DNA from: a virus
DNA length: 40,765 nt
Virus record (IMG/VR): IMGVR_UViG_3300003775_000008
Direction: 5' to 3' (one strand)
The first letter of the stretch is position 1, and the number at the start of each line of letters is the position of its first letter. The notes below the pieces were generated by a model, which did no database searches, was not told the DNA's origin, and worked only from the letters and a program-made list of their open reading frames with translations. This document shows positions 1-40,765 of the stretch, piece after piece. Both the position numbers and the translations under genes were made by a program.

Positions 1-101
1 GCCAAAGGGCCTCAGAAGGCCCGATTTCATTGGGGCGGCCCGATTCTTCCGACCACTTCCCGGATCTTCCCGGTCAGTTCAGGGGCATGCGTCCATTCAC
101 A
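1..101 (+). repeat. Terminal direct repeat copy 1 (identical to 40665-40765)
   Basis: Direct comparison: gccaaagggcctcagaaggcccgatttcatt...ggggcatgcgtccattcaca is present at both window ends. Identity is bounded only by the window edges. Confidence 0.95.
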
Positions 102-188
102 AATGATGTAAGCGGCCGCGTGGTTCTGAACTTTCGGACGCGTGGAGCTGAACTCGCCGTTCATGCGTCCGATTTGTAACATGCGTCC
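86..188 (+). repeat. Direct 9-mer CATGCGTCC x3 (86-94, 162-170, 180-188); a fourth copy lies at 40633-40641
   Basis: Read directly. All four copies have the same orientation. Copies 40633 and 180 extend to CATGCGTCCGCGA. Confidence 0.8.
117..154 (+). repeat. Tandem 16-mer CGCGTGGNNCTGAACT x2 (117-132, 139-154), 22-bp period
   Basis: cgcgtggttctgaact versus cgcgtggagctgaact, 14/16 identical. Confidence 0.75.
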
Positions 189-224
189 GCGACTGGAGGG
201 GTGCTCCCAGTCGGCGAGGTCCAG

Positions 225-233
225 TTATCCACA
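225..233 (+). promoter_or_regulatory. Perfect DnaA-box consensus TTATCCACA
   Basis: Exact 9-mer in the non-coding end region. A related TTGTCCACA lies at 40281-40289. Function not established. Confidence 0.3.
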
Positions 234-290
234 GTCGGCCTGAAAGGCCTGTGAGGACGCTTCAAAGGCCCTTTGCGACAACCCGGCAGA

Positions 291-1427
291 CTAGATCGGC
301 TGGGCAAAGACGGCAGACCAGTGCATATGGCTGCTCTTGTGGTGCCGCATTTCCCGTAGCTGGAAGGTGATCCGCACGCGCCCGATGCGCGCCACCTCGA
401 CCTCGGCTTCCCGCGTTTCCGGCTCGCCCTTCGCCGGCGGGGGCAGCTGACTCGATGCGGCGGACAGTTCCTCCACCGACACGCTTGCCAGTACGCCGTT
501 CGGGTGGAATGGGTCTTTCAAGTCGGGCATCCGACCGTCGCCGTATTGCACCAGCATCTTCAGCGCCGTCATGCCGTTGCGCACGCCCTTGTCCTCGTCG
601 CAGTTGTTGAAGATCATGTGAGCGTGCCGCGCCTTGTAGGCCAGCCGCACCGTCTCAGCGATGATCCCCTTGAGCTCGGCATCGGAGTACTCGTAGGAGA
701 AGCGCTCCGCCGGCGAGGACACCGCCGCGTTGTACGTCTCGGTGTTCCGGCCATGCAGGCGCACCAGCGTGTAGTTCGGATTCGTGACCTCCCAGACCGG
801 CGGCACGCTGTTGTCGAAGCCTCGCGGCCCATCGACCACCGTGTGCACGGCGTTCAGGGCGCGCAGCATGGCAAGAGTTTCCACCGTGCGCCTCGTGCCG
901 TCCCACCAACTGCTGTGCCGGAACTCGACGCTGATGGTGTCCCTCGGCAGCTTCTGTCGGATGGACTCCAGGTGCGCAACCACCCGCGGGCTCGGCACCA
1001 CCGAGGGCGGGAACTGGAAGTGGATCAGGCCCAGCTTCCCGTTCAGGCGCAGCGGCTCGAGCGACTGGTGGAACGCCTCCCACAGCGCATCCTTCACCTC
1101 GTCGGCCGTGTCGCGGTAGAGGAGCCGCTTCCGGCCGGGCAGCAGCTCTTTCACGCCACGCGGCAGCACCTGTACGTCGGTCTGGTGCCCGGTGAAGAAC
1201 CGGAAGGCCTTCACGTTGAACACGAACCCCTCGGGCGTGCGGGCCGCCCAGTTGTGCGTGTTCGTCTGCGAGGGAATGGCGTAGTAGCTACTGTCCACCT
1301 CGACCAGCGGGAAGATGCTGGCGTAGTAGCGCAGGCGCGCCTCCGGCGTCTTGCAGTCCGGAGGGTAGAAGCGGCCGCAGTCGATCAGCGTCTTCTCGGC
1401 CCAGGAAGCATGCCCCACGAGAGTCAT
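291..1427 (-). CDS. DUF72 (YecE/UPF0759-like TIM-barrel) protein with an extra C-terminal tail of about 90 aa
   Basis: N-terminus GHASW..FYPP..RLRYYASIFPLVEVDSSYY..W..TPEGFVFNVKAF fits the DUF72 signature as I remember it. It lies 32 nt downstream of the methylase on the same strand. Confidence 0.75.
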   Translation of the reverse strand: MTLVGHASWAEKTLIDCGRFYPPDCKTPEARLRYYASIFPLVEVDSSYYAIPSQTNTHNWAARTPEGFVFNVKAFRFFTGHQTDVQVLPRGVKELLPGRKRLLYRDTADEVKDALWEAFHQSLEPLRLNGKLGLIHFQFPPSVVPSPRVVAHLESIRQKLPRDTISVEFRHSSWWDGTRRTVETLAMLRALNAVHTVVDGPRGFDNSVPPVWEVTNPNYTLVRLHGRNTETYNAAVSSPAERFSYEYSDAELKGIIAETVRLAYKARHAHMIFNNCDEDKGVRNGMTALKMLVQYGDGRMPDLKDPFHPNGVLASVSVEELSAASSQLPPPAKGEPETREAEVEVARIGRVRITFQLREMRHHKSSHMHWSAVFAQPI

Positions 1428-1459
1428 GTCCCATTATGGGCAGAGAGGCGAGCACAAGG

Positions 1460-2230
1460 TCAGAAGTTCGTGATGAGCACCTCGCCGACGACCTGCGTGG
1501 CCTTGGACGCGATGCTGTAGCGCGTCTTGACAGCCTCGATTCGGAAGGCGCCGAAGGTCTCGCGCACCCCAGGGTTGTCGTTGAGGCTCAAGATGAACTT
1601 GCCCTTCACGCGGGCCAGGATGGCCGCCAGGCGCGCGAAATCCTCCCGGTCGAACACTCCCTCGCCATAGTCCTTTTCGTTGCCCCAATACGGCGGGTCG
1701 ACGTAGAACAAGGTGGCAGGCTTGTCGAAACGCTGTATGACCTGGTCGAAGGGCTTGTTCTCGATGAACACACGCGCCAAGCGCATGTGCACGTCGCTCA
1801 GTTCCTCCTCGATACGCAACAGGTTCAGCCTGGGCCCGGCCGTGGCCGCGATCCCGAAGGTCGGCTTGTGGATCTTGGCTCCGAAGCTGGTCTTGGCCAG
1901 GTAGAAGAACCGCGCCGCCCGCTGAATGTCCGTGAGCGCATCCGGAGGCATCGACAGGAAGGCGTCGAAGTCATCGCGGGCCACCAGCATCCAGCGGAAC
2001 TGCGCCACCAGCTCTGCGAGGTGGTGCTTGACGCACCGGTACAGGTTGGTCAGGTCGCGGTTGATGTCGTTGATGATCTCGACCTTGCTTTCCGGCTTTT
2101 TAAAGAGCACCCAGGCCGCGCCTGCGAACACCTCGCAGTAGGTCTGGTGAGCGGGCATCCGCTCGATGATCTGGTCTGCCAAGCGACTCTTGCCGCCTAG
2201 CCATGCCAACGGGCTTTTCTGTTGCGCCAT
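1460..2230 (-). CDS. N6-adenine DNA methyltransferase, D12/Dam class
   Basis: WLGGKSRL N-terminal motif and the FYVDPPY catalytic motif. ATG 2230 is preceded by GAGGA. The ORF-track start 2233 is a GTG one codon upstream. Confidence 0.9.
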   Translation of the reverse strand: MAQQKSPLAWLGGKSRLADQIIERMPAHQTYCEVFAGAAWVLFKKPESKVEIINDINRDLTNLYRCVKHHLAELVAQFRWMLVARDDFDAFLSMPPDALTDIQRAARFFYLAKTSFGAKIHKPTFGIAATAGPRLNLLRIEEELSDVHMRLARVFIENKPFDQVIQRFDKPATLFYVDPPYWGNEKDYGEGVFDREDFARLAAILARVKGKFILSLNDNPGVRETFGAFRIEAVKTRYSIASKATQVVGEVLITNF

Positions 2231-2408
2231 CACGTTCCTCGTGGTGTGACGCTCGCCGGCGTGCTGGTGTGGGGCTCGGGCTGCTGCGATCAGCGGCGCT
2301 GGCTCTCCAGTGGTTCATCGTCCCGCAGCGCGGGCACTTGATCTCAACAATCCCTGCGTCGACCATTGCGAGCTTTCGCGCGCAATGGCCGCATCTGACT
2401 TCCTGCAT
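2100..2408 (-). CDS. com: Com-like zinc-ribbon translational regulator
   Basis: MQEVRCGHCARKL..VEIKCPRCGT has the same CxxC...CPRC layout as Mu Com. AGGTGG lies upstream of ATG 2408. The ORF runs 131 nt into the methylase gene in another frame. Confidence 0.75.
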   Translation of the reverse strand: MQEVRCGHCARKLAMVDAGIVEIKCPRCGTMNHWRASAADRSSPSPTPARRRASHHEERDGATEKPVGMARRQESLGRPDHRADARSPDLLRGVRRRGLGAL

Positions 2409-2537
2409 TCGGCACCACCTATGATTCGCCCCGCCTAGCTAGGTGGCAGGGTCTTCGGTCGATGCCGTGCGTGTTCACGGCGGAGACGGGTGGAGCGGGT
2501 GTTCCCGCACCCAAACCACTCGCCCTGTCTTTTTTTG

Positions 2538-3113
2538 CTAGCTCGGCCAGCCCGTCGTTGTGTCGTATTCCTCCAGGCCCGGCCGATCGTTGGCGACGAG
2601 CAGCGCCTCGATCGCTTCGAGGTGCACCCGCTCATTGGAGAAGCAAAGCTCGCGCTTCACGATGAATGCCGCGTAGGCGGCCTCCAGGTCCGTCGCCGCG
2701 ATGCTGTACCAGACTGGCGGCTGGTCGAGGAGGATGTCGATCGAGGTCACTCCCAGCGCCGCGTGCTGCAGCGCGATCGGCCCGACACGCGCCAGATCAG
2801 CATCCGTGGGCCGGAAGCGCCGCCCGCCAGCAAGTTCGACGCCTTCGGTTATCAGCGAGACACGCTTGCCCGTGACCGCCCATCTTGCGTACATGGCAAC
2901 GTCCGCGAGCGGAGGCGGTGGCGCGATGCTGGTGAGGGCGCCGTCGACGACCCAGTACCCGCTCGGGGTTGCATAGGGATCGAACTCAGGGGGGAGCGGC
3001 TCTTCGAGCTCAATGCGGCCCTGCCAGCTTTCCGGCTCGGGGTAGTTCCCGGCGTCGGTGTCTTGCCACTGGATCACCTGCAGATTCGAGAGAATGTACA
3101 ACGCATATTTCAT
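2538..3113 (-). CDS. Putative tail fibre assembly/chaperone protein (position-based)
   Basis: 192 aa starting MKYALYIL. ATG 3113 lies 1 nt after the fibre stop. The longer track ORF 2538-3479 overlaps the fibre gene out of frame and is discounted. Confidence 0.5.
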   Translation of the reverse strand: MKYALYILSNLQVIQWQDTDAGNYPEPESWQGRIELEEPLPPEFDPYATPSGYWVVDGALTSIAPPPPLADVAMYARWAVTGKRVSLITEGVELAGGRRFRPTDADLARVGPIALQHAALGVTSIDILLDQPPVWYSIAATDLEAAYAAFIVKRELCFSNERVHLEAIEALLVANDRPGLEEYDTTTGWPS

Positions 3114-3114
3114 G

Positions 3115-4314
3115 TCATCGCTCCAGTGAGAAGAAGCCGGGACCGCCAGCGCCTCCGGCACCTCCGTTGGCGCCGCCGGCAGAGCTACCGTAGCCACCGC
3201 CGCCACCACCGCCACCACCGCCGTAGCTGCCACCGGGGCGCCCTTGAACACCAGTGCTACCAGCACGTCCACTGCCACCACCGCCACCAAAGGGGCCACT
3301 GGCGCCTTGCCCACCGTTGCCGACGCCGCCGTTGATCCCCCCCGCGCCGTCGTTGCCATAGGACCCCAGTGGGTCCCCGTTGGCGGGTGTGCCGCCCGCA
3401 GGGGTGCCAGATCCGGTCCATTGATTTCCGCCTGATCCGCCGCCTCCTGGCGGGCAGTTGACCACCGTCGTAGCCCCATCCATCATGGTCGTTGCTGTTC
3501 CGTTTCCGCCGGCACCACCCGGCGTAGTCGGAGTTCCGTTACTTCCTCCGGACCCTCCCACGGTTGGCACTGTGATCGTGTAGGCCTTACCGGGCACCAC
3601 AGCAGTGGGCAAGCGAAGCACTGGGGAACCAACACTGCCTCCAGCTCCACCACCGCCGACGCCCAGGGTGTTCGTCGCGCCACCACCGCCGCCACCACCA
3701 CCGCCACCACCAATCCCCGATGCCCAGACTAGGAAGCAGCCGAGCGGGCAGACCCAGACGCTATTGCTGAGCCAGCGGCTAACGCGGGCTCCCTGGTACA
3801 TCTCCACCAGCCAAGCGCTCACGCCGTTCGAGCGCAGGTGCACGATCTCGCCCGGCGAGAGTGCGAAATTCGTGGTCAGCCCAAGGTCGAAGATGTCCGC
3901 TCCCGCGCAGTTCACGGTGACGGTGTTCGCGGACGAATCGGTGCGGCGAATCGCAAGAGGCAAGCCGCGCACAGCGGATACCCCTGGCAGATTGAGAATC
4001 ACGTTGCCCGCTGCCGCGTTGATGAGCAGAAGGCCTCCGTCACCAGGCGTCAGCGTCGTCGTGCCGTTCGCGATCACGCGGGTGCCAGCACCCGCCATGC
4101 GACGAATGGCTTGGAGCATCTGTGTGAGGTCGCCGCCGGACGCGACGAGCCCGCCCGCTTCCAGCGTGTTGATGATCTCCTGCTGTACGCCGTTCGCCCA
4201 GAGATAGCTGAAGTAGGTCGCCAACACGCCCGCGCCCGGATTGCCGGGGCCGAAGCCGTGCTTGCCGACGCCGAAGAGGTCGAGAACCTTGTTGGAGGTC
4301 TGAATGAAGTCCAT
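3115..4314 (-). CDS. Tail fibre protein with glycine-rich C-terminal half
   Basis: 399 aa immediately after the gp48-like gene. WVCPLGC is followed by G11 and G10 runs and GGxGG repeats. Confidence 0.7.
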   Translation of the reverse strand: MDFIQTSNKVLDLFGVGKHGFGPGNPGAGVLATYFSYLWANGVQQEIINTLEAGGLVASGGDLTQMLQAIRRMAGAGTRVIANGTTTLTPGDGGLLLINAAAGNVILNLPGVSAVRGLPLAIRRTDSSANTVTVNCAGADIFDLGLTTNFALSPGEIVHLRSNGVSAWLVEMYQGARVSRWLSNSVWVCPLGCFLVWASGIGGGGGGGGGGGATNTLGVGGGGAGGSVGSPVLRLPTAVVPGKAYTITVPTVGGSGGSNGTPTTPGGAGGNGTATTMMDGATTVVNCPPGGGGSGGNQWTGSGTPAGGTPANGDPLGSYGNDGAGGINGGVGNGGQGASGPFGGGGGSGRAGSTGVQGRPGGSYGGGGGGGGGGYGSSAGGANGGAGGAGGPGFFSLER

Positions 4315-4321
4315 GTTCGCC

Positions 4322-4894
4322 TTAAGGTGCGTAGCCCAGCAGGGCCACGGTGTGTGCGGGCTTGTGTCGCCCGATCACGCATTCGAGCTGGGTGTTTCCC
4401 CATCGACGCAGCTGCACGTCGCAGGGGCTTTCGCATGTGGCTTCGAAGATGGCCGTCGAGATCGGGACATTCAGACGCCAGAGACCGATGAAGTCCTCTC
4501 CGTTGACCGGGCTGTCGCACGGATCCATGCACGTCATCGGGTCGAACTCGGTGATCGTGCAGCCGGGGTAGCCCAGGCTCGCCGCGAGCGCGATCATGTA
4601 CGGCCGCGAGAGGTCGCCACGGCCACGGATGCGCGCAAGCAGATTCAGTCGACGAGCGTCTGCCGGAGCGCCGGCACCGCCGATGCACGCATCCGGCAGG
4701 CTGTAGTTGCGCTCCCAGTCCCCGAGCAAGACAACAGTTCGATCGGGCTGTTGCTCCGCGAACAAAGTGTCTGCACTGTTCAGAGCTTCATCCAAGACGG
4801 CTGCCGTCGACGCCGCCTCAGCTCGCACGCCTGGCGCATTGCGCTCGTAGGCTTGCGGCGGCAGACAGGCGATCAGGGCGTCTTGGGTATTCAC
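4322..4894 (-). CDS. Mu gp48-like baseplate/tail protein (DUF2313, YmfQ-like)
   Basis: LPPQAY..LLGDWERNYSLP motif. GTG 4894 lies 3 nt after the baseplate-J stop. The track ORF extension to 5443 overlaps gene J out of frame. Confidence 0.7.
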   Translation of the reverse strand: MNTQDALIACLPPQAYERNAPGVRAEAASTAAVLDEALNSADTLFAEQQPDRTVVLLGDWERNYSLPDACIGGAGAPADARRLNLLARIRGRGDLSRPYMIALAASLGYPGCTITEFDPMTCMDPCDSPVNGEDFIGLWRLNVPISTAIFEATCESPCDVQLRRWGNTQLECVIGRHKPAHTVALLGYAP

Positions 4895-4896
4895 GG

Positions 4897-6000
4897 TTAG
4901 GTCAGCGTCTTGACGCCACAGGTGACGATTTCGAGGGCCAGGGATGTGACCGAGCTTGTCACGTTGGCTGCAGGAGAGACCAGAGTGACATCGGTCACTC
5001 CGCGAACGTTCATGAGGGCATTGATCAACGCGGCGCGCACGAGCGTCTGGCCGGGAGCCAGTGCTGCAAAGACAGCATCGATCGCCGCTGTGAGCGCTGG
5101 CAGCAGATACGTCGCGCCAGTCGATTCGGCCACGACCGGATCGAGCGTGTAGCCAGAAGCCAGCGCAAGCATGGCCGTCACTGGCGTGACGATGGGCGTG
5201 GGAGCCAGGGCCAGGACGGGGCTGCTGTTGCGCATGCCGACTGGACGCCTTACATCCAGAACCGCCTGAACCGCCGCGAGCAGCGGCGCATCCGGAAGGC
5301 CGATGGTGGGCATGGGAACCACGTCGACCGTCCCTGCACCTCGGCGGACATCGAAGACGAAGACCCGAGCCACACCCGGTACCGCGAGGGTCCAGCGCTT
5401 GTAGTCGTCGATGTTGCCGCCTTGTGCCTCTTCGCCGAGCCATAGCAACAGGCGCGATAGCAGCGAGTCGTAGCTTTCGACATCCGCTCCGCCCGTCATC
5501 GTCAGGATCGTGGCATTGCCAGTGATGCCGGCTGGCGGTGCATTAACGGTCGCGGCCGTATTGGGCGACTGATTTCCAGCGGCCCCGGCAGCGGTCGCTG
5601 CAGCAGCCAGATCGACGTAGCCGCCAGCGCCAGCGACGCCGGCCGCAGTCGCTGCGTAGTAGATCGACTGCGCTGTGAAGGCTTGCTGTCCTAAGGCCAC
5701 GGGCGAGCCTTCTGTCCCGAAGAAGCGCACGGTACCGGTGGCCACCGACGCCGCCTTGCGGTAGATATTGCGCTGGTTGGCCATCTTCTCCATCAGATCG
5801 TCGTCGGCCAGGTCGGGGAACGCCTGGCGGTAGACCCACATCTGGTGGGCGTACAGCCCCTCCACGACGGCGGCCGTGGCCGTGGCGCGCACGAAGTGGT
5901 CGCTGTCCGGGCCGATCGCAGCGTCAGGCCACTGGTTTGCGACGGCCTGCAGGTAGCGGTTGCGGATCTGGTCGAACGATGGAACGGGGTATGAAGACAT
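4897..6000 (-). CDS. Baseplate J-like protein (Mu gp47)
   Basis: 367 aa. The N-terminus SFDQIRNRYLQAV..GPDSDHFVRATA is typical of the baseplate J family. Synteny between gp46 and gp48. Confidence 0.8.
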   Translation of the reverse strand: MSSYPVPSFDQIRNRYLQAVANQWPDAAIGPDSDHFVRATATAAVVEGLYAHQMWVYRQAFPDLADDDLMEKMANQRNIYRKAASVATGTVRFFGTEGSPVALGQQAFTAQSIYYAATAAGVAGAGGYVDLAAAATAAGAAGNQSPNTAATVNAPPAGITGNATILTMTGGADVESYDSLLSRLLLWLGEEAQGGNIDDYKRWTLAVPGVARVFVFDVRRGAGTVDVVPMPTIGLPDAPLLAAVQAVLDVRRPVGMRNSSPVLALAPTPIVTPVTAMLALASGYTLDPVVAESTGATYLLPALTAAIDAVFAALAPGQTLVRAALINALMNVRGVTDVTLVSPAANVTSSVTSLALEIVTCGVKTLT

Positions 6001-6032
6001 GTTGAAAGCCTCTTCAAAGGAGCGTGAAGGGA

Positions 6033-6425
6033 TCAGGCGACGCGCACCGGAAACTGGAAGGTGTGCCGATTGCCAACCGCATCGACGATCTCGATAGAAA
6101 GCAGCAGACGCCCGCCTGCGGTCGCGTCTTTCTCGCGCACCGTGCTGATGTCGATGGTCTGGGCCCGCCCGTCATCGAGCAGCGGCTTCAAGGCCGAGTG
6201 CGAGTACTGCTGTGCCAGGCGTTCGACGCGAGCCGTGTCCTTCTCGCGCTGCAGCGTATGCAGCAGCGAACCCAGCGTGATATCGCCGAACCACTGGCCC
6301 AGTGGCGTCTCCAACCGCAGGTAGGCAGCGTTGGCAAGGCCATTCGCCGGATCGCGCACCAGGTCGCCCACGGGCGCGGCGGTGGGCTCGTAGTCGCGCG
6401 TGAGGGGGTTGATCCATGCGTCCAT
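6033..6425 (-). CDS. Mu gp46-like baseplate protein
   Basis: 130 aa. ATGA overlap with the upstream V gene. Position is between V and J. Confidence 0.65.
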   Translation of the reverse strand: MDAWINPLTRDYEPTAAPVGDLVRDPANGLANAAYLRLETPLGQWFGDITLGSLLHTLQREKDTARVERLAQQYSHSALKPLLDDGRAQTIDISTVREKDATAGGRLLLSIEIVDAVGNRHTFQFPVRVA

Positions 6426-7123
6426 CAGGGATTGGGGCCGTTCGTGACGGTGCCGGTTTCTGGGTGTTGGTGGGTGCTGCCGACGTTCTTGCCGTCATGC
6501 CGGATAGAACCGCCCGTGAGGTTGAGATTGCAGTTCTGATAGGTGAAGTTGACGTTGTTGAAGTTGACCGAACCGCCGGTCATCGTGGCCACGGCCGCGC
6601 CGATGCCGCCAGTGACGCCGCCGACGGTCAGCTGCATGGCCTGCAGCAGCTGCGTGGTTTCGACGCGAGGCGTCTCGAAGCGCGACTTGTTGGATGTCTG
6701 CACGAGAAGATCCGGGCTCACCAGCTCGATGCGCTGGGATGCCTCGACGCGAAACACCTTGGTCTCCACGAAGACCTTCTCCTGCGCCTTGACGTGGATC
6801 GAGCGGTCCTTCTTGAAGTGCGCGAAGTCGCCCCACTGGTTGTAGGCGCAGCTCTCGCCCTGGTTGTCGACCACGAAGCGATAGTCGCCGTGCTCGGTGG
6901 CCACCACGACCGAGGCGCTGGTACGGCCGCCGAGCGGCAACACGATGTACTCGGTCCCGGACGGCGGCGCGGAGGTGAAGCCGAAGTGCTGCATCAGTTC
7001 CATCTCTTCCAGGTCTTCGCCGGCCAGGCCCTCGCCGGATACGCGCTGTACCTTCGTGGAGATGGTCAGCCTGGACAACACCGCTCGCAGCCCTTGGCGC
7101 ACACCAGCCTGCATGCGGCTCAT
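6425..7123 (-). CDS. Baseplate assembly protein V / spike (Mu gp45)
   Basis: HFGFTS..LPLGG and C-terminal HxH..G motifs. The start is uncertain: ATG 7123, ATG 7114 with better GGGAG spacing, or TTG 7153. The ORF-track start 7246 lies inside gene P. Confidence 0.75.
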   Translation of the reverse strand: MSRMQAGVRQGLRAVLSRLTISTKVQRVSGEGLAGEDLEEMELMQHFGFTSAPPSGTEYIVLPLGGRTSASVVVATEHGDYRFVVDNQGESCAYNQWGDFAHFKKDRSIHVKAQEKVFVETKVFRVEASQRIELVSPDLLVQTSNKSRFETPRVETTQLLQAMQLTVGGVTGGIGAAVATMTGGSVNFNNVNFTYQNCNLNLTGGSIRHDGKNVGSTHQHPETGTVTNGPNP

Positions 7124-7149
7124 CTCCCGGCGCACGACGTCGATCGGGC

Positions 7150-8277
7150 TCAAGACGAACCTCCCGTGAGGTCGACCACCCGTCCAGGCAGCGAGTTCTT
7201 GCCACGCCGGTGCTTGCGGTTGCTCGGGTGAGCGTCGAGCAGCCATACCCCGTCTTCCTTCATCGTCAGGGTGGTCGTGGTGCCGACGCGCTTGTTCGAC
7301 GTGAAGCGGCGCCCCGTCAGGAAGTAGATGCCGTCGATTCCATGCGGCTCGCTCTTCACCGAGATCCGCTGGCCAGGCATCCAGGCCACGCCGTCCTCGG
7401 TGTAGTGGCCCAACACCGTGGCGGTGAGCGTGTAACCGCGTAGGCGAGCATCGCTGATGATCTTGCGCCCACGGGCGCGCGCCACTTCTTCGTTGATGGC
7501 TTCGTGGTCGACCACCACCTTCGGCCGGTACACGGTCATTCCGTCGTCGCGTACCTTCGCGCGCACGTTGTTGCGCCCGGAGCGCTCACCACCGCCAGTG
7601 CCGCCGGCATGCGCCTGGCCCAGTACGGTGACCTCGCTGTATCGCTCGGAGATCGAGCGACGCTCCGAGAGACGCTCCACGTTGTTGCCCTTGCCGTCGC
7701 TGTTGAGCACCAGCGTGGCCACCGGCGGCAAGTCATAGCGCGGGCGGCCGACCACGAGTGTGCCGTCCGGGTCGAACCACGGCCACAGGCCATTCGCTTC
7801 GGCCGCACGCCGCAGCGAATCCCACGCCGTATCGCCCGGCTCCAGGTTGACCTTCTCCCGCAGAATCTTGTTCTCGGCGTCGATGCGGATCCGCGTCACA
7901 CCCAGCGGCCGCACGATCTTGGCCACGACGTCTCCCAGGCTGAGCTGACGCATGGAGAGGATCGGCGTCGAGCAATCCAGCAGCACGCCGGCGCCGTCGC
8001 GGCCGCTCAGCTGCAGATCCTGGCCATTCTTGTGCACGTCCAGCTCGCGATCGTCGAGGCTTCCGCTGAGAACCGTGGTCGACGTGCCTTCGCGCACCAG
8101 GCGCACCTCGACCGCCGCACCTTCCTTGACCTCGGGCGGCAACACCATCCGCGTCTTCGAAAGGCTCATGCGATAGGCATCGGCGGGGATGAAGAGGTCG
8201 CTGTCGATGTCGTAGTGAGTCCAGCCCCGCTGGGCCTTTCCACCGATCAGTACCTCGACTTCAACGGGCGTATGCAT
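7150..8277 (-). CDS. Mu gpP / gpD-like tail-baseplate hub protein
   Basis: 375 aa in the syntenic position after the DNA circulation protein. Late-control-D-like sequence. Confidence 0.75.
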   Translation of the reverse strand: MHTPVEVEVLIGGKAQRGWTHYDIDSDLFIPADAYRMSLSKTRMVLPPEVKEGAAVEVRLVREGTSTTVLSGSLDDRELDVHKNGQDLQLSGRDGAGVLLDCSTPILSMRQLSLGDVVAKIVRPLGVTRIRIDAENKILREKVNLEPGDTAWDSLRRAAEANGLWPWFDPDGTLVVGRPRYDLPPVATLVLNSDGKGNNVERLSERRSISERYSEVTVLGQAHAGGTGGGERSGRNNVRAKVRDDGMTVYRPKVVVDHEAINEEVARARGRKIISDARLRGYTLTATVLGHYTEDGVAWMPGQRISVKSEPHGIDGIYFLTGRRFTSNKRVGTTTTLTMKEDGVWLLDAHPSNRKHRRGKNSLPGRVVDLTGGSS

Positions 8278-9520
8278 AGAGCACGTCCCCCCGTTCGATC
8301 AGCGCCTGGCGGCCCAGCTGGTTGAGTGCCACCAGTTCGGATGCCCGGTCCGGCGTGCCGTACATGGCATGGGCGACCAGGCGCACCGGGCCCGACACAG
8401 GGCTTTCGCGCTGCACCAGCGGCGGGCGCAGGTTGATCACGGCCCGCGCGGCCTCCTGCACCTGCCAGGCCAGCGTGGCCAGCGCGGTGCTGGCCTGGCC
8501 GCTTGCCTCCGGGCTCAATGCGGAGCGGGCTGCGTCGATCGCGATCTGGCAGGTGGTGCGGGTCTGTGCCGTCAGCTGCTCGATGTCCTTGCGCTGAAGC
8601 ATGGGCACGTCGGCTTCGCCGGCGAGCACGATCGCGGCGGCCTCGGCGATCGCCGCCGCGCAGTGGACACGTGCATGCGCTTGGATGATCGCCACGTCGG
8701 CCAGCATGGCGGCGCTCGGCACAGGCACATTGGGGAGCAGCACCAAGGTGGCGGGCGCCAGCTGCGTGCGCACCACGTTGAAATCAGCGATGGCCGATAC
8801 CGCCGTGAGCACGACCGCTGGGCCTTCGTAGACCGCGCTGCGACCGCCGAAAGACAGCCCCTGAAATGCCCGGTCGACCGTGGCCACGAGGTCGGCCGCG
8901 TAGGCCCTGGGATACAGCAGCGGATCCAGTGCGCTGAGCAGAAGCCCCGAGGAGCCTGTGATGGACAGAATCCGCCCCACGTAACTCTGCGCTTGGCTGA
9001 ATGCGTCCGTGAGCACCGAAATGCGCGGCAGGTCGAAGGAAGTACTTCCCACGAAGCGCTCAAGAGCATCATCTGCGCTTGCCCTGCACGACTGCGCGCC
9101 CGAGGCGATCGCGTCCGTCATGGTCGACGTGCTGTTCTCGGAGAACACCAGCTCGCGGACGCTGTCTTCCGTGAATATGACGTGGACCACGGCGCCGTCG
9201 ACAAAGTCGGCGTCGTGCTCGTCTTCCCAGGACGTTGCCATCACGGTCATCAGGCCGTGAATCGGGTGCACTAGGTCGCCGGTACCGGGCAGCTCCAGCG
9301 CGTCGACGAACTGCTGCAGCTCGCTCTCGTAGTCGTCGCCGAAGAACACTGCGCGCACGCGCACCCGTCGCGGGCCGAGGCCCATGTCTTCAAGCTCGGC
9401 CCCTGCGGTATAGGGGTACTGGTGCTCGGCCACCGCGCGATCGCCGGCGCGGCCGACGCGCTCGATCTGGATCGGGATTCCGCGGAAGCTAGCGTCGAGA
9501 AGGGTGTCTTGCCAGGCCAT
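8261..9520 (-). CDS. DNA circulation protein (Mu gpN-like)
   Basis: N-terminus W..LLDASFRGIPI....HQYPY....EDMG....FFG.DY....LVHPIHG matches the DNA_circ_N pattern. Confidence 0.8.
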   Translation of the reverse strand: MAWQDTLLDASFRGIPIQIERVGRAGDRAVAEHQYPYTAGAELEDMGLGPRRVRVRAVFFGDDYESELQQFVDALELPGTGDLVHPIHGLMTVMATSWEDEHDADFVDGAVVHVIFTEDSVRELVFSENSTSTMTDAIASGAQSCRASADDALERFVGSTSFDLPRISVLTDAFSQAQSYVGRILSITGSSGLLLSALDPLLYPRAYAADLVATVDRAFQGLSFGGRSAVYEGPAVVLTAVSAIADFNVVRTQLAPATLVLLPNVPVPSAAMLADVAIIQAHARVHCAAAIAEAAAIVLAGEADVPMLQRKDIEQLTAQTRTTCQIAIDAARSALSPEASGQASTALATLAWQVQEAARAVINLRPPLVQRESPVSGPVRLVAHAMYGTPDRASELVALNQLGRQALIERGDVLYAYAR

Positions 9521-9523
9521 CGG

Positions 9524-11548
9524 TCAGTTCCTGCGCGCGTCGAGACTGTTTTGCTGGTTGGTCGACGCGGCGATCTCGCGGCCATCGAGCGTCACCTGGA
9601 TCGGGCGATTTCCTGCCGCCTTCGTCTCGGCGATCAGCTGGTCGAGCTTCTGGGCGAGCGTGTTGCGGTCCTGCTCGAGCTGGGCCTTTTCTTGCTCAAG
9701 CTTGGCGATGTAGGCCGGAGAGGCGCCGCCCTCGCGCGATGCGTCGGCGAGCTGGCCCAGCTCGCTGATGCGCGCGTTGCGCGAGGCAATGCGATCAGTG
9801 AGGCCCTCCTTGCTGTTGGCGCGCTCGCTGAGCGCATAGCCGGTGGCGAGGATCGGTGCGCCCACGGCTACGAGGCCAGCGGCAGTGCCACCAACGACGA
9901 CGCCTGCGGTGCCCAGTGTTACCCCACTAGCTGCGCTGGCGGCTGCTGGTGCGGTCCAGCTTGGCGACGCGTTCATGACGCCCCTACCCGCTGCAGCAGC
10001 TGCGGCGCCCCCGGCGCTGGCTGCCGCTGAGCCCCCAAGCAGGTTCTTGATGGCGCCCCCACCGAGCAGCATCAGCGCGCCGCTCGCGACAGCTGCTGCC
10101 GCTGTCAGGGCGGTGATACCCAGCTTGAGCGTCTCCATCGCGGTGCCCAGCTCGGGGTACTTTTGATAGAGCTGAGTCGTGTGCTCAGCGAGCTTGCCGA
10201 TCGCCTCATTCGCTCCGCCGAGACCATTGGTCTGGGCGATGAGTTTCTCGTTCTCACTCTGCTGCACCTTGAAGTCAGCGGTCTGAGAAATCAAGGCGAA
10301 GTTGCTCTCGCCATATTGACCGTTGGCACCCAGCACGGTTTTATTGACGCCCTTGATGTAGTCCCGCTTGTTGAGTTCGGCGATCAGAGGCATGAGGGCC
10401 TGCCGGTCCTGGATGATCTTTCCGATCGCGCTCCCCTGCAGGATGTCCACTTGGGCATCCAGTGACGCCTTTCGCTCTTCGTCGTTTCCTGCCGAGTTGG
10501 CTTTCTTGCGCAGAGCAACCAGGCGAGGATCCTTGCTGGCGATCTGGTCGACCAGGTTGACGAACGCATCGAGCGAGTTCACTCCCTTGGCTCGCGCCGC
10601 CGCAAGTGACCCGGAAAGGTCGATACCCAGCTTCTTGGCGTCCTGTGCGGTGTCAGATGAGTTGATCTTGAGCAGCAGGTTCAGCAGATTGTTTCCCGCC
10701 TCGTCCTTGCTGCCGGCAGTGATCACTGAGCCTTGAGCCGATGCGAGGATCCGGGCATATCCCTCCATGCCATTGAGACCAGACATCTGAGCCGACGCGA
10801 GCAGCTTCGGCAGCCATTTGGCCATGTCCTTCAATTCGAAGCCGCCGGCCTGGCCAGCGGCCAACGCCATGTCGAGCATCTTGGGGATGTCGGCCTCTTT
10901 GAAGCCGTTTTGAAGCGCCCGAACAACAATGGTGGAGAGGTCTCCCACGCTGGCATTGCCAGCCGCTGCGTACTTGGAAACCGTAGGCAGCAAGCTCTTG
11001 GCCTGGTCAGGTGTGACCGACCCGCTGGCCAGCATGTCGTTCAGCCCGCCAAGCATGTCCTCGCGCTTGCCGCCGCCAGCGCGCATGGACGCGACGACGA
11101 TGTCATCCAGTTCGCGCATGCCCTTGATGCGACCTGGAAGATCTCGATCAGCGAACGCAGTATTGGCCGCATCGGCCAGTTGCCGGTCGTATGTGCGGGC
11201 CTGCTGCAGCGGCTGCGCCACAACCATCTTGGCAGCCTGGAACGCGGCCGCACCAGCGGCGACACCCTTGACGATGTTGCCGGTGGCCGACCATGCGCTG
11301 CGCAGCCGCTCAGCGAGGCTGATTGCCCGTTGCGTCTCACGGGCGAGGTCTGCTGCCTGCCTGGTCGCCTGCTGTGGCCCCCGCATGCTGGCCAGCGTTG
11401 TACCGAGTTGCTTGCTCGACGCGTTGCCCTTTTGTAGCTCCTGCTCGATCTGCTTGAGGTTCGACTCCACTTCCCCCATCGCGCGCCGTAACGGCGCCAC
11501 CAGCTTGTCGTTCAAGCTGGTGGTGAGGGCGATGCGGAGATCTGTCAT
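9524..11548 (-). CDS. Tail tape measure protein
   Basis: 674 aa, Ala/Gly/Leu-rich and helical, located directly after the chaperone frameshift product. Confidence 0.85.
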   Translation of the reverse strand: MTDLRIALTTSLNDKLVAPLRRAMGEVESNLKQIEQELQKGNASSKQLGTTLASMRGPQQATRQAADLARETQRAISLAERLRSAWSATGNIVKGVAAGAAAFQAAKMVVAQPLQQARTYDRQLADAANTAFADRDLPGRIKGMRELDDIVVASMRAGGGKREDMLGGLNDMLASGSVTPDQAKSLLPTVSKYAAAGNASVGDLSTIVVRALQNGFKEADIPKMLDMALAAGQAGGFELKDMAKWLPKLLASAQMSGLNGMEGYARILASAQGSVITAGSKDEAGNNLLNLLLKINSSDTAQDAKKLGIDLSGSLAAARAKGVNSLDAFVNLVDQIASKDPRLVALRKKANSAGNDEERKASLDAQVDILQGSAIGKIIQDRQALMPLIAELNKRDYIKGVNKTVLGANGQYGESNFALISQTADFKVQQSENEKLIAQTNGLGGANEAIGKLAEHTTQLYQKYPELGTAMETLKLGITALTAAAAVASGALMLLGGGAIKNLLGGSAAASAGGAAAAAAGRGVMNASPSWTAPAAASAASGVTLGTAGVVVGGTAAGLVAVGAPILATGYALSERANSKEGLTDRIASRNARISELGQLADASREGGASPAYIAKLEQEKAQLEQDRNTLAQKLDQLIAETKAAGNRPIQVTLDGREIAASTNQQNSLDARRN

Positions 11549-12062
11549 GTCGGCGGAGGCTTGCGGCGTGGAGTTCGGGGTGGCTTGCGCTTCTCGCGGC
11601 GGCTCACGTAGACCGTGGGGTATTCGTGGCCCTTACGGCCGGCTGCCGCGTTGAGGATCACTACTGCGTCGGCCATCGTGATATCGGCCGACTCCGTCCA
11701 GCTCAGACCTGCTTTGACGAGTCCGTGGCGGATGCGGAGGAGTTCGGCGCGGCCGCGATCGCGGCCAGCCGCTTTTTTTCGAGTTCCCCCGAGGCAGCGT
11801 CGAGCTGGTTGTAGTCAGACGGGTGCATCGAACACAGCAGGTCGTAGGTGATCTGCTTGGGCTCCAGCGTGCCGAGTCGGACGAGTTGACGGGCCATCAG
11901 CGCCGCATTCACGGCGACGCCGTTGTGTCCGCCCACCTGGTCGACCGCATCGATGTTGTCGCCCAGCGTTGGCAGGCGCATCTCGAAATCGCGGTGCAGA
12001 ACACCGGCGACCTCAACGCCCTGCTTCAGCGTGCCAGTGACGGTGATGCCCTTGACGCTCAT
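11545..12062 (-). CDS. Tail assembly chaperone, -1 frameshift-extended product (GT-like)
   Basis: After a slip at 11778-11772 the -1 frame stays open for 75 codons (..AAGRDRGRAELLRIRHGLVKAGLSWTESADITMADAVVILNAAAG..). It ends at a TGA overlapping the TMP ATG (ATGA at 11548-11545). Confidence 0.7.
11703..12062 (-). CDS. Tail assembly chaperone (G-like, zero-frame product)
   Basis: 119 aa between tube and TMP. Contains the slippery heptamer near its 3' end. Confidence 0.75.
   Translation of the reverse strand: MSVKGITVTGTLKQGVEVAGVLHRDFEMRLPTLGDNIDAVDQVGGHNGVAVNAALMARQLVRLGTLEPKQITYDLLCSMHPSDYNQLDAASGELEKKRLAAIAAAPNSSASATDSSKQV
11751..11766 (-). other. Frameshift-stimulating hairpin (perfect palindrome GGCCGCGATCGCGGCC)
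   Basis: Starts 5 nt downstream of the heptamer. Confidence 0.6.
11772..11778 (-). other. Slippery heptamer A_AAA_AAG in the correct phase
   Basis: The - strand reads GAA AAA AAG in the chaperone zero frame. Confidence 0.75.
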
Positions 12063-12433
12063 TCGGTCACCTTGCGCACAGCCACGAGGGAAATATCACG
12101 GCGCGCCTCGCCGTCGGCCTGGTACTCCTCGCCCACGTCGGTGCTGAAGCAGTCCAGATAGCTGACGCGCTGGCCGCCATCGCCCGGATCGATCGTGAGC
12201 TTGGCGCCCTCGATGTTGTCCCAGTCGAGCGGACTGCCCTCGATCGGAATTACCGCAGTGACGCGCAGGTCGTATGTCTTGATGCCACGACTGAACCCGG
12301 CGATGTTGCGCAGACGGTTCATCGTCTTGACCGGGCGGCGCCCGGTGCTGGTCTTCGGCGACACGGTCGCCACTTCGACTTCGACGCCATCGACTTCGAG
12401 GCTGATCGAGCCGACGTATTCCTTCAGTGCCAT
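12059..12433 (-). CDS. Tail tube protein (Mu gpM-like)
   Basis: 124 aa directly after the sheath gene. AGGAG lies before ATG 12433. Confidence 0.75.
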   Translation of the reverse strand: MALKEYVGSISLEVDGVEVEVATVSPKTSTGRRPVKTMNRLRNIAGFSRGIKTYDLRVTAVIPIEGSPLDWDNIEGAKLTIDPGDGGQRVSYLDCFSTDVGEEYQADGEARRDISLVAVRKVTE

Positions 12434-12471
12434 GCTGACTCCTGTTCAAAACCTTTTGTGCGAACCTGCCG

Positions 12472-13893
12472 TCACAGCAGAAGATCGAGTCGACCCGCGA
12501 ACACATGCAGCCCGTTGACCACGTCGGTCGGGATCTTGGCGTTCAGGCGATTCGGATCCTGCGAATCACGCTCGACCAGCAGTGCGTCCTTGTTCGCCTC
12601 CACCGCCTCGACGATCTCCAGCTCTTCGCACTTGAGAAGCACGTCGAGCAGCTCGCTCTTCACCTTGGGTGGAGTGCGCTCGCTGAGCTTGTCGCGCGGA
12701 AAGCGCAGTTCGATGCGCGTGCGGCAGGCCTTGGCCACGTAGTCCATTGTGCGGATGGTGGTGAGGTCCAGCCAGCTGATGTCGGCCACGCCGGCCGGGT
12801 TCTGCGTGTACGTGGTAACGGCGCGCACGATCTGCACGACCTCGCCGGGGCCGACTTCCAGCGGCGTCACGCCGTTGTTCAGGGCCGACTCCTGCTCGGT
12901 ACGCAGCAGGCGGCTAGCGACGGGTGGCGGCGCGACGTTGACCAGCTTGAGCGTGTTCAGCGGACGGGCTGGATCTTCTTCGCCAGCGATCACGGCGGCA
13001 TAGCCCGCCGCGACCTCTTCGGCCGGCGTGTACGTGCCTGGCAGGCAGGCCATCGTCATACGTTCCGAGTTGAGCAGCGGACCGAGCGTGGTGGCGGTGG
13101 CCAGCGTGCTGGTGAGCGCAAAGACGCCGATCGCACGCCGTTGCTCCATCGGGCCGCTGACGAAGTTCAGGTGCGTGCGCAGCGGCAGCAGTGAGGCCTG
13201 CAGCTGGTAGGAGGTCACCAAGATTTCATGCCCGCCTTGGGCGGCCGCCGCCAGCGGAGCCGTGATGTCGGCATCGTTCAAGCCGCCCGTGAAGGCAGTT
13301 GCAACAGCCGTCACGCCAGTGGCGCTCGCGGTCGCCGCAAGCTTGACGTTGTTGCCCACCAGGCCCTTGTTGCGGTTCGTCAGTGTCACCACGCCAGTGG
13401 CGGCTGCTGCTGTCACCGGCAGGTCGATCTTGGCGTTGATCGCGGCGGCGACTGCGGCAGCGATGACCGTGGCCGTATCCGCCGCCGCCACGGGCACGAC
13501 CAGCTCGGTCGCGGCGATGTTCACATACACCGATCCTGCTGCGGCGGCCGGCCCGGTGTAGGTGATCGTCGCCGCCCCGGCCACGCCGGCGGCGTTGTCC
13601 GGCACAGCCAGCACGAACAGCTGCAGGTACGGGTTGGCGATGATCGCGCCCTTGACCATGCGATGCGCCTGACTGCCACGACCGAACAGACCGGCAGCGG
13701 TTTCAGCATCGAACACCTGCGTGATGGAGTTGGCCAGGCCCACCGTGGTGGTCGTGATCTGGGCCACGATCAGCACGCGCTGCAGATTGCTCGGCAGGGT
13801 GCGCACCGCCAAGCGGTTGTTGTACTCGAAGTACTTGCCCGGCTTGCGGATGCTCGCCGGGATGCTGTCGAAGGAGATATTGGGGCTGGCCAT
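12472..13893 (-). CDS. Contractile tail sheath protein (Mu gpL-like)
   Basis: 473 aa. N-terminus SFDSIPASIRKPGKYFEYN is typical of Mu-type sheaths. Confidence 0.85.
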   Translation of the reverse strand: MASPNISFDSIPASIRKPGKYFEYNNRLAVRTLPSNLQRVLIVAQITTTTVGLANSITQVFDAETAAGLFGRGSQAHRMVKGAIIANPYLQLFVLAVPDNAAGVAGAATITYTGPAAAAGSVYVNIAATELVVPVAAADTATVIAAAVAAAINAKIDLPVTAAAATGVVTLTNRNKGLVGNNVKLAATASATGVTAVATAFTGGLNDADITAPLAAAAQGGHEILVTSYQLQASLLPLRTHLNFVSGPMEQRRAIGVFALTSTLATATTLGPLLNSERMTMACLPGTYTPAEEVAAGYAAVIAGEEDPARPLNTLKLVNVAPPPVASRLLRTEQESALNNGVTPLEVGPGEVVQIVRAVTTYTQNPAGVADISWLDLTTIRTMDYVAKACRTRIELRFPRDKLSERTPPKVKSELLDVLLKCEELEIVEAVEANKDALLVERDSQDPNRLNAKIPTDVVNGLHVFAGRLDLLL

Positions 13894-13898
13894 GTGGA

Positions 13899-14087
13899 TC
13901 AGTCCTTGTTGGTGGCTGCAGGCGCAGCCGACTTGGCGGGCTTGGTCGCTTCGACCAGGTCTCCATCTGCCAGGCGGCGGATGTAGTACGCGGTCATTTC
14001 CAGGTCCACCGACGCGTCGTCGGTGATGTACTTGCGCGGATCGTCTTCGCGCGGCACCTTCACGCCAGGGGCGGCTTTCACGAGCAT
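13899..14087 (-). CDS. Small Mu gp38-like protein (DUF2635-like)
   Basis: 62 aa. AAGGAG lies before the ATG. VKVPREDDPRKYI...YYIRRLADGDL pattern. Confidence 0.6.
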   Translation of the reverse strand: MLVKAAPGVKVPREDDPRKYITDDASVDLEMTAYYIRRLADGDLVEATKPAKSAAPAATNKD

Positions 14088-14100
14088 TTCAAGGACTCCT

Positions 14101-14679
14101 TCAGGATCTCAGGGTGACCAGGTCGCTGGTGTCGACTTCCTCGTCGCCAGGCTTGATCAGGTAGTTCAGGCCGATGCGCAGCAGGTCATCGTCGGCGCTG
14201 GTGTCGTCCGGGATCTCTTCGACCCAGGTGGTGCTGAACGCCTGCGCGTAGATCGCCATTGCGTCGCGCTGCGCCATGCCCTTCATCACCGAGCGGATCG
14301 CGCCAGGCGTGAGCGGCTGAATGGCCAGCCCCAGCTTGTGGTTGGCCAGCGCGAGCTTGTTGTCCTCGATCAGCTGGTACACACCCACGTCTCGCGCCAG
14401 AACGGGGCCGCCCATGCGGCCATCGTTCTCAGCGAGGGAGCGCTGTGCACTCAGCACCTCGAAGTTGCCTGTGAGGCGGAAGCGCCGGCGGCTGATGCGG
14501 GTCGACTCGGTCACCTTGTCGAAGGTCACCCAGGCGGCCGGCACCGTGCGCACCCAGCCGAAAAGTTCGTCGTCGAGCTGGGCGCCGTAGCTCTCGATCG
14601 TCAGGCCGGCGTAGGGCCGGCTGACGGCGCGCAGGCGCGCCAGCATGGCCCGCTCGATCTGCTGGATGGGGCTGGTCAC
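14101..14679 (-). CDS. Mu gp37-like head-tail protein (DUF1834-like)
   Basis: 192 aa. GTGA overlap with the upstream gene. Syntenic position. Confidence 0.6.
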   Translation of the reverse strand: MTSPIQQIERAMLARLRAVSRPYAGLTIESYGAQLDDELFGWVRTVPAAWVTFDKVTESTRISRRRFRLTGNFEVLSAQRSLAENDGRMGGPVLARDVGVYQLIEDNKLALANHKLGLAIQPLTPGAIRSVMKGMAQRDAMAIYAQAFSTTWVEEIPDDTSADDDLLRIGLNYLIKPGDEEVDTSDLVTLRS

Positions 14680-15128
14680 AGCACCCCCGGCAGGTCGCCG
14701 AACATCCGCTCGCCGGTGCGCACGGCCGTGGCGCCGCCGGTGGGCGCGGGGCCGCCGCTTCCGGCGAGCCGCAGATCGCCCAACAGGATGTCGCCCTTCG
14801 CAACGCCTTCCAGGAAGCGCACCGCGTCCTTGTAGCGGTTGCGGATCTCTTCGGTGGGCATGATCTCGGTGCCGGTGGCGTGATAGCGGGCCACGTCGAC
14901 CACGACACGCACCAGCGCCTTCGGCGTGACGGCAGGTTGCCCATCCGAGCCGACGAGGGGCAGCAGATAGCGGCGCCCCACATGCCCATTGACCTCGTCC
15001 TCGGCCTCGGCGAGCAGGCGTGCCAGCTCGACCAGGTCGGACGACCCGGTCTTAGCACGATCGCTGATCGCGACGGCTTCCCGCTCGCCCAGGCGGGCGA
15101 TCAGGTCTTGAGGCGTGGCGTAGGGCAT
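14676..15128 (-). CDS. Mu gp36-like head-tail connector protein (DUF1320-like)
   Basis: MPYATPQDLIARLGE...RRYLLPL pattern. Confidence 0.65.
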   Translation of the reverse strand: MPYATPQDLIARLGEREAVAISDRAKTGSSDLVELARLLAEAEDEVNGHVGRRYLLPLVGSDGQPAVTPKALVRVVVDVARYHATGTEIMPTEEIRNRYKDAVRFLEGVAKGDILLGDLRLAGSGGPAPTGGATAVRTGERMFGDLPGVL

Positions 15129-15139
15129 GCGGGTACGCC

Positions 15140-15328
15140 TTACTCTGCAGCCTTGGCCGCTTTGGCGGGCTGAACGACCTGCGGGCCGATTTCGAGCGCC
15201 TGCGCTTCGGTCAGTTCGACCGTGTCGCCGGGGACGTAGTCCTCGTTGTCCAGCGACAGGTTGCTGATCACATCGAAGGTGGCGGTGGTGCCGGGCTCGG
15301 CGGCGGTCTTGCGATTGCGGGTTGCCAT
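15140..15328 (-). CDS. Small hypothetical head-region protein
   Basis: 62 aa. Strong TAAGGAGG before ATG 15328, just after the capsid gene. Confidence 0.55.
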   Translation of the reverse strand: MATRNRKTAAEPGTTATFDVISNLSLDNEDYVPGDTVELTEAQALEIGPQVVQPAKAAKAAE

Positions 15329-15340
15329 CGTCGTGCCTCC

Positions 15341-16303
15341 TTACGCCACGGCGTTCTGGAAGAAGCAGCCGACCTCCTGGAAGGGCACCAGCTCCTTGAC
15401 GTGCTCGCCGACGCGCACCGTTTCACCGCCTTCGAGGCCGATGTTCGGATTGACGATCGTGCCCGACACCATGTCGCCCCACTGTGCTGTGAAACCGAAG
15501 GTCGGCAGGCCGCCCTTGGTGTCGCGCACAGACTTGTCGATGCGCATGAACGCCGCATGCTTGCCCCACAGACGTGCGTATGCGGCCGTCTGGCCCTTCT
15601 TGGCCGTGTTGGCGAAGGACTCGCCCACGTACAGCTCGTCCAACTCCAGCAGGTCTGCGACAGCCTTGCGCTGGATCACACCAGCTGCAGCGGCGCCGCC
15701 CATGCCGCGATCAGCATTGAGCACCGCGGCGACCACCTTCGGATGCATGCGCAGCTTGGTCCACACAGCCCGACCCACGGTACCGACGTTCGGGCGTACC
15801 AGCATCGAGTCGAACATGGTCAGGATGGCGCTCACGGGATCGCTGTTGGCGTAGTCGCTCCACTGGCTGGTACCGGCGAGCGTCGTGCGGAGAGCGGCCG
15901 CGTACGTGTTGAGGTTGAAGTACAGGTCCGCCACTCGCTTCTCGCGGGCCATCTTCACCAGCAGCGCCGTGCGCTCGGCCGCAGCGTCGCGCGGGTCGTA
16001 GTTGGTGCCCTCGGCGTTCTTGATGTCCTTGTTCGGCACCAGATCGTCGAGGCCGTAGTCCTCGGTGGAGTCGGTGACGTCGATGCCGCCGAACTCGACG
16101 ACGTTCGGCGCGCCGGTGCGGCCGACGCGGACATCGGGAATGGTGAAGACTTCGTCCGTCGAGAACTTCGTGTAGATGAACTTCTCGGACGGCACCGGGA
16201 TACGCGGGCAGACGTCGTCGGCGATGAAGCCCGTGGGCTTGATGCCCATCGCAATCTGCGTGAGACGCGGCTGGACTGTGAACGGAGCGGTGTTGGTGCT
16301 CAT
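15341..16303 (-). CDS. Major capsid protein
   Basis: 320 aa. AAGGAA before the ATG. Follows the protease/scaffold and DUF2190 genes. Confidence 0.8.
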   Translation of the reverse strand: MSTNTAPFTVQPRLTQIAMGIKPTGFIADDVCPRIPVPSEKFIYTKFSTDEVFTIPDVRVGRTGAPNVVEFGGIDVTDSTEDYGLDDLVPNKDIKNAEGTNYDPRDAAAERTALLVKMAREKRVADLYFNLNTYAAALRTTLAGTSQWSDYANSDPVSAILTMFDSMLVRPNVGTVGRAVWTKLRMHPKVVAAVLNADRGMGGAAAAGVIQRKAVADLLELDELYVGESFANTAKKGQTAAYARLWGKHAAFMRIDKSVRDTKGGLPTFGFTAQWGDMVSGTIVNPNIGLEGGETVRVGEHVKELVPFQEVGCFFQNAVA

Positions 16304-16329
16304 TGGATTCCTTCAGTTGAAAACGCGGA

Positions 16330-16707
16330 TCAGCCCTGCATCACGCTCGGTGCGATCCAGAGGGAGCCGATGTCGCCGAGGACGCCCGCGACCTCGGCGA
16401 TGCCGATGACGCGCACGTTGGAGCCCGCTGCCGGCGCGGCCACGATGGCGCGGCCGATGGCGTCGCTGGTGAGCGGGTCGCCGGCGGCCACGTTGCCGCC
16501 GTACTCGACTTCGCCGATGCCGTGGCGCACGCCGTCGACGCGGTCGCCCGCCACGGCCGCAGCGATGCGCCCCGTGACGCCGACCAACTTGTCGGTGGCG
16601 GCCGCGCCAACCAGGATGCCGCCGTCGGCCGCACCGAACTTGAAGATGCGGTAGGCGGGGATGGCGCCTTCGGCGCTGTAGTTCTTGCTGAACAGTTCGT
16701 TGCGCAT
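16330..16707 (-). CDS. DUF2190-like head decoration/cement protein
   Basis: Gly/Ala/Val-rich, 125 aa. ATG 16707 has a perfect AAGGAG 8 nt upstream. The track start 16716 is a GTG. Confidence 0.65.
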   Translation of the reverse strand: MRNELFSKNYSAEGAIPAYRIFKFGAADGGILVGAAATDKLVGVTGRIAAAVAGDRVDGVRHGIGEVEYGGNVAAGDPLTSDAIGRAIVAAPAAGSNVRVIGIAEVAGVLGDIGSLWIAPSVMQG

Positions 16708-16712
16708 CGCGC

Positions 16713-17852
16713 TCACTCCTTGTCGGTGCCGGCCTGGACGGCGTCGATCGCCTGGCCCATGCTGATGTGCTGGCCCTTGGCGGCCAGGCGGTTGCGGTAG
16801 TCGGCCGCACGGTCGGAGACCTGGCGGTTGGTCATCGCCTTGTCGGTACGGCCCTTGCCGGCGACCTCGCCAAAGCTCACGATTTCCGGCAGGGCCTGCA
16901 GCTGCTCGCGCAGCACCTCGTGCAGGGGGCGCGCGGCCTCGCCGTCACCGAAGCTCACGCATGCGGAGTCAACCGGCGTGGCAAGGTGGTCCAGCGAGGC
17001 CACGAGCACTTCTTTGGCACCAGCAGGCCAGCGAGCCTGGGTGATCAGCGTGTCGGCGAAGCTCACATGCTCCGCGTGGCGCTTGTCCGCCTGGCGCGTG
17101 CGCTCGGCGTCCTGCAGCGTCTGGATCTGCTTCTTGGCAGCTTCCAGCTCGGTCTGCAGCTGTTCGGGGGTCTTCGGTGTGGCCATGTGCTCCTGTTGAG
17201 TGGCGGATGGGGATTCGGCAAAGGAGGCGCTGCCGAAGGGGCGCAGGGAATCGTCTTGCTCACCAGCACGCTGACTGGCCTCCCGGAGGCTCTCGATATC
17301 CCAATCGGGCAAGACGCGGTCGGCGGCTTCCTGCCCCTCTTTGCTGATGAGCCAGTCGCGCAGACCACGGAACATCCGAGCGATGCCCATGCCGCTGTAG
17401 GCCGGCAGATCGCCGAAGCTGATCTCGCAGGTCACGAACTCGCTACCGTCATCGGAGAAGCTGGCGGTGCGCAGTCCCTTGACGGCTGGCGCCATCGCGC
17501 CGAGGCACCCGATGTCGCGGAGGTAGTACTGGCCCGGCGTCGGACTGTTGGGGCTGCTCGGCGTGTAGAACCGCGCGGAAATCTTCTTGAAGCGGCCTTT
17601 GCGGTGCAGCTCGGCAAAGTCCGCGTCGACCTGCTGGGCGTCGGCCGTGAGCGCACCGTCCGCAAAGCTCAGTCCAGCCGCCCATGCGTAGGCGGGCGCA
17701 TCGTGCTTGGGGTGCCCGACAACGAACGGCGCCTCGTGCAGCGCGGGGTCATAGCGCTCGGCGATGCCCCGGAGGTCGGCTTCCGTGAAAGACACTTCGG
17801 TGCCTTCCATGCTGGTGACCGTACCCGGCTTGAAAATCTGAATCGATGCCAT
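16713..17852 (-). CDS. Head protease/scaffold (Mu gpI-like)
   Basis: N-terminus IQIFKPGT..S..G..V.F...DL..IA..YDP..HEAP.V.GHP matches the Mu I family. Confidence 0.8.
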   Translation of the reverse strand: MASIQIFKPGTVTSMEGTEVSFTEADLRGIAERYDPALHEAPFVVGHPKHDAPAYAWAAGLSFADGALTADAQQVDADFAELHRKGRFKKISARFYTPSSPNSPTPGQYYLRDIGCLGAMAPAVKGLRTASFSDDGSEFVTCEISFGDLPAYSGMGIARMFRGLRDWLISKEGQEAADRVLPDWDIESLREASQRAGEQDDSLRPFGSASFAESPSATQQEHMATPKTPEQLQTELEAAKKQIQTLQDAERTRQADKRHAEHVSFADTLITQARWPAGAKEVLVASLDHLATPVDSACVSFGDGEAARPLHEVLREQLQALPEIVSFGEVAGKGRTDKAMTNRQVSDRAADYRNRLAAKGQHISMGQAIDAVQAGTDKE

Positions 17853-17870
17853 GCCGGCGACTGTGCCGGC
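17853..17870 (-). promoter_or_regulatory. GC hairpin GCCGGC-N6-GCCGGC abutting the protease/scaffold ATG
   Basis: Read directly. Confidence 0.45.
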
Positions 17871-17885
17871 CGGTGGCTTACCTGC

Positions 17886-17904
17886 GCAGAGTGACGCGCG
17901 TCAC
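17886..17904 (-). promoter_or_regulatory. Late-control dyad copy 2 (PI-like): GTGACGCGCGTCACTCTGC on the - strand
   Basis: 17/19 identical to copy 1. Exactly 33 nt from the protease/scaffold ATG and 1 nt after the gpG stop. Confidence 0.5.
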
Positions 17905-17905
17905 G

Positions 17906-18445
17906 TCATCGCGGCGGCGATGCAAGCCCGTTGCGGGCGATGGCTCGGTTGTAGAAACGCTGCGACTCTTCGACGATGTCTCGCAGATCTCGCGGCGTCA
18001 TTCGCAGCGCGTTGCGCGCCGGGATCTTGCTGCCAGGGTGCTTGACCTGGCGCACCACGATGCCCCCGAACGACAGAGCGCGCTTATTCCGGGCCCGGAT
18101 CACATGCGGCTTGGTCTGACCGCCGAGGAACTGGATCGCGGCGTAGATCTTGTTGGTGCCGACCGAGGCTGTGTTGGAGTCCGACTGCCGGACCATCGAC
18201 GAGGCGAGCTGGCCGGAGCGCTGCAGGATCTTCCCCGGCCAGGTGCCTTCCTTGGCTCGGGCCAGCTTGGTGCCGGGATGCAGATCGACCCACGCGGGGC
18301 GCCCCTGCTGCTCGAAGTTGTCCTCGACGGCGCGCATCATGATCCCGGCCACCGAACGCATGAGCGGCCGCTTGTCGGCCATCTGGTTCGCGGCGCGCTG
18401 CATCGCGGCGATGACTGGCTTGTATTCGATGCCGAACTGGATCAC
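17906..18445 (-). CDS. Virion morphogenesis protein (Mu gpG-like)
   Basis: 179 aa. GTGA overlap with the MuF-like gene. ..VEDNFEQQGRP.W..L....L...G motif. Confidence 0.75.
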   Translation of the reverse strand: MIQFGIEYKPVIAAMQRAANQMADKRPLMRSVAGIMMRAVEDNFEQQGRPAWVDLHPGTKLARAKEGTWPGKILQRSGQLASSMVRQSDSNTASVGTNKIYAAIQFLGGQTKPHVIRARNKRALSFGGIVVRQVKHPGSKIPARNALRMTPRDLRDIVEESQRFYNRAIARNGLASPPR

Positions 18446-19623
18446 CGGGTCTTCGCCTTCCGCTCGAAGTTCTGCACGCGCGCGCCGCCAGGCTGTGCCT
18501 GCAGGTCGAGGGTGTAGATCGCATCGGGCTCATCCAGAACCAGCCAGCGGTCATCGAGATCCGTCGCCAGCACGCCGCGCTCGAGCACGTCGGGGATGCG
18601 ACGGTAGTCATCCAGACCAAGCCTGGTCCTGGCGAGCTGCTGCCGCTTGACCAGCTCAGCGCCCAAGGTAACCACGGCGCCGTCGAGATCCAACTCGGCC
18701 TGGCGCGCGGGGGCCGCGATGCCGACCGGGAAGCTGCCCTCGGGCGCCTTGGCCTGGACGAACCGCTCAAAGGCTGGCCCTTGCACGGCCGTCTCGACGT
18801 AGCGCTTGGACAGCTGCACGTCGTTCGCTGCCAGCGACGGCTGCCAGGTCGCGGCCGCCGGGTTGTTGTTGAAACCTGCGTCCGGCTGGAACTTTCCACC
18901 AGGTAGCGCCTTGTCGCTGTAGCGCGTGACGCTCGCGCTGCCGCCCGAGCGCAGTGGAACCTGAACCTCCTGCAGCTTTCCTTCTGTGCTGTCGACCTGC
19001 AGCTTGCGCCGGGTGATGTCGGTCTTCGAGAAGTTGCGCACGCGGCACCGGCAGTTGAAGCCGCACGGCGGGTAGAAGGTCTTCCAGCCCGGATCGTCGT
19101 ACCTGAAGATCTTGCCGTTCATCGCGCGATGCGCCGGCCGTGTCTTCGCGTCGAGGATGGCCACGTACTGCCAGTACGGCCGCTCCTCGGCCTCCTCGAT
19201 CATGTCTGCGTAGCGCCCGGCCATGTAGGCGCTCTGCATGTTGGTCTGAAAGATGGTTTTAAGGCGCGTGGGTGTCAGGCCCTTGGCGATGACACCCTCG
19301 GCGTCGACGCGGCCAGCGGCCTGCAGCTCGGCCGTGGTGCCCGAGCGCCCCCACCAGCCCTTGCGCTGCAGTTCGGGCACCAGACCGTCTTTCCACTGCT
19401 GCAGCGTCTGGCCGTTCTTGAGCGCCTTGGCCAGCGAGTCCTGCATATCCTGGAGCACATCCAGCTTCGCCACGTTCGCGGCGGTGAAGCCGCGCGCGTG
19501 CTGCCCGTCGAGCCACTCGGTCCACGGCCCGGTCACCTGGGCCTGCTTGGCCTGTAGGTGTGCGATCGCCTTCTCGGGAGGCAGGCCGATGGCGAAGCTG
19601 GCATCCGCCGCGGAGATCGTCAA
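18442..19623 (-). CDS. Head morphogenesis protein (MuF / SPP1 gp7 family)
   Basis: 393 aa. ..RPAHRAMNGKIFRYDDP.W...YPPCGFNCRCRV motif. TTG start overlapping the upstream stop (TTGA). Confidence 0.85.
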   Translation of the reverse strand: MTISAADASFAIGLPPEKAIAHLQAKQAQVTGPWTEWLDGQHARGFTAANVAKLDVLQDMQDSLAKALKNGQTLQQWKDGLVPELQRKGWWGRSGTTAELQAAGRVDAEGVIAKGLTPTRLKTIFQTNMQSAYMAGRYADMIEEAEERPYWQYVAILDAKTRPAHRAMNGKIFRYDDPGWKTFYPPCGFNCRCRVRNFSKTDITRRKLQVDSTEGKLQEVQVPLRSGGSASVTRYSDKALPGGKFQPDAGFNNNPAAATWQPSLAANDVQLSKRYVETAVQGPAFERFVQAKAPEGSFPVGIAAPARQAELDLDGAVVTLGAELVKRQQLARTRLGLDDYRRIPDVLERGVLATDLDDRWLVLDEPDAIYTLDLQAQPGGARVQNFERKAKTR

Positions 19624-19865
19624 TCGCGAACTCCCAGCTTGCGCTCCACCACCCGGCGCGCCAGATCCGTGTTGTGGACCTTGCAGATGTGCGCGGCAAT
19701 TTCGGCGGCGCTCTCCTTGTCGCGATCGTTGTCACTGAGCGGCGACAGCAGGTCAACCACGAACTCTCCGCCATGCGGATCCTCGCATCCAGCGTTGATC
19801 CAGGTGCCGTCGCCCCAAGGGGCACCCACCGGAAACCAGGGCTGGTCGATCACCTTGGGCTTCAT
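19620..19865 (-). CDS. Hypothetical small acidic protein between the portal and MuF genes
   Basis: 81 aa. ATGA overlap with the portal stop and TTGA overlap with the MuF start. Confidence 0.5.
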   Translation of the reverse strand: MKPKVIDQPWFPVGAPWGDGTWINAGCEDPHGGEFVVDLLSPLSDNDRDKESAAEIAAHICKVHNTDLARRVVERKLGVRD

Positions 19866-21400
19866 TGCGCCGCTCCTTGCACCGAATCACGGCCGACCAG
19901 GTCGGCCACGAAGAATGCCTGCGTCATCAGCTCCTGCAGGTCCGTGGCATCCATCTCGGGCCATGCAGCCTCCAGCGCCTGGCGCACCTCCTCGGGCGTG
20001 CCGGCCGACTCGATCGCGCGCAGGGCCGGCGCGAGCATCTTGCGCATGGCGGCCGTGATGGCGTCCGCCGGCAACTGCTCGATCGCCGCGTCGACCACGG
20101 CCTGGTCGACCGGCACGCCACCGGTTGCGCCTGCGTCGGCCAGGTCCGCGAAGCTGGCGGTTTCGCCATCGGCCGGCAGGTCGCCGGGCGTTCCGCTCGC
20201 AGGGGCGGGTGCCGCCAGATCGCCAGGCTGCAGGTTGTACACGCGCTCGAAGTACTGCGTGGAGAAGTTCGCGCCCGCCCGCCGCAGCTTCTCGTCCCGT
20301 CCGGCCAGCACGTCGTCGACCTCTTCCTGTTCCCAGAAGCAGTACACCGGCGGCTCGGCACCCGGGAAGTTGACCTGGCAGAAAAGCCGCACGAGCTGGT
20401 TCAAGCCGTCTGCGACCATTTCCGCGTCGTCGTCGCGCAGATGCGCCTCGATACCGGCCGCCGCCTCGGCGCTGGCCTTGTTGCTCTGCATCTCCACCGA
20501 CTGGTTGTTGCCGAGCAGCGCGATGCTGATCTCGCTGCGGCAGAACATCAGCAGCTCCTTGTACATCTCGGCGCTGGCCGTGCTGCCAGTCTGCAGCAGC
20601 TCGACGCTGGCATCGTCAGGGATGACGGCCACGGCATCGCGCACCATGCGCGCGAGCTTCTCCGCAAGGTCATTGACCTCCGTCTCCTTGGTCTGGCGCG
20701 GCAGCTTGCCCACGGCCCAAGGCATGCCGTACTTCTCGGTGAAGGCCACCCAGAACTTCAGGCCGCCGCGTTTGAAGGCAACGGCCCAGAAGCATGCAGC
20801 CAGGTCGGCCTCGCCGAAGGGGTTCTCCCAGCTGCGCATCTTGCCGACCACGATGAACTTGCGCGGATCCACCGGGATGCCCGCGATGTTGGACCTCGGC
20901 TTGAAGCGCAGCGATGCGTCCGTCGCGTCGAAGCCAAACCACTCCCCGGGCTTGCAGATCAGGTCCGGTACCAGAAGGCCATCGGCACGGCGCCACATCA
21001 CCTCGCCCACGCGATAGCCGAAGAAGGCGCCGTCGTTGAGGTCGCGCACCAGCTGCTGGACGTTGAGCTTGCCGATGAAGGTGTTGCAGGCCTTGAGCAC
21101 CCGCGCCGGTGTGTTCGACCGCTCCCGGTCGAAGCCGCGCTCCATCGCCAGGACCGCCGAGGAGCGGCGGCGGCGGATCCCCTTGATCAGCGGGTCGACC
21201 AGCAGGTTGCGATAGACGTGCTGGTCCTGGCCCATCGCCTTCAGGATCGGGTCGGGGTTCGGCAGCAGGCCCATGAAGCCGGACAGATCGCCGGCCGCCA
21301 GGCGGGTCGCGATCTGGCCAGACAGGCCGCTGGCTGTCATCGGATCCTGGTCGGCGAACGACCGGAACTCGGTCGGGGAAATCCACAATCCGGAATTCAT
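19862..21400 (-). CDS. Portal protein (Mu gp29 / DUF935)
   Basis: 512 aa from ATG 21400, with GGAGAAAG upstream. The track start 21418 is a TTG. Follows terminase. Confidence 0.85.
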   Translation of the reverse strand: MNSGLWISPTEFRSFADQDPMTASGLSGQIATRLAAGDLSGFMGLLPNPDPILKAMGQDQHVYRNLLVDPLIKGIRRRRSSAVLAMERGFDRERSNTPARVLKACNTFIGKLNVQQLVRDLNDGAFFGYRVGEVMWRRADGLLVPDLICKPGEWFGFDATDASLRFKPRSNIAGIPVDPRKFIVVGKMRSWENPFGEADLAACFWAVAFKRGGLKFWVAFTEKYGMPWAVGKLPRQTKETEVNDLAEKLARMVRDAVAVIPDDASVELLQTGSTASAEMYKELLMFCRSEISIALLGNNQSVEMQSNKASAEAAAGIEAHLRDDDAEMVADGLNQLVRLFCQVNFPGAEPPVYCFWEQEEVDDVLAGRDEKLRRAGANFSTQYFERVYNLQPGDLAAPAPASGTPGDLPADGETASFADLADAGATGGVPVDQAVVDAAIEQLPADAITAAMRKMLAPALRAIESAGTPEEVRQALEAAWPEMDATDLQELMTQAFFVADLVGRDSVQGAAQ

Positions 21401-21530
21401 AGGCTTTCTCCGGTCCAAAAGTGCCCCACCGGCGCGTTTTGAGGCCTTAAGTGCGTCTTCAAAGATTTTTCGGGGGGGATGGGTGCGTCATGGGCGCCGA
21501 GGCACCGATTTGGGGCTGGCCGGAAATCGG

Positions 21531-22958
21531 TCATGACAGGTACCCCTTGAGCTGGCTGCTGGCCGAGCTGGATGCAGCCGCCGGCCGGCTGGCCACACGG
21601 ACCGGCCCAGCGGCCGTTTCGGTGGCGTGTTGGGCCAGGGCAAGCGCCCAGAATCGGTCGGCGTGGCCGTCCGGCGTGCTCTCGGCCACGAATCGGATGT
21701 TGCCGGCCGGCGTGGTCACCTTCTGGACCTTGCGCAGGTCGGCGCGGATCTTGGGGTCTTCGGGGATCCGAATCTTCCGGTCTTCCATCGCCCCCTTCAG
21801 GGGGTAGGCCAGCGACTCCTTGACCTGGCCGGTGAAGCTGACGCCCTCGATGCGCGACTCGCCGAACTTGTCCTGCGCGTCATCGACCCAGCCGATGCCC
21901 AGACCGGTCTGGTCGATGCACACCCGCTTGCAGATCTCGAACCACGGCCACAGGATCTTCTCCTGATCGCTCTTGCGCATCTTCTCCAGCGTCTCGACGT
22001 GGCGGGTGTAAAGCACGTCACCGAGCTGCTCGACCACCCACAGCACCGTCAGATCCTTCTTGCGTCCGATGTCCACGCCCGCGTACAGCGGACCAGTGAA
22101 TGGGCCTTCAAGGCCGCGCCGCCAGTCCACCCCGCCCAGGTACTCGCATGAGGTGATAAGGCCGTATTCCAGGAACTTGGCATCGTCGTCGGCCGGGATG
22201 CACTGGTATTCCTGATCGAACGACTCCTCATCGGCTGCGCCGTTCTTGACGAAGTCGAAGTACTCGGCCTCGTCCATGCCCTGCTGTTCGGCGTCCTTGG
22301 GCAGCGCCTGCTGCAGCTTGAAGAGGAACCCTTGCTCCAGCGCATCCTGCAGCGTGACGCGGTGCAGGCTGATGCGCTTTGGATTGCCGCCGTGGCGAGC
22401 CTCTCGCACCAACTGGTTGAAGAAGCTGTGCGAACCGCGGTGCGTGCTGACCAGCTCCATGCTGCCGCCCCAGGTGATGCCGGGGTAGGCAATCGCCCAA
22501 AGCTTTCGCTGATCGGCATGTAGAGCGAATTCGTCCAGGATGCGGCTGCCGCGCTTGCCAGCCTGTGCGTCTGGGTTGCTCGACATGCTGTGGATGCGGC
22601 GGCCGCTGGCGAACTGCAGCACGTAGGCGCTGATGCGCTTCTCGGCGTCGAGCACCACTTCGCCGAGATCCTTCGCCGCGCGGTTCATCACGCCGGCCCA
22701 CAGCTTGCAGTCTTCGATGAACAGGCGCGCCTGGATGTCGTCGCGGCTGCTCACCCATTCGTCGTGCCGGGCGCCCTGTGCGGCCGCGCGCTCGTCAGCA
22801 CCGTACGCCGTCGACCAGCTGATGCCGATCTGGCGCGACTTCTCCATCAGCTTGATGCGCGACTCGTCCTTGATCCACTTCGACTGAAAGGGAAGGAAGA
22901 TGGCGTCCCGGTCCTTCGGGATGCACTTGGCGCGGCCCTTGAGTGTGCTCATGTTCAA
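21531..22958 (-). CDS. Terminase large subunit (Mu gp28-like)
   Basis: 475 aa. SRQIGISW Walker-A-like region, ILDEFA Walker B, and a C-terminal nuclease part. Confidence 0.85.
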   Translation of the reverse strand: MNMSTLKGRAKCIPKDRDAIFLPFQSKWIKDESRIKLMEKSRQIGISWSTAYGADERAAAQGARHDEWVSSRDDIQARLFIEDCKLWAGVMNRAAKDLGEVVLDAEKRISAYVLQFASGRRIHSMSSNPDAQAGKRGSRILDEFALHADQRKLWAIAYPGITWGGSMELVSTHRGSHSFFNQLVREARHGGNPKRISLHRVTLQDALEQGFLFKLQQALPKDAEQQGMDEAEYFDFVKNGAADEESFDQEYQCIPADDDAKFLEYGLITSCEYLGGVDWRRGLEGPFTGPLYAGVDIGRKKDLTVLWVVEQLGDVLYTRHVETLEKMRKSDQEKILWPWFEICKRVCIDQTGLGIGWVDDAQDKFGESRIEGVSFTGQVKESLAYPLKGAMEDRKIRIPEDPKIRADLRKVQKVTTPAGNIRFVAESTPDGHADRFWALALAQHATETAAGPVRVASRPAAASSSASSQLKGYLS

Positions 22959-23485
22959 ACGATGCCCAGCGCCTCACGGATGGCGGCTTTGGTGTCAGGT
23001 GTCACGCCACCCTTGTTCGGCATGGCTTCGAGCTTGGCGCGCTGTTCCTCCAGCAGCTCGCGCCGGGCCTCGGCCCGAGCTTCGGCCGCCCAGCGCTTCT
23101 GACTGACCGAGCTGCGCGTCATGTCGGCTACAGAACGCGAGAACTTCGTGAGGTCGACCGTCTTGGGGTCGACCTCCAGATCCATCAGGATGCTGAACAT
23201 CTTGTCCTGCGTGAGACGCACCAGCGCCTCGCTCATCGCGCCTTCATCGTCGGGGCTGGCCGCCACGATCGCGCGGGCCTGCTCGGTGCTGGCCTTCAAC
23301 TGCGCCATGCGCTCTTCGAACTTGCTGCCATAGCGATGCAGCGAGCTCTTCGAGATCGCCGCACCCTTGGCCTTGAGGTCGACAGCCAGGGCGACGTAGT
23401 CGCTGAAACCGCGCTTTACCAACTCGTCGTCAAGCCATTCCTTCAGCTCGCGCGGCAGCGCGTCGACGGTACTCCGCTTGGGCAT
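22955..23485 (-). CDS. Terminase small subunit-like protein (Mu gp27 / DUF3486)
   Basis: MPKRSTVDALPRELKEWLD....ISKSSLHRY pattern. 4-nt overlap with TerL. Confidence 0.7.
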   Translation of the reverse strand: MPKRSTVDALPRELKEWLDDELVKRGFSDYVALAVDLKAKGAAISKSSLHRYGSKFEERMAQLKASTEQARAIVAASPDDEGAMSEALVRLTQDKMFSILMDLEVDPKTVDLTKFSRSVADMTRSSVSQKRWAAEARAEARRELLEEQRAKLEAMPNKGGVTPDTKAAIREALGIV

Positions 23486-23488
23486 CGG

Positions 23489-23800
23489 TCATCCTTGTGT
23501 GATGGCTGGACGCGAGATACCCGGCTGGGCATCGATCGTGTACTCGACGAATTCGATGCCGGTGCGGGTTAGGTCGACCATCCAGCGATCGAGCGGATCC
23601 TTGACGATGTGCACCATCTCGCGCTCTTCCAGGTAATCCAACTCGCGCCGGATCTCGTGGTGCGTGGCGTCCTGGTAGACAGACTGGACGATGGGCAGCA
23701 GCGCCTCGGTGTACATGCCATAGGGGCGCGAGAGATTCACGGCCGAGAGCAAATGCCAACGAATCGACTCGCGGCGGATCTTCTGGAGCAGGATGCTCAT
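23489..23800 (-). CDS. Hypothetical protein (possible winged helix)
   Basis: 103 aa from ATG 23800, with AAGGAG 8 nt upstream. The track start 23809 is a GTG. Confidence 0.5.
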   Translation of the reverse strand: MSILLQKIRRESIRWHLLSAVNLSRPYGMYTEALLPIVQSVYQDATHHEIRRELDYLEEREMVHIVKDPLDRWMVDLTRTGIEFVEYTIDAQPGISRPAITQG

Positions 23801-23805
23801 GGGGC

Positions 23806-24150
23806 TCACTCCTTACCTTGCGCCAGCGCGCGTTCCATGCGCAAAGCGAAGTTGTCGATCCGGGTTTCGATGGTGGCCACGGCTCGCACGAAGTCGTCAC
23901 GGCGCACATAATCCCTTGGCAGCTCGGCCTGGAAGCGCAGGAACGAGGTTTCGAGCACCCGCGTGGCATCCGCTTCGCGCCGCAGGTCGTCGCTCACGCC
24001 CTGCATGGTCCGTTGGAACAGCTCGAACTTCTCGGCGAGACGCCGTTCCTGTTGCACCGCGAGGATCTTGACCAGCCCCCACAAAGCGCCGATGAAGAAG
24101 CTGCCGATCGTGATCAGGTGGCCGGTGGTAATGGTGAAGTCGAGGCTCAT
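23806..24150 (-). CDS. Membrane-anchored coiled-coil protein (DUF2730-like)
   Basis: 114 aa from ATG 24150 (ATGA overlap with the Rz stop). One N-terminal TM segment, HLITIGSFFIGALWGLVKIL. Confidence 0.5.
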   Translation of the reverse strand: MSLDFTITTGHLITIGSFFIGALWGLVKILAVQQERRLAEKFELFQRTMQGVSDDLRREADATRVLETSFLRFQAELPRDYVRRDDFVRAVATIETRIDNFALRMERALAQGKE

Positions 24151-24680
24151 TGGCTTTCGTGGTCTGGCAGGAGTGAGGCCGCGCTCGCGCGACATACGTT
24201 GATGGCGTCGGCCTGCAGGCCGATCACTTGGTCGCGGAGTTCGTCAGCTGCTGCTGCCACTGACTGATATCGCGTTGCGCAGCTTCCGAGAAGCTCTCGG
24301 CTGGCGGCGGCTTCGCGAGCGAGGGCTGCAACGCAGGCAGCGTCACAGGCTTGGGGCAGCTCACGCCGGTTGAGGGCTTCAATGGTGGCGAGCAGGCGAC
24401 CACGCTCAGTAGCGGCAGCAGCATCGCGAGCAGTGCGAAGGGCCGCCAGGCGGGCTTGTTCATCGGCATTCCTTTCGGAGTTCTTCATTCGGATCAGCAG
24501 ATCCGCATTGGCCTGGCGCTGCAGCTGCGCGCTGGCTTCGAGGTCCACGCGCGTCTGGGCATCCCAGCGCGCCTGCACGTTGGCCTCGCCCACGCCGATG
24601 AAGTGCGCGCGCAGCGTCAGGCCGGCGGCCACCACAGCAGCGCCGATCGCAGCGACGATGGCGAGGCGGATCCAGTTCAT
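24147..24680 (-). CDS. Rz: i-spanin (Rz)
   Basis: N-terminal TM anchor, periplasmic coiled coil, and an embedded lipoprotein gene. Confidence 0.8.
   Translation of the reverse strand: MNWIRLAIVAAIGAAVVAAGLTLRAHFIGVGEANVQARWDAQTRVDLEASAQLQRQANADLLIRMKNSERNADEQARLAALRTARDAAAATERGRLLATIEALNRRELPQACDAACVAALAREAAASRELLGSCATRYQSVAAAADELRDQVIGLQADAINVCRASAASLLPDHESQ
24224..24469 (-). CDS. Rz1: o-spanin lipoprotein (Rz1), embedded in Rz in another frame
   Basis: Signal peptide plus lipobox LLSVVAC, followed by a Pro-rich mature part. Confidence 0.75.
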   Translation of the reverse strand: MPMNKPAWRPFALLAMLLPLLSVVACSPPLKPSTGVSCPKPVTLPALQPSLAKPPPAESFSEAAQRDISQWQQQLTNSATK

Positions 24681-24997
24681 TGCGGATCGCCGCCCACAGA
24701 CTTGTCGGCAGGCACTCTGCCGACATCGACACCCGGCTGATCACGAAGCCGCAGCAGGATGATGGCCAGCGCGATTGCGCCGGTCACATAGGGCCACCAC
24801 GCCGGCGGCACCACGGTGCGCACGATGGGCAGAAGGTCGGCTTGTACGGCAGAAAGGAAGGCGAGCGCAGCTGCAGCCTGGACGGTGTTCAGCCGCCACG
24901 CCTGGCGCCAGTTGCTCACCGGTCGAAACCAGGCCCACGCGCGCGCCAGTTGCTTCCAGATGGCCTTTGCCAGACTCACGGTGGCGCCGCGTCTCAT
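24677..24997 (-). CDS. Holin-like membrane protein
   Basis: 106 aa. Two hydrophobic segments (AAAALAFLSAVQADLLPIV and WWPYVTGAIALAIILL). ATGA overlaps on both sides within the lysis cassette. Confidence 0.6.
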   Translation of the reverse strand: MRRGATVSLAKAIWKQLARAWAWFRPVSNWRQAWRLNTVQAAAALAFLSAVQADLLPIVRTVVPPAWWPYVTGAIALAIILLRLRDQPGVDVGRVPADKSVGGDPQ

Positions 24998-25266
24998 GCG
25001 CGCCCCCGACCACGCGCACGATGGCGCACAACGTTCCGCTTCTTGGCCGCGACGCGCTGAGCATGGCGGTTGCTCCAGCTGTAGGCAGCGCGCCTGGCCG
25101 AGCGCTGGCCGCCGAAGCCTCCCGAGAAAACTGGCAGGATGGCCCGACCACGCCGTGCGGTCGCAGGCGGCCCAGCGCGCTCGACCTGGTTGGTGATGGC
25201 AGCCGGGCTCGCGAAGATCGCGCTGAACGCCAGCGCGCTCGCAACGAGGGAGGATCGACCAAGCAT
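24994..25266 (-). CDS. Small lysis-cassette protein: signal/TM N-terminus plus an extremely Arg-rich tail
   Basis: 90 aa. AAAGGA before the ATG. High third-position GC. Sits between the endolysin and holin-like genes. Confidence 0.45.
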   Translation of the reverse strand: MLGRSSLVASALAFSAIFASPAAITNQVERAGPPATARRGRAILPVFSGGFGGQRSARRAAYSWSNRHAQRVAAKKRNVVRHRARGRGRA

Positions 25267-25287
25267 TTCAGTCCTTTCGAGGTTCGT

Positions 25288-25953
25288 TCAAACGATGCCG
25301 AGGGCTTCTTTGGCGATCTCCCAGCGTTGCAGGCGATCGGCGTACCCGTTGAGGCCGCCGTTGATGCGGCGGGTGATCAGCTCGAAGTTGCCGGCGTCGG
25401 CCAAGGCGTTGAGCCCCCTCATGTCCCAGAAATCGGCGGCGCTGTAGGCCCCCCACTCGGGCTCGGTGAGCTTTTCGGGCTGGTCTTCGAAGTTCGGGAC
25501 ACGGGTGCCGAAGCGCACGCGCAGGCGATCGCGCACCTTGGCGCAGTTGGCCCGGCCAGTAGTGCCCGTAGGTCCGTGAGCGCGGTAACGCCAGCCGTCC
25601 CCCGGCTGGGTGTTGCCCAGGTTGGCCCGCCCCCATTCGCCGCCGTAGATGCGATTGGCGATCTCCACCTGGTCGGCGGGGTGCGCAGCGGTTCGCCCGT
25701 AGGTGAGCGCGTCGAGCTTGCTGATGCGATCGCGAGAGAACTTCGCAATCAGCGCGTCGGCGGTGTAGTTGAGATTCTCGACCAGGCGACTCAGCCCAGC
25801 CGACTCGTGGCCGAGCTGCGCCAGGAACGCAGCCTGGCGCTGGGCGGTGTTGATGGCATAGGCAACCATCGCCGCGTTGAGGTACACGACGAAGGGCTCC
25901 GCACGCTGCGAGGCAGCGCCGGTGCAGGTGGCGATCTGTTGAAGGGAGAGCAT
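25288..25953 (-). CDS. Endolysin, glycoside hydrolase family 19 (chitinase-like)
   Basis: FLAQLGHESAGL catalytic-Glu region, ..NRIYGG.., and ..INGG.NG...R pattern. No SAR-type N-terminal TM segment. Confidence 0.85.
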   Translation of the reverse strand: MLSLQQIATCTGAASQRAEPFVVYLNAAMVAYAINTAQRQAAFLAQLGHESAGLSRLVENLNYTADALIAKFSRDRISKLDALTYGRTAAHPADQVEIANRIYGGEWGRANLGNTQPGDGWRYRAHGPTGTTGRANCAKVRDRLRVRFGTRVPNFEDQPEKLTEPEWGAYSAADFWDMRGLNALADAGNFELITRRINGGLNGYADRLQRWEIAKEALGIV

Positions 25954-25972
25954 GCCCGGCAGGATGCCGGGC
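25954..25972 (-). promoter_or_regulatory. 8-bp GC hairpin abutting the endolysin ATG
   Basis: GCCCGGCA-NNN-TGCCGGGC immediately upstream of the ATG. No SD present. Confidence 0.5.
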
Positions 25973-25986
25973 GAGGGAGGATCAAG

Positions 25987-26007
25987 GCAGAGTGACGGCC
26001 GTCACTC
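25987..26007 (-). promoter_or_regulatory. Late-control dyad copy 1 (Plys-like): GTGACGGCCGTCACTCTGC on the - strand
   Basis: Lies within the 18-bp perfect palindrome 25990-26007. Exactly 33 nt from the endolysin ATG. Confidence 0.5.
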
Positions 26008-26021
26008 CGCACGTGAGTCGG

Positions 26022-26411
26022 TCAAGGCGAAGGCAGTTGCGACTCGATACTCACGACCAATGCGCCAGCTTGACGCGCCTGGTCGGCGTTGAGGCGCCCG
26101 CAGTACAGATCCTTGTTTGACACGTCTCCTGCGTGCGCCTTGTCAGCGTGGCGCTTCAAGATGACGGCATACCACGCGCATCCTACGATCGCCGCAGGCG
26201 GCTGTTCGCGAGCAGCTTCAGACGCCCAGACATACGCGAAATTGCGCATCGCCTGGTAGTCGCCCTTGCGCGCACCGGCTTCGCTTGATTTGAGGCGCCC
26301 CTGGACCGGCGACGAGAGCTGCCGTTCCAGCTTGACCACATCCAGTGGCTGGCTGTGGGCAACCGCCGTCAATACCGAGAGCGCCAGTCCCAAGAAGGCA
26401 TGTGGTTTCAT
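26022..26411 (-). CDS. Secreted small protein (moron), weak Sel1/TPR-like pattern
   Basis: Signal peptide MKPHAFLGLALSVLTAVA-HS. GGGGGAAG RBS. Starts 10 nt after the repressor stop. Confidence 0.6.
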   Translation of the reverse strand: MKPHAFLGLALSVLTAVAHSQPLDVVKLERQLSSPVQGRLKSSEAGARKGDYQAMRNFAYVWASEAAREQPPAAIVGCAWYAVILKRHADKAHAGDVSNKDLYCGRLNADQARQAGALVVSIESQLPSP

Positions 26412-26421
26412 TCTTCCCCCA

Positions 26422-27246
26422 TCAGTTCAGTGTGATGCCCGCCCAACGCGCGCGGCCCAGAATCTCGAAGTCCCGTTCGCCATCGTCATCCGCAGTGATG
26501 TCGAACGGGGGGAATTCCGACTGGTTCTTGCTCGATACGCGAAGCGTTCGCCCAGGCAGGCGTTGAAGGCTCTTGATCAGAAGCGCGCCATCGAGGCGGA
26601 CCATATGAACGCCCTCCGTTGTCGCATCGCGATCTCTTCGATCCAGCATTGCAACATCGCTTGGATGCAGCAGCGGCTCCATCGATCGGCCTCGCACACC
26701 AACCAACGCCAGTTCATTGTGAGAGATGCCTAGCGCGTGGCGGATGTACGTCCGCTCGAAGGGGCGCATGGCCTTAACCAATTCCAGATCGTTGAAGACG
26801 CCTGGACCGGCGCTCGCTGCGATATCGAAGTGCGGAACGTAGATGTAGTCCCCGACCTCGACCGCCAGCAGGGACACGGGCACGGACTCCGCCGCGTAGG
26901 CCCGTGCGGACAGCACTTCTGTGCCGTCTGAGTTTCCAGATTCGAAGCTGCCTTGAGGAAACGGCGAGCCCAGAAGAAGCCATGCGGCAGAAACGTTAGT
27001 TGACTTCGCGATCTTGAGGATCAGGGAAGCATCGGGCACGGCTTTGCCTCGCTCGATCTTGCTCACGGTGTTGCTGTGGACGCCGATGGCATCGGCTAGG
27101 TCTTGCTGAGCGGTCGCCCCGCGTGCCAGCTTCACCCGCGCGCCGATCGCGCTCGCCACGTCCATACCGTCTGTGGCGTCTTCCCCGTCTGCACTCACTC
27201 CTTCGGCATGACGAGGTGCAGCCATTTCACTCTTAATTGTGTCCAT
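26422..27246 (-). CDS. CI/LexA-type repressor (XRE HTH plus S24 peptidase domain)
   Basis: HTH QQDLADAIGVHSNTVSKIERG. S24 motifs VRGRSMEP and LLIKSL. The start is either ATG 27246 (leaderless model) or ATG 27225. Confidence 0.85.
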   Translation of the reverse strand: MDTIKSEMAAPRHAEGVSADGEDATDGMDVASAIGARVKLARGATAQQDLADAIGVHSNTVSKIERGKAVPDASLILKIAKSTNVSAAWLLLGSPFPQGSFESGNSDGTEVLSARAYAAESVPVSLLAVEVGDYIYVPHFDIAASAGPGVFNDLELVKAMRPFERTYIRHALGISHNELALVGVRGRSMEPLLHPSDVAMLDRRDRDATTEGVHMVRLDGALLIKSLQRLPGRTLRVSSKNQSEFPPFDITADDDGERDFEILGRARWAGITLN

Positions 27247-27257
27247 AAACACAATTA
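27234..27257. promoter_or_regulatory. Operator-like perfect palindrome TAATTGTGT-N6-ACACAATTA
   Basis: Read directly. Overlaps the Pc -10 and the repressor ATG 27246. Confidence 0.6.
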
Positions 27258-27282
27258 GATGTTGGCGCCGTATGCCGGTCAA
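27254..27282 (-). promoter_or_regulatory. Candidate repressor promoter Pc: TTGACC-17 nt-TCTAAT
   Basis: -35 at 27282-27277 and -10 at 27259-27254. ATG 27246 begins 7 nt after the -10. Confidence 0.5.
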
Positions 27283-27359
27283 CTGTAAATCCATACATAA
27301 GGTCAACCGTGGAAGCCCTTGGAGTGAGTGTCTAACAAAAAAAGTTGGCTAATGAGCTT

Positions 27360-27386
27360 TTGAATTCACTCCATTGTGTTTATGAT
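27360..27386 (+). promoter_or_regulatory. Candidate early promoter Pe: -10 TATGAT (27381-27386), weak -35 TTGAAT/TTTTGA
   Basis: ATG 27394 begins 7 nt after the -10. No SD precedes any candidate ner start. Confidence 0.4.
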
Positions 27387-27409
27387 GACAATCATGGACA
27401 CACAAATGG
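27371..27409. promoter_or_regulatory. Operator-like inverted repeats over Pe (CCATTGTGT...ACACAAATGG; inner ATGAT-GACA-ATCAT at 27382-27395)
   Basis: Shares TTGTGT/ACACAA half-sites with the palindrome at 27234-27257. Confidence 0.5.
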
Positions 27410-27690
27410 TTGAGTCACCCCAGGACTGGCACCCCGCCGACGTGGTGGCGGCCCTCCGAAAGGTGGGTACATCACTCAACAAGATTGGTAAAGCCAACGG
27501 CTATACACACATTCAAGGGGTTCTCGTTCGCCCTTGGTGGGCGGTGGAACAGCTCGTCGCCGGCGCGCTGCAACTGCCCCCGGCTGAGATCTGGCCATCC
27601 CGCTATGCGCCTGGCGTCTCACGCGAGCACGCAAAGAAGCTGACGCGCAATCGGCGCGCCCTGCGTGAGATCCGTCGGAGGGCCGCGTGA
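27394..27690 (+). CDS. ner: Ner-like DNA-binding regulator
   Basis: DWHPADVVAALRK...EIWPSRY matches Mu Ner. Start uncertain (27376 through 27406). The stop overlaps the transposase GTG (GTGA). Confidence 0.8.
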   Translation: MDTQMVESPQDWHPADVVAALRKVGTSLNKIGKANGYTHIQGVLVRPWWAVEQLVAGALQLPPAEIWPSRYAPGVSREHAKKLTRNRRALREIRRRAA

Positions 27691-29813
27691 CCGCATACGC
27701 CACTGCATCCGACCTGGCCGGGCTGCCCGGCTTCCCCTCATCCGAGTTTCGCGCCCGGGCAGCAGCTGCTCGCCTCGGACTTCCCAGCCGCCCCCGCCCT
27801 GGACGTGGCGGCGGGCTCGAATATGCGGTCGAGGCTTTGCCCCCCGCCGCCCGGCTCGCATGGGCTGCACGCTGTTCCGCGGCGAACGAAGGCCAGATGG
27901 CCTCCACGCAGACCGCGCCCCAAGCGCGCGCATCAGCTTCCCGTGGGCCGGCGCTGGTCACGGGCTGGCGCAAGGACCGCCAGGACGCCATCGCGCGCGT
28001 CCTTGTGCTCTTTCAGCGGTTCTGGCAGGCCTACGGTGGTCCGCTCACACCAGCGCTGAAGGCTTTCTGCCACGCCTGGAGCGGCGGTCTCTGCTCGATC
28101 GACATCCCGGCCGAAGCGTCCCTGCGCGAAGCCTTCCCCCGCATCACCTTCAGCAGCCTGCGCGCCTGGCACCTTGGCGTGCAGGAGAAGGGGCTGGCGG
28201 CGATCACCCCGCGCGAGCATCACCGCAAAGGCCAATACGCCGCGCTGGCCGGCGAGGTCGGCAACGCGATGCTCGCCCTCCTGATCGACAAGCCGCACCT
28301 CTCGGCGCAGACCCTGTACGACGCGCTGGCGACCCAGTTCCCCAACCTTCCCACGGTGCGCTCATTTCGCCGCGCGCTGGGGTACTGGAAATCGCAGAAC
28401 GCCCAGTTGCTCGAGGCAGTCGTCAACCCGGATGGCTGGCGCAACAAGTACATGAGCGCCGCTGGCAGCTACAGCGAGGGCATCACCGCACCCAATCAGA
28501 AGTGGGAGATGGACAGCACGGTGGGCGACGTGATGCTCAACGATGGCCGGCGCCACCACGTGGTCGGCGTGATCGACGTCTTCACGCGCCGCCGCCTGTT
28601 CATCGTCACGCGCACCAGCCGCGCCAACGCGATCATGAGCCTGATCCGCCTGGCGATCCTGGCATGGGGCGTGCCCGAAGAGATCAAGACCGACAACGGT
28701 GCCGACTACGTCGCCGAGGTTCTCGACTCCGCGCTGCTCGGCTTGAACATCAGGCACTCGCTGTGCCACAAGTTCTCTCCGCACGAGAAGCCGCACATCG
28801 AGCGTGCCATCGGCTCGCTGATGCACCAGCTGTTCGAGACCTTGGGCGGATACATCGGCCACAGCGTCGCCGAGCGCAAGGGCATCGAGGCCCGCAAGGG
28901 CTTTGCCGATCGGATCATGAAGGACGAATCCTTCACGGTGGAAATGCGGCTGTCGCCCGAGCAGCTGCAGGGCGAGATCGAGGCGTACTGCAATCACCTG
29001 CTCGACAAGCCGCGCAGCTACCTTTCCGACCGCACGCCTCGCCAGATGGCCACGGGCTTCCCGGTCAAGTCGATCAACGAACGTGCGCTCGACGTGCTGC
29101 TGGCGCCCAGCGCGCACAAGGGCACCGCCCGCGTTGGCAAGAAGGGGCTGAAGATCGGCCGTGGCGGCTTCTACAACCATGCGCTGCTCGGCGGCATGGA
29201 AGGCCAGACCGTCCAGATCAAGATCGACGATTCGAACATTGGCCGCTGCTGGGTGTTCGACCTCGACGGCATCTTCGTCTGCGAGGCCCTTGACTACGCC
29301 CGGCTGGGCATCAACAGCGCCGAGGTCGCGGCCGAGCGCAAGGCGCATCAGGTCAAGGTGCTGCGCGAGTCCAAGAAGCAGCTCAAGGCTCTCACCCGCG
29401 AGTTCGATACGAACGCAGCCATCGCGGCCATCAACCGCCGCAACACCGACGCGGCCGTCGAGGCGTCCAACGTCGTATCGATCCACCGCACGCCGATGGA
29501 GCACACCAGCCCAACCATCGAGTCGATCACGACCGCAGATGCGCCGATGGTCAGCGACGCGCAGATCGCCGCCGCACAGGTCGCGCTCGTCGAACGCCTG
29601 TCAAAGCCGGCGGAAGTGAAGTCTTTGCACGCCACACCGCAGGAGCGCTACGCGCGGTGGCTGCTGCAGGAGGCGCGCGTGCAGCGCGGCGAAGCACTCA
29701 CCCCCGAAGAAAAGAACTGGTTTGAAGGCTACGTGAACGGTGCCGAGTGGGCATCGCAGCGGCGCTATTTCGAGACGTTCGGGCTCACCCCCGAGCAGGT
29801 GCTCGCCGGCTGA
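27687..29813 (+). CDS. Mu-type DDE transposase (MuA-like)
   Basis: 708 aa. N-terminal Mu-type HTH domains. rve core: WEMDST..D, IKTDNG, HEKPHIER. Confidence 0.9.
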   Translation: MTAYATASDLAGLPGFPSSEFRARAAAARLGLPSRPRPGRGGGLEYAVEALPPAARLAWAARCSAANEGQMASTQTAPQARASASRGPALVTGWRKDRQDAIARVLVLFQRFWQAYGGPLTPALKAFCHAWSGGLCSIDIPAEASLREAFPRITFSSLRAWHLGVQEKGLAAITPREHHRKGQYAALAGEVGNAMLALLIDKPHLSAQTLYDALATQFPNLPTVRSFRRALGYWKSQNAQLLEAVVNPDGWRNKYMSAAGSYSEGITAPNQKWEMDSTVGDVMLNDGRRHHVVGVIDVFTRRRLFIVTRTSRANAIMSLIRLAILAWGVPEEIKTDNGADYVAEVLDSALLGLNIRHSLCHKFSPHEKPHIERAIGSLMHQLFETLGGYIGHSVAERKGIEARKGFADRIMKDESFTVEMRLSPEQLQGEIEAYCNHLLDKPRSYLSDRTPRQMATGFPVKSINERALDVLLAPSAHKGTARVGKKGLKIGRGGFYNHALLGGMEGQTVQIKIDDSNIGRCWVFDLDGIFVCEALDYARLGINSAEVAAERKAHQVKVLRESKKQLKALTREFDTNAAIAAINRRNTDAAVEASNVVSIHRTPMEHTSPTIESITTADAPMVSDAQIAAAQVALVERLSKPAEVKSLHATPQERYARWLLQEARVQRGEALTPEEKNWFEGYVNGAEWASQRRYFETFGLTPEQVLAG

Positions 29814-29894
29814 GCGATCAGGCGACGGGCAAAAAAACGCCCGGCAAGGCTGGCAGGCCAAACCGGGCAAGCACATGAAGTGAAGGAACGAAGT

Positions 29895-30635
29895 ATGACA
29901 AAGAAATTGGCAACAGCGGGTGGCGCGATCGCACCGACCAGCAACATCAGCCTCATCCACACCACGATGGAAGCGCTGACGGACCGCTCCGCCGGCCTGC
30001 CGGGCATCGGTGCCTTCTACGGCCCCAGCGGCCTCGGGAAGAGTTCCGGCGCCAGCTACGCCAGCCACCCGGCCGGTTTCAACGGCATCTACGTGTGCTG
30101 CCGCAGCATCGAGACCAAGAAGAGTTTCGCCGAACTGATCTGCAAGTCCATCGGCATTCAGGCGCGAGGAAATGTCCCTGCCATCTTCGACGAGATCGTG
30201 CAGGTGCTCGTGTCCTGCAACCGGCCGTTGATCGTGGACGAGGTCGACTACATCGTTGACACCCGCACCCTGGAATTCATTCGCGACCTGCATGACGCCT
30301 CGGGCGCGGCCGTACTGCTGATCGGTGAAGAGCACCTGCCCACCAAGCTCAAGAAGCACGAGCGCTTCGACAACCGTGTGCTCGTCTGGCAGCCGGCCGT
30401 GCGTTGCACGGGCTCCGACTTCGACCAGCTCGCCATGCAGTACATCGGCGGCATCGAGATCGCGCCCGAACTGAAGAAGCGCGTGCTTCAGGAGACCAAT
30501 GGCATCACGCGACGCGTCGTGGTCAACCTGGAGAACATCAAGCGCTGGTGCGATCGCCAGGGCACCAAGGTTGCGCCGGCCGACGCACAGGTGGAGCTGT
30601 ACACCGGCGCCGCGCCGGGCCGGAGGATCGGCTGA
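29895..30635 (+). CDS. MuB-like AAA+ transposition ATPase
   Basis: Walker A GPSGLGKS and Walker B LIVDEVD. ATG 29895 with AAGGA upstream. Confidence 0.85.
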   Translation: MTKKLATAGGAIAPTSNISLIHTTMEALTDRSAGLPGIGAFYGPSGLGKSSGASYASHPAGFNGIYVCCRSIETKKSFAELICKSIGIQARGNVPAIFDEIVQVLVSCNRPLIVDEVDYIVDTRTLEFIRDLHDASGAAVLLIGEEHLPTKLKKHERFDNRVLVWQPAVRCTGSDFDQLAMQYIGGIEIAPELKKRVLQETNGITRRVVVNLENIKRWCDRQGTKVAPADAQVELYTGAAPGRRIG

Positions 30636-31261
30636 TGGCGCGCCGCCCCATCGAGCACGAGATGGTCGGCCTGCAGACGCCACGCGAGCGCGTGTGGCGC
30701 GCCATCCGCAAGCTGCGCACCTTCACGATGCTGCAGGTGCAGGACGCCACCGACCCGCTGGTGCCGGTCCATGCATGCGAGTCCTATGTGACCTGGCTGG
30801 TGACGGCCGGATACCTGGGCGTCGCGGAAGCGCACCGGACCAGGCGCGACAACGGCAAGTACTCCGAGCAGACCTATCGGCTGCTCAAGGACAGCTTCGA
30901 GGCTCCCCGCGTGACTCGCGCGGGCGAGCCCGTCTCGCAGGGCATGGCCACGCTCGCGATGTGGCGCGCGATGAAGATCCTGCGCGAGTTCGACTGGGAG
31001 GACGTCTGCCGGGCGGCGAGCACGCAGACCTTTCAGGTCGCGCCGACCACCGCGTCGACCTACGTGCGCTTCCTGGCTCGCGCGGGCTACTTCCGCGAGC
31101 TGCGCAAGCCCAAGCCCGGTACGCCCGGCCGGTACCGCCTGGTGCGTGACACGGGAGCGCACGCGCCTGCGATCACACGCCGCAAAACGGTCTTCGACCG
31201 CAACACGGGCGAGTTCACCTGGCAGCAGACCCCGCAGGAGGTGTGCGATGGCATCGAGTAA
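30635..31261 (+). CDS. Early protein with an internal tandem duplication (two winged-helix-like halves)
   Basis: The halves share WRA.K.LR.F...V...YV..L..AGY....YRL..D...AP..T. ATGA overlap with MuB. Confidence 0.6.
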   Translation: MARRPIEHEMVGLQTPRERVWRAIRKLRTFTMLQVQDATDPLVPVHACESYVTWLVTAGYLGVAEAHRTRRDNGKYSEQTYRLLKDSFEAPRVTRAGEPVSQGMATLAMWRAMKILREFDWEDVCRAASTQTFQVAPTTASTYVRFLARAGYFRELRKPKPGTPGRYRLVRDTGAHAPAITRRKTVFDRNTGEFTWQQTPQEVCDGIE

Positions 31262-31610
31262 GACGCCGCCGGCCAAGCCGCTGCCCACCGACGCGCTGGA
31301 GGCCCTGCAGAAGCTCTGCAGCGCGACCACCCAGGCAGCGGTCGCCCGGCGCCTCGGCGTGAGCGATGCGGCCGTCAGCGGGGCTCTCAAGGGCCGCTAC
31401 ATCGGCAACGTCGAGCGCCTGGCCGAGCGAATCCGCGGCGAGCTGCTCAACGCGGTGGTGGCGTGCCCGGTGCTGGGCTCCATCACCACGCGGATCTGCC
31501 AGGACGAGCGCGAGAAGCCTTTTCACACCGCCAACCCGATGCGGGTGCAGCTCTGGCGCGCTTGCAAGGGCTGTCCCAACAACCCGGCGAACTTCAAGGG
31601 AGGCAAGTGA
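31248..31610 (+). CDS. HTH DNA-binding early protein with a C-terminal Cys cluster
   Basis: QAAVARRLGVSDAAVSGALKG HTH. CPVLG..C....C.GC. GGAGG before the ATG. Confidence 0.6.
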   Translation: MASSKTPPAKPLPTDALEALQKLCSATTQAAVARRLGVSDAAVSGALKGRYIGNVERLAERIRGELLNAVVACPVLGSITTRICQDEREKPFHTANPMRVQLWRACKGCPNNPANFKGGK

Positions 31611-31777
31611 TGGCTTCGCGTTACGACCGCCCGCCGATGCCGTGGATTCGACGCCGTGCGCGCAGGCTGATGCGCCTGCCCGACGCACCGCGTCACGACG
31701 CGGTCCAGGCTGCTGCGACTGACTACCGCCTCTTCGTTGGCCGAGGCTCGGCCGCAACCGCAAGGAGACCCGCATGA
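31610..31777 (+). CDS. Hypothetical small Arg-rich protein
   Basis: 55 aa. ATGA-type overlaps at both ends are the only support. Confidence 0.35.
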   Translation: MASRYDRPPMPWIRRRARRLMRLPDAPRHDAVQAAATDYRLFVGRGSAATARRPA

Positions 31778-32043
31778 ACCTCATGACCCGTTTGTTTGCC
31801 GACGCGCGCAGTGCACGGCGCCTGCGCGCTGCACGCGCCGAGATCCGCCGCACCGACCGTGCCCTGGCCAAACGCTTCCGCCAAGACAACCCCGGCTACG
31901 ACGATCTGTTGGACCCGCTGTTCATCGTGATCATGGTGCTCGCTGTGCTCGTGATCGTGCTGGACGTGCGTGGCGAAGGCGATGTCTCCTTCATCCTGAC
32001 CTGGTTGCGTGCTGTCGCGTCAGCGGTGGGGAGCTGGGCATGA
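31774..32043 (+). CDS. Hypothetical small membrane protein
   Basis: One TM segment, LFIVIMVLAVLVIVL. Coupled starts and stops. Confidence 0.5.
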   Translation: MNLMTRLFADARSARRLRAARAEIRRTDRALAKRFRQDNPGYDDLLDPLFIVIMVLAVLVIVLDVRGEGDVSFILTWLRAVASAVGSWA

Positions 32044-32555
32044 GCACTACCGCGACCAACGCCCGCCGGCCGCACCTGACCAGCCCGACCCAGCGCGCCA
32101 TCGTGCAGTACCTGCAGATGCATGGAGAGTGCTCGAAGGACGAACTGACAGCGGCGTTGCAGCGGTTCTCGACCTGGCGCATCACGGCCGACAGCGAGCC
32201 CGGCGCGCACAGGAACTGGATGACCGATCACCTCGGCCGGCTGCGCGCGCAAGGCTACGTCTGCAAGCGCACCAACGAAGCCGGCGAGGTGGTGTGGTTC
32301 GTCGGCACCGAGCCGGTGGAAGGCGTGGTGTCTGTCCCCGAGTTTCAGCCGCCACCCACGGTTGCCGCACCACGCCACATCGACGTGATGTTCGGTGCGG
32401 TCTATCAGCCCGCCATGTCGGCGCCAGCGCGCGCCGGTGCAGCGGCCTACACGCAGATCCCAAGCCTGGTCGGCGGCCGGCGCGTCGCGTACCGCGCTCC
32501 GGTGTCCGAGCAGATCCACGCCATCCCCAGCTCCCAGGAGGAACCCTCGCAATGA
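32040..32555 (+). CDS. Hypothetical early protein (N-terminal winged-helix-like)
   Basis: 171 aa. QRAIVQYLQMHGECSKDELTAAL. Confidence 0.5.
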   Translation: MSTTATNARRPHLTSPTQRAIVQYLQMHGECSKDELTAALQRFSTWRITADSEPGAHRNWMTDHLGRLRAQGYVCKRTNEAGEVVWFVGTEPVEGVVSVPEFQPPPTVAAPRHIDVMFGAVYQPAMSAPARAGAAAYTQIPSLVGGRRVAYRAPVSEQIHAIPSSQEEPSQ

Positions 32556-33067
32556 AGACCATCGTGTTCACCGACCGTGCCAACCCTATGCCAGGAAAGC
32601 GGATCGATGAAATCTCCACGCTTTTGCATGAGCTGCTGAAGCGGTCTGAGGCCAATGATCCCGACGTGGCGCTCAACGCGCTGCTCGGCGCCTACGTCAA
32701 CCTGGCACTGAAGACCAACCGGCTGCGCGGGGCCGCGAAAGCGATGCAGCAAGCCTCGGCGATCGCGCAGCAGGTCGCAAAGTCAAGCGAGGCAGAGGCG
32801 TCGCCCGGGGCGCAGCGCGACCCCATTCACGCTCCCGAGCTGGATGCTGGATTCGTCGATGCGACGAACGGGTTGATGGATCAGGTGGAAATGCTCTTCA
32901 CGGGCAAGCCGCTCGACGTGGTGCAGACCGCGCTCCTCAATCTCTTTATGTACGTCGCGCGGCACAACCCCGCATGCACCGCCGTCAGCGCACAAGCCGC
33001 GCTCAGGGCATCCCAGGCGCTCACGGCGACCGCGACCAAGGCGGAACCTGGTGCAACGGTGCACTGA
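32552..33067 (+). CDS. Hypothetical early protein
   Basis: 171 aa. ATGA overlap with the upstream gene. Confidence 0.5.
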   Translation: MKTIVFTDRANPMPGKRIDEISTLLHELLKRSEANDPDVALNALLGAYVNLALKTNRLRGAAKAMQQASAIAQQVAKSSEAEASPGAQRDPIHAPELDAGFVDATNGLMDQVEMLFTGKPLDVVQTALLNLFMYVARHNPACTAVSAQAALRASQALTATATKAEPGATVH

Positions 33068-33076
33068 GGGCTCACC

Positions 33077-33421
33077 ATGATGCAGATCACCTCCGCCCAG
33101 GTGCTGGCCGAGCTGCAGCACCACATCGGCAAGGCGAACGGAATCCACGTTCGTGAGCTGGTGCAACGCATCACGGGCCAGCTCGCAAACCCCGACATGT
33201 TCCAGCGGCAAGTGCGCGACATCGTGGTCGAGCTGCGCAAGCAGGGCCTTCACATCTGCGCCACGCCCGCTGCCGGCTACTTCATGGCCGAGAGCGCAGA
33301 GGAACTGATCGAGACGTGCGTCTTCCTCTACGACCGCGCGATGACCACCCTGGTGCAGATCAGCGCGATGCAGGGCGTCTCGCTGCCCGACCTGCGTGGG
33401 CAGCTGCGCCTTCCCACCTGA
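33077..33421 (+). CDS. Hypothetical early protein (winged-helix-like)
   Basis: 114 aa. IHVRELVQRITG...RDIVVELRKQGLHIC. Confidence 0.5.
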   Translation: MMQITSAQVLAELQHHIGKANGIHVRELVQRITGQLANPDMFQRQVRDIVVELRKQGLHICATPAAGYFMAESAEELIETCVFLYDRAMTTLVQISAMQGVSLPDLRGQLRLPT

Positions 33422-33445
33422 CCACTTTTTCACCTGGAGATCCAT

Positions 33446-34063
33446 ATGACCGAGAAGACCATTCACCCCGGCTACTGGGAAGACGCCAATGGTGCGCTGA
33501 TCCCGACCAGCAAGATCAAGGAGATCGACAAGGACCGCCACCGTGTGGTGACCCAGCTCGTCGAGCAGGCCAAGGTCGAGAGTTCGCGACTGATGGCCTT
33601 CAAGACCACGGCCATGCAGGACGTGAACGATTTCATCGAGCGCAGCCTGAAGGCCTACGACGTCAAGCACGGGGGCAAGAAGGGCAACGTCACCCTGATC
33701 AGCTTCGACGGCCGTTTCAAGATCGTGCGTCAGATGCAGGAGTCGATCGTGTTCGACGAGCGCCTGCAGGCGGCCAAGGCACTGATCGACGAGTGCATCC
33801 AGACCTGGAGCAAGGGCAGCAGCCTCAACCTCAGGGTGCTGGTCAACGATGCCTTCCAGGTCGACCAGCAGGGCAAGATCAGCACGGGCCGCGTGCTCGG
33901 TCTGCGCCGCCACGACATCGACGACGAGAAGTGGGTGCTGGCGATGAAGGCGATCAACGACAGCATGCAGGTCGCCAGCACCAAGCCCTACATCCGCTTC
34001 TACGAGCGCGATGACCGCTCAGGCGACTACTTCCCTGTCAGCCTGGATGTGGCGGCCGTATGA
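33446..34063 (+). CDS. DUF3164-family Mu-like early protein
   Basis: KGNVTLISFDG, AKALIDECI, LRRHDIDDEKW and YIRFYER match my recollection of DUF3164. GGAGA RBS. Confidence 0.65.
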   Translation: MTEKTIHPGYWEDANGALIPTSKIKEIDKDRHRVVTQLVEQAKVESSRLMAFKTTAMQDVNDFIERSLKAYDVKHGGKKGNVTLISFDGRFKIVRQMQESIVFDERLQAAKALIDECIQTWSKGSSLNLRVLVNDAFQVDQQGKISTGRVLGLRRHDIDDEKWVLAMKAINDSMQVASTKPYIRFYERDDRSGDYFPVSLDVAAV

Positions 34064-34617
34064 GCACCCTCTACACCCCCACGAAGGGCACGCTGCCCTG
34101 GAAGGTGATCGAGTTCCTGACCACCAACCCTGCCGAGACGCTGACCGTCGACGACATCAGCGTCAAGTTCGACGCGCCGGTGCGCGGCCTGCCGGCGTTG
34201 CTCACGCCGGCCGTCGAGTCGGGCGCCCTGGTGCGGCTCGAAGACGCCGAGGAAGACGAGATGGTTTATCGCCTCGGCAAGGGTCACCCGCAGATCAAGG
34301 CCCGCCCGAGCATCCATCCCAGTCTGGGCCCGGTGGGTACCGCGCTGACGGAGAAGAAGAAGCGTCATCGAATCTTCATCGACACGTCGAAGATTGAGAT
34401 CAAGTCGGGCGTTCCGATCCCTCAACGTGCCGCGAACGGACGCACGGACTGGACGGCGCTGTTCGATCGCATGAAGAAAGACGACTGCGCCGAGCTGCCG
34501 ATGTCTTCGCGCGGAACGATCCAGAAGTGCGTCAACGAGTATTCGAAGGCCACCAGCAAGGCGTTCACGATCCGCCGCATCGACGACGAGACGCTGGGCC
34601 TTTGGAGGGTGACGTGA
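34060..34617 (+). CDS. Hypothetical early protein
   Basis: 185 aa, coupled to its neighbours. Confidence 0.5.
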   Translation: MSTLYTPTKGTLPWKVIEFLTTNPAETLTVDDISVKFDAPVRGLPALLTPAVESGALVRLEDAEEDEMVYRLGKGHPQIKARPSIHPSLGPVGTALTEKKKRHRIFIDTSKIEIKSGVPIPQRAANGRTDWTALFDRMKKDDCAELPMSSRGTIQKCVNEYSKATSKAFTIRRIDDETLGLWRVT

Positions 34618-34844
34618 TGGCCGCCACGACCGTCGAAGCCCAGGTGCGCTACAGCTCGGGCGCCTATGTCACCAGCACCGTGCGCGGGCGGCGCTGCAGC
34701 TGCACGCACAGCGCCGCAGAAGCCGCGAAGCGGTTGGGCGAGAAGATCTTCGGTGGCGGCTTTCAGCGCGTTGAAGAGCTGGAAGTTGCCCGCGCGGAAG
34801 CCGGCACGTCCGCCTGGCGGATCCACGGCGAGGAGGCTGCGTAG
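34617..34844 (+). CDS. Hypothetical small early protein
   Basis: 75 aa. TGATG overlap with the upstream gene. Confidence 0.45.
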   Translation: MAATTVEAQVRYSSGAYVTSTVRGRRCSCTHSAAEAAKRLGEKIFGGGFQRVEELEVARAEAGTSAWRIHGEEAA

Positions 34845-35140
34845 TGGCCACCCGTGGCGCCAGCAAGCCCAACCAGGCGATGTGCTGCCTGACGGTGGGT
34901 TTCGTTCAGATCCTGCTGCCCGCAGATGCGGGGCTCAAGGTTGTCGCGCTTCTGCGAGGCGCCGTCGAAGGTCACCTTCGCTACGACGCATCCGTTGACC
35001 GGATCTTCGAGATCGATGGCGAACTCGGCGTCGAGTACTGCGCCGTCAAGGCTGGCCAGGTGCGTATGCCGAAGCCTCCGGCAGCTCCACCGGCCCCAGC
35101 CGCCATCGGACACGAGCCGCTGAAGCTGCCCCATGTCTGA
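34844..35140 (+). CDS. Hypothetical small early protein
   Basis: 98 aa. Start abuts the upstream stop. Confidence 0.45.
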   Translation: MATRGASKPNQAMCCLTVGFVQILLPADAGLKVVALLRGAVEGHLRYDASVDRIFEIDGELGVEYCAVKAGQVRMPKPPAAPPAPAAIGHEPLKLPHV

Positions 35141-35714
35141 AACCAGTTCCCTCCTTGATCAGGTTGAGCCGACCACCGGCCGCTTGGTCTTCCCCCCGGC
35201 GCCCTCGGGCGTCGGGGCCTTTCTTGAAAGGTCTTCCATGTCGAAGTTGACAGACGTTGAGCTGCAGAATCTCCAGGACGTCCGATGCGAAGTCTCGCGT
35301 GCGCTCATGTTGCGAGCTGCCGCTGAGATCGTGCATCTGCGCGGGTTGATCAACAACCCGCACACCGAGGAGTTTCTCTCGGCGACCCAGTACGAGGCGG
35401 CGCACCAGCGCTACCGCTTCGGCGAAGCGCACGACCGTCAGAAGAGCGCGGAGAACTGGTTCTGGCTGATCGGGCGTCTCGTGGGTAAGTGCGAGCGCGC
35501 AGCGATCATGGGCGACAAGGACAAGGCCCTGCATCACACCATCAGCTCGGCTGCGGCGCTGGCGAACTGGTACCAGGCCATCAAGCTCGACACGTCGGGC
35601 TGTGGCGCCGGGCTGGATCTCGACCTCCCGTCTCTCGAAACGAGCGAGGCAGACGCCCAGCACGTCGCTATGGGCAGCATCCTCTTGCGCACGGGGGCGA
35701 GCGATGGCCGCTGA
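35133..35714 (+). CDS. Hypothetical early protein (all-helical look; alternative start 35238)
   Basis: 193 aa. No catalytic motif recognised. Confidence 0.5.
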   Translation: MSETSSLLDQVEPTTGRLVFPPAPSGVGAFLERSSMSKLTDVELQNLQDVRCEVSRALMLRAAAEIVHLRGLINNPHTEEFLSATQYEAAHQRYRFGEAHDRQKSAENWFWLIGRLVGKCERAAIMGDKDKALHHTISSAAALANWYQAIKLDTSGCGAGLDLDLPSLETSEADAQHVAMGSILLRTGASDGR

Positions 35715-35967
35715 GCGCAAGAAGCCTGTGAAGCTGCAGGTGAACATCTTCTCGACCACCTGGAAGGATGTCGTTCGCTTCGACGCTGCCAACGACTTTC
35801 AGTCGATGGAGGTGATGGATGCTGCGGCCACGCTCGGCCGCAACAGCTTCGATCAGCGACCGCGCTTCCGGATCGTGCGCGATGACCCCGCATTCGCCGG
35901 CGAGGAAGCCATCGTCGTCACCGAATGGGCATCCGGCGAAGGCTGGAAGGGAGAGCAGCATGCCTGA
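35704..35967 (+). CDS. Hypothetical small early protein
   Basis: 87 aa. Overlaps the upstream stop. Confidence 0.45.
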   Translation: MAAERKKPVKLQVNIFSTTWKDVVRFDAANDFQSMEVMDAAATLGRNSFDQRPRFRIVRDDPAFAGEEAIVVTEWASGEGWKGEQHA

Positions 35968-36313
35968 TCTCTCTATCCCCCTCTTCTGGTTCGTCCTCTC
36001 GTTGACAGCCCTCGGCGCAGCGGCTTGGCTCTGCGGCTGCTTCGATGCACGCAATCGCGCCTGGCCGGCCTGGTCGATCTCGGCGACCCAGGTGCTGACT
36101 GCTGTGTTCGGGGTCTTGGGCGCGCTGCTGTTCGCGATGCCGAAGGTGCATCCCACCTGGGGCTTCGCCGCATTCCTGGTGAGCAACCTCGCGGCGATTC
36201 CCTTCAACAAGCATCAGGGCAACCGCTGGATTCTGGCGAAGGAGCGCTGCTTCCTGGTGTTCACGCTGGTGGGCTTGTGGAACTGGTGGCTCGGGCCGCT
36301 GGTGCTGGGGTAA
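35960..36313 (+). CDS. Small integral membrane protein (3-4 TM)
   Basis: 117 aa. Hydrophobic segments and a LVGLWNWW C-terminus. Confidence 0.55.
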   Translation: MPDLSIPLFWFVLSLTALGAAAWLCGCFDARNRAWPAWSISATQVLTAVFGVLGALLFAMPKVHPTWGFAAFLVSNLAAIPFNKHQGNRWILAKERCFLVFTLVGLWNWWLGPLVLG

Positions 36314-36316
36314 GCC

Positions 36317-36691
36317 ATGAAAGACGAACAGATTCTGAAATTGCTCAAGTCCATGCAGACCAAGCCTGGCCACGAGTTCGACTTCGTCGGCTTCGCCCGC
36401 CTGGTCATTGCCGCGCATGTGATCGAACGGCAACGCATCGCCGAGTCTCTAGAAACGGAGCCAGGCTCCACGCCACCGACCTGGACCTTCAAGACGAAGC
36501 ACGCGTTGGTCAGTTCAGCGAAGGTAGCGCAGGGAATTCTGCGCTTCGTTGTACGTCCTTCGATGAACCCTCCACCGTTCGGCGTGGACCCGGCTGACAA
36601 CCACATTCGCGTGTTGCAGCAGCTCTGGCGTTCGCCATCCGGCGGGGAGCCGTGGTGGGAAGACGTCCCGCTTGAACGCGAGGAGGGGTGA
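36317..36691 (+). CDS. Hypothetical early protein
   Basis: 124 aa. Confidence 0.5.
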   Translation: MKDEQILKLLKSMQTKPGHEFDFVGFARLVIAAHVIERQRIAESLETEPGSTPPTWTFKTKHALVSSAKVAQGILRFVVRPSMNPPPFGVDPADNHIRVLQQLWRSPSGGEPWWEDVPLEREEG

Positions 36692-36692
36692 C

Positions 36693-37631
36693 ATGAGCGC
36701 CACCAGCAAGATCGAATGGACCGACGCCACCTGGAATCCGGTGACAGGCTGCAGCGTGCAGAGCCCTGGCTGCAAGAACTGCTACGCGATGAAGCTCGCC
36801 GGCACGCGCCTGCGGCACCACCCCAGCCGCGCCGGCCTGACGCAGGAGAGCGCCGCAGGCCCGGTATGGACGGGCGAGACCCGGTTCAACGCCGAGTGGC
36901 TTGAGCAGCCGCTGCAGTGGACGCGCGCACGGATGATCTTCGTCTGCGCGCACGGCGATCTCTTCCACCCTTCGGTACCGGATGAGTGGATCGACCAGGT
37001 CTTCGCCGTCATGGCGCTGGCGGGTCGCCACACCTTCCAGGTGCTGACGAAACAGGCGAAACGCGCGGCAGAGTACTTCGCGCATCCGGTGCGCGAGGCC
37101 CTGATCGGGCAGCAGGTCGGGCAGATCAACCTGCGGCGGACCGGCAACCCCGTTGCCGCGTGGTCGGGCCTGCCGCTGCCGAACGTTTGGATCGGTGCCA
37201 GCGCCGAAGATCAACGCCGGCTCGACGAGCGGCTTCCCCACCTCGTCGGCATCCCGGCCGCGGTGCGCTACCTCAGCCTGGAACCTCTGCTCGGCGCGGT
37301 AGAGATCGATCACCAGCTCATCGCGCCGATCGAGGGAACCTCGCAGCACGGCCAGCGCTTTATCGACTGGGTGATCGTCGGCGGCGAGAGCGGCCACGGC
37401 GCGCGGCCGATGCATCCCGACTGGGCGCGCAGCCTGCGCGATCAGTGCCAGGCCGTCGGCGTAGCCTTCTTCTTCAAGCAGTGGGGTGAGTGGGGCCCGT
37501 ATGGCCGAGGTCGCGTCGACGGCGCTCTGCTCGCGACGCCGAATTCCCTAGACGAACCGCTGCAACGCTTCGGCAAAAAGCTCGCCGGCCGCCTGCTCGA
37601 CGGGCGCGAATGGAGCGAGGTGCCGCGATGA
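36693..37631 (+). CDS. Phage Gp37/Gp68 family protein (DUF5131)
   Basis: SKIEWTDATWNPVTGCSVQSPGCKNCYA N-terminus with C-x6-C-x2-C. AGGAGGGG RBS. Confidence 0.8.
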   Translation: MSATSKIEWTDATWNPVTGCSVQSPGCKNCYAMKLAGTRLRHHPSRAGLTQESAAGPVWTGETRFNAEWLEQPLQWTRARMIFVCAHGDLFHPSVPDEWIDQVFAVMALAGRHTFQVLTKQAKRAAEYFAHPVREALIGQQVGQINLRRTGNPVAAWSGLPLPNVWIGASAEDQRRLDERLPHLVGIPAAVRYLSLEPLLGAVEIDHQLIAPIEGTSQHGQRFIDWVIVGGESGHGARPMHPDWARSLRDQCQAVGVAFFFKQWGEWGPYGRGRVDGALLATPNSLDEPLQRFGKKLAGRLLDGREWSEVPR

Positions 37632-37921
37632 AACGCCGGCCTACCGTCCACATCGTGATGGCCTGCACGAACTACGAAGGTGATCGGCCCGTTCAAGCCT
37701 TTGCGAACGTTGAAGCCGCCCATCTCTTCAAAGCGGCCTTGGATGCGCATGTTCTCAAGCGTCCCAGTCCGCCCGCCCAAGCCGTCGACACGCCAGAAAA
37801 CGATGCCGAGTTCGAGGCGTGGGACCGGAAGACCAAACGCTGGTTGAAGCTCCATCCAGCAGGCGCGGACTTCGCCTACTACGACGACTTTGCAGTCATC
37901 GAGCTGCCCTACACGCCATGA
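37628..37921 (+). CDS. Hypothetical small early protein
   Basis: 97 aa. ATGA overlap with the upstream gene. Confidence 0.45.
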   Translation: MKRRPTVHIVMACTNYEGDRPVQAFANVEAAHLFKAALDAHVLKRPSPPAQAVDTPENDAEFEAWDRKTKRWLKLHPAGADFAYYDDFAVIELPYTP

Positions 37922-38217
37922 AACGCCAGTGCGACGCCTTCAACTGCTCGCGCGAAGTGGCTTCGGGCAGGTTCCTCTGCCTGAATCACTGGCGCATGGT
38001 TCCCGTGGCCACGCAACAGGCCATCAACACGCGCTATCGCGCCTGCAGGTCCAACTTCGGCTTCCTCAGTGACCTCGTCTATCTGCAGGCCTGCGTGGAC
38101 GCGATCGACGGTATCGCCAAGAGCGAGTTTGGCGCTGGGCATCAGGCTGGCCAGGGCTCATATCACAGGCTGCTGGCGTCCGCTCAACGCCGCGCCGATT
38201 CAGAGAAGGGAACTTGA
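37918..38217 (+). CDS. Hypothetical Cys-rich small protein
   Basis: C..C......C..HW pattern. ATGA overlap. Confidence 0.5.
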   Translation: MKRQCDAFNCSREVASGRFLCLNHWRMVPVATQQAINTRYRACRSNFGFLSDLVYLQACVDAIDGIAKSEFGAGHQAGQGSYHRLLASAQRRADSEKGT

Positions 38218-38218
38218 C

Positions 38219-38461
38219 ATGGCCAACACCCCATCAGCTCGCGCGGTGGCGACAAGGAAGCGGACCGCGATCGCTTGTGCCAGGAAGCTCGAAGCCGCAG
38301 CGAACGCCCTCTTGGCGCATATGCACGCCTGCAACGCTTGCGATGACGCCAGTGCGACTCTGGAGCGGCAGGGCAAAGGTATCGATGGCAGGTCCAAGCT
38401 GCTACGAGACATGCAGGAGTTCGCCGGCCATCTGGATTCGACCTTTGGATCGGATTTCTGA
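38219..38461 (+). CDS. Hypothetical small protein
   Basis: 80 aa. HMHACNAC motif. Confidence 0.45.
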   Translation: MANTPSARAVATRKRTAIACARKLEAAANALLAHMHACNACDDASATLERQGKGIDGRSKLLRDMQEFAGHLDSTFGSDF

Positions 38462-38754
38462 TGCCCACCTACCGTCACGCCTCGCTCGGCGTCATTCACA
38501 TGAGGGGCTCAAAGCTGCCGGCGCCCTGTGGCGAGCAACTGCTCGTCGACGGGAAGCTGGCACTGTGTGCCTATCCCAGCGAGTTCCTGTGCGACGGCCC
38601 CCGCCAGGACACACGACGCACCTGCGATCGCCCGCTGTGCCCTCGCCATGCGACCCAGGTCGGCCCCGATAGCCACCTCTGCCAGCGCTGCCGGACCGAG
38701 GCAATCAACGAGGTCGGCCAGCGCAATCTTTTCACTCACCTGATCGAACCATGA
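38461..38754 (+). CDS. Hypothetical Cys-rich (zinc-binding-like) protein
   Basis: CDRPLCPRH....CQRC pattern. Confidence 0.5.
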   Translation: MPTYRHASLGVIHMRGSKLPAPCGEQLLVDGKLALCAYPSEFLCDGPRQDTRRTCDRPLCPRHATQVGPDSHLCQRCRTEAINEVGQRNLFTHLIEP

Positions 38755-39371
38755 ATCATCCTGAAATCAGCATCGATGAAACCACCCCCGTGCTTCAGGT
38801 GAAAACCAATGAGGGTTTTCAAGCAGCACTTCAGCGCTATGCCCACGGCAACGGATCGAGTGCTGGTGTCGCGGGCGCGGCTGTCCGCGCGCTGGTCGCA
38901 ACTTGTACTCTGGTCGACGTCCCCAAGGGCTACAAGGTTGTGCTGGTACCCGACGAAGCCGCGCCCAACGAGCCAGACTGGGAAGAGTGCAAACGGCAAG
39001 CAGAAGTGAGCACTGGGCTGAAGGTCGAACCGCACACCTTCAGCATTCTCAAGCGCGAGGTCCGCCGCTGGATCGCCCACAGACATTCCTGCCAAGCGGC
39101 ACAAGCGGAAGGTTCGGCCCTGCTACAGAAGGCCCTCAGAATCGCCGACTCAGCAATGTTCGAGCTGCTGGCGGTCAGCTGCGTAGACCACGATGGCCAC
39201 GGCCTTGTCCTTGGCCTGACCGACGCCAATGCGTTGGAGGTCCGTTCGCTCGCTGACGCCGATGAGAACCTTCGCGAGGCCTTCGATTGGCTGCGTGAAC
39301 GTGGGTATGTTGTTCTCGCCGAGGACTCGGAGGGCGAGCACATCGTTGTAGAGCGGAGGCCCGGCGAATGA
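38751..39371 (+). CDS. Hypothetical early protein
   Basis: 206 aa. Confidence 0.5.
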   Translation: MNHPEISIDETTPVLQVKTNEGFQAALQRYAHGNGSSAGVAGAAVRALVATCTLVDVPKGYKVVLVPDEAAPNEPDWEECKRQAEVSTGLKVEPHTFSILKREVRRWIAHRHSCQAAQAEGSALLQKALRIADSAMFELLAVSCVDHDGHGLVLGLTDANALEVRSLADADENLREAFDWLRERGYVVLAEDSEGEHIVVERRPGE

Positions 39372-39814
39372 GCAAGCTCGCCCGCGACCACCGCAACTCT
39401 GACCTGGCCAAAATCCACCTGGCCAAGAAGCAGCTCGCCATGAGCGACGAGGACTACCGCGACATGCTGTGGACACAGGGCCGCGTCCGCAGCTCCGGGG
39501 ATCTCGATCACGTCGGCCGGGCCAACGTGCTGGAGTACCTGAAGAAGATCGGCTTCAAGACCATCGTGAAGCCCGGCGGCAAGCGGCCTCGGCGTCCAGT
39601 ACCGACCGCCGACAAGCTGAAGCTCATCCGCCGGATCCGGGCGCAGCTCATCAGCCTCGACCGCAAGCCCGACACCTATGCCGATGGCATCGCCAAGCAG
39701 ATGTTCGGCGAGCAAGCGCCCGACTTCTACGAATGGTGCAACCACGACCAGCTGCATCGCATCTCCGCAGCACTGGGAGTTCAGCAACGTCGCGAAGGGG
39801 CCGCCACGCAATGA
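39368..39814 (+). CDS. gemA: GemA / Mu gp16-like regulatory protein (DUF1018)
   Basis: LAKIHLAKKQLAMSDEDYRDML....S.......VLEYLKKIGF pattern. Confidence 0.75.
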   Translation: MSKLARDHRNSDLAKIHLAKKQLAMSDEDYRDMLWTQGRVRSSGDLDHVGRANVLEYLKKIGFKTIVKPGGKRPRRPVPTADKLKLIRRIRAQLISLDRKPDTYADGIAKQMFGEQAPDFYEWCNHDQLHRISAALGVQQRREGAATQ

Positions 39815-40242
39815 GCCACAAAGCGGTCAGCGAAGCGCAGTACAGTCTGTTCGACGAAACGGTGCCGCTGCGCCAGGTCGAGCACGTCAGCGAACTTCCG
39901 AAGACCGCACAGGCCTTGGCAGACGCGATCGGGATCGATGCGACCATCGACCTGGTCAAGATGTTCGGCGGCGACGAGATCAAGATTCCAGAGGTGGTCG
40001 ACGGCACCTCCCGCATGTGGGCGGTGCTGGTCGAGAGCATCGGACGCGAGGCGGCCGCCAAGCTCGTCGGCCACTTCGGCGGCGTGAGCGTGTACGTTGC
40101 GAAATGCGAGGCGGTGTTGAGGGTGCATCGCAACCGCGAGATCATTCGCAGCTACGATGCCGGCGAGCCTTTCGACGCCATCCGCAGGCGCTACAAGCTC
40201 AGCCGCTCCCACCTGTTCCGGCTGCTGAAGAAAACGGTATGA
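39811..40242 (+). CDS. mor: Mor-family transcriptional activator
   Basis: C-terminal RNREIIRSYDAG..FDAIRRRYKLSRSHLFRLL HTH. Last gene of the early arm. Confidence 0.8.
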   Translation: MSHKAVSEAQYSLFDETVPLRQVEHVSELPKTAQALADAIGIDATIDLVKMFGGDEIKIPEVVDGTSRMWAVLVESIGREAAAKLVGHFGGVSVYVAKCEAVLRVHRNREIIRSYDAGEPFDAIRRRYKLSRSHLFRLLKKTV

Positions 40243-40308
40243 GACTGCCTTGACCCGTTGATCTGCCTGCGATACCTTGGTTGTCCACAGGCGGATTTGA
40301 GTTTGTTG

Positions 40309-40333
40309 AAAGCCCCTGAAAAGGGGCTTTTTT
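40309..40333 (+). terminator. Rho-independent terminator after mor (potentially bidirectional)
   Basis: AAAGCCCCT-GAAA-AGGGGCTTT followed by a T run. Confidence 0.8.
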
Positions 40334-40344
40334 ACGCACACGAC

Positions 40345-40518
40345 GTGCGAGTTTGGTGCGAGTTCTGCCTAAAAGTTAGGCAATTTGCGTGCGAGTTCGA
40401 TGGTTTCCTCTCCCGACCAGCCGCGAGAATTCCTTTTTACTTCAATGGGTTACCCAACTCGCACGCGGCCTTCGAACTTGCACGCCACCGTGCGAGTTGG
40501 TCGCTAGTTGGGAGTTGA
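40345..40518 (+). repeat. Array of 9-mer GTGCGAGTT
   Basis: Exact direct copies at 40345, 40356, 40389 and 40490. One exact inverted copy at 40456-40464. Degenerate copies at 40475-40483, 40503-40511 and 40510-18. Candidate transposase end-binding sites. Confidence 0.6.
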
Positions 40519-40632
40519 TGGTCATCTTGGGATTGCCACAGAAAGCGCGTGCTCTCCAATGAAGAGCAGGGGTTGTATCAGTGTCCGAGGCCTTCCGGCC
40601 GAGCCCCCAGGAACGCGCAGGAGCCGTTTTGC

Positions 40633-40641
40633 CATGCGTCC
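40633..40641 (+). repeat. Fourth copy of CATGCGTCC
   Basis: See 86-188. Confidence 0.8.
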
Positions 40642-40664
40642 GCGATGGTGGGGCGCCTGGAGGT

Positions 40665-40765
40665 GCCAAAGGGCCTCAGAAGGCCCGATTTCATTGGGGC
40701 GGCCCGATTCTTCCGACCACTTCCCGGATCTTCCCGGTCAGTTCAGGGGCATGCGTCCATTCACA
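40665..40765 (+). repeat. Terminal direct repeat copy 2 (identical to 1-101)
   Basis: Same 101-nt string as 1-101. Confidence 0.95.

Follow-up and report, generated by a model that had tools for sequence, protein, structure and literature searches.

Organisation of the locus

The window, that is, the whole 40,765-nt stretch of DNA analysed here, derives from a Mu-like Variovorax phage. Three genes, all on the minus strand, lie next to one of the phage ends: com, a gene for a D12/Dam-class adenine methyltransferase (methylase) and a gene for a tailed DUF72 protein, termed here DUF72L (Table 1). The phage encodes a MuA-type transposase, a MuB-like ATPase, Mor and a baseplate of the Mu Gp45/46/47 type; the domains matched by the transposase and the early proteins are rve, Mu-transpos_C and HTH_Tnp_Mu_1, AAA_22, and Mor. 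The DDE transposase and the ATPase, together with TG...CA ends, inverted repeats and varied insertion sites, identify it as a transposable phage of the Mu type.

Table 1. Features located at the com–methylase–DUF72L locus and the adjoining phage end (positions in the window)
Feature	Position	Strand	Remarks
Copy of the other phage end	1..106	.	Last 101 bp identical to 40665-40765, then 5-bp spacer AATGA
Mu-type phage end A	107..190	.	Terminal TG, imperfect terminal inverted repeat, repeated motifs
GGACGC(A/G)TG repeats within end A	136-144, 162-170, 180-188
DUF72L C-terminal tail	294..542	-	Residues 296-378; one helix and a three-stranded sheet
DUF72L catalytic core, DUF72 TIM barrel	543..1427	-	Residues 1-295; PF01904, E = 7.9e-57
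CATAAT, -10-like hexamer	1433..1438	-	5 nt upstream of DUF72L ATG, within conserved GCCCATAATGGGNCATG
D12/Dam-class N6-adenine DNA methyltransferase	1460..2230	-	AWLGGK and VDPPYW; GAGGA Shine-Dalgarno 5 nt before ATG
com homologue	2100..2408	-	102 aa; Pfam Zn_ribbon_Com (PF10122)
Predicted hairpin CGUCAC...GUGAUG	2228..2251	-	Methylase start codon paired, Shine-Dalgarno in loop; in centroid structure
Com zinc ribbon	2286-2408	-	Residues 1-41; the rest is a C-terminal extension, overlapping the methylase
Small predicted hairpin CUGGAGAGCCAG	2299..2310	-	Shows GAGAGCC, fitting GAGNNCC of Mu Com

The phage end beside DUF72L (end A) is located 184 bp beyond the stop codon of this gene and begins at window position 107 with TGTAAGCGG... 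/ TGTAAGCGGCCGCG.... Flanking DNA diverges exactly at this position in L004/L007 and L005/L006; since the prophage flanks differ beyond it, the phage sequence stops there. In the related phages L015 and L107, differing flanks mark the homologous end in the same way. The 'phage-end region' that the sequence-only reading had placed beside the DUF72 gene is, therefore, real. Inverted and aligned with the other end, end A agrees with it at 20 of 31 bases; the maximum for 20,000 random 31-mers was 19 of 31. The exact end sequences were not found in IMG/VR viral contigs, and an Rfam scan of window positions 1-3000 gave no match.

The mapped end bears on the idea that the DUF72 gene is host DNA lying beside the prophage, and that its tail arose spuriously when the phage inserted at the 3′ terminus of a DUF72 gene of the host. 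The E. coli DUF72-family gene yecE is a known insertion site of Stx (Shiga-toxin) prophages, Variovorax genomes encode a DUF72 protein of their own (297 aa), and L002 and L003 share host genes for an ECF sigma factor, FecR and a TonB-dependent receptor directly upstream of DUF72L. However, DUF72L stops short of the Mu-type end, at which four different flanks begin; the same gene is found mid-prophage in P22-like prophages; and the conserved tail has homologues that occur as separate proteins. Such an origin of the gene and its tail is highly improbable and, for the window, is refuted by the mapped phage end.

The com gene and the adenine methyltransferase

The Com protein begins with MQEVRCGHCARKL...VEIKCPRCGT, and its cysteines 6, 9, 25 and 28 have the CxxC ... 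CxxC layout of a four-cysteine zinc ribbon. It matches Pfam Zn_ribbon_Com with E = 4.5e-15 (55 bits, the cut-off being 22.9) and phrog_6417, 'translational regulator', with E = 3.7e-16; the profile matches and the cysteine layout confirm the likeness to the zinc ribbon of Mu Com perceived in this ORF earlier. The com gene is located directly upstream of the methylase gene and overlaps it in a different frame, by 131 nt counted from the ATG at 2230, the length reported in the sequence-only reading and consistent with the ORF coordinates, or by 134 nt from a GTG at 2233. The overlap is 53 nt in L002 and 89 nt in L016. The com gene of the sister phage L107 terminates at a TGA that overlaps the methylase ATG (ATGA, 4 nt); that of the window carries a 2-nt indel relative to L107, which shifts the frame beyond that stop. 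The long overlap is lineage-specific.

The methylase matches the full length of the Pfam profile MethyltransfD12 (PF02086, positions 1-253 of 253, E = 3.2e-31), in agreement with its earlier assignment to the D12/Dam class from the WLGGK and DPPY motifs, and also matches phrog_56 (E = 7e-84). As regards GATC specificity, the mark of Dam proper, the TIGR00571 score of 108.7 bits is slightly under the cut-off of 114.85. The nearest solved structures are those of DpnM and E. coli Dam, and the enzyme shares about 50% identity with many phage methylases, among them those of KS9, phiE125, VP882 and Bise.

According to the gene order, the com–methylase unit is situated at the end of the late strand, in the place of mom in Mu, as had been proposed; the position is occupied by the D12 methylase and not by a Mom homologue. 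The ORF list, gene calls and Pfam matches for window positions 1-5000 revealed no further gene of a modification type. The combination of Com with a Dam-related methylase replacing mom has been published for B3, FluMu, Pnm1 and Hia5 (PMC3299994). Since this arrangement has already been described, the com–methylase half of the locus is not new and represents a further example of a known mom replacement in Mu-like phages.

A hairpin covering the start codon of the methylase was predicted for the window, L107 and L002, and resembles the translation-inhibition structure of Mu. The equivalent hairpin of L107 has z = -2.9; that of the window is no more stable than shuffled sequence (z = 0.24-0.43). 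A GAGNNCC motif was selected for Mu Com in the literature on the Com mechanism (PMC6483171). The GAGAGCC in the loop of the small upstream hairpin fits this motif, which has only five specified bases, so that the fit is weak evidence.

With the gene identities, order, overlap and predicted hairpin as observed, com and the D12 methylase would constitute a late module of the mom type. Com, an RNA-binding protein with a zinc ribbon, would be translated first and would then open the hairpin concealing the methylase start codon; as a consequence, the methylase would be produced only late in infection. The enzyme would place m6A on phage DNA before packaging, and this modification would protect the DNA from restriction in the next host. 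Both the activation step and the methylation target are proposed by analogy with Mu and FluMu.

The DUF72 core

The DUF72L gene (1427..291, minus strand) encodes a 378 aa protein and is located exactly 32 nt downstream of the methylase gene; its coordinates and Pfam match agree with the DUF72 TIM barrel described at this place in the sequence-only reading. The Pfam DUF72 match spans residues 21-286 and scores 193 bits, with a cut-off of 25.3. The AlphaFold model has a mean pLDDT of 87. A Foldseek search, suggested earlier as a check, placed the DUF72 structures 1ztv, 1vpy and 1vpq on top (E = 5e-20 to 1e-18; target-normalised TM-score 0.83-0.88), which attributes DUF72L to the DUF72 fold. Beyond DUF72 entries, the search gave only generic TIM barrels, such as glycosidases and sugar isomerases, with E values of about 1e-3 to 1e-5; EndoIV and UV-damage endonuclease were not specifically matched. 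Residues E43, D45, H136, Q138, E168 and R170 are invariant, being kept in both long and short DUF72 forms. In a neighbour-joining tree, the long forms and four tail-less ones make up a cluster separate from the housekeeping DUF72 of Variovorax. DUF72L would represent a phage and mobile-element lineage of DUF72 TIM-barrel enzymes, with a past fusion to a small orphan protein of phages.

Crystal structures of DUF72 proteins date from 2004-2005 and, to our knowledge, the family is still without an assigned function. As all the invariant residues are retained, the chemistry of DUF72L is probably that of cellular DUF72 proteins, and is most likely metal-dependent hydrolysis acting on damaged or unusual DNA. 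Published work connects the DUF72 fold with EndoIV and UV-damage endonuclease and lists PolB2 and SRAP as neighbours (PMC11791011, PMC3828134); given the lack of a specific Foldseek match to these endonucleases, the nuclease idea draws on the literature and on weak genomic context. At 21 of the 150 host DUF72 loci, a gene that starts about 60 bp upstream and runs divergently appears to encode a UvrD-like helicase, as judged by reading its Walker-A and DEYQD motifs, and the closest tail-less relative, in Variovorax UC74_104, sits behind a perfect LexA box. LexA control of DUF72L itself was rejected, as CTGT-N8-ACAG occurs upstream of the tail-less UC74_104 relative only and of none of the long forms. 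A weak link of DUF72L to DNA metabolism is suggested, and a DNA-repair-type hydrolase is the leading guess for its biochemical role; the substrate and the benefit to the phage or the lysogen are inferred.

The C-terminal tail domain

The 'extra tail' of the earlier description is a real conserved domain. Its 83 residues are conserved in all 15 long forms, with the motifs PNGxL, LPxP, GRV, HxKxxHxFW and FAxPI, and 99 homologues with E < 1e-3 were found among 1.84 billion representative proteins; nearly all of these are free-standing proteins of 70-105 aa. However, no recognisable modification module is present. The profile and Foldseek comparisons that had been suggested for the tail revealed no known family or fold: a Pfam scan of the last 89 residues of DUF72L and a PHROG scan of residues 296-378 gave no match, and a Foldseek search against the PDB gave nothing under E = 0.47. 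A tblastn search of GenBank phages with a free-standing homologue also gave no match. The free-standing homologues identify the tail as a fused member of an orphan family of small phage proteins. At all three phage or prophage loci examined (L109-L111), the free-standing tail gene is the last one called, followed by the end of the contig or by adjoining host-type genes; no methylase was detected near free-standing tail homologues at phage ends. The tail would serve DUF72L as a targeting or regulatory domain.

The fusion may also be read as a 'Rosetta stone', indicating that the approximately 80-aa orphan of Comamonadaceae phage ends works with DUF72 enzymes. The orphan would act, e.g., as an adaptor, activator or inhibitor of the host DUF72, and the fused version would be a self-contained DNA-processing factor serving repair, defence or counter-defence. 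This reading is tentative and rather unlikely; if true, the locus would provide the first experimental handle on DUF72. The tail-domain family is, in any event, a candidate partner for DUF72, suggesting concrete experiments for a widespread family that lacks a function.

Genomic contexts and mobility of DUF72L

DUF72L was compared in seven independent phage contexts. It shares the direction of the methylase in one of them, the lineage of the window; in the other six, DUF72L is opposite in strand to the neighbouring phage genes (L107, L002/L026, L016/L108/L115, L003 and L106 among them) and convergent with any methylase present. A methylase is located at most one gene from DUF72L in five contexts; none was detected in P22-like phages within 10 kb on each side or in the available DNA of L106. 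Two unrelated families, D12 and N6_N4, are represented among the methylase partners; in L016, L108 and L115 DUF72L is paired with the N6_N4 enzyme and not with D12. The methylases and DUF72L have not diverged in parallel. L107 shares its end with the window, with Com 76% and methylase 85% identical, and its DUF72L is 58% identical and inverted; in L002, the methylase is 47% and DUF72L 83% identical to those of the window. Homology to the P22-like prophages, at 90% nucleotide identity, is confined to window positions 293-1442 and stops at the gene borders; in these phages, DUF72L lies within an island whose cargo differs among relatives. These comparisons show that DUF72L has moved among unrelated phages as a cassette of one gene, independently of the methylase. 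Among the 150 host DUF72 loci (the flanks of the first 79 being searched directly for D12 methylases), only L027 has such a gene in its flanks, 6.5 kb away and beside terminase and portal genes; methylases are not among the recurrent neighbours across these loci.

The central claim of the sequence-only reading was that a single Com-gated operon comprises com, the methylase and DUF72L, the last acting as a second enzyme in DNA modification beyond m6A. In the window, the common strand and the 32-nt gap mean that DUF72L can also be co-transcribed with the methylase; the proximity of a methylase in five of the seven contexts makes a functional tie possible, and DUF72 proteins are enzyme-like TIM barrels without an assigned function. 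However, the convergent orientation in the other methylase-bearing contexts, the two unrelated methylase families with their discordant identities, the P22-like group and L106 with no detected methylase, and the restriction of cross-phage homology to the DUF72L gene all speak against it, as do the host DUF72 loci and the free-standing tail homologues, which have no recurrent or detected methylase neighbours, respectively. The survey of DUF72 linkage to com or Dam-class genes, which had been proposed as a check, found a co-directional arrangement in the lineage of the window only. A single operon is quite unlikely, and DUF72L probably does not belong to a DNA-modification cassette of two enzymes; the attractive yet unsupported notion of two-enzyme hypermodification is corrected here. 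A type II restriction-modification pair with DUF72L as the nuclease was rejected as well, as DUF72L occurs without a detected methylase (P22-like group and L106) and with two unrelated methylase families, and the divergence of the partners is discordant.

The position of DUF72L is also relevant to a possible role as a prophage defence or superinfection-exclusion gene, expressed in the lysogen, with the barrel as nuclease effector and the tail sensing or targeting invading DNA. DUF72L is the outermost gene and faces the late operon in L002, L003, L106, L107, L108, L115 and L016, which is typical of prophage-expressed genes, and in P22-like phages it belongs to the variable-cargo island. A PD-T4-7 homologue (E = 2.5e-32) is found between the methylase and DUF72L in L002, and a marginal AbiGi-like gene (E = 0.002) adjoins DUF72L in L001. 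However, DUF72L itself matched no PADLOC model, nor did ten further neighbouring genes, and its core is 58-72% identical to DUF72 proteins outside defence contexts. A defence function is unlikely; a location in a defence island was rejected, with no PADLOC match for any neighbour besides the two mentioned.

The GCCCATAAT / CATAAT element upstream of DUF72L is conserved across four phage backbones unrelated to one another, even where protein identity falls to 61%. No candidate passed a consensus promoter scan. CATAAT may act as a promoter, possibly with a leaderless mRNA. DUF72L would probably be transcribed from this -10 element of its own as a near-leaderless mRNA, independently of Com, and is best regarded as an autonomous accessory gene ('moron') lodged in the variable stretch that separates the last late gene from the phage end.

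The interpretation favoured here, with moderate confidence, is that two separate things adjoin at the locus: a mom-type com–methylase late module and autonomous accessory DUF72L. The terminal slot of unrelated Variovorax and Comamonadaceae phages repeatedly keeps DUF72L, suggesting a selectable function in the phage–host relationship. A tblastn search of GenBank phages with DUF72L gave only weak matches (at most 34% identity) to unannotated or host-derived records, a search of viral protein structures matched giant-virus DUF72 proteins alone, and literature searches did not turn up a DUF72 enzyme fusion as phage cargo.

Comparison with known systems

The locus resembles com–mom of phage Mu in having a zinc-ribbon Com gene upstream of, and overlapping, a modification gene at the distal late end, by the transposon end, and in the predicted hairpin that covers the start codon of the modification gene. 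It differs from Mu in that the modification enzyme is a Rossmann-fold D12 methylase and not the acetamido-adenine enzyme Mom, an extra gene, DUF72L, is located between the modification gene and the end, and the early gene block is inverted.

The succession of Com and a DPPY N6-adenine methylase replacing mom is shared with FluMu HI1522.1/HI1523, Pnm1 NMA1821, Hia5 and B3 ORF47/48 (PMC3299994), where regulation by Com is presumed (PMC3299994). [quoted passage not shown] Unlike the methylases of these elements, the enzyme of the window belongs to the widespread phrog_56 group.

DUF72L has the fold and the invariant residues of the DUF72/YecE/TM1631/EF0366 proteins (PF01904; 1vpq, 1vpy, 1ztv). 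In contrast to cellular DUF72 proteins, it is carried by tailed phages, belongs to a separate mobile-element clade and possesses the 83-aa C-terminal domain. As with other phage morons, DUF72L is a single-gene cassette with a putative expression signal of its own and variable neighbours, is located at a genome end or in a variable island, and has moved between unrelated phages; it is distinguished from them by its cargo, a DUF72 enzyme fusion.

Genomic contexts of the DUF72 gene

The three ORFs at the end of the late strand were confirmed in the order com, D12 methylase and DUF72, the DUF72 gene beginning 32 nt downstream of the methylase gene (Table). Its product, DUF72L, is one of the 'long' forms of about 378 aa recovered in homologue searches, which share 55–98% identity and all carry a C-terminal tail; the ordinary DUF72 protein of Variovorax has about 297 aa and is 58–61% identical to the window protein. 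The sequence-only reading treated the three genes as a single Com-gated, two-enzyme cassette for DNA or nucleotide modification. This is unsupported, since the seven independent genomic contexts found for the long form vary in orientation and neighbours, and the 90% nucleotide homology between the window and P22-like phages is limited to 293–1442, that is, to the DUF72L ORF and 15 upstream bases. The one-strand order seen in the window is found in one of the seven contexts, and a methylase is undetected in two. DUF72L thus appears to be an independent mobile gene.

Table. Features of the window, the free-standing tail family and the contexts of DUF72L
Feature	Location	Strand	Description
com	2408–2100	minus	102 aa; Zn_ribbon_Com
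D12-class N6-adenine methyltransferase	2230–1460	minus	WLGGK and DPPY motifs
DUF72 protein (DUF72L)	1427–291	minus	378 aa; Pfam E = 7.9e-57 over residues 21–286
S24 repressor	26422–27306	minus	
MuA-type transposase	27687–29813	plus	
Mor	39469–40242	plus	
Free-standing tail family	L109 8001–8240; L110 8001–8237; L111 8001–8234		~80 aa; consensus NGIL…LPxP…GRVRI…RHHKS…W.W
Context 1	window, L004–L007, L015		this Mu-like lineage; com, D12 methylase, DUF72L on one strand
Context 2	L107		sister Mu-like phage, homologous end; DUF72L inverted, reading inward from the end
Context 3	L002/L026		com, D12 methylase and PD-T4-7 homologue, all convergent with DUF72L
Context 4	L016, L108, L115		com and N6_N4_Mtase (a different methylase family), convergent with DUF72L
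Context 5	L003		lambda-like-tail phage; D12 methylase convergent with DUF72L
Context 6	L106		DUF72L convergent with lysis genes and a YaaC-family gene; no methylase detected
Context 7	L001, L008–L014, L017, L112–L114		P22-like prophages; DUF72L on opposite strand, in variable island by small terminase gene; no methylase within 10 kb of DUF72L

Identity to the window also differs from gene to gene: it is 76% for Com, 85% for the methylase and only 58% for DUF72L in the sister phage L107, and 47% for the methylase and 83% for DUF72L in L002/L026. The 15 bases upstream of DUF72L include GCCCATAATGGGNCATG, conserved in four unrelated backbones at protein identities down to 61%; it is read as a putative -10 element positioned for a near-leaderless mRNA. 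A consensus promoter scan called no promoter.

Methylases are not among the recurrent neighbours of 150 host-type short DUF72 loci; a D12 methylase was found in the flanks of one of them only (L027), 6.5 kb from DUF72 and beside terminase and portal genes. The frequent methylase neighbour of DUF72L is best explained as an effect of position: in these phages the late genes finish with the methylase, and the accessory slot between it and the genome end is taken by DUF72L. A real functional tie between the two is unlikely. In Pseudomonas phage Bise, small genes of other kinds occupy this slot.

In the Variovorax LT1R20 prophage (L002), the homologue of anti-phage defence protein PD-T4-7 (11155–12018; PADLOC E = 2.5e-32) lies between the methylase and DUF72L. 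The island cargo around DUF72L in P22-like Variovorax prophages differs between relatives (L001 9087–9692 and 11244–11573; L008, L014, L017), and one cargo protein has a marginal AbiGi-like match (E = 0.002).

The tail domain

The last 83–90 residues of DUF72L have no match in Pfam or PHROGs. The tail is kept in all 15 long forms, with the motifs PNGxL, LPxP, GRV, HxKxxHxFW and FAxPI, and its predicted fold, of good confidence, comprises one helix and a three-stranded sheet. A search with the tail alone against 1.84 billion representative proteins returned 99 homologues (E < 1e-3), of which nearly all stand alone as proteins of 70–105 aa and a few have other N-terminal regions. They match no Pfam or PHROG family and no PDB fold. 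In all three phage or prophage loci examined (L109, L110, L111), no called gene separates the free-standing gene from the contig end or from the host-type genes next to it; neither a DUF72 core nor a methylase homologue was detected in these loci. An orphan phage protein that occupies the same terminal slot is thus the source of the tail, which is a fused copy of it. It is rather unlikely that the fusion reports a true DUF72 partner.

Lineage and possible function of DUF72L

Neighbour-joining analysis of the core domain groups the long forms with four tail-less proteins and separates them from the housekeeping clade of Variovorax; this topology fits a single fusion, after which the lineage diversified on mobile elements. 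As all DUF72-wide invariant residues are kept, the enzyme is probably active. A defence role for DUF72L is quite unlikely. Published work relates the DUF72 fold to UV-damage endonuclease and EndoIV and notes PolB2 and SRAP as neighbours (PMC11791011, PMC3828134). The only specific Foldseek matches of DUF72L are DUF72 structures, followed by generic TIM barrels (glycosidases, sugar isomerases), so the repair-nuclease idea rests on the literature and two weak observations. About 60 bp upstream of DUF72, 21 of the 150 host loci have a divergently oriented gene whose product, from its Walker-A and DEYQD motifs, can be read as a putative UvrD-like helicase. In Variovorax sp. UC74_104 (L194 9750–11700), a perfect LexA box, CTGTTTAAATATACAG, precedes a 66-aa gene and then the closest tail-less DUF72 (72% identical); none of the long forms has such a box. 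What is left after these checks is of modest interest: a DUF72 of a phage lineage that is mobile between unrelated phages and carries an undescribed domain as a fusion.

The edge of the UC74_104 island lies no more than about 4 nt from the point where the window's own prophage abuts the same host genes in metagenome contig L004 (11321–11330), about 90 bp from tRNA-Pro.

Genome layout and ends

The window represents a Variovorax phage of the Mu-like transposable type. Gene calls with Pfam identified Mu-type baseplate and tail proteins; a MuB-like ATPase, DUF3164 and DUF5131 are also encoded. The early block (26422–40242) is inverted compared with Mu: the repressor gene is on the minus strand and those of the transposase, MuB-like ATPase, DUF3164, DUF5131 and Mor are on the plus strand. 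From about 27 kb the early and late operons point away from each other, each heading to one phage end, so the transposase gene lies 11–27 kb from the ends acted upon. The tail-fibre region (3115–4314, minus strand) encodes a 399-aa protein with very long glycine runs, some of at least 10 consecutive residues.

Four metagenome contigs (L004–L007) contain the same prophage, 100% identical, and their match to the window breaks off at position 107 (L004, L007) or 102 (L005, L006). Two related phages, L015 and L107, terminate at the homologous TGTAAGCG..., with flanks that differ again; these different flanks place the phage end at window position 107. The DUF72 gene is therefore inside the phage, 184 bp from this end, and its attribution to flanking host DNA is ruled out.

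Window bases 1–101 repeat the last 101 (40665–40765), and the Mu-type ends ...CATTCACA (101 and 40765) and TGTAAGCGG... (107) are only 5 bp apart. In L005 and L006, which are integrated copies, the intervening AATGA also flanks this phage end. The arrangement resembles a circular or tandem junction keeping one 5-bp flank, of a kind that, to our knowledge, has not been described for a Mu-like phage; an assembly effect could also have produced it. In L005 and L006, 387 bp of host DNA (L005 11322–11708), the 3' end of a gene resembling the acyl-CoA-synthetase type, adjoins the phage end; it is missing in L004 (at 11322) and L007, and either a deletion beside the prophage or a second insertion at a distance of 387 bp could account for the difference. 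Between Mor and the phage end, the non-coding stretch 40346–40498 contains five copies of TGCGAGTT, one inverted, which is absent from the rest of the window; the cluster may be a protein-binding array.

Com and the D12 methylase

The com product has cysteines at positions 6, 9, 25 and 28; its family matches are Zn_ribbon_Com in Pfam (E = 4.5e-15) and 'translational regulator' in PHROGs. The methylase matches its Pfam profile over the full length (E = 3.2e-31) and also phrog_56 (E = 7e-84). Among solved structures, DpnM and E. coli Dam are nearest to it. The genes overlap by 131 nt. In L107, the com stop codon TGA overlaps the methylase ATG, and in the window a 2-nt indel carries com beyond that stop; the long overlap is without special meaning.

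A predicted hairpin in the window, CGUCAC...GUGAUG, holds the methylase start codon and an upstream GUG in its 3' arm and the Shine–Dalgarno sequence in its loop. In L107 the counterpart of this hairpin differs by a change from U-A to U-G (z = -2.9), and a different hairpin covers the methylase start codon of L002 (z = -3.1); the fold energy of the window sequence is no better than that of shuffled sequence. About 70 nt upstream, GAGAGCC in a small hairpin loop fits GAGNNCC, the motif selected for Mu Com (PMC6483171), which specifies five bases only. The RNA predictions are consistent with Com control of the methylase but not conclusive.

Com gating of the methylase, as proposed from the sequence, is supported; the pairing itself is already known and not new. 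In the Mu-like elements FluMu, Pnm1 and the Hia5 island and in phage B3, the gene after the com homologue is a Dam-related methylase that replaces mom and is presumed to be under Com control (PMC3299994). The window phage resembles these elements in having com followed by a Dam-class methylase instead of mom.
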